This document shows, in pieces, positions 1-64,000 of a stretch of DNA of 64,000 bases. Position numbers and translations under genes: made by a program. The DNA is from Candidatus Onthoplasma sp. (GTDB taxonomy: Bacteria > Bacillota > Clostridia > Christensenellales > UBA1242). Numbering within the stretch: position 1 is the stretch's first letter; every line of letters begins with the position of its first letter. Location of the stretch: the NCBI GenBank assembly GCA_965646995.1, contig CBFGBH010000001.1, forward strand, positions 16,372 to 80,371, in the 5' to 3' direction. The notes beneath the pieces were generated by a model. It was not told the origin of the DNA. It worked only from the letters and a program-made list of their open reading frames with translations, and searched no databases.

Positions 1-41
1 TACAAAAAACCATCAATATTTAAATCATCGTTTCGATAATA

Positions 42-260
42 TTAAAAAAGTTGTTTTTCTAGCCAATCCAAATCTTTTTTAGATTTTTTCAATAAATACA
101 AATATAGACCTATAGCTGTCACTTCGTCTGAATCTTCTAACATATTCTCCAGCGTATCGCAAATCATTAATGAAAAAATAAATTCTCCGACATTTTTATT
201 TTGACGGTCAAAAGGCTGTTTATCTCTATATGCAGTTTCATAGACTAACTTAAGATTCAT
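42..260 (-). CDS. hypothetical protein
   Basis: Track ORF 42..290. Its first 10 codons read through a TGtTATAAT box, so ATG at 260 (MNLKLVYETAY...) is the likelier start. No family recognised. Confidence 0.35.
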   Translation of the reverse strand: MNLKLVYETAYRDKQPFDRQNKNVGEFIFSLMICDTLENMLEDSDEVTAIGLYLYLLKKSKKDLDWLEKQLF

Positions 261-266
261 GTTGTT

Positions 267-275
267 ATTATAACA
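267..275 (-). promoter_or_regulatory. extended -10 box TGtTATAAT, 6 nt before ATG 260 (leaderless candidate)
   Basis: Minus-strand TGTTATAAT, then AACAAC, then ATG. Same geometry as several other genes in the window. Confidence 0.4.
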
Positions 276-372
276 CACACAAACTGACATTTCAATAGCA
301 TTAGGAAATTTATATATATCATTAGTTTAGTTTTATCAAGTATGAATTTTTATTTACTTTTTTAAACAAATA

Positions 373-381
373 TGCTATAAT
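373..381 (+). promoter_or_regulatory. extended -10 box TGcTATAAT, 6 nt before the rplI ATG (leaderless candidate)
   Basis: TGCTATAAT, then AAAAAT, then ATG at 388. No Shine-Dalgarno in between. Confidence 0.5.
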
Positions 382-387
382 AAAAAT

Positions 388-831
388 ATGAAAGTAATTT
401 TATTGAAAGAATTGAAAGGCAAAGGCAAGGTCGGAGATATCATAGAGGTCAATCCAAGTTATGCTAATAATGTCCTAATCAAACAAGGTATCGCAAAAGA
501 AGCGAACAAGACTAATCTCAACGACCACAAAGGTCAAGTGGAGGCTAAAGCATTTCATCATGGTGAAATGGTAAAAGAATATCAGGCACTCGCGAATAAA
601 ATCAAAAATAAAGTATATTCGTTCACTCTCAATGTCGGAGCGAACGGCAAAGCATTCGGCTCGATTACCAAACAAGAGATAATGTCTGCTCTAAATAATG
701 ATGGCGTGAAGATAGAGAAAAACCAAATAAAAGATTTCCCTAGCATTAAGACAGTCGGACAATATAAAATCACACTCCAATTGATCAAAGAAGTGTCTGT
801 AGATATAATCGCAAATGTTAATATCAAATAG
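388..831 (+). CDS. rplI: 50S ribosomal protein L9
   Basis: 147 aa. N-terminus MKVILLKELKGKGKVGDIIEV and overall length and composition are typical of bL9. Confidence 0.9.
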   Translation: MKVILLKELKGKGKVGDIIEVNPSYANNVLIKQGIAKEANKTNLNDHKGQVEAKAFHHGEMVKEYQALANKIKNKVYSFTLNVGANGKAFGSITKQEIMSALNNDGVKIEKNQIKDFPSIKTVGQYKITLQLIKEVSVDIIANVNIK

Positions 832-853
832 TCCACTATTTTAGTGGATTTTT
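832..853 (+). terminator. Rho-independent terminator after rplI
   Basis: Hairpin TCCACT/AGTGGA followed by TTTTT. Overlaps the stop codon of the convergent HTH gene. Confidence 0.6.
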
Positions 854-1103
854 AATTCTCTCTACCCAGCAAATAATCTGTCGTCACATTAAAGAATTCT
901 GCTACCATATAGACATAATCTGCTCGTGGTATTTTTGATTTTTTCAACCAGCTATTGATAGTAGTTCTAGGAATACCTATCATTTCTGCAAACTTTTTAA
1001 TATTCCAATTTTTATCTTTTATTAGATAGTCTAATCTATCAGCAAAATTACTTAAAATTTCTATTGAAGTTTTCATATTAATATTATGACACTTTAGTGT
1101 CAA
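852..1103 (-). CDS. XRE-family helix-turn-helix transcriptional regulator
   Basis: 83-aa ORF with HTH segment IKKFAEMIGIPRTTINSWLK. The track start is a TTG inside a TTGACA box, so ATG at 1076 (MKTSIEIL...) is the more likely start. Confidence 0.75.
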   Translation of the reverse strand: MTLKCHNINMKTSIEILSNFADRLDYLIKDKNWNIKKFAEMIGIPRTTINSWLKKSKIPRADYVYMVAEFFNVTTDYLLGREN

Positions 1104-1132
1104 TTTTGCTTGACAAGACCCTAAAGTGTCAT
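1087..1132. promoter_or_regulatory. candidate operator sites for the adjacent XRE regulator
   Basis: Perfect 16-bp palindrome TGACACTTTAGTGTCA (1087..1102). The 12-mer ATGACACTTTAG also occurs in inverted orientation at 1121..1132, inside the spacer of a plus-strand promoter. Confidence 0.45.
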
Positions 1133-1139
1133 TTATAAT
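1110..1139 (+). promoter_or_regulatory. sigma-A type promoter (TTGACA, 17-18 nt spacer, TATAAT)
   Basis: TTGACA at 1110..1115 and TATAAT at 1134..1139. The spacer contains an operator half-site. Confidence 0.4.
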
Positions 1140-1145
1140 ATATTT

Positions 1146-1292
1146 AACTTAATATTAGTAATATAATACAAAACATAACCCGGTTTGTATAATTCTCCTG
1201 TAAGTGTTTATCACTGCGCCCGCTAATATTAAGTTTCAGATACATATTTTGATTGTATTTGATAAAAGTCTGCTGAAAAAGCAGACTTTTTT
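1146..1292 (+). ncRNA. candidate small RNA of about 147 nt (promoter to terminator, no ORF)
   Basis: Starts just after the 1110..1139 promoter. A 13-bp inverted repeat AACTTAATATTAG/CTAATATTAAGTT (1146..1158 and 1223..1235) encloses a GC-richer loop. Ends at the terminator hairpin 1264..1292. No ATG-initiated ORF on the plus strand. Confidence 0.25.
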
Positions 1293-1311
1293 ATACTTTA
1301 CCTGTTCTCTT

Positions 1312-1340
1312 GTATAATTAAGGCTTAATATCTCATACTA
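1312..1340 (+). promoter_or_regulatory. forespore sigma-G/F-like promoter upstream of spoVT (alternative: sigma-A TATAAT at 1313..1318)
   Basis: GTATA, 17 nt, CATACTA matches the GHATR-N17-18-CATXHTA pattern. spoVT is sigma-G dependent in Bacillus. Confidence 0.3.
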
Positions 1341-1389
1341 AAATTAGGAGGAGCTCCCATTAGACAAATGTCACATAGGGACGAAAGAT

Positions 1390-1926
1390 ATGGAAAGTAA
1401 AGGTATTATTAGACGCGTAGATGAGTTGGGGAGAATTGTTTTGCCACGTGAGATGAGAAAAATGCTCAACGTTCGTGTGGGCAGTAAACTCGAGATAGGC
1501 ATTGTGGATGGGAGTAAATTTTTGCTAACAAAATATAGCGATATGCAGTCATTGAAAGAATATAGTGACGCAGTGGCAAGTGCTATATCAGTCAGTATCG
1601 AACATGATGTCTTAATTTCGGATATGGAGAGTATATTATCTTCTAATAAAAAGAAATACATCAATAAAAATCTAAGCGAAGAAGTGCAAGAACTCATATA
1701 CAAAAAAGAAATAATTATAAAAAAACTAGCTGATGGCAGTGAGATGTTAGATTTCTTCAACGAACAAAATAATGATTTCTGCTGTCAACTAATCGTTCCA
1801 ATAGTTAAAGACGGGGACGCAGTAGGCTCAATTATTATACTTGCCTGCGAGAATAAGTGTTTCGATGATAGTAGCATAAAAGTATGTAAAGCATTCAGTA
1901 AATACTTAAGTGACCAGTTACTATAA
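1390..1926 (+). CDS. spoVT: stage V sporulation protein T (AbrB-type DNA-binding domain plus GAF-like domain)
   Basis: 178 aa. GIIRRVDELGRIVLPREMRKMLNV is a SpoVT/AbrB swapped-hairpin N-terminus. Length and the C-terminal IVPIVKDGDAVGSIII segment are collinear with SpoVT. Confidence 0.85.
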   Translation: MESKGIIRRVDELGRIVLPREMRKMLNVRVGSKLEIGIVDGSKFLLTKYSDMQSLKEYSDAVASAISVSIEHDVLISDMESILSSNKKKYINKNLSEEVQELIYKKEIIIKKLADGSEMLDFFNEQNNDFCCQLIVPIVKDGDAVGSIIILACENKCFDDSSIKVCKAFSKYLSDQLL

Positions 1927-1979
1927 TTATTACTCAAAAATTTAAACTAAAAAAACTAGCCCTTAAGCTAGCTTTTTTA

Positions 1980-4733
1980 TTATCTTCTAGGGCCTTCACC
2001 CATTATCCATTGAACATTCGGATAAGCGATGATATCAATGAACGACCTATCCATAGGTCCAGTGATGAAGAACGCACGACCTCGTGGTGCAGTGACGATA
2101 CCCTCTTGCTCTCTAGCATTGATACCACCTGCTGATTTATAAAGTTCGAGTAAGTCTGCCATATCGTTAGGGGCCAACTGCAGAATCAAGCTATACTGAC
2201 AAGCATTAATGATAGCAGCCGATCTACGCTGAATCTCTGGAGTACCTAAGAAGTCCTTAATATTCTGCGTAATAACTATCTGCATACCTTGATATTTACG
2301 AATACGCTTAGCCATCTCAGCCATGAAGTTAAGCGCAACTGGCGAATCCGGATCGATAAACATATGTGCCTCGTCGACTGCAATTACGACCTGACGTTTA
2401 ATATCTTTGCCTGTACGCTGATAGTACTGCTCATTAAATCTTTTATTATTAATAATTTCATTATTTAGATACTTGAATACCAACAACATCTGAGCATTCG
2501 CTAGTTTATTATTCTTACTAGCAAATAATGTCTGGAAGTTGAATGTAATCAGGTTCTCGTCCGTCAAAATTGAAGTAGGACCATTCCAAAGGTCAGAATT
2601 TCGTCCACCTGTAGCAAACTTCTGAATATAAGTCTCTAGTATCAATAGATTGTTACGATAGAACGCATCTTTCACGCTCTTCAATTTAGACTGTATGAGA
2701 GCGAATAAATCGTCAAATATAGGATAATCTTCTGCCTTAAGTTTACCAATATTAGTCTTCTCGTTTATTCCTTTCTTATTATACAATTCTACAACTAGTG
2801 TATTTAATGTCTCGAACGCGTCTGAGCTGATACCTTCGAGAATCGCTCTGAAGAATTGCTCCAAGAATTGTAAGTGAGTGAAGAAGGTCTTATTGCTACC
2901 CTTATTAACCATTTCATCAATGCTGACGTTATCTACATTATCTACATCGTTAGCTGCATCTAGGTCTTCTAGCGAAGCCATTATATGAAATGGATTTAAT
3001 ATACCTGATTTATTCGTACCGACATCAATCACTTTTCCGCCTAGATTCTTAGTCATGACATCATATTCTTGCTCCGGGTCTAGTATAAACATCTTAGTTC
3101 TGTCGGCTGCTAAATTCGTAAGAATAGTCTTAGTTGCATATGATTTACCCGAACCAGACTTACCGATGACCATCATATTTGAGTTAATACGACCTTTCCT
3201 AGAGTCTCGCACGAAGAAGTCAATGAACACAGGATATCCACTTGCACTAGACGAGCCAATACAGAAACCGGCGTTATCCTGCATAATAGAATCTACCATA
3301 GGGAATGACGCTGCAATAGTGGTAGACGGCATGCTACGATAGAATGGTTTAAGAGTATCAATACGGTTAACACTAGATGATACAAATGCGTCTACTTGAC
3401 GACCGAATAGTTCGCTGTATTTGAAACCATTTTGCTTTAATACATTACGAACTTCTTTACGCTTATCTTCTTCTACACGGAGATGAATAGATACATCGTA
3501 TAGCTGTTCGTTATTCGTCTTTAAGTCACGCAGTAAAGTATGCAATGAATCTATGTCAGCTTCTTTCTCGATTATCTCGGATGAACGGAAAGTTTTATCC
3601 AGTTTAGACTCTTTCTCCATAACGGCTTTGTCTATCGCTTTCTCGCCCTTTTCTTTGTCCACAGGCCAGATATTCATGATGACACGAGTACCTTCTTGAT
3701 TGAATATAGGATATGCCCAGCCATTTCCCACTTCGAGTGGATAATTAGAGATAACCATTTGCTTATAAGGTTTTTTATCTATCTCTACACGAGCGACCTT
3801 GAAGTCCACTTTGTCTGGCATTATCCAGTTCGTATACTGACTAGGAGCGAGTCCCTCTATCTCACGCTCTGAATACACTGCTTGATAGTTTGATTTCAGA
3901 AAACTGATTAACTCATCTTCCACTAGTATCTGCGAGCTGATAGTGTACTGACCAGTGGCTAGGTCATTCACTATACCGATAGCTGTCTCTTCTAAGTTCG
4001 TCCTATCTTCGCCATACAATACCATATAATAGTGGTCTTGTAATATTGGCTCTGCCTTAATAGCATTATTTAGTCTATCTACACGCTCACGGAATATGAT
4101 AGACCTAGACTCCATCTCGCCGTCATTGTACTGTCCCTGCTCGTAGAGTTCGTTTAAAAGTTCAAATTTTTTATCGTCATTCTTTAGGAATTTATCAAAT
4201 CTCATCGGCTTGACATTCTTGATAATACTAGCACGCTGATATTGTGATATACGCTTCAATGCTTTACTAAAAGTTAATATGACCGAGTCCTGTGCAGGCT
4301 CTTGCATTAGGTCTAGAGCCAGCGGATTCATCTCGATGACCATTCCAGCATAATTGCCGAAATTTATGAATTTACCCACTTCTATTCCTAAGAATGGAGT
4401 GATATTCTCGATTGATTTTGCCTTCCTTGGCTTAGTACCAGATGGTACTTTGATATATTTCTTACTAAACGCTGCGAATCGAATAATCAGTCCTAGCGAA
4501 CTATATAATCGTAACCCTTCATCAATCGGTATATATAATGATACCGCGATAGCAAGCCAGCCAATGAGAGCATACCAGCGATAGTCCACTCCACCGAATA
4601 AGAATAACCTATCAGACGCTGCGATAATTACCGCAAATATACCACAAAGAATGGCGAGTATAATATCGCCAAGTGTAATATTTTTAAGAAACTCGGTCTT
4701 GACTCTCGTCTTACCCGGAATATACCTAATCAT
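1980..4733 (-). CDS. virB4: type IV secretion ATPase, VirB4/TraE family, with VirB3-like two-TM N-terminus
   Basis: 917 aa. Two N-terminal TM helices, Walker A GKSGSGKS, Walker B VVIAVDEAH. Neighbours are VirB6-like and VirD4 genes. Confidence 0.85.
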   Translation of the reverse strand: MIRYIPGKTRVKTEFLKNITLGDIILAILCGIFAVIIAASDRLFLFGGVDYRWYALIGWLAIAVSLYIPIDEGLRLYSSLGLIIRFAAFSKKYIKVPSGTKPRKAKSIENITPFLGIEVGKFINFGNYAGMVIEMNPLALDLMQEPAQDSVILTFSKALKRISQYQRASIIKNVKPMRFDKFLKNDDKKFELLNELYEQGQYNDGEMESRSIIFRERVDRLNNAIKAEPILQDHYYMVLYGEDRTNLEETAIGIVNDLATGQYTISSQILVEDELISFLKSNYQAVYSEREIEGLAPSQYTNWIMPDKVDFKVARVEIDKKPYKQMVISNYPLEVGNGWAYPIFNQEGTRVIMNIWPVDKEKGEKAIDKAVMEKESKLDKTFRSSEIIEKEADIDSLHTLLRDLKTNNEQLYDVSIHLRVEEDKRKEVRNVLKQNGFKYSELFGRQVDAFVSSSVNRIDTLKPFYRSMPSTTIAASFPMVDSIMQDNAGFCIGSSSASGYPVFIDFFVRDSRKGRINSNMMVIGKSGSGKSYATKTILTNLAADRTKMFILDPEQEYDVMTKNLGGKVIDVGTNKSGILNPFHIMASLEDLDAANDVDNVDNVSIDEMVNKGSNKTFFTHLQFLEQFFRAILEGISSDAFETLNTLVVELYNKKGINEKTNIGKLKAEDYPIFDDLFALIQSKLKSVKDAFYRNNLLILETYIQKFATGGRNSDLWNGPTSILTDENLITFNFQTLFASKNNKLANAQMLLVFKYLNNEIINNKRFNEQYYQRTGKDIKRQVVIAVDEAHMFIDPDSPVALNFMAEMAKRIRKYQGMQIVITQNIKDFLGTPEIQRRSAAIINACQYSLILQLAPNDMADLLELYKSAGGINAREQEGIVTAPRGRAFFITGPMDRSFIDIIAYPNVQWIMGEGPRR

Positions 4734-4752
4734 TTTACCCCTTTATCTTTGT

Positions 4753-7062
4753 TTATTTTTTATCTGATTTTTTAGCTAATTTTTCATATGTTGCGCTATT
4801 AGTTGCAAGCTCTGTTTGAATTGCTTTTGCAGACTGCTGTTCAGCATCTTTCAGAGCTTCAAGTCTATTTGTAATCTGAGTTATAGATGCTGACAACTCA
4901 CTCGCTGTTAATGTGCTAGCATTAACAGCGGTTCCTGAACTGTTTTCTGATGCTGCTTTTATTATTCCTGCAACTAGTGGAATCATTGTGCCAGAAACAC
5001 CACTTCCTGAATGACCTGTTTTTTGATCTACACCCTGCTCTACAGCCGTCTTGGAAATTTTTTGCAATCCTTTTTGAGCCTCATCTAAAGATTTAGATAA
5101 TGAACGATATTGTTTAATTGATTCATTTATAACCTTCATCTCTTCACGCTTATCTTTGTCCGTCTCTGCTTGTATCTCTGCATTGGTATATAGGTTTCCA
5201 CTATTAAATGCTGTCCCGCTTACATTCTCTGCTCCATTCTCTTCTCTCCATTGATTCAATGCTTCAATAGCTTCTTCAAAAGTTTTCGCAGCTTCTTTTA
5301 CACCTTTGGTAAGCTCTCTATTTGATTCTAAAAATGTTGGATCTACACCTGCTGCCTTTGCAGCCTTTTCATATACACCTCTTTCTTTTGTTTCGGCAAT
5401 GATTTTATCAGTATCTGCACCCCATTTTGAATTAAATTTATAACCGGCAGTACCACCGCCACCTTCTCTCGCTAATGCTTCTTTTAAATCTCTAAATAAT
5501 TGTGCTGTTTCATTATCAAATTTGAATTCTTTTGTTTTTGCATCTGCTGCATCTTTGAAAGTGCCAACTATATTCTTACCCTTTTCGCCTGTGAATAGGT
5601 CTCCCATACCTATTGAATCCAGACTTTTATGTGCTAGACCTTTGCCTAAATCTCCGAAGAATGATGCAGCTCCTGCTCTTCCCTTATGATGATTAGGATT
5701 GTTAGCTTTGTCTTTTTTATTGGCCGCATATGCTCTACCAAATGCTCCCACAGCAGTACCTGTAAAACCAGCCACTTTTTTACCAGTCTCTTTAATCTTA
5801 TTCTTAACACTACCGGCTAGAGATTTTCCTTCTTCCATTGCATTGCCTGCTCCAATGTAGCCACTGAACATTGAGATAAGGTCTTTCACTACAAATAGTC
5901 CACATATCATGAGTAGTAGCGGAATCAGTCCGTGTAAGAATCCACTGAATAGCAACATTGTTGATATATTACCAGTCAGCTGGATATTCTGAATAATCGG
6001 TAGTAGTGCGAAGAACAAGTTCATACCAACCACTGCACCATAGGCACTAAGTAAGTTTTTAATGAAATCGCCTTTCCATTTACCCAAAGCCGAACCATCG
6101 TCTAATGGATACATAGCACACATACCTGGGCTTATGACGAATAGGAATAATAGCATAAATAGTCGCTTCACCATACCGAATGATATGTATACCAAAGAGT
6201 AAATTATAAATACACCTGCCACTATCAATGTCAAGTAATTTATCTCAAATAAATGGTAACAACCTTCTACTGTAATTGAATTCCATATCAATGCGAATTG
6301 TTGTCCATACACAGAATCAATTATGTCAGCATAATAATATTGGTCTTGACCTTCTATGGCTTTTGGTGCATTATCTCCCTTCCAATTAGCTTTAATAAAA
6401 GCATTTAGATTTGTTACAGATTTTGTATGTTCTTCTGTACCATGATAGTCGGGAGTAAAATATTCTTTTCTAATTTGGAATCCACCCCAACCTCCCTTTT
6501 CATCAAATGGCAGTGTAATAACCGCACTAGTAGAAGATTGTGTTCTGACCATATTTGCATTATAAGCCGCAGCCACAAATAGATTACCCGATAGACCACC
6601 ATTACCAGATGCGGAGGTAGCACCATTAATAGCAACTAATAGAATATTACTGAGCCATACGCCTAAGAAACAGCATACTGGTACGAATATGAAATTTGCT
6701 AAACCTTTTAGAGCACTGACGATAATGTCCTGCCATTTCTTCTGCTTGGAAGAATACGCATTCTTAATGAATGCCATTACTGTAAATACTATGATTAAGA
6801 ATATAGCGAGAGTGAGAATTGAGAAGAATATATTCCTTATCAATGGAGAAGTGATGAGATAATATACAATACCAGTATCATTCTCCGCTCCTGTATTACC
6901 AGAACCTATATCAACACCAGAGCCAGCCCAGCGTCCATATCTGACATCCTCTATACCAGCAAAAGCTCCATATATATATTGTAAGACATCTATTAAAATA
7001 AAAATGATACTAAACATTGGGTACAAGAAGCTACCAATCAATCCTGTAATCATATCAATCAT
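4753..7062 (-). CDS. polytopic membrane protein, VirB6/TrbL-like candidate with a long Gly/Ala/Lys-rich C-terminal tail
   Basis: 769 aa with at least 7 predicted TM helices in the first 440 residues, then a coiled, low-complexity tail of about 330 aa. Lies 20 nt upstream of virB4 in the same operon direction. Confidence 0.45.
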   Translation of the reverse strand: MIDMITGLIGSFLYPMFSIIFILIDVLQYIYGAFAGIEDVRYGRWAGSGVDIGSGNTGAENDTGIVYYLITSPLIRNIFFSILTLAIFLIIVFTVMAFIKNAYSSKQKKWQDIIVSALKGLANFIFVPVCCFLGVWLSNILLVAINGATSASGNGGLSGNLFVAAAYNANMVRTQSSTSAVITLPFDEKGGWGGFQIRKEYFTPDYHGTEEHTKSVTNLNAFIKANWKGDNAPKAIEGQDQYYYADIIDSVYGQQFALIWNSITVEGCYHLFEINYLTLIVAGVFIIYSLVYISFGMVKRLFMLLFLFVISPGMCAMYPLDDGSALGKWKGDFIKNLLSAYGAVVGMNLFFALLPIIQNIQLTGNISTMLLFSGFLHGLIPLLLMICGLFVVKDLISMFSGYIGAGNAMEEGKSLAGSVKNKIKETGKKVAGFTGTAVGAFGRAYAANKKDKANNPNHHKGRAGAASFFGDLGKGLAHKSLDSIGMGDLFTGEKGKNIVGTFKDAADAKTKEFKFDNETAQLFRDLKEALAREGGGGTAGYKFNSKWGADTDKIIAETKERGVYEKAAKAAGVDPTFLESNRELTKGVKEAAKTFEEAIEALNQWREENGAENVSGTAFNSGNLYTNAEIQAETDKDKREEMKVINESIKQYRSLSKSLDEAQKGLQKISKTAVEQGVDQKTGHSGSGVSGTMIPLVAGIIKAASENSSGTAVNASTLTASELSASITQITNRLEALKDAEQQSAKAIQTELATNSATYEKLAKKSDKK

Positions 7063-7191
7063 AAATCATTCTCCCCTTTCGTATACTTGTCCTAAGACAA
7101 AAACAGAATATCTCTTAAATGTATTATATACCATTAATCGAAATTAATCAAATATTATAGACAAAAAAATTATTTATATGTCAGATTTTTT

Positions 7192-7217
7192 AATAAAAAA
7201 GAGAGCTATTGCTCTCT
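7192..7217 (-). terminator. Rho-independent terminator after the 7217..8707 gene
   Basis: Hairpin AGAGAGC/GCTCTCT followed by a T7 run on the minus strand. Confidence 0.5.
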
Positions 7218-8707
7218 TATTTCGTAATCGTTTCGAACTCGGCAAAACCGAAAGCTTCGCTATTCTCAAAATGAATTACCACACCATTCATTTTAGCTGT
7301 CAATAGTTCAGCTCCGTCATTTGTAGTACTGCTTTCTAGATAGGTAGTATAGCTAGATTCATTCTCACGCACGATATTGAATAGAGACTTGCCTTGTGAT
7401 AAAAATTCAAGATTATTCGTGTCGATATCTATGAATGCACTTGCACTAATATTTAGATTTTTACCAGTTAGATAAGTGTATGCCTTCTTCTCTTCGTCAA
7501 CTGTCTCTTTTGTACCAAAATCAATACTATTATCGCCCTGTGTTGCATATATCTTAAACTCTTCGCCCACACCAGCTACTGCAAAAGACAAATGCGTGAA
7601 AGTGACATTTGATCTAGGCATAAAAATCATTGCCACATAGTCTTGATTGCTAATATTAGCCATTTTGCCATCATCCCCACTGAAAATGTAGTCTTTGATA
7701 TACAATTTCTCCGTACGCACGACTGGAAGACCTGCAAAATAACTATTAATAGAATTAGTAATATCCATTTCTACAGTTGTAGGGTCAATGGTGGTCTCGT
7801 CTGTTTTAGGGGTGGCGGTATATATATCATTGTCCACAATGTATTGTGACAATAGATTAGAAAATTCTGTATTAAGGCCAGCATTTAAACCAAAATATTT
7901 GATAGCATCTAACTGCTCGACCAGTCCGGTCTCCGTCCCGTCTGGATTATCTAATTTATATACCTTATCGACTATACCATCATTAGTGCCATCGCCAGCT
8001 AAGATATAATACAATTCAACAAATTCGCTAGCAAAAGTGGTCTCATCAAATTCTTTATAATCATAGTCTTCCGGAATATTAATGTTGATAGTAAGGGTAT
8101 AATCAGCACCATTTGGCACACCCGCTATTGACTCATCAATATAATCAACTAGTCCGGACAATATATCTACTCTAGCCTGATCTATATCTCGATATATGAC
8201 TCGATTGCCATAGAAGTCCTTCCCACTCGCACCAAATTGCGAACTCATGCCATCGCCACTACCACCAAACAACGCACCAAATATAGACATGATAGCCACT
8301 GCCACAAATATAATAGCGACTATTATCAGTGCGCCTATCAATATATAAGGCAATGCTGGAGCAATAGCAGACATCACTTTCGCCCAAAAGGCTGATATTT
8401 GTTGTGCGATTTTGGCAAGAAGTGTAGTAGCCTTGGTCTGAAATTTAGGGTTTTTGATAGCTGACTTGATAGTATTATAATCGCTAGGCGTATATAACGG
8501 AACGAATATCTTGGTCTTCGCCTCTATCTTCTTTAAGTTAGCATTGATCCTATGTTCTTTGGCTTTTTTCTCCGCTTCCATCTGTTGACGGAGTTGTTCT
8601 TCCAATTCTTCTTGCTCTTCTTCTTCAGATTCTTCATCTACAGATTCGTCATCTATCTCTGGAATCCCTTGCTCTTCGTCATAATCTCCACCAAAAGCAC
8701 CTGGCAT
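7217..8707 (-). CDS. T4SS-cluster bitopic membrane protein of unknown function
   Basis: 496 aa. Acidic Glu-rich coiled N-terminus, one TM helix (ALPYILIGALIIVAIIFVAVAIM), extracytoplasmic domain of about 330 aa, strong RBS AAAGGAGGTG. No family recognised. Confidence 0.55.
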   Translation of the reverse strand: MPGAFGGDYDEEQGIPEIDDESVDEESEEEEQEELEEQLRQQMEAEKKAKEHRINANLKKIEAKTKIFVPLYTPSDYNTIKSAIKNPKFQTKATTLLAKIAQQISAFWAKVMSAIAPALPYILIGALIIVAIIFVAVAIMSIFGALFGGSGDGMSSQFGASGKDFYGNRVIYRDIDQARVDILSGLVDYIDESIAGVPNGADYTLTININIPEDYDYKEFDETTFASEFVELYYILAGDGTNDGIVDKVYKLDNPDGTETGLVEQLDAIKYFGLNAGLNTEFSNLLSQYIVDNDIYTATPKTDETTIDPTTVEMDITNSINSYFAGLPVVRTEKLYIKDYIFSGDDGKMANISNQDYVAMIFMPRSNVTFTHLSFAVAGVGEEFKIYATQGDNSIDFGTKETVDEEKKAYTYLTGKNLNISASAFIDIDTNNLEFLSQGKSLFNIVRENESSYTTYLESSTTNDGAELLTAKMNGVVIHFENSEAFGFAEFETITK

Positions 8708-9073
8708 ACTCTCACCTCCTTTTTATATTCTTCTTTCATTTTTATATTTTGTTCTCAATTGTTTTCACACTCAGTTTTATTTATTTCATTTTCACGCGGG
8801 TGCGAGAGTATTGTTGCAACTGCCTTGACCATCTAAGGAACAAAACTACACATGCTACAATCGATACCTTCCACTCTTACTTTTCATTTTTAATATTTTT
8901 TTCTTTCAGTCATTTTGAGTTCGCCGAAGAATCACACTATTATGCTTGTCAATTTTAGTATAACAAATTAGACATAAAAATACAAATGAAACTAAAAAGT
9001 ATTTTTATTATTTCATTAATTTCACATATAAAACAATCTTTAAGCTTTTATCCATAAATTTCTATTGTTCTAT

Positions 9074-9098
9074 CAAAAGAAAAAAGAGCATAATGCTC
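9074..9098 (-). terminator. terminator after the pilin-lipoprotein operon
   Basis: Short hairpin GAGCA/TGCTC followed by TTTTTTCTTTT on the minus strand. Confidence 0.4.
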
Positions 9099-9146
9099 GT
9101 GTATCCTATTTTAATCCACTAAAATTTTTGCTCTTAATTATTTTTA

Positions 9147-9599
9147 TTAGTTATCCGCTTGAGAAGATGTTGTAACTGTATATCTCAATGTTGCCGAACA
9201 TCCACGATAAGTTATAGTCATAGTTCTTATTTTTGAATCAGGATTGTTTGGATTGCCTGTAGTTATATCTCCAGTAAAAAATCCAGTAACAGTCCATTTA
9301 AAAATAGATTTTTCTTCATCTACTACTTTTCTTATTATACCATTATCTTCAATTTCTTTATATTGTATATTATCAATAGCACTATATTCTATGTCAGCCT
9401 TTGTGAAAGAAGGTGAAGAATAAGATATTTTAACCTCATTAAGAGCTTTCGCCACAGAGTCCCCTTTTTGAACAGTAATGCTATCCTTATTTAAAGTAAT
9501 AGAAGCATTAGTTTCAGAACAACCTGTTAAACTTAATAATGGTAAACAGCACACCATTAATACTAATACAAATGTTAATATTTTTTTAAAACTTTTCAT
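9147..9599 (-). CDS. lipoprotein (T4SS cluster)
   Basis: Start moved to the RBS-preceded ATG at 9599. Signal peptide MKSFKKILTFVLVLMVCCLPLLSLTGC has a lipobox. Confidence 0.6.
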   Translation of the reverse strand: MKSFKKILTFVLVLMVCCLPLLSLTGCSETNASITLNKDSITVQKGDSVAKALNEVKISYSSPSFTKADIEYSAIDNIQYKEIEDNGIIRKVVDEEKSIFKWTVTGFFTGDITTGNPNNPDSKIRTMTITYRGCSATLRYTVTTSSQADN

Positions 9600-9659
9600 A
9601 TTTTCCCCTTTAAATAATATTTTCATTATGATCAAAAAGACAGTCTAACTGTCTTACGA

Positions 9660-9941
9660 TTAAATAAACTTAGATGGATCGATTACTTTACCTGGCCCTA
9701 TATTGTAAGCAAGGAAGTAGAACAATGCGATTAGTACTAAAGTAACTACAATACCGACGATAACTGAGATTAATTTAGCCTTAGCCTCGTCACGCGCAGA
9801 TTTATCATCCGCCTTAACAAACCTCACTCCTACTACAATAGCATAGATAATACCTGCCACAGACACCAAAATCAAAATTGGTCCAATAAAGCTGATAATT
9901 GCATTAACTAGAGTATCTAACCAAGGTATTCCTGTACTCAT
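9660..9941 (-). CDS. small two-TM protein, VirB2/TrbC-like pilin candidate
   Basis: 93 aa from the RBS-preceded ATG at 9941. Topology is TM1, charged loop KADDKSARDEAKAK, TM2, as in T4SS pilins. Transcribed divergently from virD4. Confidence 0.4.
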   Translation of the reverse strand: MSTGIPWLDTLVNAIISFIGPILILVSVAGIIYAIVVGVRFVKADDKSARDEAKAKLISVIVGIVVTLVLIALFYFLAYNIGPGKVIDPSKFI

Positions 9942-10289
9942 AAATTTTCCCCCTTTAATCACACAAAAGCATATTTTGTGCTAATTTCTGACAATATATT
10001 AACAAGTTGAAAAATTAAAATCAACTATTTTTATATAAATTTCCAAATTTTTTAAGAAAATTTTTAATATTTATTTTTAAGTAAAAATAGATTTTATCGT
10101 CAATTTTTACACTATTTTCTCTACGTAAATTTGAAAACATATTTCATATAACTATTTTTTGTGTTTATTTTTATTTTATACATATATATTTAATTAAACA
10201 TTATTATTTTTCCTTAATATCATATTTATTTAAAAAAGTTGACAAAATATTTTTAATTAATTAAAATATGGGCAGTAAAGGAAATTTCT

Positions 10290-12305
10290 ATGAAAAGTTT
10301 TTTGAAAAAATTAATTTTATATGTAGTAGTAGCTGTAGCATTATTCTTAGGCTCTATAGTATTGACTTCGTATTTTAAAGATGGTGTGATTGCTTTCAAT
10401 CCTAGATACCTATCTACTATGACGCCATATTTCCTTGTGTTCATAGGTGTAGGATTACTGCTAGTGTGGGACTTATTGAAACTCATCGATGGCAAGAGCA
10501 AGAAAAAAGACAAAGCTATTGATAAAGTTCACGACTCTAAAGGTAAAGAAGTAAAGCAATTCTATGATAAAGACTTCGTAACAGACGAGCAATTAAAAGA
10601 TGATAAGGCATTTAATTTCCACACATTATCAACAATTCGTTCAAGTAAAAAAGATGGTATTCTCGTTCGCGCAGAAGCAAAGAAAAATGGCGGTATGGAT
10701 ATCAACTTTGTTGCACCAATTCATACCTTAGTCGTCGGTACTACATCATCAGGTAAAACTCAGCGTTTCGTAGTGCCATCTCTTCAACTCATGAGTATGA
10801 CTAGCGCTAAGCCTTCGTTCGTTATCACTGACCCGAAAGGAGAATTATATAACTTAAACGCTCACAAACTCGAAGCCGAAGGCTACGATGTTAAAGTATT
10901 GAATCTTCGTGACCCATTCTCATCGGTGCAGTGGAATCCACTAACATACGCATATGATTTATATAACCGCAGTTTCCACCTAGAAGACGAAGTTCGTGTG
11001 CATCCCCCAGGAGACAATCCTAAGCAACACAATTTAATCTTGCAACGCAGTTTCGACCACACCACTTCTACATGGTTCGAATTCAATGGCACTGCTTATG
11101 TAGACAAGCAATTACTCGAGAGCGATATGCGTATAATTTCTAGAAAACTATTAGATGACTCATTTAATGCTCTTAATGATATATGTACTACCCTGGCTCC
11201 TATTGAGAGTAACAAAGATCCATCTTGGGAGCGTACTGCACAGCGACTCATTCATGGTGTAATGCTTGCCATGCTAGAAGATAGTAGAGATCCTCAGCTT
11301 GGCATGACCAGAGACAAATACAATCTATACAACGTACAAAAAATATGTAATGTTACAGATAGTGGTCGTGATACTTATGCAACACTTAAAAAGTATCTAT
11401 TCGACTATCGTGACAAATTCTCTAAGGTACACGACCTTTCATCTACCGCTCTGAACAATGCCGAGACTACTACTAAGAACTATATGGGTTTCGTATCTAG
11501 TAAGACCGCAATGTTCAGTGATACCGGTATATGCTTCTTGACTGAAAAGACAGAGATTGACTTTATCGCGCTTGACGAGAAGCCTACCGCTATATTCGTC
11601 GTAATACCAGATGAAATGCGTACTCGTTACCCACTAGCAATATTGTTCGTCACTCAGCTGTATAAGAGACTGGTAGAGAAAGCTCAAAATATGGGCGGAG
11701 AATTAAAGCGACATGTATACTTCCTATTAGACGAATTTGGTAATATGCCTAAGTTCCCAGAATTCGGCTCAATCATGACAGTCGGTCGTAGCCGTGGTAT
11801 ATTCTTCGAACTATGCGTACAATCATATAGTCAGTTATACCAAGTATATGGTCAAGATGAAGGTAAGATTATTAAAGATAACTGCCCTATTCAAGTCTAT
11901 ATTGCATCAGAAGACACTACTACTAATAAAGAGTTCAGTGAACACTTAGGTAAAAAGACTATCGTAGTCAATACTGAAAGTAAATCAGTAGGTCCAGACG
12001 GAAAAGAATCTAAAACATATAATCAGCAAGTACAATCAATTCCTATCGCTTACCCAGAAGAATTGATGTCATTTAGAGACCAAGATAAAGTCATAATTAA
12101 GACATTCACACCAAACGCAGCACTCAAGACCACTATGACATATGCATGGCAAGCAACTAAGATATACGACCAAACTAAATTGCATGGTACTTATGTTGAA
12201 CGCAGAATGTTCGATGAAAACAAAGTATATTATGACATTAAGAATAGAAATAATTTATTAGCTAAATCTAACGACCCAGATGATGACGATGATGATCTAT
12301 TCTAA
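10290..12305 (+). CDS. virD4: type IV secretion coupling protein, VirD4/TraG family
   Basis: 671 aa. N-terminal TM helices, Walker A GTTSSGKT, Walker B YFLLDEFGNMP, poly-Asp C-terminus. Confidence 0.85.
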   Translation: MKSFLKKLILYVVVAVALFLGSIVLTSYFKDGVIAFNPRYLSTMTPYFLVFIGVGLLLVWDLLKLIDGKSKKKDKAIDKVHDSKGKEVKQFYDKDFVTDEQLKDDKAFNFHTLSTIRSSKKDGILVRAEAKKNGGMDINFVAPIHTLVVGTTSSGKTQRFVVPSLQLMSMTSAKPSFVITDPKGELYNLNAHKLEAEGYDVKVLNLRDPFSSVQWNPLTYAYDLYNRSFHLEDEVRVHPPGDNPKQHNLILQRSFDHTTSTWFEFNGTAYVDKQLLESDMRIISRKLLDDSFNALNDICTTLAPIESNKDPSWERTAQRLIHGVMLAMLEDSRDPQLGMTRDKYNLYNVQKICNVTDSGRDTYATLKKYLFDYRDKFSKVHDLSSTALNNAETTTKNYMGFVSSKTAMFSDTGICFLTEKTEIDFIALDEKPTAIFVVIPDEMRTRYPLAILFVTQLYKRLVEKAQNMGGELKRHVYFLLDEFGNMPKFPEFGSIMTVGRSRGIFFELCVQSYSQLYQVYGQDEGKIIKDNCPIQVYIASEDTTTNKEFSEHLGKKTIVVNTESKSVGPDGKESKTYNQQVQSIPIAYPEELMSFRDQDKVIIKTFTPNAALKTTMTYAWQATKIYDQTKLHGTYVERRMFDENKVYYDIKNRNNLLAKSNDPDDDDDDLF

Positions 12306-12326
12306 CAATTAACTAAGTAATAAAAC

Positions 12327-12350
12327 TAGAGACACATGGTCTCTATTTTT
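12327..12350 (+). terminator. Rho-independent terminator after virD4
   Basis: Hairpin TAGAGAC/GTCTCTA followed by TTTTT. Confidence 0.6.
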
Positions 12351-12393
12351 ATATTTGATAAATTATGCCACTACTTTTTACTTTTCGTTAGTT

Positions 12394-12651
12394 TCAGTCC
12401 ATCATCATACCAGTTTCCATTAAATATTCTTTCTCATACATAGCCACAGCTTCACTAAATGACATTCGTGGGAAAAGGTACATTTCTACCTTACCTATGT
12501 ATAATCTTGTTGCTGTATTATTATTTGTCAACTGAACAAATCTCACTGCTTCTGGCAGAATCTCTTTATATATATCATGCCCTTTGATAGCAGTTATTTC
12601 ATACTCTTCTCCATTGTCAGTAATATAAATTGACTTATAATCATTATTCAT
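12394..12651 (-). CDS. hypothetical protein
   Basis: 85-aa ORF with RBS AAGGAG. No family recognised. Confidence 0.4.
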   Translation of the reverse strand: MNNDYKSIYITDNGEEYEITAIKGHDIYKEILPEAVRFVQLTNNNTATRLYIGKVEMYLFPRMSFSEAVAMYEKEYLMETGMMMD

Positions 12652-12971
12652 AAACTAATTTCTCCTTACAGCGAATATATCTATATTATGCTTTTTATTT
12701 TTGAAAAGTTCATGTTGTCAAAATCTATTAAAAGTTTTGTTTTTTCTACCATAATCGCGTATGACATTGGAATAATCAATAAAATGAGTGTAAAAAATGC
12801 TTATAATTTTGAAATATGATTTTTTAGAAAACTCTTAAACATATCAAAAATCCTCAAGATTAAATCATTTTAATATATAATTGAATTCGCAGTATAGAAG
12901 ATAGTAAAATCAAGAAAACGACATATTTTAAATAAAAAATCAATAAATTCTAATAAATTTCACGAAACTCA

Positions 12972-13000
12972 TTGACAAAAGCCACATATTATGTTAAATA
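12972..13000 (+). promoter_or_regulatory. promoter for the tRNA gene
   Basis: TTGACA, 17 nt, TAAATA with a TGt extension, about 28 nt upstream of the tRNA 5' end. Confidence 0.5.
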
Positions 13001-13028
13001 TATAGAGTGTCAGACTGACATAATATAT

Positions 13029-13105
<77 letters not shown>

Positions 13106-13109
13106 CTTG

Positions 13110-13139
13110 AAAGCACAGCATTTTGTCTAGTGCTTTTTT
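13110..13139 (+). terminator. terminator after the tRNA
   Basis: Hairpin AAAGCAC/GTGCTTT followed by a T-run. Confidence 0.6.
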
Positions 13140-13291
13140 AGTACAATAGCTTTATGACTAACTTTTCCATTATCACATTATCTAAAGGTTCTTAATAAAG
13201 TGATTTTATTAAATTATGATTATATAAATTGGTTAAAAAAATAGGCATATTGCCTATATTTTTATTATAATTTTATTTTACTTTCAAATGG

Positions 13292-13645
13292 TTATGTCGA
13301 CAAATTAAATACGCTTCTATCTAGATAGGTGTGATACGCTTGCTTATACTCTGCTTTGGTTTCATCGGATGATTGATGGTCATATACAAATTTAATCCAA
13401 AGTCGTCTTAACCTATCTTCGCCTTCGACAGCTGTATTATCACTAGGCTCCCAACCGCCCGCTATTAGAGTAAAATCAGCGACAGTCAAGATTCCACCAT
13501 CAAAAACTAAAACTATACTATTCTCAAAGTATTCGCTGTCTATGTAAGCACCGAGATTTTTTACTTTGTCTTTCGCTAAATTAGCGAATTCTTCTAGCTC
13601 TGCGTCCGTAAATTGTAATATATATTTTCTTTTTCGCTTACTCAT
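13292..13645 (-). CDS. hypothetical protein
   Basis: 117-aa ORF with RBS AAGGAAAG, 13 nt downstream of the preceding gene. No family recognised. Confidence 0.45.
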   Translation of the reverse strand: MSKRKRKYILQFTDAELEEFANLAKDKVKNLGAYIDSEYFENSIVLVFDGGILTVADFTLIAGGWEPSDNTAVEGEDRLRRLWIKFVYDHQSSDETKAEYKQAYHTYLDRSVFNLST

Positions 13646-13658
13646 AATCTTTCCTTAA

Positions 13659-14603
13659 TTAATCAGCAGTATTCAATGCACTTTCTTTGACTGCAATAGC
13701 TTCTTTTGCTTTCTCAATATATTTTTTATTCCTTGTCTTTTCTATCGCATCTAACATTTCGTTACATTTATCTAACGGAAGGTCAGTCCACGCTATCATA
13801 TAGTACATAATCTTAGCATACTCAGAGTTCAACACATAGAGATAAATCACATCTTTTTCTTCTTCACTAGCAGCCGAACAATAATACTCGTAAATATGCA
13901 GAATATTATCACTTGCCATCATGAGTTCGAAAGCTCTCTCCTTGTCGCAATCGGTATACTCAGCGCACATATTAATGTGCATAGGATTATAATCTTTATC
14001 GTACTCATTACCCGCATTTACTAATAAATATGCGTCATTAGTATTGTCCTTCACTACATTTAGACCACGCACTAGCGTTGCCAACTGTTTAGGTACATAT
14101 CGTATACCCTTCGACTTTTCTTCACGCTTGAAATTTTCAATCGCATGCATATACCAATAACCACTATGTTCATGACCGACTTCGTCATTATTCATGAATA
14201 ACTCAATGTATTTCGTGTCTCTAGTCTCCATTAACGCTGTCTCCATCTTTGCAGTATCACAGCCTACTAAACACTCTAGACAATAGTACATTATCTTCGC
14301 AATACCTGATTTTCTGAATCTCTTCTCAAAGCGTTTTAAGTTAAAACATTTCTTCCCACTATCTGCCAGTGCAAACGCAAACTCATACTCGTGATAGATG
14401 TCATCACATGCTATCATTCCGTCTTCAAGTAGTTCCATTATCTCATAATCATCGGCTAGTGGCACATTCTCTGCGAAATCACATATTACGAATGGATTCC
14501 TACTCTTTGCTACCTCTTGCGCTCTCTTATACACATACGCATAGTCTTTACTCTTGATACAATCCTGTAAGGCTCCCATATCTAAATAAGTACCTTTATA
14601 CAT
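13659..14603 (-). CDS. hypothetical helical-repeat protein
   Basis: 314 aa. Internal duplication is visible: AKIMYYCLECL...ETRDTKYIE versus AKIMYYMIAWT...KTRNKKYIE. RBS AAGGAG. Confidence 0.5.
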   Translation of the reverse strand: MYKGTYLDMGALQDCIKSKDYAYVYKRAQEVAKSRNPFVICDFAENVPLADDYEIMELLEDGMIACDDIYHEYEFAFALADSGKKCFNLKRFEKRFRKSGIAKIMYYCLECLVGCDTAKMETALMETRDTKYIELFMNNDEVGHEHSGYWYMHAIENFKREEKSKGIRYVPKQLATLVRGLNVVKDNTNDAYLLVNAGNEYDKDYNPMHINMCAEYTDCDKERAFELMMASDNILHIYEYYCSAASEEEKDVIYLYVLNSEYAKIMYYMIAWTDLPLDKCNEMLDAIEKTRNKKYIEKAKEAIAVKESALNTAD

Positions 14604-14662
14604 AAATCACTCCTTTATATACCAATATTATAACACATATTTAAATATTGTCAATATCCTAT

Positions 14663-16660
14663 TTAATCTGTGAGATAGAAAGTGCAAGTGGACAATCTCT
14701 TTCGCTTTAGTTTAAATTCTTTACCATTCTGCATGCGATACCTGTACTCCTTTGAATATGGACATTCCGCACAATTAGCCTCCAAATGTTCTTTCATCGG
14801 ACAATGCCTCAATGTCATCACTGGAGCGATAATATTCTGATATTCTCCTTCCGCTACCATACATGGCATATTCAGATAATCCGCCGAGAAAGAATTGTAC
14901 ACATTGAGTCCAAAACCTGCCACTTTCTCCACCTTTAAATCCAATGCCCAGAGATTGTTCACAACTACTCCTATTTTGGTTATCTTCACTATATCTCTTA
15001 TTAATTCTATATCGTTCTTAAGTGCAAAGTTTGGTAAATCTAGAAATGGAATTTTGTCATTATTTTTGCATAATTTAATAAATTCAATAATATCTTCCAA
15101 TTCATATATTTCAGGCGAATAGATTATGTGTTTCTCTATTAGGTTTTCATTTTTTTGCTCAATTTGCTGAAAATTCAAGAAAATATTTAGTTTTTTCTTC
15201 TCTATTTCGATTTTTTCCAATTTCTTATGTTTACATTTGCTTAAAACCTCTACTAACTTATCATACACTTTTCTTCTAAACTCATTGAGCATCTTTTTAG
15301 TCAAAAATACTTTTTCTAATTCTAAACTAATATTAGGTTCAAAAAATTCTGTCTTTTTGAAATTATCTAGTATTTCATTCTCAGTCAATGGACTACTTTT
15401 AGCGAGCTGGCATATATCTCCAGTTACTTTATATTGTCTATCTCCCGTCTCGAATTTAGCACAAATAGGCTCATTGATTTTAGCTGTAATCTTAATATCT
15501 ATGCTTCTCTTTGTGACATGATTAAGCATTTCACTTTCAAGGTCAAAGTCGCTGATTAGATTGACGCTATCTCCTACTTTCACTTGCTTCGTAGTCGTGA
15601 TACGATACAACCTGCCCGCCTTAATCAAATCATATGCCGATATGGTCTCAATCTCTTCGCCTTTCCTAAAGAATTTGAAAGCAGATTTTTTATTTAGCTC
15701 TCGGTCACTAGAGATGAATATTTCGTTGAAGCGTTTACCTTGTACGAATTTTTCCACCCTGCCTATCTCACTCCCTACATGCGACTGATATAATGATATA
15801 ATCTCACTATTGCCATTAAAATATCCTTCAGTAAAGCCACGATTGAAAGCAAGGGGCAGATTATTCATATAACTTTCATTCTTAATAGCCTTGGCATAAG
15901 TCCGAGTTGCTTCTGCCACATAATATGGTCGTCTAGCTCTACCTTCTATCTTAATAGCCGTCACACCCGCACTCTCTAAGTCGGGCAATCTATCTAGCAT
16001 ATTAAAATCTTTAGCAGACAAAAGATACCCACTCTTCACTTCTCTATCATCTTTCAATAATGTGTAAGGTAGACGACATAATTGTTTGCACTTGCCACGA
16101 TTGCCACTCGCCGAATGTTCGTATGAACTAAAATAGCAGTTCCCAGAGAAACTGACACACAAAGCTCCTTGAACAAAATACTCTATCTCAATATCTGAAT
16201 TCTCTCGTATTCGGCTGATTTCATCAAGTGGAGTCTCACGAGCTAAAACTACACGCTTAAAACCCAAACGCTCCGCTACCCTGACACCCTCAAGATTGTG
16301 TATACCCATCTGTGTGCTGGCATGCATCTCTATCTCAGGATAATGCTCATGCACAATGGACGCCAAGCCTAAATCTTGAATAATGAATGCGTCCACACCT
16401 AGATTGTAGGCATCCACTATCAAATCAAGAGCGTGCTGTAACTCATCATCTGAGAAAAGAATGTTGACTGTCAAATGTACTTTCACATCATAGATATGAG
16501 CAAAGCTCACAGCATCTTTTAATTCAGCGAGCGAAAAACCTACGATATTATTCCTAGCGTTGAACTCTCGCACTCCGAGATAGACTTCGTCCGCCCCATT
16601 ATATATCGCCATCTTTAGACTCTCAAAATCTCCCGCAGGAGACAATATTTTCATACTCAT
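14663..16660 (-). CDS. U32 family peptidase with extended C-terminal domain
   Basis: N-terminus MSMKILSPAGDFESLKMAIYNGADEVYLG and EYFVQGALCVSFSGNCYFSS are typical U32 motifs. The track start (TTG at 16678) reads through a TGcTATAAT box, so ATG at 16660 is used. Confidence 0.85.
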   Translation of the reverse strand: MSMKILSPAGDFESLKMAIYNGADEVYLGVREFNARNNIVGFSLAELKDAVSFAHIYDVKVHLTVNILFSDDELQHALDLIVDAYNLGVDAFIIQDLGLASIVHEHYPEIEMHASTQMGIHNLEGVRVAERLGFKRVVLARETPLDEISRIRENSDIEIEYFVQGALCVSFSGNCYFSSYEHSASGNRGKCKQLCRLPYTLLKDDREVKSGYLLSAKDFNMLDRLPDLESAGVTAIKIEGRARRPYYVAEATRTYAKAIKNESYMNNLPLAFNRGFTEGYFNGNSEIISLYQSHVGSEIGRVEKFVQGKRFNEIFISSDRELNKKSAFKFFRKGEEIETISAYDLIKAGRLYRITTTKQVKVGDSVNLISDFDLESEMLNHVTKRSIDIKITAKINEPICAKFETGDRQYKVTGDICQLAKSSPLTENEILDNFKKTEFFEPNISLELEKVFLTKKMLNEFRRKVYDKLVEVLSKCKHKKLEKIEIEKKKLNIFLNFQQIEQKNENLIEKHIIYSPEIYELEDIIEFIKLCKNNDKIPFLDLPNFALKNDIELIRDIVKITKIGVVVNNLWALDLKVEKVAGFGLNVYNSFSADYLNMPCMVAEGEYQNIIAPVMTLRHCPMKEHLEANCAECPYSKEYRYRMQNGKEFKLKRKRLSTCTFYLTD

Positions 16661-16666
16661 GCAGTG

Positions 16667-16675
16667 ATTATAGCA
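16667..16675 (-). promoter_or_regulatory. extended -10 box TGcTATAAT, 6 nt before ATG 16660 (leaderless candidate)
   Basis: Minus-strand TGCTATAAT, then CACTGC, then ATG. Confidence 0.45.
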
Positions 16676-16753
16676 CAAAAGGAAAATATATTCAATAACT
16701 AATCTATTTCTTAACTATTAAAAAATCGTCTGCACTTATATTTAAAAAAATAA

Positions 16754-16924
16754 CTATATTTTAAGAAGCGTATCATATCTAATGATATTATTATTCTTAT
16801 ATATATTATCAATCGTATGTACGCTCAATCTACATCGTCTAGCCAATTCTCTCTTAGTAATATTATGTTCCTTGATATAATCGTCTAAAAGTGCCGTGTT
16901 GTATCTAACATTTGTTTTTCTCAT
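16754..16924 (-). CDS. small Cro/XRE-like HTH protein (56 aa, below the ORF-track size cutoff)
   Basis: Hand translation: MRKTNVRYNTALLDDYIKEHNITKRELARRCRLSVHTIDNIYKNNNIIRYDTLLKI. GGAG RBS 5 nt upstream. Divergent from the XRE gene at 17090. Confidence 0.55.
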   Translation of the reverse strand: MRKTNVRYNTALLDDYIKEHNITKRELARRCRLSVHTIDNIYKNNNIIRYDTLLKI

Positions 16925-16937
16925 AATGACTCCATAA

Positions 16938-16960
16938 TTTTAAGCCGTTTTGGCTTAAAA
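16938..16960. promoter_or_regulatory. 9-bp inverted repeat between the divergent HTH genes (operator candidate)
   Basis: TTTTAAGCC, 5 nt, GGCTTAAAA, immediately upstream of the small HTH gene. Confidence 0.3.
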
Positions 16961-17089
16961 ACAATGGTATTTTAATTCATTTTAAATTTAATGTCAAGTA
17001 TTTTAATTAGTTTTGGGGTAAAAATGTATGGTTTTTAGTAATTATTTGATTAAAAGTTTCAAAATGTTAAAATATGTATAAGGTAAAAT

Positions 17090-17398
17090 ATGAATTTAAA
17101 GTATTTAAGAAAAGGATTGAAATTATCTCAAATTGAATTATCAGAAAAATTAAATATGTCACAAACCACATATTCTAATTATGAGATTGGTAGAAATGAC
17201 CCAGATATAGCGACTCTAAATAAGTTTGCAGACTTTTTCAAGGTATCTATTGATACATTAGTAGGGCGAGAGTTTATGAATATAGACTTTGCTAGACTTA
17301 GCGAGACTAAGACCGACTTAATCGCTAAAATCGCTGATATGGATGAAGCTGACTGTGTGAAACTATTAGGTTATATTGACGGAATGAAGAATAAATAA
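17090..17398 (+). CDS. XRE-family HTH transcriptional regulator
   Basis: 102 aa. LSQIELSEKLNMSQTTYSNYEIGRNDP is a classic XRE helix-turn-helix. Confidence 0.75.
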   Translation: MNLKYLRKGLKLSQIELSEKLNMSQTTYSNYEIGRNDPDIATLNKFADFFKVSIDTLVGREFMNIDFARLSETKTDLIAKIADMDEADCVKLLGYIDGMKNK

Positions 17399-17466
17399 TT
17401 TTGTGAAACATTTGTGGAACAAAATTATTTTTTTATATCAAATCTGATACTAATTGAAACTAAATA

Positions 17467-17475
17467 TGCTATACT
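17467..17475 (+). promoter_or_regulatory. extended -10 box TGcTATACT, 7 nt before ATG 17483 (leaderless candidate)
   Basis: TGCTATACT, then CTTTCAC, then ATG. Confidence 0.4.
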
Positions 17476-17482
17476 CTTTCAC

Positions 17483-18976
17483 ATGGAAAACATAAGAAAA
17501 GAAATCGGTTTTGATAATGAATTGTATTTGAAATTGCAGAGTGAGAATATACTCAAGCGAATTGATATGTTTCACAATAAGCTCTATCTCGAATTCGGCG
17601 GTAAGCTATTCGACGACTATCACGCGTCACGAGTACTGCCCGGCTTCGACCCTAATATCAAGACCAAACTTTTGCTTAGGCTAAAAGATAAGGCGGAGAT
17701 AATATTCTGTATCAATGCTAATGACATTGAGAAGAACAAAATTCGCTCTGATACTGGTAATAGTTATGATAATGAAGTATTGCGTCTAGTGGACAATCTA
17801 CGCAGTATCGGACTATATGTATCTAGTATAGTCATCACTCTATATACTGGGCAGACTCACGCCACCATGTTCATTAATAAACTAAAACACCATGGAGAGA
17901 ATGTATACATTCACACTCCTACCAAGGGCTATCCTAACGATGTCGAGACTATCGTATCTGATGAAGGCTATGGTGCTAATCCATATATCAAGACCACGCG
18001 TCCGCTAGTAGTAGTTACCGCTCCGGGTGGCAGTAGTGGAAAACTCGCGACCTGTCTTAGCCAACTCTATCACGAATACAAACATGGAGTAAATGCAGGA
18101 TATGCGAAATTCGAGACCTTCCCCGTATGGAATCTCGACCTTAATCATCCTATCAATGTAGCATATGAAGCATCTACTGCCGACCTAAAAGATGTCAATC
18201 AGATAGACCCTTTCCACATGCAATCAAAAAATGAGATAGCCATCAATTACAATCGAGATATTGAAGTATTCCCAGTGTTATATAACATCCTAAAGAAAAT
18301 CACTGGTAAAGAAATATACAAATCTCCTACCGAAATGGGTGTAAATATGATAGCTAGTGCAATAATTAATGATGAGCTGTGTAGAAAAGCTTCTAAGCGT
18401 GAGATTATCAGGCGATACTATCGTGCCGAGTGTGACTATCTCGTGGGGCGTGGTTCACTCGAGACAGTAGAACGCACCAAATTCTTGCTAGCCGAACTCG
18501 GTCTTAATCCGAACTCTCTAGATGTAGTACGCACAGCAAACGAATTGAGCGAGCGTACCGGTTATGCTTGCGTTGCACTCGAACTAAAAGATAAGCGAAT
18601 AGTTACTGGCAAAGGCAAAAATATTATGTCTGCTAGTGGTGCTATGATATTGAACGCTCTCCGCACCCTTGCCGGAATGGGAGACGAAGATGTGATTTCA
18701 GACGAAATACTTATGCCTATGATTGACCTTAGGAAAAAATATTTTAATTCAAACGCCAGTGTACTCACTGTAGACGATATCTTAGTGGCATTAGCAATTT
18801 CCAGCTCGACCAATCCTAGAGCAAAGCAAGCGATAGCAGAACTCGATAACCTAGCATGCTTAAACGCTCATTCTTCACATATATTATGCCCTTTAGAAGA
18901 GCGTACACTAAAGAAACTTCGTATAAATATCACTTGTGAACCAAAATACAAAGACAATAAATTATTTAATGAATAA
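17483..18976 (+). CDS. DUF1846 / UPF0371 family protein
   Basis: GFDNELYLKLQSENILKRI...LYLEFGGKLFDDYHASRVLPGFDPN matches the conserved UPF0371 N-terminus. Start moved from GTG 17414 to ATG 17483. Confidence 0.8.
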   Translation: MENIRKEIGFDNELYLKLQSENILKRIDMFHNKLYLEFGGKLFDDYHASRVLPGFDPNIKTKLLLRLKDKAEIIFCINANDIEKNKIRSDTGNSYDNEVLRLVDNLRSIGLYVSSIVITLYTGQTHATMFINKLKHHGENVYIHTPTKGYPNDVETIVSDEGYGANPYIKTTRPLVVVTAPGGSSGKLATCLSQLYHEYKHGVNAGYAKFETFPVWNLDLNHPINVAYEASTADLKDVNQIDPFHMQSKNEIAINYNRDIEVFPVLYNILKKITGKEIYKSPTEMGVNMIASAIINDELCRKASKREIIRRYYRAECDYLVGRGSLETVERTKFLLAELGLNPNSLDVVRTANELSERTGYACVALELKDKRIVTGKGKNIMSASGAMILNALRTLAGMGDEDVISDEILMPMIDLRKKYFNSNASVLTVDDILVALAISSSTNPRAKQAIAELDNLACLNAHSSHILCPLEERTLKKLRINITCEPKYKDNKLFNE

Positions 18977-18986
18977 AGGAGATAAC

Positions 18987-20198
18987 ATGAAAGAATTTAA
19001 AACAGTCCCTATCACACTAGTGACAGGCTATCTAGGTAGTGGAAAGACCACTCTACTAAACCATATCCTAACCAACACTAAGGGCTATAAAGTAGCTGTA
19101 ATAGTGAATGACATAGGAGAAGTCAATATTGACGCTGATCTAATTGAGAAAGGCGGAGTCGTAGGCAAGCGTGATGAGAGTCTAGTGGCATTGCAAAACG
19201 GCTGTATCTGCTGTACTCTTCGTCAAGATCTAATTGACCAAATACATGATATAGTGAAACAGCGTAAATTCGATCACATCATAATAGAAGCGAGCGGTAT
19301 ATGTGAGCCTATTCCTATCGCACAGACAATCAATTTTTTGACCGAGAGTTTCAAAGCAAAACATATGCCTATATTCTGCAAACTAGATGCTATAATAAGT
19401 GTAGTAGACACTCTTCGTATGGTACAAGAATTCGGCTGTGGAGATGAACTCATAAAAAAAGACATAGATGAGGAAGATATAGAGAACTTAGTCATTCAAC
19501 AGATAGAGTTCTGTGATATTCTCATAATGAACAAAGTAAGTGAAGTGTCTAAGGACGAATTTAAGCGTGTCAAGAAGATTATCAAACATCTACAGCCAAA
19601 AGCAAAAATTATCGAAGCTGACTACTCAAAAGTTGATTTAAAAGACATATTAGACACTGACCTATTCGATATGGAGAATGTATTAACTTCAGCTGGCTGG
19701 TTCCAAGAACTAGAAAAAGACCATGATGAAGACGAACACGAAGAGCATGACGACAAGCATCATCACGGACACGACGATGATGAGCATCAGCACCACGAAC
19801 ATCATCATCACCATGACCACGACGGAGGCGAGACTGAAGAATATGGGATCGGGACATTCGTATACTTTAGACGCAAACCATTTGACAGGCTGAAATTCGA
19901 GGACTGGGTAACCAAAGATTTTGGCAAACAAATAATTCGTACTAAAGGATTAGTATATTTCACTGATGATAACCGTATGTCATATGTCTATGAGCAGGCA
20001 GGCAAGCAAAAAGTTTTGAACGAGAATGGACCATGGTACGCCACTCTGCCTAGATATCAAATCGAGCAGTTATTATTAAATGATGAACGATTTAGACACG
20101 ACTGGGATAGCGAATATGGAGATAGAATGATTAAACTAGTGTTCATAGGACAGCATATTGACAAAGACAAGATTAGCAAAGAACTAGATAAAATATAA
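18987..20198 (+). CDS. COG0523 (CobW/ZigA-like) GTPase metallochaperone with His-rich insert
   Basis: P-loop GYLGSGKTT, CxCC motif GCICCT, His/Asp/Glu-rich stretch HDEDEHEEHDDKHHHGHDDDEHQHHEHHHHHDHD. RBS AAGGAG before ATG 18987. Confidence 0.85.
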   Translation: MKEFKTVPITLVTGYLGSGKTTLLNHILTNTKGYKVAVIVNDIGEVNIDADLIEKGGVVGKRDESLVALQNGCICCTLRQDLIDQIHDIVKQRKFDHIIIEASGICEPIPIAQTINFLTESFKAKHMPIFCKLDAIISVVDTLRMVQEFGCGDELIKKDIDEEDIENLVIQQIEFCDILIMNKVSEVSKDEFKRVKKIIKHLQPKAKIIEADYSKVDLKDILDTDLFDMENVLTSAGWFQELEKDHDEDEHEEHDDKHHHGHDDDEHQHHEHHHHHDHDGGETEEYGIGTFVYFRRKPFDRLKFEDWVTKDFGKQIIRTKGLVYFTDDNRMSYVYEQAGKQKVLNENGPWYATLPRYQIEQLLLNDERFRHDWDSEYGDRMIKLVFIGQHIDKDKISKELDKI

Positions 20199-20247
20199 AA
20201 AAAGATGCTTAGTTACTTACTTTTGAAACTAGCAGAATAATTAAAGA

Positions 20248-20282
20248 AAAACATAGACAAAACAGCCTATGTTTTCTTTTTT
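20248..20282 (+). terminator. Rho-independent terminator after the COG0523 gene
   Basis: Hairpin AAAACATAG/CTATGTTTT followed by CTTTTTT. Confidence 0.65.
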
Positions 20283-20310
20283 GTGCTTGCTCTCTCTTAA
20301 CCAGCAAAAA

Positions 20311-20410
20311 AAACGAATATCTCTGCCGTTGTCATAGGTTGGCATAAAAATATTACTTCTTCAAATAACAAGCCATTCACTTTAACCTTGACAACAAAGA
20401 ATATTCGTTT
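20311..20410. other. imperfect hairpin of about 100 nt between two convergent terminators
   Basis: AAACGAATAT pairs with ATATTCGTTT, GTTGTCA with TGACAAC, and AGGTTGGC with GCC...AACCT. A T8 run follows on the minus strand. Confidence 0.3.
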
Positions 20411-20424
20411 AAACTAAAATAATA

Positions 20425-20489
20425 GAGAAAAGAAAACAGAAAGCAAAAGAGCGGGCAGCGTTACGCTCTGCCAGCAACCGCTCTTTTGC
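20425..20489 (-). terminator. Rho-independent terminator for the S41 peptidase gene
   Basis: 12-bp GC-rich stem GCAAAAGAGCGG/CCGCTCTTTTGC followed on the minus strand by TTTCTGTTTTCTTTT. Confidence 0.6.
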
Positions 20490-20505
20490 AACAAAGTTTA
20501 GTTGT

Positions 20506-20564
20506 AGGCGTGTGCTTGGTTGGTGGAGCGAAGCGACAGCACTTGTATAACCAAGCACACGCCT
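20506..20564. other. 16-bp perfect GC-rich inverted repeat with a 27-nt loop (function unknown)
   Basis: AGGCGTGTGCTTGGTT ... AACCAAGCACACGCCT. No U-run on either strand. Lies between the S41 stop codon and its terminator. Confidence 0.5.
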
Positions 20565-20590
20565 AAATGCCAAAACTTAATGAGTTAATG

Positions 20591-21661
20591 TTAAGTCTGT
20601 ATGATTATTTTTTCTTTAATGTATTTAATAGCAGTTTCAAGTATTACATCTTCTTGATTTTGTATATCTTCGATAGATTCATCAACTAAAATATCTGGTT
20701 GAATTGCACCTTCATAACCAAAAATATCACTAAAATCCCATAATTTAATTGATGCAGAAAATTTCTTGCCTTCGACTTCTAATGGTTTAGTATATCCATA
20801 TGATTTTGCGGCACCTCCTGTAGGTTGTCCAATAAGAGGAGTTTTGAATTCTTTTTTAAACCTTGCAACAGCAAATCTACCAGAAGAAAATACACCATTA
20901 TTTATCAGCAAAACACCTTTCATATTTTTGACTCTTACTAAATCTTGATATGGGTTAAGAATTTCAGAATTTCCACCAGTATTATCACGCAAATCTAAAA
21001 TATATTCACTTATATTATCTTTATCTATTACTGCTTTTATTTCTTTCAAAAATTTTGAAAATGGATATTCTTTATCTTCCCAACATTTTCTATATCTAAA
21101 ATATAAGATATTCCCATCTAAGATTTTAAAGCTATATGGGGTATTTTGTACGTTTTGTTTTTGGTTTAAATTTTTTTGTTTACACAACTCTAAATTGGAA
21201 CCATCAACTAAAATTAAATTAAGTTTATTGTTGTCTATTAACTCAAGCATTTCATATATATATAAATTATTTACCAAAACTTTTATGCTACGATTTAACC
21301 ACTCTTGAGTTTCATAATTTACTAGTGGTTCAAGTTTTTTAACTAGTTCATTTGCTTTAAGCTTGCCAAAACAAGCTATTTCTTTCCAATTTTCATTATC
21401 TAACACATAGAATTTGTCGTGAATATATGTAAGCCTTTTATCAGTAGGGACATAGTCTGTCCAATAAGAAGTGTGAGCGTCTTTAAATAATGCAAAAAGT
21501 TTAAGCATTTCCAAATCAAACTTGGTCTCAGTCATATCATTTATTTTGTTAATGTTTTCTATGTGTTTTAATATTTTTTCTTTTGAAATATCATGATATA
21601 AGTTAATATGTTCTTTTTCAAGAGTTTCTAATATCTTAATTACAATTTGTTTGTTTGTCAT
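20591..21661 (-). CDS. S41 family peptidase-like protein (no signal peptide)
   Basis: ILDLRDNTGGNSEIL and LINNGVFSSGRFAV resemble the S41 catalytic core. Start moved to ATG 21661, which is preceded by TGcTATAAT and a GGAG RBS. Confidence 0.6.
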   Translation of the reverse strand: MTNKQIVIKILETLEKEHINLYHDISKEKILKHIENINKINDMTETKFDLEMLKLFALFKDAHTSYWTDYVPTDKRLTYIHDKFYVLDNENWKEIACFGKLKANELVKKLEPLVNYETQEWLNRSIKVLVNNLYIYEMLELIDNNKLNLILVDGSNLELCKQKNLNQKQNVQNTPYSFKILDGNILYFRYRKCWEDKEYPFSKFLKEIKAVIDKDNISEYILDLRDNTGGNSEILNPYQDLVRVKNMKGVLLINNGVFSSGRFAVARFKKEFKTPLIGQPTGGAAKSYGYTKPLEVEGKKFSASIKLWDFSDIFGYEGAIQPDILVDESIEDIQNQEDVILETAIKYIKEKIIIQT

Positions 21662-21715
21662 TTTATAATCTCCAAATTTATTATAGCACAAAACTTTTCA
21701 AATTGCACATACTAT

Positions 21716-21753
21716 TTAAATAAAAATCGAGCCTTATGTTTATAGGTTCGATT
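21716..21753 (-). terminator. terminator after the 21821..22609 gene
   Basis: 10-bp hairpin AATCGAGCCT/AGGTTCGATT (one G-U pair) followed by TTTTTATTT on the minus strand. Confidence 0.45.
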
Positions 21754-21820
21754 CTTGTTTTTATGAAACCGATAAATTTTGCTAGTTTCAAAATTTGTAA
21801 CCCTTAGCATCTCTTTTTTA

Positions 21821-22609
21821 TTAAATCGTAAATAATGGGTCTAAATTGATGGTATCTCTGATTTCACTGGACTCTTCAGCATACAATTTCTGCCTATTAA
21901 AGCAACTCATCAAACTATTAAAGCGGAATAGGTATTCATTATTGAGATTAGTGATAGACCTTTTAGTTTTCTTCTTAGATTTCTTACCAGTGATAGTCAT
22001 TGTCTTAATCATATTCGCACTTAAGTCATAGAACGAACGGAAATGTTCACTAACTACAGCTTTAAACGCAGTGTCTGAAGTTATGATATCGTACTCTTTC
22101 TCGAATTCAAAATTTTCAACAAACCACTCTATCTCTGACTTCTTAAGTATATTTTCATTCAAGAATAAAGCTTTTAGGAAATCTAGTCTGAACTTCTCAT
22201 TCGCTTTTAAATACTCGTTGATATATTGATAAAAGAAGCAATCACAATCTTTTGGACTAGGTGTAATCTTCGCTGCATCTACCAAATAGTACATATCATT
22301 AGTCAATATTTTGCTGAACTTCATAGACTTGTGATTACCGCTAGTGATAATCCTATTACCCCAAGCATAGCACTCTCCACTACTGCATGGACGGATGGTC
22401 TTACCTTGCGATAACTTCAACATAAATCTCTTCATTCTAGACCTACCATGTGATTTAGGGGTTTCATTATTCATATAGTCTTCCCACTCTGCACTAGCGT
22501 CAAGACTCTCATTCTCTCGACCAGTATTGTCAAATTTGTCTAGATTCCTCTCTAGTTCTTCTATCTCATTTCTCTCACGAGCAGTAATTATTAAATTTCT
22601 TCTTCTCAT
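21821..22609 (-). CDS. hypothetical protein
   Basis: 262-aa ORF with RBS AAGGAG. Basic N-terminus and a Lys-rich internal patch. No family recognised. Confidence 0.5.
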   Translation of the reverse strand: MRRRNLIITARERNEIEELERNLDKFDNTGRENESLDASAEWEDYMNNETPKSHGRSRMKRFMLKLSQGKTIRPCSSGECYAWGNRIITSGNHKSMKFSKILTNDMYYLVDAAKITPSPKDCDCFFYQYINEYLKANEKFRLDFLKALFLNENILKKSEIEWFVENFEFEKEYDIITSDTAFKAVVSEHFRSFYDLSANMIKTMTITGKKSKKKTKRSITNLNNEYLFRFNSLMSCFNRQKLYAEESSEIRDTINLDPLFTI

Positions 22610-22781
22610 ATAAACTCCTTAATTGACTGCATTGTAGCATTGAGCTATCTACTTGTCAATACCAAAATTCAAAATTTGTCGAAAAATTTTTAGCCAAAAT
22701 ATGTAAGAACTATGAAAAATTATTAATATTATAAAATTTTTTATCTTTAGATTAGTTTTCTCTTGTATTCATGAGAAAATA

Positions 22782-22790
22782 TGATATAAT
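22782..22790 (+). promoter_or_regulatory. extended -10 box TGaTATAAT, 6 nt before the pth ATG (leaderless candidate)
   Basis: TGATATAAT, then TGAGAC, then ATG at 22797. Confidence 0.5.
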
Positions 22791-22796
22791 TGAGAC

Positions 22797-23327
22797 ATGA
22801 AAATTATAGTAGGTTTAGGTAACCCAGAGGGTAAATATAATAACACCTATCACAATGTAGGCTTTAGCATTGTTGATTCTTTCGCTAGGCAGAATGCTCT
22901 CAAATTCACTATCAAGAAATGTCGTGGGCTAATAGCAAAAGGCGATGGTTACTATTTAGTGAAACCTACTACTTATATGAACTTAAGTGGAGATTGTGTA
23001 AGTGAACTTAAAAAATACTTCAAGGTAGCCTTGTCAGAAATATTGATAGTACTAGACGACATCGACATGCCCAAAGGTAAAGTTCGCTTTCGACTTAATG
23101 GTAGCGCCGGTACACATAATGGTCTGCGAGATATTGTAGCGAAAGTAGGCGAAACTCCAAGGCTACGAATCGGCGTAGATAGAGATAGGTCAATGGCTTT
23201 AGCTGACTATGTACTCTCCACTATAGATGAGAAAAGTAAAGAACTACTCTCTCCTGCCTATTCTAACGCGTGTAGTTTAATACAAAAATTTATTGATGGT
23301 GAACTATGCCAAGATACGACGATTTAG
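22797..23327 (+). CDS. pth: peptidyl-tRNA hydrolase
   Basis: MKIIVGLGNPEGKYNNTYHNVGF and GTHNGLRDI are canonical Pth motifs. Confidence 0.93.
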   Translation: MKIIVGLGNPEGKYNNTYHNVGFSIVDSFARQNALKFTIKKCRGLIAKGDGYYLVKPTTYMNLSGDCVSELKKYFKVALSEILIVLDDIDMPKGKVRFRLNGSAGTHNGLRDIVAKVGETPRLRIGVDRDRSMALADYVLSTIDEKSKELLSPAYSNACSLIQKFIDGELCQDTTI

Positions 23328-26300
23328 CTTTTTGTGGCAAACAACCTGTGCTATGTAGTAATCTCGGCTTGGGCGAACAGGGAAGCATTTTAACTAAACT
23401 TGATTCGGCTCTATATATCGCTCCCGACCTAACTACTGCTAGACAAATCAAAGCTCAGCTAGATGCACTGAATAAACAGAATGTGATAATAGACGATTTT
23501 GATAGACCGTATACTCTATCTACTTTTTCTAATAGTGATAAAAAATATGATATTATATCTGCTCTCTATCATTTAATTAATGGGCATTCTATAATAATTT
23601 CAACATCAAAAATTTTATCAACACTTCTTCCTAATCTAGATGATTTTAAAGCGAATATTCTTACACTTGAGAAAAATAAAGAATACAATCGACTAGACAT
23701 TGGGAGAAAACTAATCTCTATCGGCTACAAAAAAGTCGAGACAGCCATCTCACGTGGAGAATTCTCTGTACGTGGCGATATTATAGATATTTTCAATACT
23801 GTAGATGACACCCCTACGAGACTAGACTTTTTTGACATTTCACTAGAAGAAATCTACACATATGACAGCATAGATTTTGAGAAAAAAGAATGTCTTAATA
23901 CCATAAGTATCACACCAAACAAATTAATGCTAACAAACGAATCTGAACAAATAATAAATAGCCTAAAAAATCTAGCAGTCGACAATCCAATATTTTATGA
24001 TATTATATCCTCGCTTGAAAATAAACAAGACATTCCTCTAGAGTTCATCGCTCCATTCACAAATAGTTTATCTACATTCTTAGATACAGACATTCCTATA
24101 GTTATAAATAATTTTCTGCAAGTAGAAAATCAAATTAATTTGAATTACGAAGATTTAAATAAAAAATTAAATAATATATTTAAATCAGAAGAAATTATTA
24201 ATTTATATAAAAATAATAAAAAATTATTAAAAAATAATGAAATTTATTTAAAATATAGCTATAAAATAGTATTTTTTGAAAATTTTGATTTAAATTCAAC
24301 AGATATAAAAAATAGATTAAATTCAAGCAATTTTATACACATTGATTTTAAAACTAAGAATTTCCCATCATTTTTAAAAAATATATCATCAATTAAAAAT
24401 GAATTAAATCCATATCTAGAAAAACAAATCTATCTATGTCTCGATAGCCTTGATACTTATAAATCTATCGAAAAAATTTTTAAAGAAACAGCTATTCCTT
24501 ATACCACCAATAAAAATGCTAAAGGAATAATTCTAACCGAATTAAAAATACCATATAACATCTGTTTTGGCGATGAAGAAAAATTCTATATAGGCAGTAC
24601 TAATTTCGCTCATAAAAAGCAATTCAAATCAGAGACAAAATCTAGCATTAAATACCTCCCTAAAGCGGGCGAGTATGTCGTTCACTCCACGCATGGTATT
24701 GGTAGATGTGAAGGTGTAGTAAATGTCAATGTATCGGGCATTGATAAAGAATTTTTCAAGATAATCTATCGTGGTGGAGACAGTCTATATGTTCCATATG
24801 AAAATGCAGATACATTATCTCTATATATGGCAGACGGAGAAAATATATCTTTAAATAAACTCGGCGGAAAGGAGTTTTTAAACGAGAAACTAAAAGCTGT
24901 TAAATCCATTGAAGATATGAGCCATGACTTACTTGAACTATATGCCAAACGAAAAGCGACCAAAGGTTTTAAATATCCAGAAGATGACTATATCTATACC
25001 GAATTTGAGAATGCCTTTGAGTACACTGAAACTATTGACCAACTTCAAGCGATATCAGATATTAAGCAAGACATGACGACAGGTAAAGTGATGGACAGAT
25101 TGATATGCGGAGATGTCGGATTTGGTAAAACCGAAGTAGCACTTCGTGCAGTATTCAAAGCCATACAAGCAAATAAGCAAGTAGCAATACTCGCACCTAC
25201 CACTATATTAAGCTTACAACATTTTATGACTGCCAATACTCGCATGAAAGAATTTGGTGTCAAGGTAGAGATGCTCAACCGCTTTCGCGCAAAAAAAGAG
25301 CAGTCAGCTATTCTAGAGGATTTAAGACTTGGTAAGATTAATGTAATTTGTGGCACTCATAGACTTCTATCTAATGATGTCAAATTCCACGACTTAGGAC
25401 TATTAGTACTAGATGAGGAACAGCGTTTCGGAGTTAAAGCAAAAGAACAGATTAAGCAAATTAAGAATAATATTGATGTCCTTACTCTTTCTGCCACCCC
25501 AATACCCAGAACTTTAAGCATGTCCTTAATGTCTATTCGAGACATCAGCATAATCAATACTCCACCTGTAGACAGACTACCTGTTAAAACCTATGTTCTT
25601 GGTTATAATGAAGATATTATACTTAGTGCAATTAATGACGAAATTAATCGTGATGGGCAAGTGTTGATTGTTTATAACAATATTGAATATATCTATAAGT
25701 TAGCCCTTAATTTAGAAAAAAAATTAGACAATCCAAGAGCTCATTTTGATGTGGCACACGGACAGATGAGCGAAATCGCTCTAGAGAATGCTATCAAGCG
25801 ATTATATGACAAAGAGACCAATATCTTCGTCTCTACTACCCTTATTGAGAATGGAATAGATTTGCCAAAAGCAAATACGCTGATCGTTATTGACAGTGAC
25901 CGACTCGGACTGAGTCAAATGTATCAACTTCGTGGAAGAGTCGGACGAAATACAGAACAAGCCTATGCATATTTTACCTATAATAAAGGTAAAGTCCTTA
26001 CTGAAGATGCTACCAATAGGTTACAGGCAATAGCTGAAAATACCGAACTTGGCAGTGGTTTTAAAATCGCTATGCGAGATTTATCCATACGAGGTGCGGG
26101 CGAACTTCTTGGCAAAGTACAGCATGGTCATATGGTTAAAATTGGCTATGATATGTACACAAAACTTCTCAACGATACACTAAAACGCCTCAAAGGTGAG
26201 AAAGTAGACATTGAACGAGAAATCAAGATTGATATAGCCATTGCATCTAAGATACCTTATACTTTCGTAGATGATGAGACTGAACGCTTAAAAATAATAG

Positions 26301-26650
26301 CTAAAATATCTAACATATCAGACAAAGCATCAGCTAGAACTACTTTAAATGAATTGATAATTAGTTATGGTAAATTACCAAACGAAATATATACTTTAAC
26401 CAATATCACACTATTGAAGTCCCTTGCTATTAAATGCGGAGTTAAGCTTATCACTATCAATAAATCAAGAATAGCAGTCACATTCTATAACGACACTGAT
26501 ATAAAAAAATTAATTGACAAAGTAAAGAAATATCCACATTTTACTTTTGAAAACGCAACTCTACCTACTATTACATTAAAATCAAGTGAATTTAGTATAC
26601 AAACCGCTATAACTTACATTATCGGTTTCTTTGAGATATTTAACGACTAA
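23306..26650 (+). CDS. mfd: transcription-repair coupling factor
   Basis: 1114 aa. Helicase motifs GDVGFGKTEVA, DEEQRFGV, SATPIPRT and QLRGRVGR. Conserved pth-mfd gene order. Confidence 0.93.
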   Translation: MPRYDDLAFCGKQPVLCSNLGLGEQGSILTKLDSALYIAPDLTTARQIKAQLDALNKQNVIIDDFDRPYTLSTFSNSDKKYDIISALYHLINGHSIIISTSKILSTLLPNLDDFKANILTLEKNKEYNRLDIGRKLISIGYKKVETAISRGEFSVRGDIIDIFNTVDDTPTRLDFFDISLEEIYTYDSIDFEKKECLNTISITPNKLMLTNESEQIINSLKNLAVDNPIFYDIISSLENKQDIPLEFIAPFTNSLSTFLDTDIPIVINNFLQVENQINLNYEDLNKKLNNIFKSEEIINLYKNNKKLLKNNEIYLKYSYKIVFFENFDLNSTDIKNRLNSSNFIHIDFKTKNFPSFLKNISSIKNELNPYLEKQIYLCLDSLDTYKSIEKIFKETAIPYTTNKNAKGIILTELKIPYNICFGDEEKFYIGSTNFAHKKQFKSETKSSIKYLPKAGEYVVHSTHGIGRCEGVVNVNVSGIDKEFFKIIYRGGDSLYVPYENADTLSLYMADGENISLNKLGGKEFLNEKLKAVKSIEDMSHDLLELYAKRKATKGFKYPEDDYIYTEFENAFEYTETIDQLQAISDIKQDMTTGKVMDRLICGDVGFGKTEVALRAVFKAIQANKQVAILAPTTILSLQHFMTANTRMKEFGVKVEMLNRFRAKKEQSAILEDLRLGKINVICGTHRLLSNDVKFHDLGLLVLDEEQRFGVKAKEQIKQIKNNIDVLTLSATPIPRTLSMSLMSIRDISIINTPPVDRLPVKTYVLGYNEDIILSAINDEINRDGQVLIVYNNIEYIYKLALNLEKKLDNPRAHFDVAHGQMSEIALENAIKRLYDKETNIFVSTTLIENGIDLPKANTLIVIDSDRLGLSQMYQLRGRVGRNTEQAYAYFTYNKGKVLTEDATNRLQAIAENTELGSGFKIAMRDLSIRGAGELLGKVQHGHMVKIGYDMYTKLLNDTLKRLKGEKVDIEREIKIDIAIASKIPYTFVDDETERLKIIAKISNISDKASARTTLNELIISYGKLPNEIYTLTNITLLKSLAIKCGVKLITINKSRIAVTFYNDTDIKKLIDKVKKYPHFTFENATLPTITLKSSEFSIQTAITYIIGFFEIFND

Positions 26651-26741
26651 AACTCTTGATTTTTATTATAAACTATTATATAATAGTAAATAATTACTAT
26701 ATTAACTCACGCATAAAGCGTGACAACTAACGGAGTGAATT

Positions 26742-28589
26742 GTGAAGAGATATTTTGCTTTAATTTTATGTTTTTTAATGATTGTTACTTGCAGTTTTGC
26801 AGGTTGTGCTACTTTTTCGATTGATAGAGTCAAGTATTACAACGAAGTGGTAGCCAAGGTAGGTGATACTAATATTACTCGATACGAACTTCTATCTGCA
26901 TATAATAGTTACGGAAAGTCATCTTTCGGCACTGACGCTATGAACAATACTCTAGATTTACTAATTGATAGAGAGGTCATGTATCAATACGCTAAGACCG
27001 AAGAAAAATTCGCACCTACAGCATATCAAATCAACTCTGCTATCAAATCTATTTTTGATTCGCTAGATAGCCAAATGGATAGTTATGTGTCCACTGCTAA
27101 GAAGAAATTAAATATTGAATCCAACAATGATAATACCAATACAGAAAACAATAACTCTAACCCTTTATATAAAGATTATACTTATACCAAGCGAGCCAAA
27201 CTAGAAAATGTATATATAAAAGATGAGACCACTCAAGAAAATAAATTAGAGTATAAAATAGTCTATGACATTAAAAAAGAGCCTACTGCGTTTGACGAGC
27301 TTATCGAGCGAAAATATTTAGACGACTTCACTCAAGAAGGTACAATACAAGCTATTAATAATAAATTTCTACAAAAATTCAATGAATCTCTATCTAACGA
27401 AGAAAAACAATCTGACATCTATAAAGAAGCATTGAATCTACTTGCAGATGATTTAATCGACTATGAATATTATCTTCGTGATGAGAATAATCGTCCTTAT
27501 AATACAGTTACCAACGACTTAATATATAGATATTTCGAAAGGAATTTTGAAGCACAAGTAAAATCTCTATATCTAAGCAATATCCGTGTTGATTATTTAA
27601 AAAATGAGAAATTATCTATTAGTTCATTAGAGGAGAAGTTTACTCAACTAATGAGCGCAAATTACGAGACCTATGTCAATCATCCTAAAAAATATGCAGA
27701 CGCCATGAAAGACATCGGTACCAAAGCAGACACTATGCTATATCATCCAGATTTAGCTGACACATCTGATACTGAAAATGCTACTAAATTTGGTTATTTC
27801 GCACATGTATTATTAAGTTTCGATGAGATACAAAAAAATGATATTAAAGAGCTAGAGGAAAGCAAAAAATTAGGTAACTACATTGACAACGAGGAAGCAT
27901 ACGAACTAGCACTTAAGTCCATCGCTTCTAGAACAATGGTCAAAGAGAAAAATTTAGATACAGGCGAAGAACTTGACCAAGAAGCAAAATCGTATCAGAA
28001 CATAATAGATAATGAATATTCTAAAATCGTAAATATAGCAGACCCAGAGACTAGATTAAACGAATTCATTAAGTTCATGTTTAAATATACCGGCGACACT
28101 GCTACACTTAGTGCAGGTATGCCGTATGTGGTCGGCACAAATGGCTATAGTGCTATGGAGACCGCCTTCACGGAAGAAGCAGTACGCTTAATTAACGCAG
28201 GGAAAGCTGACAGCATGACACCAGCTAATACCGAGAATATGGTAATCACATCATATGGTATTCATCTATTATATTACATCGGAGATGTAAGAGATGTTCG
28301 ATACTCTATTCCGTATACTGATATGAATTCTGTATATATTCAGACTAACGACAATGAGTCCGACGAAGGTAGATGTAATTTATATACCAAAGTGTTAAAC
28401 CCTCTAACTAAACAAACATATTTTGACATGCTGTTTGATAAAGTATATCCAGCTGGAAGTTCTAGCGAAGTATATACTTCTAAGACTGGTTACTCTGAAT
28501 TTGAAGAAGATTTAGTAGAGACACAAAAAGATATATTCAAAGTAACAAAATATACTACTAGAATAAAAGGCACAAAACCTAATATTTAA
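26742..28589 (+). CDS. PrsA/SurA-like lipoprotein with a parvulin-type PPIase signature
   Basis: GTG start with RBS. Lipobox SFAGC. C-terminal ITSYGIHLLYYIGD resembles the PpiC-type rotamase motif. Confidence 0.5.
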   Translation: MKRYFALILCFLMIVTCSFAGCATFSIDRVKYYNEVVAKVGDTNITRYELLSAYNSYGKSSFGTDAMNNTLDLLIDREVMYQYAKTEEKFAPTAYQINSAIKSIFDSLDSQMDSYVSTAKKKLNIESNNDNTNTENNNSNPLYKDYTYTKRAKLENVYIKDETTQENKLEYKIVYDIKKEPTAFDELIERKYLDDFTQEGTIQAINNKFLQKFNESLSNEEKQSDIYKEALNLLADDLIDYEYYLRDENNRPYNTVTNDLIYRYFERNFEAQVKSLYLSNIRVDYLKNEKLSISSLEEKFTQLMSANYETYVNHPKKYADAMKDIGTKADTMLYHPDLADTSDTENATKFGYFAHVLLSFDEIQKNDIKELEESKKLGNYIDNEEAYELALKSIASRTMVKEKNLDTGEELDQEAKSYQNIIDNEYSKIVNIADPETRLNEFIKFMFKYTGDTATLSAGMPYVVGTNGYSAMETAFTEEAVRLINAGKADSMTPANTENMVITSYGIHLLYYIGDVRDVRYSIPYTDMNSVYIQTNDNESDEGRCNLYTKVLNPLTKQTYFDMLFDKVYPAGSSSEVYTSKTGYSEFEEDLVETQKDIFKVTKYTTRIKGTKPNI

Positions 28590-28614
28590 AGTCCTACATT
28601 GTAGGATTTTTTTA
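28590..28614 (+). terminator. Rho-independent terminator
   Basis: Hairpin TCCTAC/GTAGGA followed by TTTTTTT. Confidence 0.6.
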
Positions 28615-28664
28615 TGCATAAAATATCTTTTTTATCACAAAATAACCATATATAAGGAGATTTT

Positions 28665-29267
28665 ATGGAAAAAGTAAAATCAAAACCACGCATCTCGGGT
28701 GCTAGCGTCGCTATTGTAGCTCTATCAATATTGTTGATCGCTACTATCGGCATAGGTATCGCACTCGCATACTTTACTTCTAATGCGACTGCTACTGGTA
28801 GCATAACTCTTGGCGACCCTGTTACTATTTCTATCACGCAGGGCGGAGCTTCAGTTTCATCTCTCACATTTGATGACAAAGCGTTACCAGGCTCAATATA
28901 TAAGCAACCAATCGGGATATCCTCTCCCGCAAAGATGACAGAAGCTCTGATGCGTGCTAAACTTACTATCACTGACGCAGATGGATCTTCAACTAATGTG
29001 GAAGCGACAACGACAACTAACTGGATAGCAGGCGAAGATAATTATTACTACTACAATGGTTCAATACTCGCCAATGGAAATATTGATTTCATTACTGCTA
29101 TTAAAATTCCAACTACACTAACTAATGAAGCCGCCAATACTACCTATACCATCGATATAGTAGTTGAAGCAATTCAGCGCGCTAATAATGCGGCCAATGC
29201 AGTATGGACTACCGCTCCTGAAGAATGGTTGAATACTTATTCGCCAGTGCCGACAGAAGCAGAATAA
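28665..29267 (+). CDS. secreted protein with a SipW-cognate type signal peptide (TasA/camelysin-like class)
   Basis: N-terminus KPRISGASVAIVALSILLIATIGIGIALAYFTS has the ...AYF(T/S) motif typical of SipW-dependent signal peptides. Confidence 0.45.
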   Translation: MEKVKSKPRISGASVAIVALSILLIATIGIGIALAYFTSNATATGSITLGDPVTISITQGGASVSSLTFDDKALPGSIYKQPIGISSPAKMTEALMRAKLTITDADGSSTNVEATTTTNWIAGEDNYYYYNGSILANGNIDFITAIKIPTTLTNEAANTTYTIDIVVEAIQRANNAANAVWTTAPEEWLNTYSPVPTEAE

Positions 29268-29300
29268 TGAATTTAAAAGATTTAGTTTTAGATTCTATAA

Positions 29301-29331
29301 AAAAAGAAGAGATATTCACTCTCTTCTTTTT
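29301..29331. terminator. bidirectional terminator between convergent genes
   Basis: Hairpin AGAAGAGA/TCTCTTCT flanked by A-run and T-run. Confidence 0.6.
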
Positions 29332-29343
29332 ACTAATAATGAC

Positions 29344-29931
29344 CTATTTATCGCCTAGAGATAGATAATCATTAGGGTCAACTTTAACGCCATTAGCTGT
29401 CATCTCAAAATGCAAGTGCGCACCGCTATTAAGTTCTTTTGACATACTATCACTAGCCTTTCCGATAACTTGTCCTGCACTTACTTTGTCTCCGACTTTT
29501 AATGTAACGCTATCTTCTGCTAGGGACTTATAGACTGAGATAATACCATTATTGTGGCTAATCTCCACGATGGTACCCTCTAAATAATTACTGTCCACCT
29601 TACTAATAGTACCATTGCATACAGCCATTACATCTAGGTTTTCGCCTGCTTTGAAGTCTATCGCCTTATGGATTTCCCACTGCTTAAGCGTATCATTGTA
29701 TTGATATTCTTTAGCTGAGTAATCTTTCAATACGGTAGCATCTTTCATAGGTAAAACATAAGTATTGGCTGATACTGGTAAATCTCCGCCACCTATATTT
29801 GAATCAGGCTTAATATTGGTACTGACCAATGCTATAGTTACGGCACAAGCGACTACCATCAATCCTATCAAAACTGCATAAACATAGTTCATAACAGCAT
29901 TATTCTTTTGTGTTGATTTGTTTTTATCCAT
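29344..29931 (-). CDS. membrane-anchored M23 family metallopeptidase
   Basis: N-terminal TM helix, HxxxD (HKAIDF) and HxH (HLHFE) motifs of LytM/M23 peptidases. Confidence 0.8.
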   Translation of the reverse strand: MDKNKSTQKNNAVMNYVYAVLIGLMVVACAVTIALVSTNIKPDSNIGGGDLPVSANTYVLPMKDATVLKDYSAKEYQYNDTLKQWEIHKAIDFKAGENLDVMAVCNGTISKVDSNYLEGTIVEISHNNGIISVYKSLAEDSVTLKVGDKVSAGQVIGKASDSMSKELNSGAHLHFEMTANGVKVDPNDYLSLGDK

Positions 29932-29983
29932 ATTTCCTCCTCGTGATGATAATTACCCAATTTTTGAGTATTAAACATAATTT

Positions 29984-30403
29984 TTAAAAACTACCTAAAA
30001 TTAACGGCCATCCTATGATAGAATATTCTTCGTAATATGCTATTTGAAGATTTACATTCTGTTTTTCAATATTGACCTGCGGTTTAATCAAATCAGTATA
30101 TGCATAGATTACTGTTGCTCCAGTATCCAAGTACTCAGTTCGTATAACTTTCGCTCTCAAAGTTTTTATAGCAGAAGCTGGCTCAAAATTATATATCTTC
30201 ATACTCTCGCCCACTAATTGATTGATATTCTCAGTATCCGTATTCATATAACAGAATCCTAGATTAACACTGCTATCATTCACTCGCTTATCTGTGTATG
30301 CTATATACTGACCATCAAAATAATCTTTTAAACTAAACTCTTGTGAATTTCGGCTACTGAGCAAGATAATAAATATTATCGCTACTATCATTAATTTCTT
30401 CAT
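29984..30403 (-). CDS. secreted or membrane-anchored hypothetical protein
   Basis: 139 aa with an N-terminal hydrophobic signal or anchor (MKKLMIVAIIFIILLSS). Confidence 0.45.
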   Translation of the reverse strand: MKKLMIVAIIFIILLSSRNSQEFSLKDYFDGQYIAYTDKRVNDSSVNLGFCYMNTDTENINQLVGESMKIYNFEPASAIKTLRAKVIRTEYLDTGATVIYAYTDLIKPQVNIEKQNVNLQIAYYEEYSIIGWPLILGSF

Positions 30404-30491
30404 ATAAAGAATAATTGACAGCGTTCGTAATTTTAATCAAAACTAGTAATTTTCTAGAAATAAAATATAAAAAATGAACCTGTAGTTCATT

Positions 30492-31427
30492 CTATATTCC
30501 AAATATATTATATAAATATAAGTAACTGATTAATCCGTCGTTTCTCTTAATATACTCTTTCACTTTCATTATCACTTCATCGAGATGAGCTAGTGCAAAA
30601 TCCGTATCTATGTATTCCAATATCTCACTCTTCGTCCTAAATAACAATATATCTAATTTATTTATATTCAAGCGTATAATACGGGACAAAATATCATTCT
30701 CACTCATAGCATAAAATTTGTCTATCAATGACATATTTTCTTTCGCCACTTTATAGGTATCGACCATACTGATATTATGAGTTTTAATGGCTCTAAGCAT
30801 GACCAAATAAGCAGAAATCAGCACATAATCAACTAATGATAGATATCTATATGGTAAGTCACATTTCTTAATTATATCTATATCCAAAAACATTAGTTCT
30901 CTTTCATGCGATAAAACTTTTAACAATGTCTGCTGATTGACTTCAGATAAAGCAAAAGAAAAGCTCTCCTTATCTATTCTATCGCAGGACAATTCCTCTA
31001 TATTTTTTTGAAAACGATTAAAATAAACACTAGGCAATATTAATGTATCTATTATACCGTTTGGTATGAATAAATAATCGTTAGATTCATTCAGTATACT
31101 ATCTATATCTAAAAAATATGGCAAAAAATAGTTGTCACTAGGCATATACACATTGACATAATCTCGTCTATCAAATTCTAGCTTAAGAAATGAATCAATC
31201 TGGCATTTGTATATTATTAATTTATATCCATCATTCACTTCATCCATTGAATCATTCTCGATATTGAGTTTGTTAAAAATACACTCTTCCTTTATGCTAT
31301 TATAAATATCTAACAATTCAGAGTTGGCTATACTATTGTCAAATAGTAGCATTACCTTTTGATACCTTGCACGCTCGGATACTATTCTCTTTAGTTCATT
31401 AAGATAATTAAAATTGATAATTTCCAT
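30492..31427 (-). CDS. hypothetical cytoplasmic protein
   Basis: 311-aa ORF. Start ATG lies 6 nt after a TGaTAAAAT box. No family recognised. Confidence 0.5.
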   Translation of the reverse strand: MEIINFNYLNELKRIVSERARYQKVMLLFDNSIANSELLDIYNSIKEECIFNKLNIENDSMDEVNDGYKLIIYKCQIDSFLKLEFDRRDYVNVYMPSDNYFLPYFLDIDSILNESNDYLFIPNGIIDTLILPSVYFNRFQKNIEELSCDRIDKESFSFALSEVNQQTLLKVLSHERELMFLDIDIIKKCDLPYRYLSLVDYVLISAYLVMLRAIKTHNISMVDTYKVAKENMSLIDKFYAMSENDILSRIIRLNINKLDILLFRTKSEILEYIDTDFALAHLDEVIMKVKEYIKRNDGLISYLYLYNIFGI

Positions 31428-31433
31428 ACGACA

Positions 31434-31442
31434 ATTTTATCA
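31434..31442 (-). promoter_or_regulatory. extended -10 box TGaTAAAAT, 6 nt before ATG 31427 (leaderless candidate)
   Basis: Minus-strand TGATAAAAT, then TGTCGT, then ATG. Confidence 0.45.
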
Positions 31443-31566
31443 CATTATTTAAAGTTTGATTTATATTAATTTGTCACAATTGATGCGTATTTTATTCTAT
31501 TTTGTCTGAAATAAAAATTTTACTTTACTTTTTACTTATTTTTATATATTATACTATTAGGAGGCT

Positions 31567-31794
31567 ATGATGGAAGAGAAAATTATTGCTTTAGTTGCTG
31601 AAAAATTAGGTAAGAAAAAGGATGCTGTTACTTTAAAATCTAGATTGGTAGAAGATTTAGGTGCAGATAGTCTGGATGTAGTAGAATTAGTTATGACCTT
31701 CGAGGACGAATTCGGCATTAGCTTACCAGATGAAGATGTATATAAAATGAAAACTATCGGCGATATAGTTGAATATATCAAAAACATGAAATAA
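31567..31794 (+). CDS. acpP: acyl carrier protein
   Basis: 75 aa. Phosphopantetheine attachment motif LGADSLDVVELV. RBS AGGAGG. Confidence 0.9.
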   Translation: MMEEKIIALVAEKLGKKKDAVTLKSRLVEDLGADSLDVVELVMTFEDEFGISLPDEDVYKMKTIGDIVEYIKNMK

Positions 31795-31795
31795 T

Positions 31796-31823
31796 AAAAA
31801 CGAACCAAGTATGGTTCGTTTTT
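31796..31823. terminator. bidirectional terminator
   Basis: Hairpin CGAACCA/TGGTTCG flanked by AAAAA and TTTTT. Confidence 0.65.
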
Positions 31824-32413
31824 TAGTTATTAAAGCCTTCTTCTACCAGATAGTTATACAAAGCGGAATAGTTAGCATTCACGGTATAATATTTTGAATA
31901 ACCGCCTTCATTATATACATCATCACTATTTGGCTTATAGCTAGGTACGATATACACTTTAGCCACTGTGTGAGAATCAGTTTTCGCTACTGCAAATACA
32001 AGTTTCTTATAATAATATACTTTGCCATCTTTATCTTTATATTCCTTATTTCCATCCATTAATTTCTGTGGATTATCATATGAGAATGTCACATAGAAAG
32101 TCTCATTTGATTTAGGAATAGAATTCGTACTATTATTAGTATAAGTAGTAATCCCCGCCTTATCAAATAGTTTCCCCGTAAACATTGCAGTCAAACTATT
32201 CTCTTTGCTAGCATCTGCGAGAAGTGAAACAATCTTATTTGACTGCTCGCCCTCTACGAATTTATTTGCACCTGAGGAATATGATACGGTTACCATATTA
32301 GGTGTAGCACATTTTACACCAAAACTAACTTTAACATTTGCCATAATCAATGTAGCGATGATTAACACACCGATAATAGACAAACTCACTATTGCACTTA
32401 TTTTTTTCGCCAT
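31823..32413 (-). CDS. membrane-anchored hypothetical protein
   Basis: 196 aa with an N-terminal TM anchor (ISAIVSLSIIGVLIIATLIMA). RBS AGGAG. Confidence 0.5.
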   Translation of the reverse strand: MAKKISAIVSLSIIGVLIIATLIMANVKVSFGVKCATPNMVTVSYSSGANKFVEGEQSNKIVSLLADASKENSLTAMFTGKLFDKAGITTYTNNSTNSIPKSNETFYVTFSYDNPQKLMDGNKEYKDKDGKVYYYKKLVFAVAKTDSHTVAKVYIVPSYKPNSDDVYNEGGYSKYYTVNANYSALYNYLVEEGFNN

Positions 32414-32475
32414 AATTATCTCCTAAAATTTTGTCCTTATATTTTAACCTAAAAATGCAAATAAATCAAGCATTT

Positions 32476-34650
32476 TTATTTATTCTCGTCATCTTCGTCA
32501 TTTTTTCTCTGTTCAGAAGATACTTTTTTGTTCTCTACCTCATCTGTAGCGGTAATGATGTTTAATTCTTTTTCCGTCTCTTTTCTAATATTTTCCAAAT
32601 CTTGTTTAGTTATAACTCCAGCTTTAGCCAAAGCTTCTGCAGTATCTAATCTAGACTTTAGGTCACGATTCTTATGTTCTATTTCTGCTTCCTTTTTAGC
32701 ACGCTCTTGGTATTCTCGTTTCTCTTGCTCTTTCTTATCAATAGCACTCTCTACTTCTTCTACGCTAGCACCATTGAATAACATCTCAAATTCTTCTTTA
32801 TAGATAGTTTCCTTATCTAATAGAATCTTAGTTACTTTTTCTATTACACCACGTTTTTCTTCCAATATCTTCTTCGCTCTTGTATGCGCAGTATCTACTA
32901 TCTTCTTCACTTCATCGTCTATAGAATTAGCTAAAACTTGACTATATGGTAATTGTCTCTGATAATCTCGACCTACAAATATCTGGTCTCCTTCGCCAAA
33001 ACTAATTAGTCCTAGTTTATCCGACATACCCCATTCGGCCACCATTTTTCGTGCTATTTTAGTAGCACGTTCTATATCATTAGATGCACCAGTCGTGATA
33101 TCATCAAGCATAATTTCTTCTGCTGTCCTACCACCTAACATCATTGTAATGGAATCCAATATTTTCTTCTTAGGCATATGAGACCTATCATTCTCATCAA
33201 ATGTCAAAGTATAGCCACCAGCCATACCACGTGGAATAATCGAAATCTCTTGTACATTGTCACAATGTTCCAGACTCTCCGCCACTATCGCATGTCCAGA
33301 CTCATGTATTGCTGTGATGTATCTATCTTGCTCTGTTATTACTTGAGATACTTTTTTAGGACCCATTAATACTTTATTTAATCCCTCTTGAATATCTATC
33401 ATGGTAATCTTATACCTACCATCTCTAGCCGCTAGTAGTGCGGATTCATTCAGTACATTCTCAATGTCTGCACCTGCAAGTCCACTCGTCAGCCTAGCAA
33501 TACGCTTAAAATCAACATCCTCACTCATAGGCTTATTTTTAGCGTGAACTTTTATAATCTCCTCTCTACCTTTGACATCTGGAAGATGAACATATACTTG
33601 CCTATCAAATCGACCCGGTCTAGTCAAAGCAGGGTCAAGTACATCCGCTCTATTCGTTGCTGCTAATACGATGATTCCGCTATTACTCTCAAATCCATCC
33701 ATCTCAACCAATAGTTGATTTAGAGTCTGCTCGCGTTCATCATTACCGCCACCCATACCAGCTCCACGCTGACGACCCACTGCATCAATCTCATCTATGA
33801 ATACTATACATGGAGAATTTGCTTTAGCAGTATCGAATAAATCACGTACTCTACTAGCACCAACACCGACATATAATTCTACAAAGTCACTACCAGAAAT
33901 ACTGAAGAAATGCACCTTGCTCTCGCCTGCTACTGCTTTAGCCAACAAGGTTTTACCAGTTCCTGGAGGGCCTACTAGTAAAACGCCTTTTGGTATTCTC
34001 GCACCCAGTTCTGTAAAACGAGCAGGGGATTTTAAGAAATCTACTATCTCTTTCAACTCTTGCTTCTCTTCTTCTGCGCCTGCTACATCGGTAAATTTAA
34101 CATTAGAAGATACTACTAATTTTGCCTTAGATTTTCCAAAACCAAAACCTTTATTACTACTAGACATTGACTTGAATAAGAATATAGCTATAACGACAAT
34201 AACTGCAATGCTTAAATATGGCATAATTTTACTTAGCCATGGCTCTTGAGCGTACGAATAGTTAGCCTCAATTAATACAACGCCTTCTTTTAATACTTTG
34301 TTTCCATGTTCATCTGTAGTATAATTATTCTCATCAGCCTTAATTTTATCATTGTATTCGTCTATGAATGAGGTCAATTCATTTACACTCATAAACGTGC
34401 AGTATGCGTCAATCTGTTTGGGGAATTTCTTTGCATCCACTCCGCCAACTTTTCTAATCCTTACTGTATAACCATACACATCGACTTCTGCAACTTGTCC
34501 AGCCTCAACCATTGATTGAAACTCCGTATATCTAATACGCTTTGAAGTATTATTACTGCTGACAAACCAAAAGATAATTCCAATCGCCGCTAAGAATACT
34601 AATATATAAAATATCGCCGACTTCCATGTGCTGCCTTTCTTGTTTTCCAT
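32476..34650 (-). CDS. ftsH: ATP-dependent zinc metalloprotease FtsH
   Basis: 724 aa. Two TM helices, AAA+ Walker A GPPGTGKT, Walker B IVFIDEID, zinc motif HESGHA. Confidence 0.96.
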
Positions 34651-34765
34651 TATACACCTCTAGGATTATATTATATCATAACTTTAAAATATTAACAAAT
34701 ATTTCATGCTATTATATTTGATTTAGATTTAAATCTATTACAATAGTTTATAGGACAATTTGCAT

Positions 34766-34975
34766 TTATTTATTCTTTTTAGGGAATAATTTAATTAAAC
34801 AAATTATTAAAGGTATGCTGAATATCACGACAACAGGTATAGCGATAAAAATTAATACCCCTCGCATCGCGAACACATCTACACCTAGTACCGAAAGTAT
34901 CGGAATATGCAATATCCCTACTATTAGTAGTACTAGTGAGATTATAAATGCTATTGCCTTAAACAATATTTTCAT
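34766..34975 (-). CDS. small integral membrane protein
   Basis: 69 aa, two hydrophobic helices. TAATAT box 6 nt upstream of the ATG. Confidence 0.4.
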   Translation of the reverse strand: MKILFKAIAFIISLVLLIVGILHIPILSVLGVDVFAMRGVLIFIAIPVVVIFSIPLIICLIKLFPKKNK

Positions 34976-35099
34976 ATCTGCATATTAAATAAAGGATGAA
35001 TTTTTGTCAAATAAATCGTCTTCTAAGCATATGTATTTTATCAAAAATCGTTTACAAATGATAATACTTGTGCTAAAATGACAATAAGGAGATAAAATT

Positions 35100-35879
35100 A
35101 TGTTACCAACTATTGGAATTATTATTGATGTTATACTTGTAGTTATACTTGTAATTTTCGGTATAATCGGATTCAAAAAAGGGTTATTCAAATCTTTACT
35201 ATCCTTGTTTAGCTGGGTAGTTTGTATTGCTGTCGCTATACTAACTGCTAAATATGTGTCCGGATGGATTAATGGGATATATAATTTCAACAACTTAATA
35301 GGCGGTCAAATCGAAAAAGCATTAGTAGATATGGGCGAAGTGTTCTCTAAACAAATAGTAGAATTTGAAGGGGACAAAGATGCCATCATTACTGCTATCG
35401 CAGGCGTGCCTAATATGAATGGTATACTACTTCAACTCATTAAACTCGTATTCAATAGTACTTCGTTCGACCCTACAAGTACTGCTACTGTAGGTAATGT
35501 CATCGGCGTAAGTATCGGTCAAATGTGCATGGTAGTGATATCTGCTGTCTTAGTATTCATTGTATTGAAGATTGTGATTGCCTTGCTTTCAAAATTATTT
35601 GACAATATCAGTCGTATCAAAATCATCGGTGGACTTAATAAAATATTTGGTCTATTATTCGGCGTATTAAAAGGACTATGCGTAATTGTTATATTCAATG
35701 CTATTTTAGTAGCACTCTCTCTAATCCCTGCTGTGAATAATACAATTACTCCAGTAATCCAAGACCATACAAAAATTGAAAAGGTTATTTACAATACAAC
35801 CGATAAATTCGTTGGTAAATATATTATTGATGGTCAAGTAATTCAAAATTGGATTACTGACCTATGGAATTCTAGATAG
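35100..35879 (+). CDS. CvpA family membrane protein
   Basis: 259 aa. N-terminus IIDVILVVILVIFGIIGFKKGLFKSLLSLFSWVV is typical of CvpA. RBS AAGGAG. Confidence 0.6.
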   Translation: MLPTIGIIIDVILVVILVIFGIIGFKKGLFKSLLSLFSWVVCIAVAILTAKYVSGWINGIYNFNNLIGGQIEKALVDMGEVFSKQIVEFEGDKDAIITAIAGVPNMNGILLQLIKLVFNSTSFDPTSTATVGNVIGVSIGQMCMVVISAVLVFIVLKIVIALLSKLFDNISRIKIIGGLNKIFGLLFGVLKGLCVIVIFNAILVALSLIPAVNNTITPVIQDHTKIEKVIYNTTDKFVGKYIIDGQVIQNWITDLWNSR

Positions 35880-35887
35880 AGGCGAAA

Positions 35888-37114
35888 ATGTTATACGAAA
35901 CTTTAAAGACAAGGAATTTGTTGTATCAGACTACTGATGAACAAACCCTTAAAAATTTACTTAATAATGGTAAAGTAACTGTCTACTGTGGCACAGACCC
36001 CACAGCAGACAGTTTGCATATAGGACATTGCGTACCTTGCACAATACTTCGCAGATTTCAGCAAGCAGGACATAAAGTATTGATTTTGGTAGGTGGAGCT
36101 ACTGCTGCTATTGGGGACCCTACCGGAAAAACAGATATGCGACCAATGCTTACAAAAGACCAATTAGAGAAGAATATCGAAGGAATCAAAAAAGCATATA
36201 GTATCTTTCTAGATTTTGACGGAGATAATCCAGCAGAGATAGTGAATAATGCAGATTGGTTTAAGGGTTATGATTATGTGGACTTCATGCGCAATGTAGG
36301 TGTACATTTCAACGTCAATAAAATGATTACTAATGAGATATACGCCAATCGTCTAGAAGAGGGCGGACTCACTTTCTTCGAGATGGGATATATGCTTATG
36401 CAGGCATACGACTTCCTACATTTAAATGAGAAATATGGATGTAATCTCGAATGGGGAGGCGCTGACCAATGGGGAAATATCGTGGCAGGCACTGAACTAG
36501 GTAGAAAAATGAACTTCTTAGACGGGAAGAAACGTGTCATGATAGGTGCAACCAATCCTCTACTCCTCACTCCAGAGGGTAAGAAGATGGGCAAGACTGA
36601 GAAAGGCGCTATCTGGATAGAAAAAGATAAAATTTCCGCATATGACTTCTATCAAGGCATCTATCAAACACCAGATGCATGTGTCGAGATGATGTATGCT
36701 CTATTTACGGACATACCTATGGATGAAGTTCATAATATGATTAAGGCTGATATAGTGAGTAGTAAAAAACGCCTTGCTTACGAAATCACAAAGTTTGTAC
36801 GCGGAGAAGCAGATGCCATAGAGGCTCAAAATATGTCAAATAATCTATTCTCCTCGCAGACGATAAATAAAGATAATGCTCCTACATTTGAAATTCAGTT
36901 AGATAGTGAGAATATTGGACTACTAGATTTATTAGTAAGTGCAAACTTTGTATCAAGTAAAGGTGAAGCACGTAGACTCATCGAGCAAAATGGACTATCA
37001 ATGGATGGCGAAATTATAAAAGACGCTAATATGCAGATTAGTAAGTTATCACTAAAAAATGGAATACTATTTAAAAAAGGCAAGAAAAATTATCTATTAA
37101 TAAAAACAAAATAA
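35888..37114 (+). CDS. tyrS: tyrosine--tRNA ligase
   Basis: HIGH motif (SLHIGH), KMSKS-like KMGKT, C-terminal S4-like domain. Confidence 0.95.
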   Translation: MLYETLKTRNLLYQTTDEQTLKNLLNNGKVTVYCGTDPTADSLHIGHCVPCTILRRFQQAGHKVLILVGGATAAIGDPTGKTDMRPMLTKDQLEKNIEGIKKAYSIFLDFDGDNPAEIVNNADWFKGYDYVDFMRNVGVHFNVNKMITNEIYANRLEEGGLTFFEMGYMLMQAYDFLHLNEKYGCNLEWGGADQWGNIVAGTELGRKMNFLDGKKRVMIGATNPLLLTPEGKKMGKTEKGAIWIEKDKISAYDFYQGIYQTPDACVEMMYALFTDIPMDEVHNMIKADIVSSKKRLAYEITKFVRGEADAIEAQNMSNNLFSSQTINKDNAPTFEIQLDSENIGLLDLLVSANFVSSKGEARRLIEQNGLSMDGEIIKDANMQISKLSLKNGILFKKGKKNYLLIKTK

Positions 37115-37133
37115 CGCGTTTTCGCGTTTTTTA
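37113..37133 (+). terminator. Rho-independent terminator after tyrS
   Basis: Hairpin AACGCG/CGCGTT followed by a T-run. Confidence 0.65.
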
Positions 37134-37195
37134 TTTGGTAATAAATTAAAAATATATTATAATAAAAATGAAATATTATATAAAGGAGCTTTATT

Positions 37196-38224
37196 ATGAA
37201 CTACGATAATAAATTTGATAAAATTATCTCAAGACAAGCTTATACACTAACAAAAGAACTTTTAGGAGATTGTCCCGATAACAAATATATTGAACTATGC
37301 TCAATACTTATAGAAAACATGAATACTTTAGGTAAAATTACCGGAGATGATGTAACATCGAATCGATTTACAATAATATTGTTAGAATGCCAAGATGCAT
37401 TAAAAAATCTAATAGCCTATTGTGACTCTAATAATTATAAACTTAATGAAAATATGGATAACTTAATTGCTTTGTTTATATCTCAAAAAGCTCAAATTTT
37501 CAAAATACAAGATAATTTAAATTGGGCTATAGAGCATCAAGATATTCTATTTCAATGTAGTTTCTTTCGAGAACAGTGCACTTACCCTGCATTTGAAATA
37601 CCGAGAACTAAGAAAAACTCCGAATTTATTGATAATTGCTATGACGCACAAAACGACCATGACGAAATAAATGACTTCTTCCAGGCTAGACTTATTATTG
37701 CTTTAGTACACGAAGACGTAGACGAAATGCTATATGTACTTACAAAATATCCTGATAAAAGAATTGACTATTATCGCCTATATCTTAATATGAAAGAGAA
37801 ACTTGCATATGTTCCAACCAATGATGCAGAGAAACGCATGCTCGTATTACTTAATTATTTTGCTAATCCACAATCTTTACTTGATGCTGATACTAAAAAT
37901 ATAGACACTGACACACTCCTTAAATATATTGAGCTAGCAAAACAGGGTATCAAAGTGTGGACTAAAGCTCTTGATGATGAATATATTTTTCCAGAAGATG
38001 AGATTGAACTGAAGAAAAAAATCAAATCAGCAAAAGCATTGTTGCAACAATTAGAAGAACTTGAGAAGAGTACCCAAAAATTAAAATTAAAATCAAAATT
38101 ATCTGGTATATCAAGAGATAAATACAAAAAAACTTCCAAGACTTTAGTATCTCAGTCTACAGAAAATAAAATTACTAGAAGGACTCGTACTCTAAAAGAC
38201 AACAAAAATAATTTGGCAAATTAA
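37196..38224 (+). CDS. hypothetical protein with a Lys-rich C-terminal tail
   Basis: 342-aa ORF with RBS AAGGAG. No family recognised. Confidence 0.5.
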   Translation: MNYDNKFDKIISRQAYTLTKELLGDCPDNKYIELCSILIENMNTLGKITGDDVTSNRFTIILLECQDALKNLIAYCDSNNYKLNENMDNLIALFISQKAQIFKIQDNLNWAIEHQDILFQCSFFREQCTYPAFEIPRTKKNSEFIDNCYDAQNDHDEINDFFQARLIIALVHEDVDEMLYVLTKYPDKRIDYYRLYLNMKEKLAYVPTNDAEKRMLVLLNYFANPQSLLDADTKNIDTDTLLKYIELAKQGIKVWTKALDDEYIFPEDEIELKKKIKSAKALLQQLEELEKSTQKLKLKSKLSGISRDKYKKTSKTLVSQSTENKITRRTRTLKDNKNNLAN

Positions 38225-38251
38225 AAAGTAAGCCACAGGCTTACTTTTTTT
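38223..38251. terminator. bidirectional terminator
   Basis: Hairpin AAAAAGTAAGCC/GGCTTACTTTTT. Confidence 0.65.
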
Positions 38252-39344
38252 ACACATTGAACTTAAATACAATAATATCTCCGTCTTGGACAATATATTC
38301 TTTGCCGGCACTTATGATTTTGCCTTTCTCACGACAGAGATTGTAATCACGAAGTGTGATAAGGTCATCATATTTCACTACATCCGCACGAATAAATCCA
38401 CGCTCAAAATCGGTATGAATTTTCCCTGCCGCCTGTGGTGCATGTGTACCTCGACGAATAGTCCACGCTCGAACCTCTTTCTCACCCGCTGTGATGAAAC
38501 TGATAAGACCTAATAAATGATAGCTTGCGACAATTAGTTTATCTAATCCGCTTGCATCTATTCCTAATTCTTGCTTGAACATCTCTCTATCTTCTGCTGG
38601 CATATTGATGAGTTCTTCCTCTGTCCTAGCACAGAGAGAGATTACTTCCGCACTTTCACTCTTGGCAATATCTTTGATTTTCTCAATATTGTCCTTCTGA
38701 AAATCATCTACTTCGTCACTGGTGTTTGCGACATAGATAATCGGTTTGGTTGTGATGAGGAAGAAACCATCTACTATCTTTTTTTCTTCAGCATCGAGTT
38801 TTAGCATTCGAGCCGGTTTGCTATCCTTTAATAGTTCTAATATTTTGTTTAATAGTTCGTATTCTTTCTGCGTATTTAAGTCAGCCGAGCCACCATGCAC
38901 AATCTTTTTAATCTTCTCTATTCGCCTCGTCACTGTATCAATATCTGCCAGTATTAATTCAAGATTGATAGTCTCAATATCTCGTATTGGGTCAATACTA
39001 CCTTCCACGTGAATAATCTTATCGTTTTTAAACACGCGAACAACATGAACAATCGCATCCACTTCCTTGATATGACTTAAAAACTTATTGCCAAGACCGG
39101 CACCTTCGCTCGCACCCTTCACAAGTCCAGCAATGTCTACAAACTCTATCTGCGCCGGTATAATTTTATTGGTATTGTATAGTTTTGCGAGCTCATTCAA
39201 TCTATTATCTAATACATCTACCACACCTACATTTGGCTCAATGGTACAGAATGGATAGTTCGCGCTCTCCGCTCCCGCCTTAGTTATCGCATTAAATAAT
39301 GTACTTTTGCCTACATTAGGTAAGCCTACTACTCCTAGTTTCAA
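38250..39344 (-). CDS. ychF: redox-regulated ATPase YchF
   Basis: 364 aa. GVVGLPNVGKSTLFNA P-loop and TGS-like C-terminus. TTG start with RBS GGAGAGG. Confidence 0.95.
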   Translation of the reverse strand: MKLGVVGLPNVGKSTLFNAITKAGAESANYPFCTIEPNVGVVDVLDNRLNELAKLYNTNKIIPAQIEFVDIAGLVKGASEGAGLGNKFLSHIKEVDAIVHVVRVFKNDKIIHVEGSIDPIRDIETINLELILADIDTVTRRIEKIKKIVHGGSADLNTQKEYELLNKILELLKDSKPARMLKLDAEEKKIVDGFFLITTKPIIYVANTSDEVDDFQKDNIEKIKDIAKSESAEVISLCARTEEELINMPAEDREMFKQELGIDASGLDKLIVASYHLLGLISFITAGEKEVRAWTIRRGTHAPQAAGKIHTDFERGFIRADVVKYDDLITLRDYNLCREKGKIISAGKEYIVQDGDIIVFKFNV

Positions 39345-39357
39345 TTTTCCTCTCCTA

Positions 39358-39852
39358 TTATGCTATCAGTCTAGACACATGTTCTACGTGTAATTTGGGT
39401 AGAACATTTTTACATGTTTTCATTATTCTATGGTCATCTTCGAATAAATAATATTCAGTGTCTCCATCTCTATCCATTAGATTCTTGAGATACATCGCTT
39501 TTAAAGTATATTTATCCTTATCTTCAAAATTTATCTCGTTAAATACATTCACTTGAATAAAATTTTCTTCTATATATGGTGCGTATTTTTTAAGCCATGC
39601 AATCTTATCTAATTTCTGCTCTTTAAAATGACAATTAGTGAGTATTCCAACTGTGACATTTTTTATTTTAAAAATTTGTTTCATGACCTTTAATACACTT
39701 TTTAAGGGTCTTTTTTCAAAATAGAATTTAGGCTCATTTGACAGTATTCTAGGTTTATCTGTAGAAGCATATTCTGCACAAGTTCCATCCATATCGAAAA
39801 ACACCATCACTCTATGCAATTTCGCCAATTCCTTTATTTCATCAATTATCAT
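39358..39852 (-). CDS. HAD-superfamily phosphatase (5'(3')-deoxyribonucleotidase-like)
   Basis: 164 aa. DxDxT motif FFDMDGT. Confidence 0.55.
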   Translation of the reverse strand: MIIDEIKELAKLHRVMVFFDMDGTCAEYASTDKPRILSNEPKFYFEKRPLKSVLKVMKQIFKIKNVTVGILTNCHFKEQKLDKIAWLKKYAPYIEENFIQVNVFNEINFEDKDKYTLKAMYLKNLMDRDGDTEYYLFEDDHRIMKTCKNVLPKLHVEHVSRLIA

Positions 39853-39971
39853 ACTCTTCTCCCTATTCTAATAATTGTTTAATAAAACTTCCTAATCAAT
39901 AATATAATAATTGAACTGATTTTTCAAGTAATATTAATATTTTTATCAAATAAAATCTAAGGAAGTGAAAA

Positions 39972-40718
39972 ATGGATGCATTAAAACATATTTTAATCGG
40001 ATTAATACAAGGTTTGACAGAATTTTTGCCAATCTCTAGTAGCGGGCATATCGTATTATTCGGTTCATTCTTTGATATGGACAACCTAATGCTAATAAGT
40101 ATTGTAGCACATGTGGGTACACTATTTGCAGTACTATTCTGCTATCGAAAACGCATATTCGAATTGGTACGAAAACCATTCAATAAAACCAATCTCAATC
40201 TCATCATCGCCACTATACCTACTGTCATCATGGTATTGTTGTTTAATAATTTTTTAGAAGGTAATTTCTCTACGCATACACTCATTTGGGGATTTCTAAT
40301 CTCGGCAGTATTGCTCGTCATTGCAGACTTCAAAAAAGACAGCTTCCGCCCAATGAATAAACGCTCATCTCTCTACATGGGACTAGCACAGGGTCTAGCA
40401 CTCTTACCCGGAATATCACGCAGTGGCTCTACTCTCGTATGCGGTCTCTTGGTCGGCGTCGAGAAAAATGAAGCACTTGATTTCTCCTTTTTAATGAGCA
40501 TACCAGTAATTATCGCCAGTGCAGTGTATGAGTCTATTAAACTATTCTCCACTCCAATCACTATTAATTGGCTTGCTTTGGGTCTAGTACTCATATCTTC
40601 GTTTATATTTGGAATACTATCTATCAAAGTAATGCTAAAGATAGTCAAGAAAAATAAACTCTACTATTTCTCAATTTATTTAATTGTACTAAGTCTGATG
40701 ATTTTATTCTTTGTATAA
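39972..40718 (+). CDS. uppP: undecaprenyl-diphosphate phosphatase
   Basis: 248 aa polytopic. GLTEFLPISSSGH and PGISRSGST are BacA/UppP signatures. Confidence 0.9.
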   Translation: MDALKHILIGLIQGLTEFLPISSSGHIVLFGSFFDMDNLMLISIVAHVGTLFAVLFCYRKRIFELVRKPFNKTNLNLIIATIPTVIMVLLFNNFLEGNFSTHTLIWGFLISAVLLVIADFKKDSFRPMNKRSSLYMGLAQGLALLPGISRSGSTLVCGLLVGVEKNEALDFSFLMSIPVIIASAVYESIKLFSTPITINWLALGLVLISSFIFGILSIKVMLKIVKKNKLYYFSIYLIVLSLMILFFV

Positions 40719-40746
40719 AAAAAGAGATGAATTCATCTCTTTTTTA
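40717..40746. terminator. bidirectional terminator
   Basis: Palindrome AGAGATGAATTCATCTCT flanked by A-run and T-run. Confidence 0.6.
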
Positions 40747-41721
40747 ATCACAACAGCAGGCTGGATGCGGATCATAATATTCAACATGTCTATTTATCTC
40801 TTCATCTAACATAGGTTTTAGAGCCTTATAGAAACTATCATCTTTTCTACTACCTAAAGCAAGTGCTAATATTTCTTTGGCTACGGCTTTGCTATTTGAT
40901 GTATATCGTATATCTTTTCTAATATTCTCAATATATTGTTCTTTGGTAGGTTTATAGAGTTCTTTTAATCTCTTATCGTCATTTTTAAGTGCATTCTTCA
41001 TCTCAATTAGTCTTACTCTATAATCTTCTACTCGAATAATTATATCTAATAGAATATTTGCCATATCTATAGATATTATATTTAAATTATAACTACAATT
41101 AATTGAGCTAAAGTTACCACTTTCTAACTGAATCAAAAATTTGCCAGTTTTAGTATAAATATCATATTTCTTATGTGGACACTGTACCACGATAATCTCT
41201 CCCATTGCCTGAAATAAATTGCCCATACAATACGAATATCCTTTATCAGAAGTATCGACTTTCGATGTATTAGTGTATTTAACCGGAACTATACACTCTC
41301 CGAATCTACCAATAATACCATACTCTCCATCAATACCTACCACCGCCAATCCATTATTAAAATCAGAAGCATAGTCATATATGGGTGGCACTACAACAAT
41401 GGCAGTCTCATCGATAAAGCCGAATTTACCAAAATTCTCTCTAAACTTCGTTCTTCCTTCGTGAGTTTCAAGGATTTTGCCTAGTACTAAGTGTTTATTT
41501 TTATTAAATGGAGTATTAAGCTCACGAGAATACACTTCGTAATTATATAGCTTATGCTCTTGGTCATATTTGTCCCAAGTATCAAGCTTTCTATAACTGC
41601 GAGTTAATTGAGTGAAAAATTCATCCGCCATTCTATCAAATTCATCTTTCTCACTTAGTACAGTGTGAACTGTCACTTCTTTTTTGTCATTTCTTTTAAT
41701 AGTTTTACCAAATAGTCCCAT
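40744..41721 (-). CDS. WG-repeat containing protein
   Basis: 325 aa. Motifs such as NNGLAVVGIDGEYGIIGRFGECIVPVKY resemble KWG/WG repeats. Ends with the unusual C-terminus HPACCCD. Confidence 0.5.
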   Translation of the reverse strand: MGLFGKTIKRNDKKEVTVHTVLSEKDEFDRMADEFFTQLTRSYRKLDTWDKYDQEHKLYNYEVYSRELNTPFNKNKHLVLGKILETHEGRTKFRENFGKFGFIDETAIVVVPPIYDYASDFNNGLAVVGIDGEYGIIGRFGECIVPVKYTNTSKVDTSDKGYSYCMGNLFQAMGEIIVVQCPHKKYDIYTKTGKFLIQLESGNFSSINCSYNLNIISIDMANILLDIIIRVEDYRVRLIEMKNALKNDDKRLKELYKPTKEQYIENIRKDIRYTSNSKAVAKEILALALGSRKDDSFYKALKPMLDEEINRHVEYYDPHPACCCD

Positions 41722-41802
41722 AATTGTCTCCTAATATGTCACATGATACCACAAATTTCACTCTTGTCAACCCCTCCCCCCTATACTTTTTTAATTTTTT
41801 GA

Positions 41803-41826
41803 TAAAAAAATGGCACTCTTGCCATT
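41803..41826 (-). terminator. terminator after the toxin/immunity-like pair
   Basis: Hairpin ATGGCA/TGCCAT followed by T7 on the minus strand. Confidence 0.55.
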
Positions 41827-41830
41827 ATTT

Positions 41831-42172
41831 TTAAGAATCATATTTATACGGAATTTTATTCTTTTTTTCTCCAAGTAAATTCATTATATACCCATCTTCC
41901 ACCTTGCACCACCAACGCGGGTCATTTTTTGGCAGGGCATCTAGAATCATATCATCTGTACAACCATATTCTTCCATTAATTCTATATCTTCTACTTCAA
42001 TGCAAGAATACTTATACCAATCATACTCATCCCCTGTCTCGAAAGCCACATAAAAACAATTATCCCTTATCTCTGCTTCCCATATAACTCCAATCTCGCC
42101 TAATGTAATTTTATCGCTTTTATATCTTTCTCTTAATTTAATTACCTTAACCTTATCTAAATATTTCATCAT
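41831..42172 (-). CDS. small acidic protein, immunity/antitoxin candidate (SH3-like, DUF4926-like N-terminus)
   Basis: 113 aa. Start ATG overlaps the stop of the upstream gene (ATGA). The N-terminal pattern VKVIKL...GEIGVIWEA...FYVAFETGD resembles DUF4926-type small domains. Confidence 0.35.
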   Translation of the reverse strand: MMKYLDKVKVIKLRERYKSDKITLGEIGVIWEAEIRDNCFYVAFETGDEYDWYKYSCIEVEDIELMEEYGCTDDMILDALPKNDPRWWCKVEDGYIMNLLGEKKNKIPYKYDS

Positions 42173-42795
42173 TTACCTCCGATTATTGTATTCAATTTGA
42201 GTTTCCCATTAGGAAATATAGTGTATGACCATGTGTTATATAAATGTCCTGAGTGTTCATTCTTGCCATGAATTGTTATAAATACATTAATTTTTAAACC
42301 ATATTTTGTATGATTTTCTATTTCATAATTACCATTTGCAAAAGATATTTTAACTAAACGCTTTATCATAGCAATAAATTCATCTTTATCTTCATCCCTA
42401 TATCCCCAGGAATAATACCAGTATAATTTACTCAAAAAGAAATATTGTATTTTCCCTTCAATAAAAATAAACTTTATTTCCTCTGGTTTAGGACTATTAA
42501 TCGCCAACTCCTTACAGTGACAATGAGGATGATATAATCCACTGATAAAATTCATAAAACTACTATTTTTGAATAATGAATAATCCATTCTTTCTGGTTT
42601 TTTGTGGGTTTCATTTTTAAAGTAGCAATGATTTACTGTCACACACTTCCAGCAATGTGGGTCAGTCACATCCTCGTCTACTCCCAAAGAATAAGGGAAA
42701 TCTTCTATCGTCCATGGAGAAATCTTATCTACCACTCTAATCCACTCACTGAAACTTGCTCTAATTAAATCTTGATACCCATCCAGTACACCCAT
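42169..42795 (-). CDS. MuF/SPP1-gp7-like zinc-ribbon protein with an uncharacterised C-terminal domain (toxin candidate)
   Basis: 208 aa. DPHCWKC ... YHPHCHC resembles the CxxC...HPxCxC signature of phage MuF-family domains, which often carry C-terminal toxin modules. Confidence 0.4.
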   Translation of the reverse strand: MGVLDGYQDLIRASFSEWIRVVDKISPWTIEDFPYSLGVDEDVTDPHCWKCVTVNHCYFKNETHKKPERMDYSLFKNSSFMNFISGLYHPHCHCKELAINSPKPEEIKFIFIEGKIQYFFLSKLYWYYSWGYRDEDKDEFIAMIKRLVKISFANGNYEIENHTKYGLKINVFITIHGKNEHSGHLYNTWSYTIFPNGKLKLNTIIGGK

Positions 42796-42881
42796 ATTAT
42801 ATCATATCTCCTTTGATTTTTATACTTTTTGAAGATATTGCATGATATTTCTATTTTTTATCTATAGGGTGTCAATGAAAC

Positions 42882-42906
42882 AAAAAAAGAGAGATAGTTC
42901 TCTCTT
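42882..42906 (-). terminator. terminator after the lipoprotein gene
   Basis: Hairpin AGAGAGA/TCTCTCT followed by a T-run on the minus strand. Confidence 0.55.
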
Positions 42907-42920
42907 CTTTTTTCTATTTA

Positions 42921-43826
42921 TTACTCCTGTGTAGGAATTTCACTTACTACATAATAAGTGGTCTCATCTACTGTCTCGGTTTTCACTTCATAACCTTCTG
43001 CTTTCTTATTAGCTAGAGTCTCGTCTGTGAATTTACCACCAGTGACTATAATATTTGCTGTAGCTAGGTCATTACCACTAGATGCACTCAACTCGCCATT
43101 GAATGTACCATTCTTGATATTAAGTACAGTCTTATCTTCCCAGTCAGCGAACTCTTTAGCTCTACTTGCTACACCATACTCGATTTTACCATCAACTACG
43201 CCAGTGAAGCTGTCATCAAATGTAACTGCCACACCATCATCGTATAGTCCGTCTTTATTCATGCCGTACCATAAGTCGAATGCTACCTGACCCTTAGCAG
43301 CGGTTAGATTAGTGTTGCCCTTAAGAGTAGCAGAGCCGAAATTATTACTCAGCACATAGGTACAAACTTCGCCTTCCTCTCCTATAGTAGTAGCGTCTAG
43401 ATTCATATTCTCTAGAGTAAGGTTGGCATAATTCTGGAGCATCATCCTGCACCCTTTCTCGCTCTGCTTAACTGTACCATTTTTAAGAGTCACAGTAGAA
43501 CCTTTTAAGAATTGGAATCCTAATGTCTCAGTACCGGTAGACCCTACCATACTACCATCTAGAGTATAAGTAAAACCGCCAAAATCAATAATTACATTTT
43601 GATTAGCTAGCACCTTCACTCCATTACCAGATAGATTCTGGTGTAATTTGACTATCCCACTATTACCGACAGCAGTCACAGCGGCATCAAGAGTATCGTA
43701 CCAAGTAGTCTTATTGCCTACTTCTACAGATACTTTACCCTGTGGCGTGGTCTCTCCACAAGCTGCAAACATGAAGGCACAGCACAAAACTAGCAATGCA
43801 CTTAAAGTCACTTTTAATGTTTTCAT
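42921..43826 (-). CDS. lipoprotein of unknown function
   Basis: Start moved to the AGGAGG-preceded ATG at 43826. Signal MKTLKVTLSALLVLCCAFMFAAC with lipobox. Gly/Thr/Asn-rich body. Confidence 0.6.
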   Translation of the reverse strand: MKTLKVTLSALLVLCCAFMFAACGETTPQGKVSVEVGNKTTWYDTLDAAVTAVGNSGIVKLHQNLSGNGVKVLANQNVIIDFGGFTYTLDGSMVGSTGTETLGFQFLKGSTVTLKNGTVKQSEKGCRMMLQNYANLTLENMNLDATTIGEEGEVCTYVLSNNFGSATLKGNTNLTAAKGQVAFDLWYGMNKDGLYDDGVAVTFDDSFTGVVDGKIEYGVASRAKEFADWEDKTVLNIKNGTFNGELSASSGNDLATANIIVTGGKFTDETLANKKAEGYEVKTETVDETTYYVVSEIPTQE

Positions 43827-44044
43827 TTTTCCTCCTATAATTTTAGAGTATAATAACATATTTGTTTTTTCTTCCATAATGAAAAGTATTCTATAATCGT
43901 AGCATTTTTTTAAATCAACTAGGAATATTGTCGAAGATTATCGAATGAATTATTTATACCGACTATATATAAATCTACAAAATGAATAATCTCATAGTTA
44001 AATAAACAAATACATAATTTAACTCTGATTACACATCATTATAT

Positions 44045-44077
44045 CAGGTTAAAAGACCTAAGTCAAGTCTTTTGACC
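44045..44077. promoter_or_regulatory. 12-bp imperfect inverted repeat upstream of the HTH gene (operator candidate)
   Basis: AGGTTAAAAGAC, 9 nt, GTCTTTTGACCT (one mismatch). Overlaps a TTGACC -35-like hexamer. Confidence 0.3.
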
Positions 44078-44101
44078 TAAAATGTAGTAAAAATTTATAT
44101 T

Positions 44102-44311
44102 ATGGAATTTATTAAAATAATTAAACAAATCATGTCAAACAACAACCTAAGTCAAGATGGCTTAGCTCGTATTATCGGAGTTAACCAGACCACTGTTAGC
44201 CAATGGCTACTGGGCAGGAAAAAACCAAGCTATGATAACATAATTTCGTTCTATGAAAAGTTTGGAGTGACCCCAAATGAGTTTTTCGGAATTGAGACAT
44301 TTATCGATTAA
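44102..44311 (+). CDS. XRE-family HTH transcriptional regulator
   Basis: 69 aa. LSQDGLARIIGVNQTTVSQWLLGRKKP is a classic HTH. Confidence 0.75.
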   Translation: MEFIKIIKQIMSNNNLSQDGLARIIGVNQTTVSQWLLGRKKPSYDNIISFYEKFGVTPNEFFGIETFID

Positions 44312-44334
44312 TCTCTCACACTATATTTTTAATA

Positions 44335-44363
44335 TTGACATATTCTTGAAAATATGATAATAT
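44335..44363 (+). promoter_or_regulatory. near-consensus sigma-A promoter driving the large ncRNA
   Basis: TTGACA, 17 nt, TAATAT with a TGa extended -10. Predicted TSS about 44370, immediately before the closing helix of the RNA. Confidence 0.6.
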
Positions 44364-44370
44364 ATTTATA

Positions 44371-44945
44371 TCACGAAGGTGCAGTATTCTAGTCAACTAG
44401 TGTGAATGAGGATGCCGAAATAAGCATCGATGGCACAACTATGAAGTTCGTGGTGCTGGCTTTGGTTGCCCAAACTGGGGCTGGTGCTGGGAGTTAAGAT
44501 TTTTGGGTAGCATATAACGGCATATATGCCCACACCCAATTATCGTGGAGACCCAACTGGGTAAAGACGATTTGATTACATATCTTATTTATCTCTTGGG
44601 CTAGAAACCTGCATGTGGCGAAAGCTATATGCAGTGTAGCCTGCTTTGAGTGGATATATTGGGATAGGGCGTCAACTGTCTCTCTTCAAAGTACACGAAG
44701 AGCGATAAGTTGCTCTTGAAATTATCTCCGCAAAATAAAGATAAATTTACACGATGTTGTTAAGGAAAACTTCTAGACTGTTCGTAAGAGATTCCTAAGG
44801 GATTATAGTGTGGTCTCAGTGGCGATTCGGTGCAAGTTCTGCGTGAAGGGAAACCGCTCGGCTGGTAACGGAAGAGTGCAGAATTGGGAAATCCAACCGA
44901 ACCTTATGCCGCAAGGTTTACTTTGGGAATTGCCTTCGTAAATTC
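44371..44945 (+). ncRNA. ole: large structured ncRNA of about 575 nt, best candidate OLE RNA
   Basis: No ORF of 60 aa or more in any frame and visibly higher GC than the flanks. Closing helix ACGAAGG (44373) pairs with CCTTCGT (44933). Many nested hairpins, including GCATATA/TATATGC, CTGCAT...GGC-GAAA-GCU...ATGCAG, GGCTA/TAGCC and AACCTT/AAGGTT. Followed on the same strand by a 4-TM gene of about 21 kDa, as expected for ole-oapA. Confidence 0.55.
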
Positions 44946-44996
44946 TAATTTAATAGGAATAAGACTATTGTTCTAATTCCTTTAATATAATCTAAT

Positions 44997-45563
44997 ATGA
45001 AAGAAAAAACTGAAAAGAATAAAAAACCTAAAACTCAAAAATCATGGGTATGGCCAGTGAAGATACTATTACTAGCCATATTTCTTTCTCTATCCTTTAG
45101 TATCATCAGTGAACTCGCGCTCGAGAATGCGAGCATAATTGTATCTGTCATAGTGATATTGACATTCATAAGCGTAAGTATACTCTTCGATATGCTAGGA
45201 CTCGCTGTAGCATCTAGTAGTCTGGAGAATTTCACTGCTATGGCATCTAGAAAAGTCAAAGGTAGCAAACAAGCTATTGCTCTGAATAAGAATGCAGACA
45301 AAGTCTCATCAATATGCGCTGATGTGATAGGCGATGTATGTGGAATTCTGTCTGGTGCAGCCGGTGCTAGCATACTCACTAAAATTGCACTTGCATCAAA
45401 TGGGGATTTCATTCAAATTCTGATAGCTTCATCTATATCAGCCGTGATTGCTGGACTCACGATATTTGGTAAAGCAAGTCTAAAACGCTATGCTATTAAA
45501 CATTCTAATGAAATCACATTGAAGTTCGCCAAATTTATCAATTTTTTCACTAGAAAAGATTAG
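44997..45563 (+). CDS. oapA: four-TM membrane protein, OLE-associated protein A candidate
   Basis: 188 aa with four predicted TM helices and a DVIGD (DxxxD) motif in TM3. Immediately downstream of the large ncRNA. TATAAT box 5 nt before the ATG and no SD. Confidence 0.45.
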   Translation: MKEKTEKNKKPKTQKSWVWPVKILLLAIFLSLSFSIISELALENASIIVSVIVILTFISVSILFDMLGLAVASSSLENFTAMASRKVKGSKQAIALNKNADKVSSICADVIGDVCGILSGAAGASILTKIALASNGDFIQILIASSISAVIAGLTIFGKASLKRYAIKHSNEITLKFAKFINFFTRKD

Positions 45564-45838
45564 ATGATTTTGTCTAATTCTTTATACCACATTTCGAGTT
45601 CTTGTCCAATACGAACACCTAGACTCAAAGCATATCCGCCCTTGATTCTCTCCTTCTCTTCATAAAATTCACGAAGATGAAATAGGTAAGAGTTAAGGGA
45701 TTTTTTCTGCTCAACATTAAGCATATTATATAAATGCTTTCGCGATCTCTGTATATCTAAATAAAATTCACTCTCTTCCTCTTTGAATTTAGGGAATTTG
45801 TGTAAAAATAATTGAATTATAGTATTTGGTATTTCCAT
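45560..45838 (-). CDS. small helical hypothetical protein
   Basis: 92 aa from the AAGGAG-preceded ATG at 45838. Divergent from the double-HTH gene. Confidence 0.45.
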   Translation of the reverse strand: MEIPNTIIQLFLHKFPKFKEEESEFYLDIQRSRKHLYNMLNVEQKKSLNSYLFHLREFYEEKERIKGGYALSLGVRIGQELEMWYKELDKII

Positions 45839-45939
45839 TTTTAGTCTCCTTGTACTTATTATATTAATCACTTTTCGACCTGTCAAGCAAAATCTAAATA
45901 TTAATCGTTTTTCAGCTTGTTGATTTTTTAGGTTGAAAA

Positions 45940-46386
45940 ATGATGTATATTATTAATATGAAAATATTTATTGATAGATTAAAATATCTCATGTCAGAAA
46001 ACCGCTTTACTAATGAAACTCTATCCAATAAACTTGGAGTATCTATTGGTACGATTAAGAGTTGGAAAGTTTCTCAATCTGTACCTATATTAAATACCGC
46101 TATCAAATTAGCCAACTTATTTGAATGTTCACTTGATTATTTATTTGGTAAAATAGATATTGAAAAATATGATAATTATGTCAATCCTCCACCATTCCAT
46201 ATTCAATTAAGAAGATTGATAGAAGAAAAAAATATAAGTCAATACAATCTGATTACCAACAAAATATGTAGTCCCGCAAATCTAACACGCTGGCTAAAAT
46301 ACCAAACCTCTCCCAATATGTCAAACGTAATTAAACTAGCTGATTATTTTAATCTAAGTCTTGACGAATTTGTTGGTAGAGTTTAA
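45940..46386 (+). CDS. tandem double XRE-type HTH regulator
   Basis: Two HTH units (NETLSNKLGVSIGTIKSWK and ISQYNLITNKICSPANLTRWLK). Likely start is ATG 45958, 6 nt after TG-TATATT. Confidence 0.7.
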   Translation: MMYIINMKIFIDRLKYLMSENRFTNETLSNKLGVSIGTIKSWKVSQSVPILNTAIKLANLFECSLDYLFGKIDIEKYDNYVNPPPFHIQLRRLIEEKNISQYNLITNKICSPANLTRWLKYQTSPNMSNVIKLADYFNLSLDEFVGRV

Positions 46387-46388
46387 AA
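46315..46388 (+). repeat. direct repeat copy A (3' end of the double-HTH gene)
   Basis: 74 nt, 68/74 identical to 47202..47275. Confidence 0.85.
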
Positions 46389-46414
46389 AAAGTAACTTGT
46401 TAGTTACCTTTTTT
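46385..46414. terminator. bidirectional terminator between the HTH gene and toxN
   Basis: Hairpin GTAAC/GTTAC flanked by A7 and T6. Overlaps the toxN stop codon. Confidence 0.5.
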
Positions 46415-46885
46415 ATTAAACAATTTTGATTTTTGTTCTAATAATGTATAGTTACAACATCTCTGTCTAACTTCTTGTCTCAATGTACCTTTATTATAAG
46501 AATTATATAGATTCGTTGCTCTATTCAAGATTTTTATCTCGTTGTCTTTAAAAAATATTGCTTGTTTTATTAAGAGCTGTCTATATTTTAAATTTTTCTC
46601 GTCAAGTATATTAAAATTAATAATACTATCTTTGACTACAGGTATCATATTATTAAAATTAATTACACCAAGTTTACCAGCATCGATCTTCATCATATCT
46701 TCTGAATTCTTCATCGTCAAATGCTTTTGTTTCGGACTAGACAAAGGAGCATAATATTTATGATTTTTCACTTTAAATAATATACCTATGTATGGGCGAG
46801 ACTCTCCCTTATTAAAACAAACTTTATTATCAAATTGCCTAAGATAATTGGTATATTTATCAGTAACATATACTATTTTAATCAT
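46400..46885 (-). CDS. toxN: type III toxin-antitoxin toxin, ToxN/AbiQ family endoribonuclease
   Basis: 161 aa from the AGGAGAG-preceded ATG at 46885. Collinear by eye with ToxN/AbiQ: KIVYVTDKYTNYLRQFDNKV, RPYIGILFKVKNHKYYAPLSSPKQKH, LGVINFNNMIPV, YRQLLIKQAIFFKDNEIKI, CNYTLLEQK. The track start at 46930 (GTG) lies inside the terminator hairpin. Confidence 0.88.
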   Translation of the reverse strand: MIKIVYVTDKYTNYLRQFDNKVCFNKGESRPYIGILFKVKNHKYYAPLSSPKQKHLTMKNSEDMMKIDAGKLGVINFNNMIPVVKDSIINFNILDEKNLKYRQLLIKQAIFFKDNEIKILNRATNLYNSYNKGTLRQEVRQRCCNYTLLEQKSKLFNKKGN

Positions 46886-46903
46886 ATCTCTCCTAATTAA
46901 AAA

Positions 46904-46930
46904 GTGGAAAGGAGCGATGCCCCTTTCCAC
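46904..46930 (-). terminator. intra-operon terminator between the antitoxin repeats and toxN
   Basis: 9-bp stem GTGGAAAGG/CCTTTCCAC followed by TTTTT on the minus strand, directly before the toxN RBS. Confidence 0.6.
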
Positions 46931-46940
46931 TACTTTTTTA

Positions 46941-47050
46941 TCCTTACTTCTAGGCTAAGGTTCTCCTGCTTTTTTCGTCCTTACTTTTATGGGCTAAGGT
47001 TCTCCTGCTTTTTTCGTCCTTACTTTTATGGGCTAAGGTTCTCCTGCTTT
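46941..47050 (-). ncRNA. toxI: type III antitoxin RNA: about 2.9 tandem repeats of 39 nt (ToxI/antiQ-like)
   Basis: Plus-strand units TCCTTACTT(CTAG/TTATGG)GCTAAGGTTCTCCTGCTTTTTTCG at 46941..46977, 46978..47016 and 47017..47050 (truncated). Transcribed sense carries an A6 tract per unit. Same strand as and upstream of toxN. Confidence 0.8.
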
Positions 47051-47103
47051 GGGCTCGAAGCCCTACACGGAATAAAAGGAGGTTATCACTTTTTTCCGTT
47101 ATT

Positions 47104-47132
47104 ATTTTATAGCATTATTATATAAAAGTCAA
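47104..47132 (-). promoter_or_regulatory. promoter of the toxI-toxN operon
   Basis: Minus-strand TTGACT, 17 nt, TAAAAT. Two small leader hairpins (47051..47063 and 47066..47098) follow before the repeats. Confidence 0.45.
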
Positions 47133-47201
47133 TATATTTTTCACAAATTATTAATAACGCTACAAAACATATTATTCCCCAATAGTTCAAAACTTTACTA
47201 A

Positions 47202-47273
47202 AATATGTCAAATGTGATAAAACTAGCTGATTATTTTAATCTAAGTCTTGACGAATTTGTAGGTCGTGTTTAA
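47202..47273 (+). pseudogene. orphan 3' fragment of an HTH gene (direct repeat copy B)
   Basis: Encodes NMSNVIKLADYFNLSLDEFVGRV plus stop, identical in protein to the end of the 45940..46386 product. Preceded by an in-frame TAA. The 6 nucleotide differences are all synonymous. Confidence 0.75.
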
Positions 47274-47286
47274 AACAAAAAGCACT

Positions 47287-47967
47287 CTATAATGAGTGTT
47301 TTTTATCATTCTTTTCTTTGAATAATTCTATTACTTGGTCTAGGCTATCATATTTTCTATATGCCATTTCTTTCACTTCATCGCTAGGCTCTTTAAGGTC
47401 GGGTATCAATATAGGTCTCACTCCTGCATGTAAAGCGGAGCGAATTCCATTATCTGAATCTTCTAGTGCTATCGCCTCGTCCGGTTTCACTCCCAGCACT
47501 TCGCAAGCTATCTGATATATTTGTGGGTCTGGCTTAGGACGCTCAACTTTATCTCCTCCTATTATAAAATCAAAATAATCAGTAGATAGTTTCGCCTGAC
47601 TAAATCGCTCTTCTATCCTATTCATAGCAGAAGAAGATGCTACTGCCAGTTTCACATCCTGTGTTTTTAAAAATTCCAGCAGTTCCATGAGTCCCTTTTT
47701 AATGCCTAGACCAATAGTCTCGACCTGCTCCTTCATGAATATCTTATTTAACCTTCTAAATTCAGCAGGGTCGAAATCATCTCCCATTGCTTCTTTTAGC
47801 ATTATATCTATCTTATCTTGACGATTACCCATACATTTGATAATCAATTCTGGTGGGACATTATAGCCATATACCTCGTTAGTTTTTATCACGCCATCGA
47901 GCCATAATTTCTCGGTATCAAACATAAGTCCATCCATATCGAATATAACTGCTTTTATTTCGTTCAT
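47287..47967 (-). CDS. HAD-superfamily hydrolase (beta-phosphoglucomutase-like subfamily IA)
   Basis: 226 aa. DxD motif VIFDMDGLMFDTE and C-terminal EDSDNG motif. Confidence 0.75.
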   Translation of the reverse strand: MNEIKAVIFDMDGLMFDTEKLWLDGVIKTNEVYGYNVPPELIIKCMGNRQDKIDIMLKEAMGDDFDPAEFRRLNKIFMKEQVETIGLGIKKGLMELLEFLKTQDVKLAVASSSAMNRIEERFSQAKLSTDYFDFIIGGDKVERPKPDPQIYQIACEVLGVKPDEAIALEDSDNGIRSALHAGVRPILIPDLKEPSDEVKEMAYRKYDSLDQVIELFKEKNDKKHSL

Positions 47968-49177
47968 TTACTCTCCTTTACTAATCGTCCATACTCTATT
48001 CGATTTAAACCAATCGGTATCTTTTAATTTTATAGTATTGTTTGAACAATTAATACCTACTTGTTCACTTGCCTTATAAGTCACTATCACAATATTTCCA
48101 TTCATGGAAGTAAATAGGTCTTTCTCCCAATCTACACACAGTGTAGTCACATAGATTTTGTCTGTGTACTTTGATACTCGGTCTATGAATTCTTGTGTCG
48201 GGAATTGATTGACCTTAGTCTTGGTATACTCAGGACTGCCGGCACAGCAACACACGCATACTACTTTGGGTTTGATTACACTGAGTAGTTCATCTGTAGA
48301 CGATGTCTTACTACCATGATGACCTGCTTTATATAGGTCAATTTCTGGCAAAGCATTATTCTCGACTAACATTTGCTCTCCACTATCTTCCAAGTCGCCT
48401 GTGAATAGGTAATGTTTGTCCCCATATGTAAGTAGTATACATACCGAATAGTTATTCTCTGTACTCGCCTTATGAGTAGTATCAGTTAGCTCTCTATCAT
48501 ATTCTGAATAATAATTATATAAAATCTCGAACTTAAGTTCATTCGTCTCATCTAGTATAAATTCACGGCTCGCTCCATTCGTATTATTATAACAATCAAT
48601 AGCCGAGTAATGCACTGCTTCCCCGATCTATCTCTTCATTCAATTCTCTAAGGTAATTATTATACATAGTAGCAGTAGCTTTTTGGTTAGTAGCTGAGCC
48701 AAAATCTATTATAGTCTCGCATTCATATATATCAAATATACTTTTCACTTTGCTAGTCGTAGCAAAGCCTGCATAATGGTCTTGGTGTGCATGTGTAACT
48801 ATGACATATTCGAGCGTATTATCTGTCATATATTTATTGAGATAAGATGACACTGTCGCTATGCTATTTGACTTTGAGCCACAGTCGATTAGTATATCAA
48901 TATCTCCATATTTTATATAAGTACAATCGCCAGTATATTTATTGCCCAGTTCTAAGAAATGTATAGATAATTCGTCACTTGCACCTGTGAGCTGTACGCT
49001 CGAGATATCTTCCGTATCTGAATATGAATAGTAGATCTCTTCTCCTATGGTCAATATCTCGGTAGGTGGTAGGGTCGCATAGGTGTAACCAACTACACCT
49101 CCTGCAAAACCTATAATTAAACCTATTATGCAGATAATGAACGATACGAGCGGATTTGATTTTTTTCTTTTAGACAT
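47968..49177 (-). pseudogene. membrane-anchored MBL-fold (ComEC C-terminal-like) hydrolase, split by a frameshift
   Basis: N-terminal half (ORF 48596..49231, real start ATG 49177) has a TM anchor and HAHQDH. C-terminal half (47968..48615) has FTGDLE and AGHHGS. The halves overlap in different frames, and removing one G from the G4 run at 48621..48624 restores a single ORF. Confidence 0.65.
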
Positions 49178-49688
49178 TTTCTCCTCCTTGTGATTCATTA
49201 GGTAGCATTTCTTCACTCTCGCTCGGCTCAACGAATGTGATTAATCGTATCTTCTGTACCTTAAATATGCTACCATATTTGAGACAATTCACTTTATATA
49301 CGATATAGAATGTACCTATCTCGTCTGACGAAAACTCGCCATTCGCACCACGATTAAGGTTGGTATCAATCTCCACTTTCGCACTCATATCACGACCAAA
49401 TGAGACTACCGCCACTCCTTCGTTTAAATAGGATTCGCCAAGCGTCAAAGTTATCTCGTCACGACCGATTATCTCAAACTTATCATTTCGTGATAAATAC
49501 CAGCACAACCCTACACCTATCAATGCTCCTAAAAGTACCAAAACTAATAATGCTATCAATACATTTTTATTAGTGTGTTTTAATGTCTTTTCTACTTGCT
49601 TGCCGGTCTTTTTAGTTGATTTACTATCGAATCTGATATTTAGACCTGCTCTAGCACTCGTCTTGCTCGCTGATTTTCTAGTCGCCAT
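49170..49688 (-). CDS. membrane-anchored protein with an Ig-like (DUF5011-like) ectodomain
   Basis: 172 aa. Basic N-terminus, one TM helix, then a pattern GESYLNEGVAVVSFGRD...IGTFYIVYKV reminiscent of DUF5011. Confidence 0.4.
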   Translation of the reverse strand: MATRKSASKTSARAGLNIRFDSKSTKKTGKQVEKTLKHTNKNVLIALLVLVLLGALIGVGLCWYLSRNDKFEIIGRDEITLTLGESYLNEGVAVVSFGRDMSAKVEIDTNLNRGANGEFSSDEIGTFYIVYKVNCLKYGSIFKVQKIRLITFVEPSESEEMLPNESQGGENV

Positions 49689-49697
49689 ATACTCTCC

Positions 49698-50216
49698 TTA
49701 AATATTCTTTGCATAATAATTGACCACTATCTCGACCGGTTTAGTTTCGCCCGCTCGTAACGGCTCGTACTCGATAGCTGTTTTTACATAGTCCATGAAA
49801 CCATAATGAAAATATATCATAATATTTTTCGGCTCGCTCGGCTCTACGCCCAAAGTCAATCTAGTGTAGCCACGCTTCTTCATATCATTCTCAAGGAAGT
49901 TATATAACTTAGAAAAATAGCCCTTGCCTTGATACTTCTCTATCGTACGGAATGCAAACAGATATGCAGCCTTTTCATCTACGAGACCATCACTATTCTG
50001 ACACGCATCTTTTGATAACGCTACACATGCCTCCGTGATAATCTCGCCATCTAATATTCCTATATATGTAATTCGTTTCTTCTCTTTGAAGAATTTAACT
50101 GCTTCTGTCTTCCACTCAACCCATGCGCTGTCATTAGGATGCTTTTTTATCTCGTAATCAAATTTTTTCTTAATCTCATCTAGTGTTGCCACTTTGCAAA
50201 CAAAATCTTTTTTCAT
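49698..50216 (-). CDS. GNAT family N-acetyltransferase
   Basis: 172 aa. FRTIEKYQGKGYFSKLYNFLENDMKKRGYTRLTLGVE resembles the acetyl-CoA binding core. Confidence 0.65.
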   Translation of the reverse strand: MKKDFVCKVATLDEIKKKFDYEIKKHPNDSAWVEWKTEAVKFFKEKKRITYIGILDGEIITEACVALSKDACQNSDGLVDEKAAYLFAFRTIEKYQGKGYFSKLYNFLENDMKKRGYTRLTLGVEPSEPKNIMIYFHYGFMDYVKTAIEYEPLRAGETKPVEIVVNYYAKNI

Positions 50217-50292
50217 TTCTTAACTCCAAAAATATTGTATCATATATAATTTTAATCTCCAACAGAACTAATATAAAAAATAAAAAACGAGA

Positions 50293-51960
50293 TTAGTACT
50301 CGTTTTTTATTTTCTTAATTAAATTATTTAGTCTACTTTTGCACTCTTTTTCGCCTAGAATACACATTATTGAGTACAAATCTGGGCTATTCACTTTGCC
50401 TGTTATTGCTAGACGGACAAACTTCGATGCGTCTGTGATATTGCCAGCATATTGGGTCGGATTCTGTTTATAGGTCTTATTATCTGTGAAATTATGCTTG
50501 AATGCCACTTCTTTCAGATTTTCAAACCATGTGCTATTATCTTGAGCTTCAATATAGTTATTATTATAATCTTGTAAAAACTCTATAAGTAACTGCTTAT
50601 CCACAGCACCTAATTCTATGTCATAATTAGGTGCGAAAGCTGGCAGTACATAGTCGTATAATGAAAGTATATCACTATACATAGTAATGTCTTTTCGAGG
50701 TCGGTCTCCTCCGCGGTCGATTGAGAATATTTGAAGTAAAACCGCTTTATTAGCTTTTAATACTTTCTCCACATCTTTATTCCACTCACTCGCCCAAGCG
50801 ACAGCTTTATCATAAACCTCATCTGCTGTGTATCGTGAAATAATCGTTTTCGATATATCGTTAAGTTTCATGAAATCAAACATTGGATTCGTGACACCTA
50901 TCTTCTTTAGCGAGAATGGGAACTCGGTGTAGTGGAGAGTTGGATTATTCTTTCTCCACAATTCGAAATCACTATTAAGTAGATTGAGTAAATATTCAAT
51001 TACCGCCTCTACTGGATAGCCCTGTCTTAAGAAAAATCTAGCGTCTGCAAAAGTATCTTTTCGTTTACTAATTTTACGCTTATGTCCATTCTCGTCCAGT
51101 ACACAGATATTAGGAGTATGTGCATATCTAAATGGGGCACGACCGAATGCTCGAGCCAGTTCTAAGTGAACAGGTAGCGACTGATACCAATCCTGTCCAC
51201 GCACGATGACGGTCGTTCCCATTAGCATATCATCCACAATATGTGCGAACGAATACACTGGTACACCATTTGATTTAATAAGCACATCGTCCTTTGCATT
51301 CTCTCGAATCTCTTTCTTACCCATTATCTCATCAGTATATGGGTGTGTCTTACTGCTATCTCCCATAGAGCGAAGTCTGAGCGCAAAGGTCTTGCCTTCT
51401 TTAATATTCTTCTCTATCTCTTCATATGTTAAATCTCTACATGGGTCTTTTACTTCTAGTTCGGAGTTTTCATTCAACTCTTCTTCTCGTCTTTTCAATA
51501 CATCCGCCTTACCAGTCGTGGCAGTACAAAAACATGGGAATGCTCTCCCCCTCTTCACCAATTCATGAGCGAACGCTCGATATATTTCTACTCTCTCGCT
51601 CTGCTTGTATGGACCATAGTCCCCTGACTGCGATAATTTATCTCCACGATAACCTTCGTCTGGAGTTAGCCCAAAACGAACGAGTGAATTGTATCCAATC
51701 TCTCCAGCCTCGTCAACTTCACGCTTATTGTCAGTATCTTCCGAACGCATATAAAATACGCCATCGTTTTCTCTCGCTGTCAGCCTATCGCACAAAGCTT
51801 GATATACTGTGCCTATGTGAAGATAACCTGTAGGACTAGGCGCTACACGAGTCACTTCTCCTTTGGTCTGGCGTGATGGATATTTATTAATATAAAAACT
51901 TGCATCCAAAGCATTTGGATACAATAAATCTGCTAATTTAGTTAATTCTAATTCAGTCAT
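50293..51960 (-). CDS. gltX: glutamate--tRNA ligase
   Basis: 555 aa. HIGH-type motif PSPTGYLHIGT and KMSKS-type KISKRK. Confidence 0.88.
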   Translation of the reverse strand: MTELELTKLADLLYPNALDASFYINKYPSRQTKGEVTRVAPSPTGYLHIGTVYQALCDRLTARENDGVFYMRSEDTDNKREVDEAGEIGYNSLVRFGLTPDEGYRGDKLSQSGDYGPYKQSERVEIYRAFAHELVKRGRAFPCFCTATTGKADVLKRREEELNENSELEVKDPCRDLTYEEIEKNIKEGKTFALRLRSMGDSSKTHPYTDEIMGKKEIRENAKDDVLIKSNGVPVYSFAHIVDDMLMGTTVIVRGQDWYQSLPVHLELARAFGRAPFRYAHTPNICVLDENGHKRKISKRKDTFADARFFLRQGYPVEAVIEYLLNLLNSDFELWRKNNPTLHYTEFPFSLKKIGVTNPMFDFMKLNDISKTIISRYTADEVYDKAVAWASEWNKDVEKVLKANKAVLLQIFSIDRGGDRPRKDITMYSDILSLYDYVLPAFAPNYDIELGAVDKQLLIEFLQDYNNNYIEAQDNSTWFENLKEVAFKHNFTDNKTYKQNPTQYAGNITDASKFVRLAITGKVNSPDLYSIMCILGEKECKSRLNNLIKKIKNEY

Positions 51961-51961
51961 A

Positions 51962-53047
51962 TTAAACTTCTTTGATAAATTTGATTAATTTTGTAAGTGT
52001 CTGATTATATTCGCCTAAGATATATTCATAGTCATCTATGAGTGTCATACAATTCTTTTCTTTAACTGTAGCATTGACATTCTTTGATGTAGTGTAATAA
52101 CTAATTTCTTCGATAGCTTTGAAATATTTAGGTTTATCATTGTTCAAAACATTTTGTATATTTTGCATCTCTACGATTAAATTTTTAAATGTCTTTTTTA
52201 ATTCTATATCATTGTTGATTGCTTCTGCTCGATTATTGTCTATATTCTCACTTATAGATGTTATTTGTGTAGTATATACACCATATTCATTAGGAACTGG
52301 TTTAAACCCGTCATCGTCAGTAAACATACTATATAAAGTGGCACCCTCTACACACTTTTCCAAGAAAAGTCTAGTTTGATTAACCACTTGACATCTCTGT
52401 CTAGATTTTATGTAGATTATGCTATCTAATGTATCCAGTTGCTCTAAAGACATATTATAGAAATCTGGATTGCTGTTTATATTCAAAGCATAGCGATAGT
52501 ATAAATCCATCAAGTTCTCGTTGAATGATACCGTATGACCTAATAATGCTTCAAAATAATAATACACATCGCTGAGTTTAATCATACAATTCAGACTAGT
52601 AACACTATCCCCCGCCTCAAATGAGAATGCGACAGCGTCATTCAAAGCACGTAGACTGTAATTCACTTTCTCTAAAGTCTCTTGCATGCTATCTAAATCA
52701 TGCTTGATATTATTCCTAAGTGACTTACTTGCTCCTAGCTCATCTCTAGATAAACTCTTAGCATAGACATATGCAAAAGTCATCGAATTATCTAATAAAG
52801 GTATATAAAATTCATTAAGTCTAGTATATGGGTCAGTAGCCATGACGCTCAATAATGCTGTATTATTATAACTAAATTTAATCTTACCCTCGACGATATC
52901 TACAAATTCGAGATTGTCTGCCATCTTTTCATATTCTATACTCATATTATTTAAATTATATCCTGGGTCATTGTTACAAGCAGAGAAAAGACATATGCTA
53001 GGTAATAGCATTATCGCTAGTATTAAACTTAACCATTTCATTCTCAT
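51962..53047 (-). CDS. lipoprotein of unknown function
   Basis: 361 aa. Signal MRMKWLSLILAIMLLPSICLFSAC with lipobox. Confidence 0.55.
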   Translation of the reverse strand: MRMKWLSLILAIMLLPSICLFSACNNDPGYNLNNMSIEYEKMADNLEFVDIVEGKIKFSYNNTALLSVMATDPYTRLNEFYIPLLDNSMTFAYVYAKSLSRDELGASKSLRNNIKHDLDSMQETLEKVNYSLRALNDAVAFSFEAGDSVTSLNCMIKLSDVYYYFEALLGHTVSFNENLMDLYYRYALNINSNPDFYNMSLEQLDTLDSIIYIKSRQRCQVVNQTRLFLEKCVEGATLYSMFTDDDGFKPVPNEYGVYTTQITSISENIDNNRAEAINNDIELKKTFKNLIVEMQNIQNVLNNDKPKYFKAIEEISYYTTSKNVNATVKEKNCMTLIDDYEYILGEYNQTLTKLIKFIKEV

Positions 53048-53049
53048 AT

Positions 53050-53910
53050 CTATATTCCTAATATTTGTTTCAAATAATATGTTGCTTTAGCTTCGTTCGA
53101 TGAAGATTCATTGATTGAATTCACGCTTTCAACATTTAAAGCGATATTTTGAGCCAACTTTAATCTATCACATTTCACATATGCTGACAGGAAATTATTA
53201 TTATTGATAGTAAAATCTCCATTTGTATTTGAAGTAGTAAGATAGCCATTATTAAAATCAATATTTTCATTAAAGAAATTAATATTTTTAGCATCTTTAA
53301 CCGAAACATTTTGCGTATCTGTCAATGACTTGAATGTCTCAATGCATACTATTGTATACATTTCTATAATTGCAAATTTCACATCCATATCGGCGTCAAC
53401 CAACATGGTCTGCACACAATTATTTAAATAGCTGACGAACTCACCCATCTTGATAATGTAGCCTGATATATCTATATATGAAGCATTAAAAGCCTTATCC
53501 TTATCAAAACTAGCACCCAATTTATTATTTTCTATGCACTTCCATATATATTGCTCTAACTGATAATCAGCATTCGCCATCTTGCTCTCAGCATTGCTCA
53601 ATTTTGCTATTATTCCATTCTCGTCAATCTTAAAGGATTTAGCGTTAATTAAATATCCACCCAATATATCAGTCATATCTTGCAAATTGGCATTAGTTTG
53701 TTCTAATAAAATTGCTCGAGTTCCTGCAAATTCTTTCGCTTTAGTAAGTTTATCCGAAAATTCAGTTGTACCACTGCTTACTGAGAAATCACTAATATAT
53801 GCGAAACTATCCTGTCGTTTCGTTAGATTCTTGTAAAACAAATATATAGTACCTGCTATGGATGCGATCACCAAGACAATAATTAAAAGTGTCTTAAAAA
53901 ACTTCTTCAT
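53050..53910 (-). CDS. membrane-anchored hypothetical protein
   Basis: Start moved to ATG 53910 (MKKFFKTLLIIVLVIASIAGTIYLF), which lies 7 nt after a full consensus promoter. Confidence 0.5.
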   Translation of the reverse strand: MKKFFKTLLIIVLVIASIAGTIYLFYKNLTKRQDSFAYISDFSVSSGTTEFSDKLTKAKEFAGTRAILLEQTNANLQDMTDILGGYLINAKSFKIDENGIIAKLSNAESKMANADYQLEQYIWKCIENNKLGASFDKDKAFNASYIDISGYIIKMGEFVSYLNNCVQTMLVDADMDVKFAIIEMYTIVCIETFKSLTDTQNVSVKDAKNINFFNENIDFNNGYLTTSNTNGDFTINNNNFLSAYVKCDRLKLAQNIALNVESVNSINESSSNEAKATYYLKQILGI

Positions 53911-53917
53911 ATAGACA

Positions 53918-53946
53918 AGTATAATATTTTTAATATTACTTGTCAA
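53918..53946 (-). promoter_or_regulatory. consensus sigma-A promoter ending 7 nt before ATG 53910 (leaderless candidate)
   Basis: Minus-strand TTGACA, 17 nt, TATACT, then TGTCTAT, then ATG. Confidence 0.6.
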
Positions 53947-54001
53947 TAACTTAATAAACAAATATTAAATCTCTTAATCGTTTTGAATCATATTGAAAGT
54001 G

Positions 54002-54010
54002 TGGTATAAT
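54002..54010 (+). promoter_or_regulatory. extended -10 box TGgTATAAT, 6 nt before ATG 54017 (leaderless candidate)
   Basis: TGGTATAAT, then CAAATT, then ATG. Confidence 0.45.
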
Positions 54011-54016
54011 CAAATT

Positions 54017-54745
54017 ATGAAAACCATATTATTAACAGGGGCGAGTGGGGATATCGGAATTGAGATTGCTCGCACTTTCATCAAAAAAAAATATCGCACT
54101 ATTTTAGTGTACAATCATAATAGAGCGAGTATTGACGCCTTATTGCAAGAGTTTAATAATAGTACTGATATTTTCACATATCAGTGTGACTTGACAATAG
54201 ACACTAAAGTACGCGAGATGGTAGAAGATATTATAAAAAATGTAGGCACTATCGACAGTCTAATTAACTGCGCAGGCATATCACACTATGGCTTAATACA
54301 AGATGAAAGCAAAAAAGATTTTGATAATGTCTTTGACACTAATGTAAAATCAACATTCTTGGCTACTAAATATGTCAGCAAATATATGATTAGTGAGAAA
54401 AAAGGTCAAATAGTAAATATATCTTCCATGTGGGGAAAAGTTGGCAGTAGTATGGAGAGTCTATATTCTGCTAGCAAAGGAGCTATTAATTCATTTACAC
54501 TATCTCTCGCTAAAGAGTTGGGACCTAGTAATATCCGCGTGAATGCCATATGCCCAGGATTAATAGAGAGCAAAATGAATTCAATTCTTTCAAAAGAGAC
54601 TATTGATGAATTAATCGAATCCACTCCACTATCTAGAATTGGTAAACCTATAGATGTCGCTAAGCTTGCATTATACCTATGTAGCGACGACGCTAGTTTC
54701 ATCACAGGACAAATAATCTCTGTAGATGGTGGCTTTGCATTATAA
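54017..54745 (+). CDS. short-chain dehydrogenase/reductase, FabG-like
   Basis: TGASGDIG cofactor motif and YSASKGAINSF catalytic YxxxK. Start moved from TTG 53993 to ATG 54017. Confidence 0.8.
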   Translation: MKTILLTGASGDIGIEIARTFIKKKYRTILVYNHNRASIDALLQEFNNSTDIFTYQCDLTIDTKVREMVEDIIKNVGTIDSLINCAGISHYGLIQDESKKDFDNVFDTNVKSTFLATKYVSKYMISEKKGQIVNISSMWGKVGSSMESLYSASKGAINSFTLSLAKELGPSNIRVNAICPGLIESKMNSILSKETIDELIESTPLSRIGKPIDVAKLALYLCSDDASFITGQIISVDGGFAL

Positions 54746-54767
54746 AAAGAGCGAATATTCGCTCTTT

Positions 54768-55211
54768 TTATTTTTTCTTCTCGCTTAATGCTTTTGCTGC
54801 GGTTGCATGCTCTACTAGACTCTCACCTACACACCATGTAGCAATCATATAACCAGTGGTCATTAATGAGATAATTGATACTGATATGAATAGATTGAAG
54901 AATTCTGTCGCAAGTCCGCCAACGCCTACATTCATGAAATACATGATTCCAGCCATGATTACTGCTAATAAACTCAGAACATACACTATCACTGAAGATA
55001 CGGTCTTCGCTTCCCCTGTGGAAGTACATATAATATCAAATATTATTGCACCTATAACGAAGCCTATCCACACGAAATATACGATTTTAGCCCATAGTGC
55101 CACACCTCTAGCTATTAAGACATAGATAAAGAATGCTGACATGATTAGAGCCAATGCTGCTAGAGTATAATACACAACAGTAGTCAAAATCCTTTTATTT
55201 TTTACGCTCAT
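54768..55211 (-). CDS. integral membrane protein
   Basis: About 147 aa from the AGGAGG-preceded ATG at 55211. Four hydrophobic helices. Confidence 0.5.
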   Translation of the reverse strand: MSVKNKRILTTVVYYTLAALALIMSAFFIYVLIARGVALWAKIVYFVWIGFVIGAIIFDIICTSTGEAKTVSSVIVYVLSLLAVIMAGIMYFMNVGVGGLATEFFNLFISVSIISLMTTGYMIATWCVGESLVEHATAAKALSEKKK

Positions 55212-55339
55212 AAGTCCTCCTGAGAGTATTGTTCTCAAATTAATCCTTTTTATACTAAATATCTAAATTTTTACTTAAAATTTAATTAATTATTGACATA
55301 TTAAAAATTTCATATATAATATCAATACTTGGAGGTAAA

Positions 55340-55597
55340 ATGGTACTAGAAGTTAGAATAAACGAACTTAATGAAGAGTTAGACACGTTGGATAGTGAAG
55401 CAATAAATGTTGATTTGTGTATCGGTTGTTTAAATGATATAATAGATGAATCTCGAGCATTAATTCACACTATAGAGTTAAGAGAAGCGTTCAATGACTA
55501 TCCTAACTTGAGCGAAATAAAAGAAACACTATGTTCAATCAATAACCGCGCTTTTAATAAAAAAAATGAGATACAATCAAAACTATTAAATTTATAA
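55340..55597 (+). CDS. hypothetical small acidic protein
   Basis: 85-aa ORF with RBS GGAGG. No family recognised. Confidence 0.4.
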   Translation: MVLEVRINELNEELDTLDSEAINVDLCIGCLNDIIDESRALIHTIELREAFNDYPNLSEIKETLCSINNRAFNKKNEIQSKLLNL

Positions 55598-55626
55598 AAA
55601 TACAGCTTTTTAGCGCTGTATTTTTC
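55597..55626 (+). terminator. Rho-independent terminator
   Basis: Hairpin ATACAGC/GCTGTAT followed by TTTTT. Confidence 0.55.
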
Positions 55627-55668
55627 TTATTATTGATAAACAAATAAAAACATAAGTCTAACTTCATG

Positions 55669-56547
55669 CTATTCTTTATTGTCTTGTTTTTGATAAATAT
55701 TAAACGAGTTTATAGAAGTTTCGGCAATCCATTGAGTCAAATCAATTTCATCATAAACTAATCGCTCATCAAACATATTGCTATATTCTCTAGCCAATTC
55801 CAATAAGATAAGTCCAATTCTACCCAAAATCCAAATAAAATCATATGAACCAATTTGTTGATTTATGTAAGTTCCGTGTGAAAATTTGCAACAATATTTA
55901 TAACGAACAATAAAACTATCTTTAAATTCGGAATTGTTCATTTTAGTATATTCTAACAAGTCTGCAAAGACATATTTACGATTTTTATTTTCTAATAAAT
56001 CGAGCCAACCATAATTCAAATAGTTCTGCCTAGAAGTATTCTTTGGTACTTTTTGACAAAATTCTTTGGGGTATTCTCCACTTTGTTCAAACTCGAACCT
56101 ATATTGCATGAATTTATAGTAATTATCGGCTAGCATTTCATTATCATTTATTGTAAAAAATATACATATACTTTCTATTACCGTTCTAAATAATGAAAAA
56201 GCATTTCCACAATTATCTGTTTCTGTTAGCAAGAGAATAGATCTCATCGTTTTTAGCAATGTAATCATTGTATTAATCTTAAAATTTCCATTTAGCCCAA
56301 TGGGTCTAACTTTATTTTGTAATTTTTCATCCAACTTCATAAGTAAAAGATTAATCATACATCTTATAGAATAATTAATTGTTGTATGTGATAAATAATT
56401 GTTACTTTTATCAAAATATGAGAACAATAATCTTAGACGACAATGTAGCATTGCTTTATTTTTTAAGCTTTCACAATATTTAGAATTTTTTAAATTATTG
56501 TTTTTCAATTCATCTGTCTCAAACAAATTTTCATACCAAAATATCAT
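55669..56547 (-). CDS. hypothetical all-helical protein (orphan)
   Basis: 292-aa ORF with no TM segments. No family confidently recognised. Confidence 0.5.
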   Translation of the reverse strand: MIFWYENLFETDELKNNNLKNSKYCESLKNKAMLHCRLRLLFSYFDKSNNYLSHTTINYSIRCMINLLLMKLDEKLQNKVRPIGLNGNFKINTMITLLKTMRSILLLTETDNCGNAFSLFRTVIESICIFFTINDNEMLADNYYKFMQYRFEFEQSGEYPKEFCQKVPKNTSRQNYLNYGWLDLLENKNRKYVFADLLEYTKMNNSEFKDSFIVRYKYCCKFSHGTYINQQIGSYDFIWILGRIGLILLELAREYSNMFDERLVYDEIDLTQWIAETSINSFNIYQKQDNKE

Positions 56548-56586
56548 CGCAAGGTTTGCACATAAGTCAAAGTCAATATCATCAAC

Positions 56587-56793
56587 TCAAAGCGCAAAAA
56601 CAGGATTATATTGAAAATTATAATATTTAGGTATCATTAAATTAAATTTGTCTGATGTCTTTATTTCTTCCTTTAGACGAATCATAGTGTTTGGCTTCAT
56701 AAATTTTGTAAACATTTTTTTAAAAATTTCATTCCTATATCTATTATTTTTTTCTATCTCGTTTTGCAAATTAAATTCATTTTGCTTACTCAT
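56587..56793 (-). CDS. hypothetical small basic protein
   Basis: 68 aa from ATG 56793. Weakly placed RBS. Confidence 0.3.
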   Translation of the reverse strand: MSKQNEFNLQNEIEKNNRYRNEIFKKMFTKFMKPNTMIRLKEEIKTSDKFNLMIPKYYNFQYNPVFAL

Positions 56794-57042
56794 ATTAATA
56801 AAAATCTCCTTGAATTTAAGGTTAGCATAAAGTAGATTATATAGCAAATATTTAATATGAAAATATCTCTTCTACTAATGTTTAAAGCTATCAAAAATAC
56901 AAATATAATAATTAATTAAAAAAAGCGGAGATTACTACCTTAAATGTATCCCCACTTCTATCATAAAAAGCATTAATTATTTAATTTCATTATTATATAT
57001 AATTTTTTATATATTTTAAAAAAATATTAAAATTTATTTATT

Positions 57043-59676
57043 TTATAGTATTTTTTTGAATTTTGATGGTTTTTTAATATATTTTTTATTTTTTCCTTCA
57101 TGAGAAAATATTAATTTACATACTTCACATAATGGGATAATACTAATAGAGACGATAATTACTGTGAGCCATTGTGAGAAATTCAAAAATTCCAATCCGA
57201 ATAAAGTATACATAAATGGCACACATGCTACAACTAAGTTAATCACCATCGTAACTATAAAACACAAATTGAATACTTTATTATCAAATAGATTCTTATC
57301 GAATAGACTATTATTTGTCTTGCAATTTATACTATGTAATGTCTGCATGAATATTATCGTGAAGAACACCATAGTGCTAGCCACTTCCGGAGAATAACAG
57401 AATGCACCGACCACAAATACGACAATTGCAAGTAAAGTCTGTATAATTGCTTGATAGATTATAGCTACTCCAACTTTACCACCGAACAGACCTGCTTTGG
57501 AATTCCTAGGTGGAGATGTCATGACCTCAGGTTCTACTTTTTCTAATCCTAATGCGAATGCTGGCAAACTATCCGTTACTAAATTGATAAACAACATCTG
57601 AGCCGGCATCAAGAATGTGTAATTTGGGAAGAACAAAAGTGCTATCAGCATTCCAAATACTTCTACACAGTTAGTAGAGATTAAGAATTGAAGTGCCTTC
57701 TGAATATTATTATATACTTTTCTGCCCTCTTCCACTGCAACCACAATAGATGCAAAATTATCGTCTGTCACTATCATATCTGCTACATTTTTCACTACAT
57801 CTGTACCGCTCTTTCCCATACCTACACCTATATCTGCTATCTTAAGACTAGGTGCATCATTTACTCCATCTCCAGTCATCGCAACTATCTTCTTTAGCCC
57901 CTTAAATGCTTTAACTATTCTAACCTTGTGTTCGGGGCTAACTCGTGCATAAACCGTATAATTATTGCATACTTTCTTCAACTCTGCATCAGAGAGTTTA
58001 TCCAGCTCTTCGCCTGTAATGACTTCGTCAAGCGACTTCGCAATACCTAATTCTGATGCAATTGCGTATGCAGTACGCTTGTGGTCTCCAGTAATCATGA
58101 CAGGCTTTAACCCTGCCTTGAAACAACTGGCGATACTAGCCTTAACTTCTGGTCTAGGATTGTCCATCATACCTGCGAGTCCCAAGAACACCATATCTTC
58201 TTCTAGAGCATCGTTGGGATTAAACACATCAAACTCTTTTGACGCAAAGCCAATTACACGCAAAGCTTTGTCTGTCATATCGTCATTAATTTTTCTGATT
58301 TTTTTTCGTAAATCTTCACTAAATGGTAAAATCTGCTCTCCAATTCTAATGTATTTACATCTTTTTAATAAAACTTCGGGAGCTCCTTTGCTATAACTCT
58401 TCACACCGCTATCATTAACTATCACAGTCATCATCTTCCTAGTAGAGTTAAATGCAATTTCATGAATTACTTTCTGTCTCACATATTCACAGCGATTAGT
58501 CGCATATTCATACAACGCAGATTCTGTTGGCTCACCTACTACTTTACCATTCTCTAATTTTGAGTTATTGCAAAGTATCATGCATTTCATCATCTCATCA
58601 AAAGTATTGCCGGACAAAACATTAAAATCATCATCCAAATAAGTATCAACTACTTGCATTTTGTTTTGCGTTAATGTACCTGTTTTGTCTGAACATATCA
58701 CTTCACAGCTACCCAGTGTCTCTACCGCATGTAAATGTTTAATAATGCATTTTCTTTTTGCGAGTTGTTGTACGCCTAATGCAAGTATTATAGTAATAAC
58801 TGCAGGTAAGCTTTCCGGTATAGCTGCCACTGCCAAAGCCACAGATGTCATAATGGCATTCATTATATTGTCGCCCGCAATGAGTTCTATTGCAAGTATC
58901 ACAGCACATATGCCTAGAGTCGCAAAGGTCAAAATTTTGCCAATCTTATCAATTGATTTCTGTAGCGGAGTGATGTCTTTTTTCGCATGAAATAGAATAT
59001 TGGCTATCTTCCCTAGTTCTGTATCATTACCTGTGGCTACGACAATACCCTTTGCTTTACCACTCGTCACCATACTGCCAGAATACGCCATGTTTTTTCG
59101 CTCAGCTAGCGGAGTATTGTCTAATAGAATAACATCTGCACTCTTCTCGACTGGTACACTCTCCCCTGTGAGCGAACTTTCATCACACGACAGATTATTA
59201 CTCTCAATGAGTCGTATATCTGCCATAACAACATTGCCAGCCTCTATTTCGACTATGTCGCCTACCACTAGATTCGTGGAGTCTACATTTAATGTAGCTC
59301 CACCTCGAATGACCTTAACATTGGTTTTACTATATTTCTGCAAATCATCAATACATGCTTGTGCTTTATTTTCTTGAAACACTCCGATAAAAGCATTGAC
59401 AATCACAATAAATAGTATTACAAATCCTTCAAACAAATCGGAATATTCTTTATTGATTATCGCAATACTAAGAGATACTATTGCCGATACTAAAAGAATT
59501 GCAACCATTATATTTATAAATTGCTTGAAAAAGCATTTGATGAAAGATTGTCTTTTTGTCTTTTCTAATTCATTTTTGCCATTCTTTTTTAATCTATTTT
59601 GCGCTTCAGCGTTAGTAATCCCTGTCTTTTTCGTATCTAGACGCTCATATACTTGATTAATATTGAGATTAAACAT
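57043..59676 (-). CDS. P-type ATPase, Ca2+-transporting (type IIA-like)
   Basis: 877 aa. Phosphorylation motif CSDKTGTLT, hinge motif TGDGVNDAPSLK, TGES actuator motif. Confidence 0.9.
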   Translation of the reverse strand: MFNLNINQVYERLDTKKTGITNAEAQNRLKKNGKNELEKTKRQSFIKCFFKQFINIMVAILLVSAIVSLSIAIINKEYSDLFEGFVILFIVIVNAFIGVFQENKAQACIDDLQKYSKTNVKVIRGGATLNVDSTNLVVGDIVEIEAGNVVMADIRLIESNNLSCDESSLTGESVPVEKSADVILLDNTPLAERKNMAYSGSMVTSGKAKGIVVATGNDTELGKIANILFHAKKDITPLQKSIDKIGKILTFATLGICAVILAIELIAGDNIMNAIMTSVALAVAAIPESLPAVITIILALGVQQLAKRKCIIKHLHAVETLGSCEVICSDKTGTLTQNKMQVVDTYLDDDFNVLSGNTFDEMMKCMILCNNSKLENGKVVGEPTESALYEYATNRCEYVRQKVIHEIAFNSTRKMMTVIVNDSGVKSYSKGAPEVLLKRCKYIRIGEQILPFSEDLRKKIRKINDDMTDKALRVIGFASKEFDVFNPNDALEEDMVFLGLAGMMDNPRPEVKASIASCFKAGLKPVMITGDHKRTAYAIASELGIAKSLDEVITGEELDKLSDAELKKVCNNYTVYARVSPEHKVRIVKAFKGLKKIVAMTGDGVNDAPSLKIADIGVGMGKSGTDVVKNVADMIVTDDNFASIVVAVEEGRKVYNNIQKALQFLISTNCVEVFGMLIALLFFPNYTFLMPAQMLFINLVTDSLPAFALGLEKVEPEVMTSPPRNSKAGLFGGKVGVAIIYQAIIQTLLAIVVFVVGAFCYSPEVASTMVFFTIIFMQTLHSINCKTNNSLFDKNLFDNKVFNLCFIVTMVINLVVACVPFMYTLFGLEFLNFSQWLTVIIVSISIIPLCEVCKLIFSHEGKNKKYIKKPSKFKKIL

Positions 59677-59809
59677 ACCTTAGTTTATTTATCTCTTTGT
59701 CCAAATAGAACTTTGGTAATATGAATGGAATTCAAGTATTTTTCATATTTTAACATAAAACATTGTATTTTATAAACTTTTATGTTAATATCAATTTGTA
59801 GGTGTATAA

Positions 59810-61642
59810 ATGCACAATATTAATAGCGTTATCGACAAATTCACGATTTTTGATAAAAAAAAGGTCGAAGAATTATTAAATATACTCAAAGATATGGGTC
59901 TATCTGATGAAAAAATGTTTGAAGGAGCCTTGTACTATGCTCTTACACTTAAAAAGATCACATTGGACGAAATCAAGCAAAATTATCCAGATAATATTTT
60001 TAACACTCTTTCCATTCTTGACAAACTTGATAAACTGAATTATTCACAGCAGACAACTGAAGCTGAAAATTTGAGGAAGATGTTCTTTGCCATTACCAAA
60101 GATGTACGCACTATTATGCTAAAAATAGGTTTAGTGGTGACTCAATGTCGTTTCGCTGAAAATTTAGACGAAGATGCTAGACTCGAGCTTGCTCATTCCG
60201 TCTACGCGCTCTATGCTCCACTGGCTGCAAGGCTAGGATTGTCTAACTACAAGACAGAACTAGAGAATTCAGCATTTCAAATATGCGAGATAGACAAATA
60301 TAACGAAATACAAGAAGAAGTAGATCGTAGATTCCACAAACGACAACCAATAGTAGAACGTCTCATCACTCTCGTAAAAAATTGTATGGATGAACTGGGC
60401 ATCAAGGGTCGAGTCTCAGGCAGAAAAAAACATATTTATAGTATATATAAAAAACTCGACTCGCACACCCTAGATACCATATACGATCTAATCGCTGTGC
60501 GTGCTATAGTTCCTAGCATAGCTGACTGCTATGCGTTGATAGGTAGACTACATAGCGAAGTCGAACCAATCAAAAATAGATATAAAGATTATATCGCAAC
60601 ACCTAAGCCAAATGGCTATCAGTCTATACACTCGACCGTTAAGTTCGAGGGTTTCCCTGTGGAAATTCAAGTCCGTTCGGAAGAGATGCACAGATATGCA
60701 GAATACGGAATAGCAGCTCATTGGTTGTATAAAGAAAAAAGAAGTAAACAAGATTCACTAGACATTCAACTCGCATGGCTTAGACAGATGCTAGAGAATG
60801 ATGAAACCAGCATAGAAGACCTGACCGACTCGCTTAACCAAGACATATATAATAATGACATATTTGTCCAAACACCAAAAGGCAAAGTCATATATCTACC
60901 ATCAGGTTCAACGCCTATAGACTTTGCATATCATATACATAGCGAAGTAGGTAACAAATGTGTGGGAGCTAAGGTAAATGGAAAGATAGTACCTACCACT
61001 CATACTCTTAGCAATGGCGATGTGGTTGAGATTATCACTAATCCCAACTCAAAAGGTCCATCAAGAGATTGGTTGAAACTCTGTAAGACCAGCGAGGCTA
61101 GGTCTAAAATAAATGCTTTCTTCAAGAAAAATATGAAAGATGATAACATCCGACTAGGAAAAACCATGCTGGAAAATGCTATTAAGGAAAAAGGTTACGC
61201 CGTTAATAAATTGATGGACAAAAAGAGTCTGGAAGAAATATTATCATACTACAACATGAACGAAATAGACGAACTATATGCAAATATCGGCACTAATGCT
61301 ATTAGCGCCAAATATCTAGCAAATAAATTAGCAGTCAGCTATCAAAAACAATTGAAGATAGTAGAATCGTCTCATACTCTAGAACGCAGTGTCACTCTCG
61401 CCGAGCCACAAGAAAATCAAATCACATTAAAGGGACTAAATAATATTCTGATGAAATTCGCTGCATGCTGTCATCCTATGCATGGAGATGACATCATAGG
61501 CTTCATATCCGCAGGTCGTGGGGTCATTATTCATCGTAGTATCTGCCCCAATGTATCATACTTTGATAGCTCTAGATTGATTGAGGCTAGCTGGAAACCT
61601 CTAGCTGAAAAAACAAAAAAATCTAATAAAAATACTAAATAA
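59810..61642 (+). CDS. relA: RelA/SpoT-homolog (p)ppGpp synthetase with a degenerate hydrolase domain
   Basis: 610 aa. Synthetase motifs GRKKHIYSIYKKL, DLIAVRAIV, YQSIHSTV and EIQVRSEEMH. TGS domain present. The N-terminal 150 aa lack the HD and other metal-binding residues. Confidence 0.85.
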   Translation: MHNINSVIDKFTIFDKKKVEELLNILKDMGLSDEKMFEGALYYALTLKKITLDEIKQNYPDNIFNTLSILDKLDKLNYSQQTTEAENLRKMFFAITKDVRTIMLKIGLVVTQCRFAENLDEDARLELAHSVYALYAPLAARLGLSNYKTELENSAFQICEIDKYNEIQEEVDRRFHKRQPIVERLITLVKNCMDELGIKGRVSGRKKHIYSIYKKLDSHTLDTIYDLIAVRAIVPSIADCYALIGRLHSEVEPIKNRYKDYIATPKPNGYQSIHSTVKFEGFPVEIQVRSEEMHRYAEYGIAAHWLYKEKRSKQDSLDIQLAWLRQMLENDETSIEDLTDSLNQDIYNNDIFVQTPKGKVIYLPSGSTPIDFAYHIHSEVGNKCVGAKVNGKIVPTTHTLSNGDVVEIITNPNSKGPSRDWLKLCKTSEARSKINAFFKKNMKDDNIRLGKTMLENAIKEKGYAVNKLMDKKSLEEILSYYNMNEIDELYANIGTNAISAKYLANKLAVSYQKQLKIVESSHTLERSVTLAEPQENQITLKGLNNILMKFAACCHPMHGDDIIGFISAGRGVIIHRSICPNVSYFDSSRLIEASWKPLAEKTKKSNKNTK

Positions 61643-61651
61643 TCAATGTTT

Positions 61652-61685
61652 CTACAGACTGCGTGATTGCAATCTGTAGTTTTTT
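61652..61685 (+). terminator. Rho-independent terminator after the rel-like gene
   Basis: Hairpin CTACAGA/TCTGTAG with inner TGC/GCA pairs, followed by TTTTTT. Confidence 0.65.
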
Positions 61686-61767
61686 CTATCTCAATAATAA
61701 AAACACTTGATTACTCTGCCTACCATATGGTATACTGATTTTCATAATTACGATGATAGGAGTATTG

Positions 61768-62547
61768 ATGAAATACGGCGACGAAATCTATTATCAAAAC
61801 GAGCTCGAAGATGAAATAATTGACTTTAAAATCAACAAAAAGAAAATAGATGAGAATTATAAATACATACATAAAAATATCTTTTATCGGTTTTTTTCGT
61901 GCTTGAGTTATCGTCTAATAGCTCTACCTATCGCTTTCTTTTTCAAATTAAATCATCATATACATTTTAAAAATAAAAAAATTTTAAAACCTTTCAAAAA
62001 AACAGGTTATTTTATATATGGTAATCATACCAATCAATTCTCAGACGGATTCTCTCCTGCTTTGATTAATCATGCTAAAAAACCATATCTAATAGTCAAT
62101 TCGGACAACGTCTCAATGCCATTTTTAGGCAAACTTACACCCATGTGGGGAGCTCTACCACTACCCGATAATTTAGCTGCTGGTAAAAACTTTCATCAAG
62201 CTATTAAATATCATGTAGACAAACACCATCCAATAATCATTTACCCAGAAGCACATCTATGGCCTTATTATACCAAGATTAGACCTTTTGATAGCAAATC
62301 ATTTCGTTATCCAGTCGAATACAACAAACCCGCATTCACTTTCACTACTACATATCATCTCAGGAAACAAGGTAAACGACCACGCATTGATATTTATGTA
62401 GATGGACCTTTCTACCCTGATGAATCGTTAGACATTCAATCAAGACGCCAAAAATTAAGAGATGAAGTATATTCCAAAATGTGCGAGCGTGCAAGCCTAA
62501 GCGATTATGAATATGTGAAATACATAAGGAGAAAAAAAGATGATTAA
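61768..62547 (+). CDS. acyltransferase, PlsC/LPLAT-like
   Basis: Start at the RBS-preceded ATG 61768. GNHTNQFSD and IIIYPEAHLW resemble acyltransferase blocks I and III, although block I is HX5D rather than HX4D. Confidence 0.45.
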   Translation: MKYGDEIYYQNELEDEIIDFKINKKKIDENYKYIHKNIFYRFFSCLSYRLIALPIAFFFKLNHHIHFKNKKILKPFKKTGYFIYGNHTNQFSDGFSPALINHAKKPYLIVNSDNVSMPFLGKLTPMWGALPLPDNLAAGKNFHQAIKYHVDKHHPIIIYPEAHLWPYYTKIRPFDSKSFRYPVEYNKPAFTFTTTYHLRKQGKRPRIDIYVDGPFYPDESLDIQSRRQKLRDEVYSKMCERASLSDYEYVKYIRRKKDD

Positions 62548-63349
62548 TGTCCTATTCGGTGGTAATTACAAAGTCTTGGATGGCTTGACCTTGTGCTTAA
62601 TGTCTATGGTTAAGCATACTGACGACGCTCTAAATATCTTTATACTCACAGCAGATGTGAGTGAATTAAATCAAGATTATAAACCAATCACAGAAATCAA
62701 TCGCGTCCTGCTAGAATCTATCATTAAGGAAAAAAATCCTAATAGTACAGTCACTTTAATTAAATTAGAAAAAGACTTCAATAAATGGATATTATCTAGC
62801 CAAAACAAACTCAGCAAATATACTCCATATACATTTTTAAGACTATTTGCAGACAAAATTGATGAAATCCCTGATAAGATTATATATTTAGATACCGATA
62901 TTATGCTAAATGGAGATATCAGCGAACTATTTAATATTGATATATCAAACTATGAGTTGGGTGTCATTTTAGATAGATATGGAAAGATTTTTATAGGTAG
63001 AAGATATTTTAATGCAGGCGTACTGCTTATCAATATGAATGAAGCCAAGCAATCAAATCTATTCGAGCGCACCAAAGAGTTATGTTTAAATAAAAAAATG
63101 GCCTTTGGCGACCAAGATGCGCTCAACCGTTGTGCAAAAAAAATCAAATTCTTACCGCGTAAATTTAACGAACAGGGAAACTTACGCTCAGATACAGTAG
63201 TTCAACACTTTACCAAACGCTTTACTCTATTCCCATATTTCCATACTATAAATATAAAACCATGGCATATTGATAAGGTACATAAAGTAAGGAAGAATTT
63301 TAATTACGATGATATATACGAGAGATTTTCAAGATTAAAAAACAGATAA
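62540..63349 (+). CDS. glycosyltransferase family 8
   Basis: 269 aa. DxD motif YLDTDIM, NAGVLLINM, and GDQDALN typical of GT8 (LgtC/RfaJ-like). Confidence 0.75.
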   Translation: MINVLFGGNYKVLDGLTLCLMSMVKHTDDALNIFILTADVSELNQDYKPITEINRVLLESIIKEKNPNSTVTLIKLEKDFNKWILSSQNKLSKYTPYTFLRLFADKIDEIPDKIIYLDTDIMLNGDISELFNIDISNYELGVILDRYGKIFIGRRYFNAGVLLINMNEAKQSNLFERTKELCLNKKMAFGDQDALNRCAKKIKFLPRKFNEQGNLRSDTVVQHFTKRFTLFPYFHTINIKPWHIDKVHKVRKNFNYDDIYERFSRLKNR

Positions 63350-63416
63350 GTGCAATTATATTTCAGCAGTTTGAAAAATATATAATTTGTGCTACAATAC
63401 AAATGGAGAATATATT

Positions 63417-64000
63417 ATGAAATTAGATATCAATATTCTTAAAGATAGTGAAGATTTCTTTTTAAACGATTTATTAGTTCAGAAGAATTTTGAACTTGAA
63501 GGTATTTTTAACAAAGACACTGAAGAAAATTCGTTTGACGGATGCGAACCATTAACAGAAAATTTTCCTTATATCAGAAAAGGATTTAAACACAGCATTA
63601 AACATTTCATATTCACTACAGCACTTAAAGCGTACTCTAAAAAAATCAACAAAGAATTAACTAACTTAACCATACTTGGAAAAGCCAATTTGAAAGGTGT
63701 CAAAGGTGCAATTGTCACATGTAATCATGTCAGCAAAGTTGACTCATTTGCAGTGCGAGCAGCTGTAGGCTACAATATCAACTATGTCGCTGCTGATTTT
63801 AATAACTGGAAAGGTCTCATGGGTGATATAGGTAGAAATACGGGCTTTCTACCTTTACCTAGTGACTTGAATAAAAATCTAATGCGAAAGTTTAATCAGT
63901 CAATAGAATATTACCTTAAGAAAGGTAGAAAAATACTCATCTATCCAGAGCAGGCTATGTGGCGTGAATACAAGAAACCTAGACCAATGAAAAACGGAGC
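63417..64000 (+). CDS. acyltransferase, PlsC/LPLAT-like (3' end beyond the window)
   Basis: Not in the ORF track because it has no stop codon in the window. Hand translation: MKLDINILKD...VTCNHVSKVDSF (HX4D)...ILIYPEQAMW. RBS GGAG. Confidence 0.6.
   Translation, partial: MKLDINILKDSEDFFLNDLLVQKNFELEGIFNKDTEENSFDGCEPLTENFPYIRKGFKHSIKHFIFTTALKAYSKKINKELTNLTILGKANLKGVKGAIVTCNHVSKVDSFAVRAAVGYNINYVAADFNNWKGLMGDIGRNTGFLPLPSDLNKNLMRKFNQSIEYYLKKGRKILIYPEQAMWREYKKPRPMKNG

Follow-up and report, generated by a model that had tools for sequence, protein, structure and literature searches.

A full-length OLE RNA gene followed by oapA in a genome of Candidatus Onthoplasma sp.

The ornate, large, extremophilic (OLE) RNAs (Rfam RF01071; Puerta-Fernandez et al. 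2006, from the Breaker laboratory) are among the most enigmatic large bacterial RNAs, for which a membrane-spanning dimer has been proposed. Their hosts are Bacillota, typically anaerobes or extremophiles, and a GTDB survey returned 2,822 OLE hits within this phylum (PMC11332333). Homodimeric OLE RNAs, or membrane-localised OLE ribonucleoprotein particles (RNPs), have been described from Halalkalibacterium halodurans, Clostridium acetobutylicum and C. botulinum. OLE RNA dimers have been visualized by cryo-EM (Kretsch et al. 2025, PMC12286853), and recent cryo-EM work raises the prospect of P3 stems that traverse the membrane. Growth of H. halodurans in the cold, in ethanol, at Mg2+ concentrations exceeding 2 mM or on poor carbon sources requires the OLE RNP, which in this species has OapB (YbzG) and OapC (YbxF) as partners, both of which are lacking in some gut clades (PMC11332333).

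The protein most closely tied to this RNA is OapA (Block et al. 2011; Harris et al. 2018; Fernando and Breaker 2024, PMC11332333). It is related to MpfA and is a putative transporter of divalent cations. As a later paper reports the work of Block et al. 2011, OapA binds the RNA and is responsible for its membrane localisation; binding of the RNA by OapA is cooperative. The protein shows weak homology to the CNNM/DUF21 domain, with 7M1U as its top structural match (Fernando and Breaker 2024, PMC11332333), yet it has four transmembrane (TM) helices as compared to three in CorB, and carries a DxxxD motif that is absent from CNNM domains (PMC11332333).

We here analysed 64,000 nucleotides of a Candidatus Onthoplasma genome (the whole stretch being referred to as the window), in which an earlier note, made from the sequence alone, had singled out a large noncoding interval followed by a gene for a small membrane protein. 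OLE/oapA-like was its preferred reading, an undescribed large RNA its alternative. We conclude, with a probability of about 0.97, that the interval contains ole, the gene of a full-length OLE RNA, and that the gene behind it is oapA, encoding the obligate membrane-protein partner. The locus is already known in kind: an ordinary full-length member of the family, not a new variant. The earlier note had therefore recognised it correctly.

The OLE RNA and its structure

What does the interval between the flanking protein-coding genes contain? Substantial ORFs are absent from 44312..44996, that is, between the stop codon of the upstream neighbour of ole, an XRE-type HTH gene (44102..44311, 69 aa), and the ATG at 44997; the largest ORFs comprise 48 aa on the minus strand (44393..44539) and 43 aa on the plus strand (44810..44941). 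The GC content is 0.38–0.45 across 44250..44850, as against 0.23–0.32 in the flanks and 0.34 in the whole window. ORF listing and GC profile thus agree with the note's description of an interval devoid of ORFs and GC-richer than its surroundings. A 571-nt RNA spanning 44371..44941 folds with an MFE of −185.3 kcal/mol (z = −3.88 relative to 100 dinucleotide shuffles), and in this MFE fold the two RNA ends pair with each other.

When cmscan was run on all 64 kb with the gathering thresholds of Rfam 15 (4227 families), only two matches emerged: a tRNA at 13029..13102, and OLE RNA at 44360..44952 on the plus strand. The latter scored 361.4 bits (E 1.4e-102), compared with a gathering score of 50 bits for RF01071, and covered model positions 1–616 of 616 without truncation. 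ROOL, GOLLD, HEARO and raiA, the other large RNAs that the earlier note had proposed for comparison, had no match anywhere in the 64-kb window at these thresholds. Together with the 37% identity of the neighbouring protein to C. acetobutylicum OapA (see below), the match bears out the OLE/oapA-like reading. Conversely, a full-length RF01071 match next to an OapA-homologous protein refutes the suggestion of an undescribed large RNA.

Related loci came from two sources. A protein search over one genome per GTDB species retrieved seven loci, all from metagenome-assembled genomes of uncultured Christensenellaceae, Clostridiales or Clostridia, with OapA proteins 66–91% identical, and another eight came from four look-ups directed at remoter homologues. 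In 14/14 loci scanned, from uncultured Christensenellaceae and Clostridia gut genomes, an OLE match lies directly upstream of the oapA homologue. Scores range from 330 to 364 bits in the 12 complete loci, with the remaining two (L005 and L006) losing their 5′ ends at a contig end.

The window copy resembles described OLE RNAs in the full covariance model, in its sequence blocks (e.g., GCAGUAUUCUAGUCA, GGAGUUAAG, GUGUAGCCUG and GGGAAAUCC), in its helices, in its place immediately 5′ of oapA and in its anaerobic Bacillota host. Its structured core, as delimited by the terminal helix (44373..44939, plus strand; 567 nt), is of similar size to the C. acetobutylicum OLE RNA (577 nt). Two departures from the Rfam consensus were noticed. 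One concerns the terminal helix, where GAAGG/CCUUC replaces GUGG/CCAC; the other is a stretch of 21 model positions (~479–499, between the P12-type helix and the P13-type hairpin) that is reduced to 2 nt in the window copy and in all clade members, rendering the RNA of this clade slightly more compact than the consensus. The three hairpins at model positions ~197–385, on the other hand, are matched at essentially consensus length, and the RNA is accordingly of the full-length type. Neither the shortening of P7–P9 that marks OLE variant 1 (TANB77-type) nor the loss of P7 and P8 that marks OLE variant 2 (RF39-type) is seen here, both variants being judged by their description.

Is the consensus structure maintained by selection on base pairs? 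With the Rfam consensus structure projected onto it, the window copy had 130 canonical and 18 non-canonical pairs among the 148 consensus pairs. Across an alignment of 12 clade RNAs, with the terminal helix added to the projected structure for counting, standard pairs occupied 88.1% of cells, as compared to 39–44% when the 3′ partners were slid by 1–3 columns. Likewise, 57 pairs had changed on both sides, as compared to 16–28 with slid partners, and none of 500 shuffles reached any of the observed pairing measures. Projecting the structure from the window copy favours the percentage of paired cells, whereas the counts of compensatory changes are less affected. The 57 both-side-changed pairs in 12 sequences supply the covariation that the earlier note had wished to see in homologues, and judging from this alignment, the OLE consensus structure is kept by compensatory changes within the clade.

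The note had further proposed that ACGAAGG (44373..44379) pairs with CCTTCGT (44933..44939) to close the RNA. This pairing recurs in the MFE fold as part of a terminal helix formed by 44373..44380 and 44932..44939 (plus strand), which is 95.8% paired across the 12 sequences. Its core, GAAGG/CCUUC, is invariant, and both-side changes occur at two flanking pairs: in one of them, C-G is replaced by U-A in a single sequence; the other appears as C-G, U-G or U-A. In the Rfam structure line these positions carry no pair, although the consensus shows GUGG...CCAC where the clade has GAAGG...CCUUC, meaning that a different sequence retains the capacity to pair. Modest but consistent support of this kind suggests that the terminal helix is real. 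The published OLE model assigns P1, P2 and P10–P15 to domain 2, and the helix at 44373..44380/44932..44939 is probably the published P1.

The inner helices listed in the earlier note fared unevenly. GATGC/GCATC, TTTGG/CCAAA, GCATATA/TATATGC, CTGCAT/ATGCAG (with its GAAA loop) and CTCTTC/GAAGAG match the Rfam consensus, but ATCGT/ACGAT, CCC/GGG, GGCTA/TAGCC, AAGAGC/GCTCTT and AACCTT/AAGGTT are absent from it. The words of these five do occur in the window sequence and are mutually complementary. For one of them, GGCTA/TAGCC, the GGCTA side varies in the alignment of relatives while TAGCC is invariant, which argues against this pairing.

The partner protein

The gene following ole on the plus strand (oapA, 44997..45563) specifies a protein of 188 aa, which the earlier note had described as having four TM helices and a DxxxD motif. 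Hydropathy analysis indeed delineates four segments (residues ~21–40, 46–72, 106–133 and 137–158), the third of which contains D109-V-I-G-D113 (DVIGD, residues 109–113, encoded at 45321..45335). Set against C. acetobutylicum OapA—for which we used the sequence given in Supplementary Table 4 of Kretsch et al. 2025 (PMC12286853)—the window protein shows 37% identity and 61% positives over 179 aa (E 2e-30). In that alignment CNDVIGDISG faces CADVIGDVCG, and hence the DxxxD motifs coincide. Among 46 aligned homologues neither D109 nor D113 varies, and in a set of 120 each reaches at least 98% conservation. The comparison with OapA that the note had called for thus came out in favour of homology. 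By sequence, the 188-aa protein is OapA: it shares with known OapA proteins a length of ~190 aa, four TM helices with DxxxD in the third, basic cytoplasmic segments and a gene situated right after ole. Differences from described OapA are its identity of only 37% to the C. acetobutylicum protein and, within the clade, a start codon lacking a Shine-Dalgarno sequence.

An AlphaFold2 model built on an alignment of 46 homologues (pLDDT 79.8, pTM 0.69) predicts long helices at residues 18–42, 47–73, 100–133 and 138–168. Foldseek ranked 7m1t, 7m1u and the CorC transmembrane domain 7cfg as the best PDB matches to this model, each with a query-normalised TM-score of ~0.5, while a PDB sequence search retrieved only the archaeal CNNM protein MtCorB (7m1t/7m1u, E 0.004) and found no solved OapA structure. 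Like OapA elsewhere, the window protein therefore has a fold distantly resembling that of CNNM proteins, its best structural relative being MtCorB 7M1U. Among NCBIfam models, none recognises the protein.

How close, then, is this protein to the MpfA/CorB/CorC group of CNNM-family Mg2+ transporters (PF01595)? The transmembrane fold is distantly related. However, the Pfam CNNM model PF01595 scores 16.7 bits, below its cut-off of 28.4 bits, CBS and CorC/HlyC domains are missing, there are four rather than three TM helices, and DxxxD is present. The window OapA is thus not a strict member of the MpfA/CorB/CorC CNNM family.

Promoter, spacer and chromosomal setting

Upstream of the RNA, the promoter that the earlier note had read as TTGACA-17-TGaTAATAT is present and recurs in relatives. 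It is of the sigma-70 type with an extended −10 element (44335..44363, plus strand) and comprises TTGACA (44335..44340), a 17-nt spacer that includes TG (44355..44356), and TAATAT (44358..44363); the promoter scan gave it 10/12, with TG. TTGACA-17-TGnTAATAT is kept in register in 9/10 distinct related loci, and in 8 of the 9 motif-bearing loci the −10 element lies 10–11 nt from the conserved GAAGG. The DNA further upstream is unrelated among loci, which makes the retention of the motif good comparative evidence for a dedicated ole promoter. Transcription of ole is predicted to start near 44370. This arrangement departs from that of H. halodurans, where OLE resides in a long polycistronic operon together with isoprenoid and DNA-repair genes; here, the gene has its own strong and conserved promoter.

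The OLE match ends at 44952, and the oapA start codon follows on the same strand at 44997, an order preserved in 14/14 related loci. In the window, the spacer contains a weak AU-rich hairpin followed by UUUAAUAUAAU (44955..44981, plus strand; −7.8 kcal/mol for the fold of the spacer), which is not called by the terminator scan. The hairpin that the earlier note had seen here is thus present, but weak and without a terminator call. In most loci, the spacer measures 33–59 nt and usually contains a small, non-homologous hairpin and then a U-run, such hairpins and U-runs occupying the same place in L001, L004, L007, L008 and L010. In the window, the hairpin may be a leaky terminator or a processing site.

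L012 and L013 are organised differently. There, two strong terminators follow OLE, and ~450 nt of AT-rich DNA separate them from oapA, which is preceded by a TTGACA-17-TAGAAT site and an AAGGA Shine-Dalgarno sequence; the OLE RNA is fully conserved. Terminators and a separate promoter-like site imply that, in one lineage at least, ole can be uncoupled from oapA. No Shine-Dalgarno sequence is recognisable before oapA in the window or in most relatives, while 20/33 long ORFs of the window possess one. TATAAT (44986..44991)-N5-ATG, which the earlier note had considered as a promoter of the membrane gene, does occur in the window but is not conserved: relatives carry TTTTATATATG-type sequences in its place, without a −10 element at a workable distance. 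We therefore rejected a leaderless oapA promoter and treat the motif as a chance match in AT-rich DNA. Of the note's proposal that RNA and membrane gene can be uncoupled, the part resting on this motif falls, and the idea itself draws indirect support from the terminators and promoter-like site of L012 and L013 and from the small spacer hairpins and U-runs of most relatives.

With regard to the wider neighbourhood, a conserved frame consisting of tyrS, ychF, uppP/bacA, ole, oapA, an MBL-fold hydrolase gene and gltX is found, with YchF 85–97% identical between the window and the nearest genomes. The upstream neighbour of ole that is conserved in this clade is uppP/bacA, which lies directly upstream on the same strand in L010, L013, L014 and L015. 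In the window, ole-oapA is flanked by insertions on either side (40744..44311 and 45560..47967). Besides the XRE-type HTH gene in front of ole, these include a second XRE-type HTH gene downstream of oapA (45940..46386), a ToxN/AbiQ toxin gene (46400..46930; PF13958, E 6e-44; PADLOC AbiQ, E 1.7e-40) and the repeat array that precedes the toxin gene (39 nt × 3.1, 46933..47050). Counterparts of the XRE/ToxN/HAD block and of the block at 40744..43877 are absent or weak in most loci. As relatives hold ole-oapA at a conserved slot without these flanking genes, the pair is resident, and the defence and regulator genes are local insertions.

Alternative readings, proposed working and significance

Could the region be something other than ole and oapA? 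Its size, GC enrichment and predicted helices could, prior to the Rfam search, have been taken for a large structured RNA of an undescribed class, partnered by a membrane protein. A full-length OLE match of 361 bits, a partner homologous to a named protein, and relatives that all match the same known family leave this reading with a vanishingly small probability. Nor do we give any appreciable credence to a small protein-coding gene concealed in the region, for which the 43-aa ORF at 44810..44941 and the 48-aa minus-strand ORF at 44393..44539 would be candidates. Both ORFs exist, but no reading frame is conserved across the RNA region among 12 relatives: the longest open stretches shift in frame and position, and the variable ungapped columns of the alignment (n = 249) split 78/83/88 by position modulo 3, that is, without codon periodicity. 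Substitutions preserve base pairs instead. A conserved protein-coding frame, named in the earlier note as the outcome that would speak against an RNA, is thus absent from the alignment.

The two remaining readings concern the role and the origin of the locus. That the region chiefly serves as a long cis-acting 5′ leader, controlling oapA as riboswitches or attenuators do, rather than acting as a free-standing RNA, would fit with the shared strand, with the single strong conserved promoter upstream of both genes and with a junction that in most loci offers only a weak hairpin and neither a Shine-Dalgarno sequence nor a conserved promoter directly before oapA. Yet, the literature portrays OLE RNA as a trans-acting, abundant component of a membrane-localised RNP, and in L012 and L013 the RNA is fully conserved despite two strong terminators, ~450 nt of intervening DNA and a promoter-like site and Shine-Dalgarno sequence of oapA's own. 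Besides, a co-transcript is compatible with OLE function, because H. halodurans transcribes OLE inside a polycistronic RNA. We hence deem the leader reading very unlikely. It is hardly credible, too, that ole-oapA travels as cargo of a mobile element or prophage. The adjoining XRE-type HTH genes, ToxN/AbiQ gene (46400..46930) and 39-nt repeat array might evoke such an origin, but L003, L008, L010 and L014 have the pair in the same slot, between uppP/ychF and the MBL hydrolase gene/gltX, without any of these genes, and neither an integrase nor a transposase turned up in the immediate flanks.

How might the ole-oapA locus work? Transcription of ole would start near 44370 from the extended −10 promoter, and the RNA would close on itself via the terminal helix (44373..44380/44932..44939). 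A part of the transcripts would pass the weak spacer hairpin into oapA, which would then be translated without a Shine-Dalgarno sequence. By analogy with the H. halodurans and clostridial OLE RNAs, the RNA would dimerise, with OapA, the CNNM-like putative divalent-cation transporter that has the DxxxD motif, anchoring it at or in the membrane. If the published work extends to this lineage, the resulting RNP would help the cell to withstand cold, excess Mg2+ and short-chain alcohols and to manage on poor carbon sources.

The clade combines features that invite speculation: a compact, self-promoted ole-oapA module directly 3′ of uppP (encoding undecaprenyl-diphosphate phosphatase), and an oapA gene that lacks a Shine-Dalgarno sequence. 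These could point to a functional link of the OLE RNP with the homeostasis of lipid carriers or of the cell envelope, or to an unusual initiation of OapA synthesis, or to read-through past the OLE 3′ hairpin as a means of fixing the protein:RNA ratio. We offer this as a tentative idea, with the odds clearly against it. Our literature search found no paper mentioning both OLE RNA and undecaprenyl.

No new kind of element comes with this locus, which provides a further full-length OLE from a gut Clostridia lineage of a sort that has already been surveyed. Its value is comparative and modest, and lies in a dedicated, conserved promoter that defines the probable 5′ end of OLE, in covariation evidence for a terminal helix omitted by the Rfam structure line, and in the conserved uppP-ole-oapA arrangement with an oapA gene devoid of a Shine-Dalgarno sequence.

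Chromosomal surroundings of ole and oapA

Which genes accompany the OLE RNA? The upstream neighbour of ole conserved in this clade is uppP/bacA (PF02673), encoding undecaprenyl-diphosphate phosphatase, which is found at 39972..40718 (+) in the window and also at four of the related loci fetched from uncultured clostridial genomes (L010, L013, L014 and L015). In several relatives, it adjoins ole directly and on the same strand. Our literature search found no paper naming OLE RNA together with undecaprenyl. In the window, ole-oapA is flanked by two variable blocks, most of whose genes had no match or a weak match in the related loci. The first (40744..44311) encodes a WG-repeat protein, two unknown proteins, a 318-aa putative lipoprotein and a 69-aa XRE HTH protein; at locus L012, a 68-aa HTH gene likewise lies between bacA and OLE. 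The second (45560..47967) comprises genes for a 108-aa unknown protein, a 148-aa double-HTH protein, ToxN/AbiQ and a HAD hydrolase. Beyond it, the MBL-fold hydrolase gene (47968..49231, –) consists of two overlapping ORFs (47968..48615 and 48596..49231), while in L003, L005, L007 and L008 it is one ORF of about 400–428 aa. The split probably reflects a frameshift, a pseudogene or an assembly error.

A ToxN/AbiQ module downstream of oapA

Judged by its sequence, the interval 46400..47131 (–) is a complete type III toxin-antitoxin/abortive-infection module. The toxN/abiQ product matched PF13958 (E 6e-44) and PADLOC AbiQ (E 1.7e-40), and its start codon is likely the ATG at 46885, preceded by AGGAG. 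Upstream of the gene lies a 39-nt tandem repeat (3.1 copies; 46933..47050), a putative antitoxin array of a form typical of ToxI/antiQ RNA, with a GC-rich hairpin and T-run (about 46898..46930) between repeats and gene. The module also carries an upstream promoter-like site, TTGACT...TATAAT.

Variation in OLE length and in oapA expression signals

Apart from OLE, the sole Rfam match in the window was a tRNA gene (13029..13102, +; 62.7 bits). In the OLE copy of L007 (5401..5975), the long P9-type stem is shortened at its tip by about 22 nt (columns about 334–355 of A2, our alignment of 12 OLE RNAs of the clade), yet this copy scores 330 bits; the missing tip is natural length variation of the stem.

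No recognisable Shine-Dalgarno sequence precedes oapA, either in the window (44975..44999) or in most relatives (L001–L008 examined), where the upstream context is of the TTTTATATATG type. In contrast, an AGGAG-like site stands before 20 of the 33 long ORFs of the window. In the related loci L012/L013 (2550..3001), two strong intrinsic terminators follow OLE, and about 450 nt of very AT-rich sequence separate them from oapA, which is preceded there by a TTGACA-17-TAGAAT promoter-like site and an AAGGA Shine-Dalgarno of its own. In this lineage, ole and oapA therefore appear to form separate transcription units.

Follow-up and report, generated by a model that had tools for sequence, protein, structure and literature searches.

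A toxIN unit between duplicated regulator-gene tails in Candidatus Onthoplasma: a candidate for a minimal integrative element

The repeat pair and the toxIN unit between its copies

How does a toxin-antitoxin unit come to lie exactly between two copies of the end of a neighbouring gene? The question is raised by a locus in the window, by which we mean the whole 64,000-nt stretch of Candidatus Onthoplasma sp. DNA analysed here. An earlier note on this sequence had described a toxIN cassette bracketed by duplicated 3' ends of a gene for a double helix-turn-helix (HTH) regulator. Our recount of that duplication gave the same result: positions 46315-46388 and 47202-47275 are identical at 68 of 74 nt, and the six differences, spread over five codons (AAC/AAT, GTA/GTG, ATT/ATA, GTT/GTA and AGA/CGT), are all synonymous. 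The translation common to both copies is NMSNVIKLADYFNLSLDEFVGRV, followed by the stop. A repeat search lengthens the pair to 77 nt at 91% identity and finds no other long dispersed direct repeat in the 64-kb window. At the centre of the pair is an identical core of 41 nt that occurs exactly twice, against zero occurrences expected, which excludes chance similarity.

The pattern of differences is itself informative. Six random substitutions in these 23 codons would all be synonymous with P = 5e-5 (uniform) to 3e-4 (transition-biased); the corresponding value for the left three differences alone is 0.008-0.02, and that for the 13-codon run lacking differences, which forms the core, is 0.02. Because synonymous-only divergence is significant, both tails must have evolved as coding sequence in different lineages, as the earlier note had argued. 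The HTH gene takes its working stop codon from copy 1 and is intact in the filled state. Copy 2 is an orphan tail of 24 codons, recovered by the HTH-family HMM with E=4e-9. It is preceded by an in-frame TAA and followed by a terminator-like hairpin, both as the note had reported, and the spacing of the hairpin is unchanged in the empty site described below.

The interval between the copies (46387-47201, 815 nt) holds what by all signs is a complete type III toxIN unit, with promoter, toxI array, terminator hairpin and toxN (Table 1). We take it from the sequence to be a phage-defence unit composed of an RNA antitoxin and its toxin. The ToxN protein matches the ToxN structures 4ATO (E=1e-22) and 2XD0 (E=2e-20) and the AbiQ structure 4GLK (E=6e-11); its closest relative among 5.8 billion proteins is only 71% identical. 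Tandem Repeats Finder describes the array as 3.1 copies of period 39 with 93% matches, and Rfam contained no family matching toxI. The toxI units are homologous to those beside ToxN relatives at three other loci (L002, L003 and L114), which also have a counterpart of the hairpin between toxI and toxN, and similar TTGAC-type promoters precede the arrays of L078 and L114. A weak hairpin at the toxN stop codon, which scores under the threshold of the terminator scan, may possibly act as a bidirectional terminator. The 815 nt contain toxN as their sole real gene and, as the note had stated, no recombinase; there are no integrase, relaxase, coupling protein or type IV secretion genes between the repeats, and a Pfam scan of 18 window ORFs revealed no integrase.

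Published toxIN loci have a promoter upstream of the array and, between array and toxin gene, a short palindrome that serves as terminator (PMC3401426). The same layout is found here, with the tandem array directly upstream of the toxin gene. Promoter, RNA repeat array, terminator hairpin and ToxN-family gene are shared with the ToxIN systems of Pectobacterium atrosepticum (pECA1039) and Bacillus thuringiensis and with AbiQ of Lactococcus lactis (PMC3401426), but the repeat is 39 nt in 3.1 copies, compared with 36 nt in 5.5 copies in the prototype (PMC3401426). The present unit also differs from known ToxIN systems in its chromosomal location and in the duplicated gene tail on either side of it, a bracket not described for toxIN in the literature examined.

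Table 1. Features of the locus, in window positions
Feature	Position	Strand	Remarks
Double HTH (XRE-type) regulator, 148 aa, target gene	45940..46386	+	Pfam HTH_3/HTH_19/HTH_26, two domains
Repeat copy 1, attL-like hybrid	46315..46391	+	Left variants host-type (AAC GTA ATT), right element-type (GTT GGT AGA)
41-nt core, copy 1	46333..46373	+	Equal to core of copy 2; a reciprocal crossover must fall here
Weak hairpin GTAACT-TGTT-AGTTAC	46392..46407	.	Between A-run and T-run; overlaps toxN stop; read from sequence
toxN, 161-aa ToxN/AbiQ-family endoribonuclease toxin	46400..46885	-	PF13958, E=4.3e-44, profile positions 2-157 of 159
Terminator hairpin between toxI and toxN	46903..46931	-	13 pairs, then T-run; consensus match only
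toxI antitoxin RNA array	46933..47064	-	39-nt unit, 3.1 copies at 46933-47050; preceded by short 5' hairpin GGGCTTCGAGCCC
Promoter-like site for toxIN, TTGACT-17 nt-TAAAAT	47104..47132	-	Consensus match only
Repeat copy 2, attR-like hybrid	47202..47278	+	Left variants element-type (AAT GTG ATA), right host-type (GTA GGT CGT)
41-nt core, copy 2	47220..47260	+	Exact match to core of copy 1
Terminator-like hairpin	47277..47304	.	Common to original HTH gene end and convergent HAD gene; overlaps HAD stop codon
HAD-family hydrolase gene	47287..47967	-	PF13419, E=6e-34; right neighbour in filled and empty states (L001 gene order)
Element allele of tail			AATATGTCAAATGTGATAAAACTAGC...GAATTTGTTGGTAGAGTTTAA
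Junction sequence			CAAAACTTTACTAAAATATGTCAAATGTG

An empty site and reciprocal hybrid tails

The earlier note had suggested a search for empty sites, and one was found. L001, a Logan contig from another sample, represents a near-identical strain, so that two genomes of the species are available, one filled and one empty; exact-protein look-ups with four window proteins, made for other strains, returned only L001 or nothing. L001 encodes an identical 148-aa HTH protein and has a single HTH tail, and its HAD gene begins 14 nt past the stop codon. Positions 1-5321 of L001 align to window positions 41076-46391 and positions 5244-8337 to 47202-50297, and the sequence directly outside each repeat is that of L001. 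The cassette is evidently a real insertion/deletion polymorphism.

The tail of L001, AAC GTA ATT ... GTA GGT CGT, joins the left part of copy 1 to the right part of copy 2. Therefore each copy in the window is a hybrid, like attL and attR. In the 2.6 kb left of the cassette the window and L001 differ at only two positions, and the foreign variants are accordingly restricted to the repeat halves that adjoin the cassette. Those halves are a foreign allele of the same gene tail, one that evolved under coding constraint. Two statements of the earlier note are thereby corrected. Copy 2 was taken for the original gene end, which holds for the part right of the 41-nt core, but its left part is of element type and the left part of the L001 tail is that of copy 1. 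The module was placed between the copies; the interval is indeed 815 nt long and contains toxIN, but the mobile unit would be 887 bp and would include one tail.

The chimeric tail of L001 places one reciprocal crossover inside the 41-nt core, and it is very probable, judging from the arrangement of the variants, that toxIN was inserted by a single Campbell-type event there. The circular form of the element would measure 887 bp and would consist of the toxIN promoter, toxI array, terminator, toxN and one 74-nt HTH tail, which would act as an attP-like site. Crossing over within the 41 nt identical in element and chromosome would yield two hybrid repeats: copy 1, with host sequence on the left and element sequence on the right, would keep the HTH gene intact and its protein unchanged, and copy 2, with element sequence on the left and host sequence on the right, would be left as an orphan tail. 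Thus described, the element seems to behave as an 887-bp integrative unit that has no recombinase and restores its target gene.

The integrated form is known from a single assembled contig. A precise deletion between the repeats would leave the same alleles as an insertion, so that one filled and one empty genome are compatible with either polarity.

The same comparison bears on three other accounts of the locus. A tandem duplication of the tail in situ, followed by an unrelated insertion of toxIN between the copies, has the existence of a direct repeat in its favour and nothing further. An untranslated copy would drift randomly, yet all six differences are synonymous (P <= 3e-4), and the reciprocal chimera relative to the empty allele would be left unexplained; the L001 tail, the synonymous statistics and the core count effectively refute this account, and we give it almost no credence.

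An assembly artefact is very improbable. It would require an empty chromosome and a separate molecule of the form tail-toxIN-tail, threaded through the 41-nt core by an assembler with k below 43. The core is a perfect repeat node and the source contig, 215 kb long, is metagenome-like, but common assemblers finish at k >= 55, long enough to cover the core together with variants to its left and right. Moreover, an 887-bp circle that cannot replicate would have to be excised from the integrated form in order to exist at all, which leaves the biology unchanged. Logan assembles its contigs at k=31, and as the L001 contig passes the core unbroken, the empty form is real in that sample.

The third account supposes that the cassette and both repeats pre-existed in a diverged strain and entered through their flanks by double-crossover homologous recombination, in transformation or transduction. 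In its favour, the window and L001 are mosaics: the HAD gene differs from that of L001 at 14 positions in 520 nt, against the two in 2.6 kb on the left, and could be co-imported donor DNA. However, because the sequence just outside each repeat equals L001, both crossovers would need to hit the two 41-nt cores, and the account shifts the origin to another strain in which a Campbell-type event would still be needed. We consider such an import improbable.

Integrase or host recombination

If a Campbell-type insertion is accepted, it remains to be asked what enzyme performed it. Tyrosine-integrase prophages and islands enter the 3' ends of tRNA, tmRNA or protein genes and bring a replacement end, as in the Campbell model. 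The present locus shares with them the hybrid attL and attR, a gene restored by an element-supplied end with its product unchanged, an orphan original end at the far side, and a block of identity from the crossover region to the gene end. It differs in having neither integrase nor excisionase, hardly any room for arm sites and an element of less than 1 kb. An autonomous prophage or integrative island can be rejected: its own integrase beside the att site is lacking, and the 815 nt hold toxIN only.

The gene tail may instead have been the attachment site of an integrase-bearing element, a prophage or an integrative and mobilizable element (IME), that carried toxIN near one end and has since shrunk to toxIN and two att-like repeats, a remnant resembling a cis-mobilizable element (CIME). 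The toxIN unit may have been kept because it is addictive and defensive. At present the cassette would depend on functions in trans for its loss or regain: host homologous recombination between the 74-nt repeats, flanking homology, or a related integrase. The chances that the locus as a whole is best explained as a non-autonomous integrative element, such a CIME-like remnant, appear to us evenly balanced, and an integrase or CIME-like origin as such falls slightly short of that.

Observations on this origin point both ways. The HTH regulator belongs to a large family of proteins of about 140-150 aa in which the C-terminal tail is the best conserved segment, and a target of this kind, the best conserved segment of a widespread gene family, is usual for integrases. 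At one other locus (L113), where a prophage-like module ends, a 55%-identical ToxN is flanked by a cI-like repressor on one side and a tyrosine integrase on the other; therefore this toxIN clade does travel beside int and att on integrase-bearing elements. Against the origin, the cassette contains no remnants of other element genes. The stop codons of the HTH gene and toxN are separated by 13 nt, and the -35 hexamer of the promoter lies about 70 nt from copy 2, spacers that leave little room for the arm-type sites of a lambda-like integrase. No recombinase-type inverted repeats or hairpin were evident in the repeat, where only trivial 5-bp inverted repeats were seen by eye. No integrase-bearing element was found at this site in L001, at the 15 other HTH-family loci (L006-8, L101-112) or in viral, plasmid and phage collections, in a lineage whose sampling is very thin.

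RecA could have performed the same crossover. A circle from a donor lineage, or a circular replicon carrying the last 74 nt of the double-HTH gene with toxIN downstream, would have recombined through the 41-nt stretch, no site-specific recombinase ever being involved, and loss would occur by recombination between the repeats. Such a reading suits a cassette that has no integrase and no space for att arms. The differences between element tail and host are synonymous in both halves, even in the left one, which the element never translates, as expected of the gene end of another lineage, and the homology ends 2-5 nt past the stop codon, where toxN begins. The same layout is seen at the loci of the nearest ToxN relatives (L002, L003-5 and L114), where a convergent XRE gene is immediately followed by toxIN. 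With 41 nt of perfect identity out of 74, the homology is close to the lower limit for recombination by RecA.

Several points weigh against RecA. A circle of 887 bp carries nothing that would let it replicate or transfer, and it would be made linear during natural transformation. The exact replacement of a gene 3' end at its most conserved segment is the classic signature of an integrase, and the short left extension (18 nt) and the long right extension to the stop codon suit integrase att sites. The synonymous-only pattern would also be possible if an integrase reads only the invariant positions of a coding target, and no real gene bearing the donor allele was found. We therefore regard insertion by RecA as rather unlikely, though the least so of the rival accounts.

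Further loci, known relatives and meaning

The earlier note had proposed that the cassette moves between orthologous HTH genes and that the site may be a hotspot for defence cassettes. Neither proposal was borne out by our searches. A flank-against-flank blastn of 95 other ToxN loci (93 plus L113 and L114; about ten with flanks too short) revealed no second gene-tail bracket, hits such as those at L017, L031 and L063 lying outside the individually inspected set. The repeats that this blastn did reveal at L077, L078 and L097 consist of tandem toxIN promoters or toxI arrays and contain no gene tail. The HTH-family HMM, with copy 2 as its positive control, detected no orphan HTH tail in 94 ToxN loci translated in six frames. 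The 15 other HTH-family loci had no tail duplication, no ToxN and no alternative cargo; their downstream genes vary (pheT, tilS, another XRE gene and unknowns), and the XRE gene that follows the double-HTH gene at L102 is a 37%-identical paralogue rather than a recent duplicate. The blastn of the cassette that the note had recommended gave no match among plasmids and a single match among phages (159 nt, 72%). In viral contigs a degenerate tail pattern had no match, and the double-HTH alignment retrieved generic XRE genes only.

An XRE gene lies tail-to-tail with toxN at four of the eight ToxN loci of at least 54% identity (the window, L002, L003-5 and L114). This would be explained if toxIN units of this clade were sub-kilobase cassettes that lack a recombinase, carry a portable XRE-gene tail and hop repeatedly into XRE 3' ends, restoring the gene, by host recombination or a borrowed integrase. 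However, L003-5 and L114 have no orphan tail, and the contig of L002, from SRR31239488, ends before the place where one would be expected; we think hopping of this kind improbable. Nor is the HTH gene a universal partner of this ToxN family, since among about 80 ToxN loci of 41-55% identity a convergent HTH gene occurs only at L058 and a same-strand one at three.

Small cargo that moves in trans is familiar from integron gene cassettes (attC) and from Xer-dependent dif/pdif modules, which have no recombinase and carry, among other things, toxin-antitoxin units. The present cassette is likewise small, of a single function, devoid of its own recombinase and bounded by recombination sites, but the repeats at its borders come from the coding part of the target gene, and no dif-like 28-bp site was seen by eye. 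An integron gene cassette was rejected: folding z-scores for both strands of both copies (-1.2, -1.95, +0.8 and +0.4) gave no attC-like hairpin, and the window ORFs tested included no integron integrase or cassette array.

The closest likeness in architecture is to the CIMEs of 1.2-13 kb and the gene-free microCIMEs of 130-220 bp, whose att repeats lie at gene 3' ends (PMC7563491); in streptococci their sites include the 3' ends of fda, rpsI, rpmG and tRNA-Lys (PMC7563491). Shared features are att-type direct repeats containing a conserved gene 3' end, here 74-77 nt with the last 24 codons of the double-HTH gene and hybrid relative to the empty site, cargo only, no integrase, relaxase or transfer genes, and a probable dependence on outside help for loss or movement. 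At 0.9 kb the element falls between the two size classes. Unlike CIMEs, it has no known integrative and conjugative element (ICE) or IME at its site, no tandem accretion and no decayed element genes; its target is a double-HTH gene in a poorly sampled Clostridia lineage and its cargo a single type III toxin-antitoxin unit. Derivation of the cassette from an ICE or IME may be proposed by analogy.

With a single insertion found, the locus is a well-documented example of a known process, neither a new principle nor a new class of mobile element. The known vehicles of defence systems are mostly large (prophages, ICEs, satellites and islands), and how these systems move is an active question. Here a complete toxIN would be the only cargo that an 887-bp element carries, with the insertion mapped to 41 nt, a matching empty site and a replacement gene end. 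A defence module can thus be maintained as a minimal cassette between att-like repeats that has no recombinase of its own, and can be acquired or shed cleanly in that form. If more cases were found, gene-tail duplications could serve to detect tiny defence cassettes that escape island-finding tools.

The duplicated gene tail and its cargo

The 3' end of the double-HTH (dHTH) gene occurs twice, as copy 1 at the end of the gene itself and as copy 2 beside the convergent HAD gene. A recount found the copies identical at 68 of 74 positions, with six differences in five codons (AAC/AAT, GTA/GTG, ATT/ATA, GTT/GTA and AGA/CGT); the translation of either is NMSNVIKLADYFNLSLDEFVGRV followed by a stop, and an in-frame TAA precedes copy 2. 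In a repeat search the pair reaches 77 nt at 91% identity, and this is the sole long dispersed direct repeat of the 64-kb window. Its difference-free 41-nt core has exactly two occurrences where zero are expected. In simulations on the actual codons, the probability that six random substitutions would all leave the peptide unchanged was 5e-5 under a uniform model and 3e-4 under a transition-biased one; that of the three left-hand differences alone all being synonymous was 0.008-0.02, and that of a 13-codon run without differences 0.02. The tail duplication is confirmed as far beyond chance, and recount and simulation bear out the earlier note's claim of duplicated HTH-gene ends with synonymous differences only.

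A single type III toxin-antitoxin unit, complete and on the minus strand, is the sole content of the 815 nt that separate the copies; as previously claimed, no recombinase is encoded inside. The 39-nt array, preceded by a small 5' hairpin, matches no Rfam family, and its units have clear homologues in the arrays that precede ToxN relatives in three loci (L002, L003 and L114). By the locus criteria that Blower et al. used for type III systems (PMC3401426), the unit is a type III locus, and on every sequence criterion the cargo qualifies as a bona fide ToxIN-family member.

Coordinates of features at and around the toxIN locus
Feature	Position	Strand	Remarks
WG_beta_rep surface-protein gene	40744-41721
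HTH gene	44102-44311		69 aa
OLE RNA	44360-44952	+	full-length; RF01071, 361 bits, E=1e-102
oapA-like gene	44997-45563		188-aa membrane protein
Divergent partner gene	45560-45838	-	92 aa; no Pfam match
dHTH gene	45940-46386	+	148 aa
Repeat copy 1	46315-46388
Core, copy 1	46333-46373		41 nt
ToxN gene	46885-46400	-	161 aa; PF13958 E=4e-44; PDB ToxN 4ATO, 2XD0; AbiQ 4GLK
Terminator hairpin	46931-46903	-	13 pairs
Tandem array	46933-47050	-	3.1 copies of 39-nt unit; TRF
toxIN promoter-like site	47132-47104	-	TTGACT-17-TAAAAT
Repeat copy 2	47202-47275
Core, copy 2	47220-47260		41 nt
Terminator-like hairpin	47277-47304		after copy 2; overlaps stop of HAD gene
HAD gene	47287-47967	-
Metallo-beta-lactamase-fold gene	47968-49231	-

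The empty site and the exchanged repeat halves

Looking up the exact dHTH protein sequence yielded a single further contig, L001, which comes from another sequencing run. It holds the empty site foreseen in the earlier note: the HAD gene directly follows the single tail of an identical HTH protein, at a spacing of 14 nt, as between copy 2 and the HAD gene in the window. By blastn, L001 1-5321 aligns with window 41076-46391 and L001 5244-8337 with window 47202-50297, so the difference between the two amounts to exactly 887 bp, the cassette together with one repeat unit. The L001 tail carries copy 1 variants on the left (AAC GTA ATT) and copy 2 variants on the right (GTA GGT CGT). Immediately outside the repeats the two sequences are essentially identical: 2.6 kb on the left contain two differences, and the first ~140 nt on the right contain none. 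Because the L001 tail is chimeric and the flanks are near-identical, it follows that the cassette-facing repeat halves (GTT GGT AGA beside toxN, AAT GTG ATA beside the toxIN promoter) represent an allele of this gene tail that is foreign, and the outer halves the resident one. The suggestion that copy 2 is the original gene end was thus half right: its outer right half is resident, but its cassette-facing left half, judged from the L001 tail, is foreign.

Such hybrid repeats form the attL/attR pattern that would be expected from one reciprocal crossover within the core, between the chromosomal tail and a circular molecule bearing the tail plus toxIN. The reverse reaction, a deletion between the repeats, would yield identical alleles, so insertion and deletion are indistinguishable. 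Differences confined to synonymous sites and the reciprocal chimera together refute a duplication in situ. An assembly chimera through the core is unlikely and, if true, would not change the biology.

The window and L001 diverge very unevenly. The WG_beta_rep gene has 119 differences in 500 nt (patch 41250-41750) and the HAD gene 14 in 520 nt (47401-47914), a 2.7% divergent patch, which suggests recombination patches or diversifying selection. In L001 the metallo-beta-lactamase-fold gene is a single 402-aa ORF. An additional T at 48619 breaks it in the window, leaving ORFs of 215 and 211 aa that overlap; this is a genuine frameshift pseudogene or else an error of sequencing. The HAD patch would fit a double crossover that brought in an already formed structure, a possible route, but both crossovers would have to fall in the cores, and the origin would merely be shifted elsewhere.

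The target gene and relatives of the toxIN unit

The dHTH target is a stable chromosomal gene and not part of a mobile element. Its product has two XRE-type HTH domains; the family to which it is assigned numbers at least 706 proteins, ~140-150 aa long and for the most part found in Clostridia-like metagenome bins. In every locus examined (the window, L001, L006 and L101-L112) the gene is accompanied by a divergently transcribed partner of 85-117 aa. The pairing is kept whatever surrounds it (spoIIE, tilS, pheT or OLE), and the partner has no Pfam match in any relative; the pair looks like a conserved two-gene unit in Clostridia-like genomes. The last ~24 residues are the best conserved, reading PNMSNVIKLADYFNLS[LI]DEFVGR in orthologues whose overall identity is 56% and 45%, and the start of the duplication coincides with the start of this C-terminal block. 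Upstream synteny with the window, including the OLE RNA, is kept at the locus of the 56% orthologue (L006-L008, uncultured Christensenellaceae by label), which has different downstream genes and lacks a tail duplication.

The OLE (ornate large extremophilic) RNA is found a short distance upstream of the window's locus, and the order HTH gene, OLE, oapA-like gene recurs in the metagenome-assembled L006/L007. The G+C content of the window is 34%.

Among 5.8 billion proteins, the nearest ToxN relatives are 71%, 67% and 55% identical. Of the eight ToxN loci at >=54% identity, four (the window, L002, L003-5 and L114) have an XRE-type HTH gene tail-to-tail just after toxN, each in a genomic context unrelated to the others; among ~80 more distant loci only one has a convergent XRE/HTH gene there. 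This frequency in the close ToxN clade makes a donor order of dHTH gene and then convergent toxIN plausible. The relatives carry one or two small XRE-type genes (L002 761-1057, L003 2115-2315, L114 2403-2900) and lie upstream of rpsL/rpsG, after tuf and after recO. Three ~90-nt units, each with a terminator-like hairpin, separate the tuf end from the toxIN promoter in L003 (967-1216).

In L113 (1106-4582) a ToxN 55% identical and its toxI array lie between a cI-like repressor (HTH_3 and Peptidase_S24) and a tyrosine integrase (Arm-DNA-bind_4 and Phage_integrase) at the end of a prophage-like module. There toxIN is an extra gene of the lysogeny module, adjoining the att end, an arrangement indicating that the window's toxIN clade travels beside int and att on integrase-bearing elements.

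No second gene-tail-bracketed toxIN was found among the ToxN loci, the HTH-family loci or the plasmid, phage and viral sets. The earlier note looked to blastn for the cassette in other contexts; its DNA had no relative in plasmid or phage collections, and the tail pattern was absent from viral contigs. Flank-versus-flank blastn covered 95 other ToxN loci (93 plus L113 and L114; about ten with flanks too short) and also gave hits at L017, L031 and L063, among others; the bracketing repeats inspected singly were those in L077, L078 and L097. As gene-tail insertions these three were ruled out: a second toxIN promoter and toxI array follow the ToxN locus (L077 3744-4596, L078 105-1006, L097 3206-4067), and such tandem toxIN units give rise to flanking repeats that look like insertion brackets. 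Six-frame translations of 94 ToxN loci, scanned with a family HMM that picks up the window's orphan tail at E=4e-9, yielded no orphan HTH tail; 15 other HTH-family loci had neither a duplicated tail nor ToxN. With a species sample of two genomes in the collections, the idea of a defence hotspot is without positive support.

Origin of the element

The classic mark of an integrase is that the 3' end of a gene is replaced exactly, where that gene is most conserved, and short 5'-side homology with long homology to the stop codon is also typical of integrases. The 5'-side homologous extension of the window's repeat is 18 nt, and the other side runs to the stop codon. Because of this exact replacement and asymmetry, and because an addictive, defensive toxIN is the cargo likeliest to outlast element decay, we favour a CIME-like remnant: an integrase-bearing element, its attP mimicking the conserved gene tail, would later have been reduced to toxIN and two att-like repeats. 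Against this, no integrase element was found at the dHTH-tail site, the cassette holds no gene remnants and could scarcely accommodate arm-type sites, and neither recombinase-like symmetry nor a hairpin is seen in the repeat. The main rival, in which RecA drives the Campbell insertion of a donor fragment that has become circular, would most simply account for coding-type divergence in the untranslated left half and requires no lost genes, but it offers no credible vehicle for an 887-bp circle.

The vehicle works in the manner of CIMEs and of integrase-type islands that bring a replacement gene end; it is CIME-like by structure and is not filed as a CIME, since derivation from an ICE or IME and integrase recognition are also required (PMC7563491). 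An integron cassette was ruled out, the repeat having no attC structure.

A further reading, in which a family of toxIN cassettes without recombinases would use the tails of XRE genes as portable handles for integration, seems to us improbable. What the locus does establish is a single reciprocal crossover within 41 nt, a replacement end, borne by the element, with which the HTH protein stays the same, a foreign tail allele that coding constraint has shaped, and an element without a recombinase. Vehicle and cargo are of known types and represent no new principle; the locus is a well-resolved minimal example, in which an 887-bp element with one defence system and a crossover confined to the core has a matching empty site.

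Follow-up and report, generated by a model that had tools for sequence, protein, structure and literature searches.

Positions 46400–47132 of the window (the whole 64 000 nt stretch of DNA that was analysed) carry on the minus strand a complete type III toxin–antitoxin locus of the ToxIN family, in the order promoter-like site, structured leader, three toxI repeat units, terminator, Shine–Dalgarno sequence and toxN. We regard the module with high confidence as complete, probably functional and chromosomal in an uncultured member of the Bacillota (probably Clostridia) that recently acquired it as an 810 bp cassette. The promoter-like site, repeats, terminator and toxin gene described in an earlier sequence-only note on this DNA are all present on one strand, as in the toxIN loci of the 2012 catalogue by Blower et al. 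(PMC3401426). By analogy with characterized family members the repeat RNA would be expected to be processed and to neutralize the toxin, and the locus may act in phage defence. The features of the locus are as follows.

47104–47132, minus strand: promoter-like site with −35 TTGACT (47132–47127), a 17 nt spacer and −10 TAAAAT (47109–47104)
47069–47097, minus strand: 5′ leader stem-loop with the subclade-specific CCUCC(UUUU) motif (47082–47078)
47051–47063, minus strand: small hairpin GGGCUUCGAGCCC abutting the first repeat unit
47015–47050, minus strand: toxI unit 1, 36 nt, AAAGCAGGAGAACCUUAGCCCAUAAAAGUAAGGACG, with its 5′ A-tract shortened to AAA
46976–47014, minus strand: toxI unit 2, 39 nt, AAAAAAGC-AGG-AGAA-CCUUA-G-CCC-AUAAAAG-UAAGG-ACG
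46940–46975, minus strand: toxI unit 3, 36 nt, ...AGG...CCUUA-G-CCU-AGAAG-UAAGG-AU, with a full P1 (AGG/CCU)
46934–46939, minus strand: A6 tract that follows unit 3, in which the last unit is predicted to be processed at its 3′ end
46898–46931, minus strand: intrinsic terminator (attenuator) between toxI and toxN, with a 13 bp stem and 3 nt loop (46931–46903) followed by a U-run
46890–46894, minus strand: Shine–Dalgarno sequence AGGAG, 4 nt 5′ of the toxN ATG
46400–46885, minus strand: toxN, with an ATG start, encoding a predicted 161-residue endoribonuclease toxin of the ToxN/AbiQ family

Toxin

The earlier note had read the 46400–46885 frame as a ToxN/AbiQ-like RNase and proposed a profile search against the type III toxin families. 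The protein matches the Pfam family PF13958 (ToxN_toxin) with an E value of 4.3e-44, residues 3–154 (152 of 161) aligning with profile positions 2–157 of 159, and the PADLOC AbiQ model with an E value of 1.2e-40; no NCBIfam model matched. It is collinear with all four solved ToxN/AbiQ proteins, namely 4ATO (E = 1.3e-22), 2XD0 (2e-20), 7D8O (4e-18) and 4GLK (5.5e-11). An AlphaFold2 model of the toxin (pLDDT 92.2, pTM 0.86) superposes in Foldseek on 2XD0, 7D8O, 4ATO and 4GLK with TM scores of 0.83, 0.82, 0.84 and 0.81, respectively, against 0.59 for CptN and ∼0.3 for MazF. The predicted structure has the ToxN fold, with a twisted antiparallel β core, surrounding helices and a long kinked helix. 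The assignment to ToxN/AbiQ is thus upheld by profile, sequence and fold, and the search did not match the CptN and TenpN families. Membership of CptIN, which would call for a CptN homologue and repeats of 40–48 nt, was rejected, as the Foldseek match to 4RMO (TM 0.59, 14% identity) falls far under the ToxN matches and the toxin has no CptN match in Pfam or PADLOC. Membership of TenpIN (a TenpN homologue and repeats of 39–57 nt) was likewise discarded: Pfam and PADLOC return ToxN/AbiQ only, and TenpN structures are absent from the Foldseek matches with E ≤ 0.001. A longer version of toxN from a GTG at 46930 was also set aside; that start falls inside the terminator and homologue alignments do not support it.

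[quoted passage not shown] Alignment to the PDB sequences places R30, S49, S50, K52, Y101 and Q108 of the window toxin at K33, T52, S53, K55, Y110 and Q117, and among 29 relatives R30 and Q108 never vary and K52 and Y101 hardly do. Arginine at the K33 position is known from E. coli clusters 4/5, which are active family members, and AbiQ carries serine (S51) at the position equivalent to T52. As read from the alignment, the catalytic residues are conserved, and the Lys-to-Arg and Thr-to-Ser exchanges both occur in active family members. Characterized proteins are distant (27–30% identity in Foldseek alignments for the nearest), annotated plasmid and phage proteins reach at most 45% identity and the nearest relative found anywhere is 71% identical. 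The clade of the toxin is large (at least 583 genome matches) and consists almost wholly of uncultured gut metagenome-assembled genomes. Exact look-ups in the assembly index gave no record of the ToxN or HAD protein of the window.

Antitoxin repeats

TRF reports one array at 46933–47050 (period 39, 3.1 copies, 93% matches) with a score of 201; no other tandem repeat in the 64 kb window comes near it, the runner-up scoring 110. The three units counted in the earlier note stand, but their lengths are 36, 39 and 36 nt instead of 37, 39 and 34 nt, and the A6 tract assigned to each is reduced to AAA in unit 1, so that release of this unit from the leader may fail. A homologous array, typically ∼3.2 copies of 34–42 nt, lies upstream of the toxin in 80 of the 84 related loci; because it occupies the equivalent position there, the array is not a chance repeat. 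The 39 nt unit had been taken as a possible new RNA variant. This suggestion did not hold: repeats in the toxIN family span 31–62 nt (mean 38.1) in 1.9–5.6 copies (Table 2, PMC3401426), a range that includes the length and copy number found here, and TRF gives a period of 39 nt also for L002, L004, L006, L008 and L010 among the relatives. An Rfam search of 45500–48000 at a permissive threshold produced chance-level matches only and left the array unmatched, and pattern scans of JGI metagenomes and IMG/VR with the window-type unit gave no match.

The plus strand over the repeats contains an open reading frame for 73 residues (46904–47125) with a periodic product. The notion that the repeats are the coding sequence of this frame, or are otherwise unrelated to toxN, has a practically negligible probability. 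The frame does exist, but its periodic product merely mirrors the DNA repeat, the periods of the relatives (34, 35, 37, 38 nt etc.) are mostly not multiples of three, the array accompanies toxN at the 80 loci above and, on the strand of toxN, compensatory changes preserve the RNA structure of the repeat. The dismissal of the frame as an artefact in the earlier note is therefore sound.

Each unit can be drawn as two interleaved helices, which in unit 2 are P2 (CCUUA/UAAGG) and P1 (GG/CC, with A·C at the third position). The third pair of P1 is an A·C mismatch in both units 1 and 2, where P1 is reduced to two base pairs plus the mismatch. The P2 hairpin is the minimum free energy (MFE) structure of unit 2. 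Single units fold no better than shuffled sequences (z = −0.1 to −0.3), as is usual for ToxI-type knots, and for this reason the case for the pseudoknot is one of covariation. Within the window subclade 90.3% of the cells of the pseudoknot are paired, compared with 78.7% in shuffles (0/500 reach the observed value) and 33–65% in slid controls, and P2 has compensatory changes at 5/5 pairs. In the main clade P1 is 97.7% paired, with GC/AU/GU and UG/CG/UA exchanges (0/500 shuffles); within the subclade its two G:C pairs never vary and are uninformative either way. The main-clade covariance-model alignment (A4) put the 3′ arm of P1 into insert columns and was left out of the counting, and a plain MAFFT alignment of unit consensuses (A2) misplaced loop indels and was not used for P2. 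The covariation supports a ToxI-type H-pseudoknot with single-stranded A-rich tails on each predicted unit. The fold suggested for checking in the earlier note is thus backed by covariation, though not by single-unit energy.

Of all parts of the unit, the A5–6 tract is the best conserved across the family (columns 2–7 of alignment A5), in agreement with the A-rich cleavage specificity of ToxN_Bt and AbiQ. Repeat units are homologous family-wide and that of the window is clearly homologous to the family consensus. A covariance model built from 36 nt main-clade units tiled the arrays of most relatives but left the units of the window itself undetected at E ≤ 1, and the window RNA therefore represents a divergent sub-lineage. 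A lone weak match of this model at 56919–56957 (E = 0.03), with no array or toxN nearby, was discarded as probable chance.

Promoter-like site, leader and terminator

The TTGACT-17-TAAAAT sequence pointed out in the earlier note is present and matches the σ70-like consensus at 10/12 positions; it is a consensus match only, in AT-rich DNA, where 21 such sites are seen in the region compared with 13.7 expected. TTGAC(A/T)-17-TATNNT recurs at the equivalent relative position in L002, L005, L006 and L008. The leader (47097–47051) folds with −13.1 kcal/mol (z = −2.3), and its CCUCC(UUUU) motif is found in 10/11 subclade loci against a background of 5%; no description of this leader, with its CCUCC motif and hairpin, was found in the ToxIN literature examined. 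A hairpin equivalent to the small one at 47051–47063 directly adjoins the first A-tract in most relatives, in the one clade as in the other. Between the repeats and the ribosome-binding site of the toxin the hairpin and U-run noted previously are present, with a stem of 13 rather than 9 bp; the hairpin folds with −21.3 kcal/mol (z = −5.9, 0/200 shuffles fold as well), and a hairpin with a U-run occupies this position in all of the subclade relatives.

Two partners are conceivable for the subclade-specific CCUCCUUUU motif, the toxN Shine–Dalgarno sequence and the 5′ side of the terminator stem; pairing with either could tie toxN expression to processing of the array. This idea and that of a mobile cassette (below) were judged jointly, as one tentative and rather doubtful proposal. 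Long-range pairing between leader and Shine–Dalgarno sequence appears in the MFE structures of 5–6 of nine subclade loci and is absent from that of the window; it was not counted as evidence, because CCUCC pairs with any GGAG in such models.

Probable insertion and flanking repeats

46392–47201: inserted segment, 810 bp, absent from the otherwise 99%-identical contig L085
46315–46391, plus strand: direct-repeat copy 1 (attL-like), 77 nt, the live 3′ end of the XRE gene 45940–46386
47202–47278, plus strand: direct-repeat copy 2 (attR-like), 77 nt, an orphan duplicate of the last 23 codons and stop of the XRE gene

Contig L085 encodes the identical 148-residue XRE protein, followed 14 nt on by the HAD gene, and has no toxIN; its flanks are 99.3 and 99.0% identical to those of the window, up to 46391 and from 47202, respectively. 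The insert comprises the whole toxIN locus together with 69 nt on the 5′ side of the promoter-like site and 8 nt past the toxN stop, and has a GC content of 29% compared with 34–37% in the flanks. The surroundings are ordinary chromosome (GluRS, HAD, GNAT), in which PADLOC gives generic MBL-fold matches only and no defence-island signal.

Both repeats are hybrids. Copy 1 is resident on the left and foreign on the right, and copy 2, which is preceded by an in-frame stop, is foreign on the left and resident on the right (foreign halves AAATGTGATAAAACTAGC... and ...GAATTTGTTGGTAGAGTTTAAAAAAAGTAAC); the single copy in L085 equals the left part of copy 1 plus the right part of copy 2. The two copies have seven differences, all synonymous, and since 7/7 differences from the resident sequence are synonymous the foreign halves came from another functional allele. 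On sequence grounds the two hybrid 77 nt repeats are the signature of one crossover inside a 40 nt identical core. By comparison with L085, the cassette entered the 3′ end of the resident XRE-family repressor gene through one reciprocal crossover. The cassette carried its own copy of this gene end, and the crossover fell in a 40 nt stretch that this copy and the chromosome had in common, leaving two hybrid 77 nt direct repeats and an unchanged XRE protein. A longer homology between the two repeat regions was considered and rejected, as direct alignment shows a sharp boundary at 47202. No recombinase is present with the cassette and no relative of the L014 integrase occurs within the 64 kb window.

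The same comparison could be read in the opposite direction, with the toxIN strain ancestral and L085 having lost the cassette by recombination between the 77 nt repeats. Segments between direct repeats are prone to such deletion, and recombination in the 40 nt core would give exactly the single copy of L085; the deletion product, being the pure resident allele, would be identical to an empty site, so that polarity cannot be read from it. The repeats nevertheless call for an earlier integration of foreign DNA (seven synonymous differences, another functional allele), the insert is lower in GC than its flanks and the toxin should counter-select loss of a toxin–antitoxin cassette. We consider loss in L085 unlikely and favour recent acquisition in the window strain.

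A convergent XRE-type gene lies 20–114 nt downstream of toxN in the window, L001, L002–L004 and L005, which raises the question of whether this XRE/HTH gene belongs to the system as a third part that regulates transcription of toxIN. Such a role is very improbable: a single tblastn query showed no such gene beside toxN in the other 78 loci, and a preference of insertion site explains the association better. Because L085 encodes the identical 148-residue protein without toxIN, the XRE gene is a resident gene and the insertion target, and the three-component idea was rejected on this empty site.

Similar flanking repeats are found in L039 (at a Sir2 gene end) and L006, and L014 contains an element of int plus toxIN in tRNA-Asp; no orphan XRE fragments were found upstream of toxI in L002 and L005. 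In this gut-Bacillota clade toxIN may move as a self-contained cassette of ∼0.8–0.9 kb without its own recombinase, the captured 3′ end of a host gene acting as a portable homology arm. As part of the same doubtful proposal, recombination between the flanking repeats could release the cassette as a circle, which in other strains could insert again into this gene end, leaving the gene undamaged. The basis in view is one event in the window, with both junctions and an empty site, and L014 as an integrase-driven counterpart.

Proposed working and role

The promoter at 47132–47104 alone would transcribe the leader, the three toxI units, the terminator and toxN, and the strong terminator would halt most transcripts, leaving antitoxin RNA in excess over toxN mRNA. 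ToxN (predicted active site R30, S49, S50 and K52) would cut the precursor in the A-tracts between units into RNAs of ∼36–39 nt, each forming a small H-type pseudoknot (P2, CCUUA/UAAGG; P1, GG/CC plus a variable third pair) whose single-stranded A-rich tails would fill the active sites of neighbouring ToxN molecules to give a closed, inactive protein–RNA ring. Activation of the toxin would lead to growth arrest, and infection may be aborted; an activation model is given in PMC10853763, which cites Guegler and Laub 2021.

That the module is instead an inactive relic, with recognizable open reading frame and repeats whose function is gone, we regard as improbable. The P1 mismatch in units 1 and 2 and the incomplete 5′ A-tract of unit 1 could be taken as decay. 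The frame is nonetheless of full length, with all catalytic and fold-determining residues and a confident predicted fold, the repeats are 93% identical to one another, and the promoter-like site, terminator and Shine–Dalgarno sequence are intact. The acquisition is moreover recent, the flanks being 99% identical to the empty site, and an active toxin without antitoxin would be lethal, while an inactive toxin would decay.

A functional ToxIN module is thus the preferred reading, and its role is a separate matter. The abortive-infection label in the earlier note draws on relatives, by analogy with which phage defence would be presumed. A defence role of the window locus is uncertain, because ToxIN_Bt has no demonstrated anti-phage activity in its native host (PMC5086642). 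A genuine module that serves selfish maintenance, by addiction or post-segregational stabilization of itself and neighbouring DNA, and not phage defence, is a real possibility, albeit one that falls somewhat short of probable. Type III systems stabilize plasmids, the lack of a known Abi phenotype for ToxIN_Bt in its native host points the same way, the cassette behaves as a small mobile insert without other cargo and the chromosomal neighbourhood is ordinary, with no sign of a defence island. Against this, protection from phages is on record for ToxIN_Pa, E. coli toxIN and AbiQ alike, heterologous hosts included; the two roles are compatible and sequence alone cannot tell them apart.

Significance

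As a ToxIN locus the window locus adds little: it belongs, as an unremarkable example, to the ToxIN/AbiQ family, which has been known, with its architecture, RNA pseudoknot and range of repeat lengths, since 2009–2013, and toxins of this kind are already named by annotation pipelines. It is unusual in one respect only, the near-identical strain without the cassette, which shows recent arrival as an 810 bp insert (deletion in L085 being the rival reading). [quoted passage not shown] Its relatives form a gut-Bacillota clade of very great size, nearly all of it uncultured, whose antitoxin RNA is coherent, covaries and is unmatched by Rfam, and the antitoxin alignment could seed an RNA family for automatic annotation of these antitoxins. 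For the control of the toxin-to-antitoxin ratio, the conserved leader motif offers a lead that can be tested.

Comparison with known systems

ToxIN_Bt of the Bacillus thuringiensis plasmid pAW63 (PDB entry 4ATO), reportedly the subject of Short et al. 2013, gives the best sequence match among solved structures (E = 1.3e-22) and a TM score of 0.84. Both are Firmicute-type toxins with the SRPY(I/V)G and NNMIPV motifs, both arrays have about three copies (2.9 in Bt), the order of array, terminator and toxin (behind a promoter-like site in the window) is equal and the A-rich tract between the units of the window fits the preference of ToxN_Bt for cleavage inside a run of five A. They differ in sequence (27% identity in Foldseek), in unit length (36–39 nt compared with 34 nt in Bt) and in location, the window locus being chromosomal and that of Bt plasmid-borne; the window subclade also has its own leader.

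ToxIN_Pa (Pectobacterium atrosepticum pECA1039; PDB entries 2XD0, 2XDB and 2XDD) and E. coli ToxIN (7D8O) share the fold (TM 0.83 and 0.82), the catalytic constellation, the locus architecture and a pseudoknot antitoxin, that of the window being predicted from covariation. Their arrays are of 36 nt × 5.5 repeats on Gram-negative plasmids, and they cut at AA/AU or GAA/AU and not in a long A-tract. W57, K87 and F88 of ToxN_Ec correspond to K54, N78 and N79 in the window toxin; with these residues replaced, RNA recognition therefore probably differs. AbiQ/antiQ (Lactococcus lactis pSRQ900, 4GLK), with an array of 35 nt × 2.8 repeats and cleavage within an A-run, resembles the window system in Pfam and PADLOC family, in fold (TM 0.81) and in the serine at the T52-equivalent position. 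Of the four solved proteins, AbiQ matches the window toxin least well in sequence (E = 5.5e-11); it is encoded on a plasmid and its Abi activity is proven.

The catalogue of Blower et al. 2012 (PMC3401426) lists 67 toxIN loci, most of them chromosomal and many in gut Firmicutes and Fusobacteria; the toxIN clade described here is later than that catalogue. The window locus has the features by which loci were defined there, with a putative promoter where one is preferred and not strictly required, and lies close to the family means (39 versus 38.1 nt, 3.1 versus 2.8 copies and 161 versus 168 residues). With 3′-end-integrating elements, such as the int plus toxIN element of L014 in tRNA-Asp, the insert shares direct repeats of the 3′ end of the target, a preserved target product and hybrid attL/attR sites. 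It differs from them in having no integrase and in its long repeat (77 nt with a 40 nt identical core) of homologous coding sequence, and for such a long coding-sequence repeat homologous recombination therefore fits at least as well as a site-specific event.

Locus architecture

[quoted passage not shown]

47132-47104, minus strand: promoter-like TTGACT-17-TAAAAT, 10/12 consensus positions
47050-47015, minus strand: toxI unit 1, 36 nt, 5' end with AAA only
47014-46976, minus strand: toxI unit 2, 39 nt
46975-46940, minus strand: toxI unit 3, 36 nt
46931-46903, minus strand: terminator hairpin, 13-bp stem and 3-nt loop, then a U-run
4 nt before the toxN ATG, minus strand: Shine-Dalgarno sequence AGGAG
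46400..46885, minus strand: toxN ORF, ATG start, 161 aa

The toxN homologue, palindromic terminator, upstream tandem array and promoter (as a consensus match) by which Blower et al. (2012; PMC3401426) recognize such loci are all present, and every element of the same-strand order promoter-array-terminator-toxin described in the earlier note was found. Tandem Repeats Finder (TRF) reports one array at 46933-47050 (period 39, 3.1 copies, 93% matches), the score of which (201) exceeds that of every other tandem repeat in the 64 kb (next best 110). The three head-to-tail units reported previously are there, each followed by AAAAAA, and the final A6 (46939-46934) runs directly into the terminator; the A6 tract assigned to every unit does not hold for the 5' end of unit 1. 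The hairpin and U-run were likewise recovered, with a 13-bp stem in place of the 9 bp first described (-21.3 kcal/mol, z = -5.9); none of 200 shuffles equals its fold. The 73-aa plus-strand ORF over the repeats has a product that merely mirrors the DNA period and was rightly dismissed as a translation artefact. Taken alone, the promoter-like site would be weak evidence, as a consensus match in AT-rich DNA; relatives have equivalent sites at the same place.

Toxin protein

The toxN product matches Pfam PF13958 (ToxN_toxin) over almost its full length (E 4.3e-44) and the PADLOC AbiQ model (E 1.2e-40), in agreement with its initial identification as a ToxN/AbiQ-like toxin. All four solved family members compared are matched by sequence: ToxN_Bt (4ATO, E 1.3e-22), ToxN_Pa (2XD0, E 1.7e-20), E. 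coli ToxN (7D8O, E 4e-18) and AbiQ (4GLK, E 5.5e-11). An AlphaFold2 model (pLDDT 92.2, alignment of 29 relatives) superposes on these structures at TM 0.81-0.84, against only 0.59 for CptN and ~0.3 for MazF; the protein thus belongs to ToxIN and not to CptIN or TenpIN, which answers the profile check against ToxN/AbiQ and CptN suggested earlier. The catalytic residues K33, T52, S53 and K55 of E. coli ToxN and its RNA-holding Y110 and Q117 (PMC8860590) correspond in the sequence alignment to R30, S49, S50, K52, Y101 and Q108, of which R30 and Q108 are invariant among the 29 relatives and K52 and Y101 nearly so. Arginine at the K33-equivalent position is found in E. coli clusters 4 and 5 (PMC8860590), and AbiQ carries a serine (S51) at the T52-equivalent position (PMC5086642).

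Relatives in uncultured gut Bacillota

At least 583 toxin relatives came from a scan that covered one genome per species, nearly all of them in metagenome-assembled genomes (MAGs) of uncultured gut Bacillota. The closest toxin found anywhere is 71% identical to that of the window; plasmid and phage homologues of cultured organisms, named 'type III toxin-antitoxin system ToxN/AbiQ family toxin' by PGAP, reach at most 45%. In a set of 84 loci (those from the species scan plus four contigs bearing the two closest proteins), TRF detects an array in 80, no more than 400 nt upstream of toxN and typically of 3.2 copies with periods of 34-42 nt, two being at 59 nt; the period is 39 nt in five (L002, L004, L006, L008 and L010). 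No Rfam family matched the antitoxin RNA of this clade. Two toxI-like arrays lie near one toxN in locus L063 (2001-2106 and 2768-2889) and in L060 (1113-1181 and 1359-1464).

Antitoxin RNA

The window unit, AAAAAAGC-AGG-AGAA-CCUUA-G-CCC-AUAAAAG-UAAGG-ACG, is visibly homologous to the consensus of related loci, AAAAAAGC-GGU-GAA-UCCA-GCC-AUUAAAU-UGGA-ACUU. The unit is predicted to be an H-type pseudoknot of two interleaved helices, P1 and P2, a fold supported by covariation. The pseudoknot envisaged in the earlier note is upheld by covariation and not by single-unit folding, in which a toxI unit gains no stability over shuffled sequence.

Among the window-like loci (the subclade; 22 distinct units from ten loci in a plain MAFFT alignment), RNAalifold predicts P2 unaided, with compensatory changes in all four pairs; double changes are present in 5/5 P2 pairs, the variants being CCUUA/UAAGG, UCUUA/UAAGA, UUUUA/UAAAA, CCCUU/AAGGG, CUCUA/UAGAG, GCUC/GAGC and CCCAA/UUGGG. 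P1 and P2 jointly have 90.3% of cells paired, compared with 78.7% in shuffles (0/500 reach the observed value) and 33-65% in slid controls. Both G:C pairs of P1 are invariant within the subclade, and its third position is an A.C mismatch in window units 1 and 2 and A-U in unit 3. For the main clade of the related loci, 59 distinct units were aligned from their 5' and 3' ends with padding in the loop only, which presumes that indels fall in the loop and uses no pairing information; pairing in P1 reaches 97.7% and includes GC/AU/GU and UG/CG/UA exchanges, and 0/500 shuffles attain the overall pairing. The 59-nt units of L022 (74-284) and L027 carry ~24 nt inserted in the loop that separates the 3' arms of P1 and P2 and keep both helices, a natural test of the tolerance to loop expansion. 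The A-tract is the best-conserved part of the unit, which fits the cleavage inside A-runs reported for ToxN_Bt and AbiQ (PMC5086642, PMC8860590).

A small stable hairpin at 47051-47063 (GGGCUUCGAGCCC) directly adjoins the first A-tract of the array. It occupies the same position in most of the 84 loci of both clades (GCUACUUAGUAGC-like in the main clade) and may set the 5' end of unit 1 or shield it. The leader also contains an anti-Shine-Dalgarno-like motif, CCUCC(UUUU), at 47078-47082 (minus strand). It precedes the first toxI unit by ~35-60 nt in 10/11 subclade loci (background 5%; same position in L002, L005-L009, L013 and L014), and the main clade lacks it; in MFE folds it pairs with the toxN Shine-Dalgarno sequence in 5-6 of nine loci and with a local hairpin in the window. 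Elsewhere, a lone AAAAAAGCGGAGATTACTACCTTAAATGTATCCCCACTT at 56919-56957 (plus strand) is a 14.5-bit match (E about 0.03) to the toxI model of the main clade. This intergenic site, with neither an array nor toxN nearby, is probably a chance match and possibly an orphan relic of a toxI unit.

Probable recent insertion and empty site

The toxIN cassette is probably a recent insertion, flanked by 77-nt direct repeats that are 91% identical and 887 nt apart:

46315-46391, plus strand: copy 1, in use as the 3' end of an XRE-family gene with two HTHs (45940..46386)
46392-47201: insert, 810 bp, toxIN module only
47202-47278, plus strand: copy 2, orphan, with an in-frame stop just before it

The copies differ at seven positions, all synonymous, since each encodes NMSNVIKLADYFNLSLDEFVGRV*. 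The insert has a GC content of 29% (34-37% in the flanks) and contains no recombinase. In L085, a 99%-identical contig without toxIN (Logan SRR35209588), an identical XRE protein is followed after 14 nt by the HAD gene with nothing between; identity to the window is 99.3% up to 46391 and 99.0% from 47202 on. A single 78-nt segment (L085 4376-4453) matches both copies and joins the left part of copy 1 to the right part of copy 2; the departures of copy 1 from it are confined to positions 59, 63, 65 and 75, and those of copy 2 to 12, 15 and 18. The copies are thus reciprocal hybrids of a resident and a foreign allele, the attL/attR pattern expected if one reciprocal crossover took place in the 40-nt core that is identical between them. 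Such a crossover would have joined the chromosome to an incoming molecule that bore, beside toxIN, another and once functional allele of this gene end. The comparison with L085 fits both insertion in the lineage of the window and later loss in L085, and under either reading the flanking repeats record an integration of foreign DNA.

Similar signatures, which are anecdotal, flank toxIN in three relatives. Two are repeat-flanked cassettes of ~0.93-0.95 kb:

L039, 2608-2642 and 3536-3572: direct repeats of the 3' end of a Sir2-family gene
L006, 2578-2623 and 3532-3577: direct repeats, 46 nt, 98% identical, with a hairpin

In L039, toxIN follows the Sir2-family gene, and a degenerate duplicate of its last ~12 codons lies beyond toxN. 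The third (L014, 1-1856) is a ~1.8-kb integrative element with no content beyond a 256-aa tyrosine integrase (PF00589) and toxIN, inserted in tRNA-Asp and bounded by 49-nt repeats, identical to each other, that copy the 3' end of the tRNA; no relative of this integrase was found in the 64-kb window.

Neighbourhood and host

The neighbours (GluRS, a HAD hydrolase, GNAT and an MBL-fold protein) are those of an ordinary chromosome, with no phage or defence-island signal around toxIN. The host belongs to the uncultured Bacillota; its GluRS shares 85% identity with the closest match and 68% with the closest named ones ('Clostridia bacterium' MAGs). With matches to phrog_8 and, below cut-off, to NCBIfam NF041951, the XRE protein resembles RstR/CI, and its gene (45940-46386, plus strand) diverges from a small ORF (45560-45886, minus strand) whose 5' end bears TTGACA-17-TATAAT without a mismatch (45886-45858), a layout resembling a repressor/target switch. 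The XRE gene as a third component of the system is ruled out by the empty site with its identical XRE protein. The MBL-fold gene (47968-49231, minus strand) is split into overlapping ORFs of 215 and 211 aa by an extra T at 48619 relative to L085, in which it spans a single ORF of 402 aa; either the frameshift is genuine and the gene a pseudogene, or the T is a sequencing error in a homopolymer. One further nucleotide is inserted at 49638.

Proposed mode of action and comparison with known systems

A working model can be drawn from characterized relatives, its basis here being the architecture. One promoter would drive toxI and toxN, and the terminator would pass only a fraction of transcripts to toxN, leaving the antitoxin RNA in excess (PMC3401426). 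ToxN would cut the precursor within the A-tracts; each ~36-39-nt unit would fold as a pseudoknot, its tails occupying adjacent ToxN active sites in a closed inactive assembly (PMC5086642, PMC8860590). Were transcription of the locus halted, for example by phage-induced host shutoff, the unstable RNA would be depleted and ToxN freed to cleave RNA, according to the passage of PMC10853763 that cites Guegler and Laub (2021). This copy may serve phage defence or self-maintenance, its sequence fitting either; for ToxIN_Bt, an Abi phenotype was not shown in the native host (PMC5086642).

The locus belongs to an already known kind of system, to which the base-pair-resolved acquisition of toxIN and a large uncultured clade with an antitoxin RNA matched by no Rfam family add modest interest. 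The structural reading in the earlier note is correct; its suggestion of a new RNA variant, drawn from the 39-nt unit, is not borne out, since family units span 31-62 nt and relatives share the period of 39, and this unit length is not novel. L075 has two arrays (2824-2934 and 3566-3674), one upstream and the other downstream of toxN, which brings to mind the inverted order that Blower et al. (2012; PMC3401426) describe in Lactobacillus jensenii. The window toxin has the NNMIPV and SRPY(I/V)G motifs in common with ToxN_Bt, the Firmicute representative. With 39 nt, 3.1 copies and 161 aa, the window sits on the means of the toxIN family, for which Blower et al. (2012; PMC3401426, Table 2) give mean values of 38.1 nt per unit, 2.8 copies (range 1.9-5.6) and 168 aa per toxin (range 70-288).
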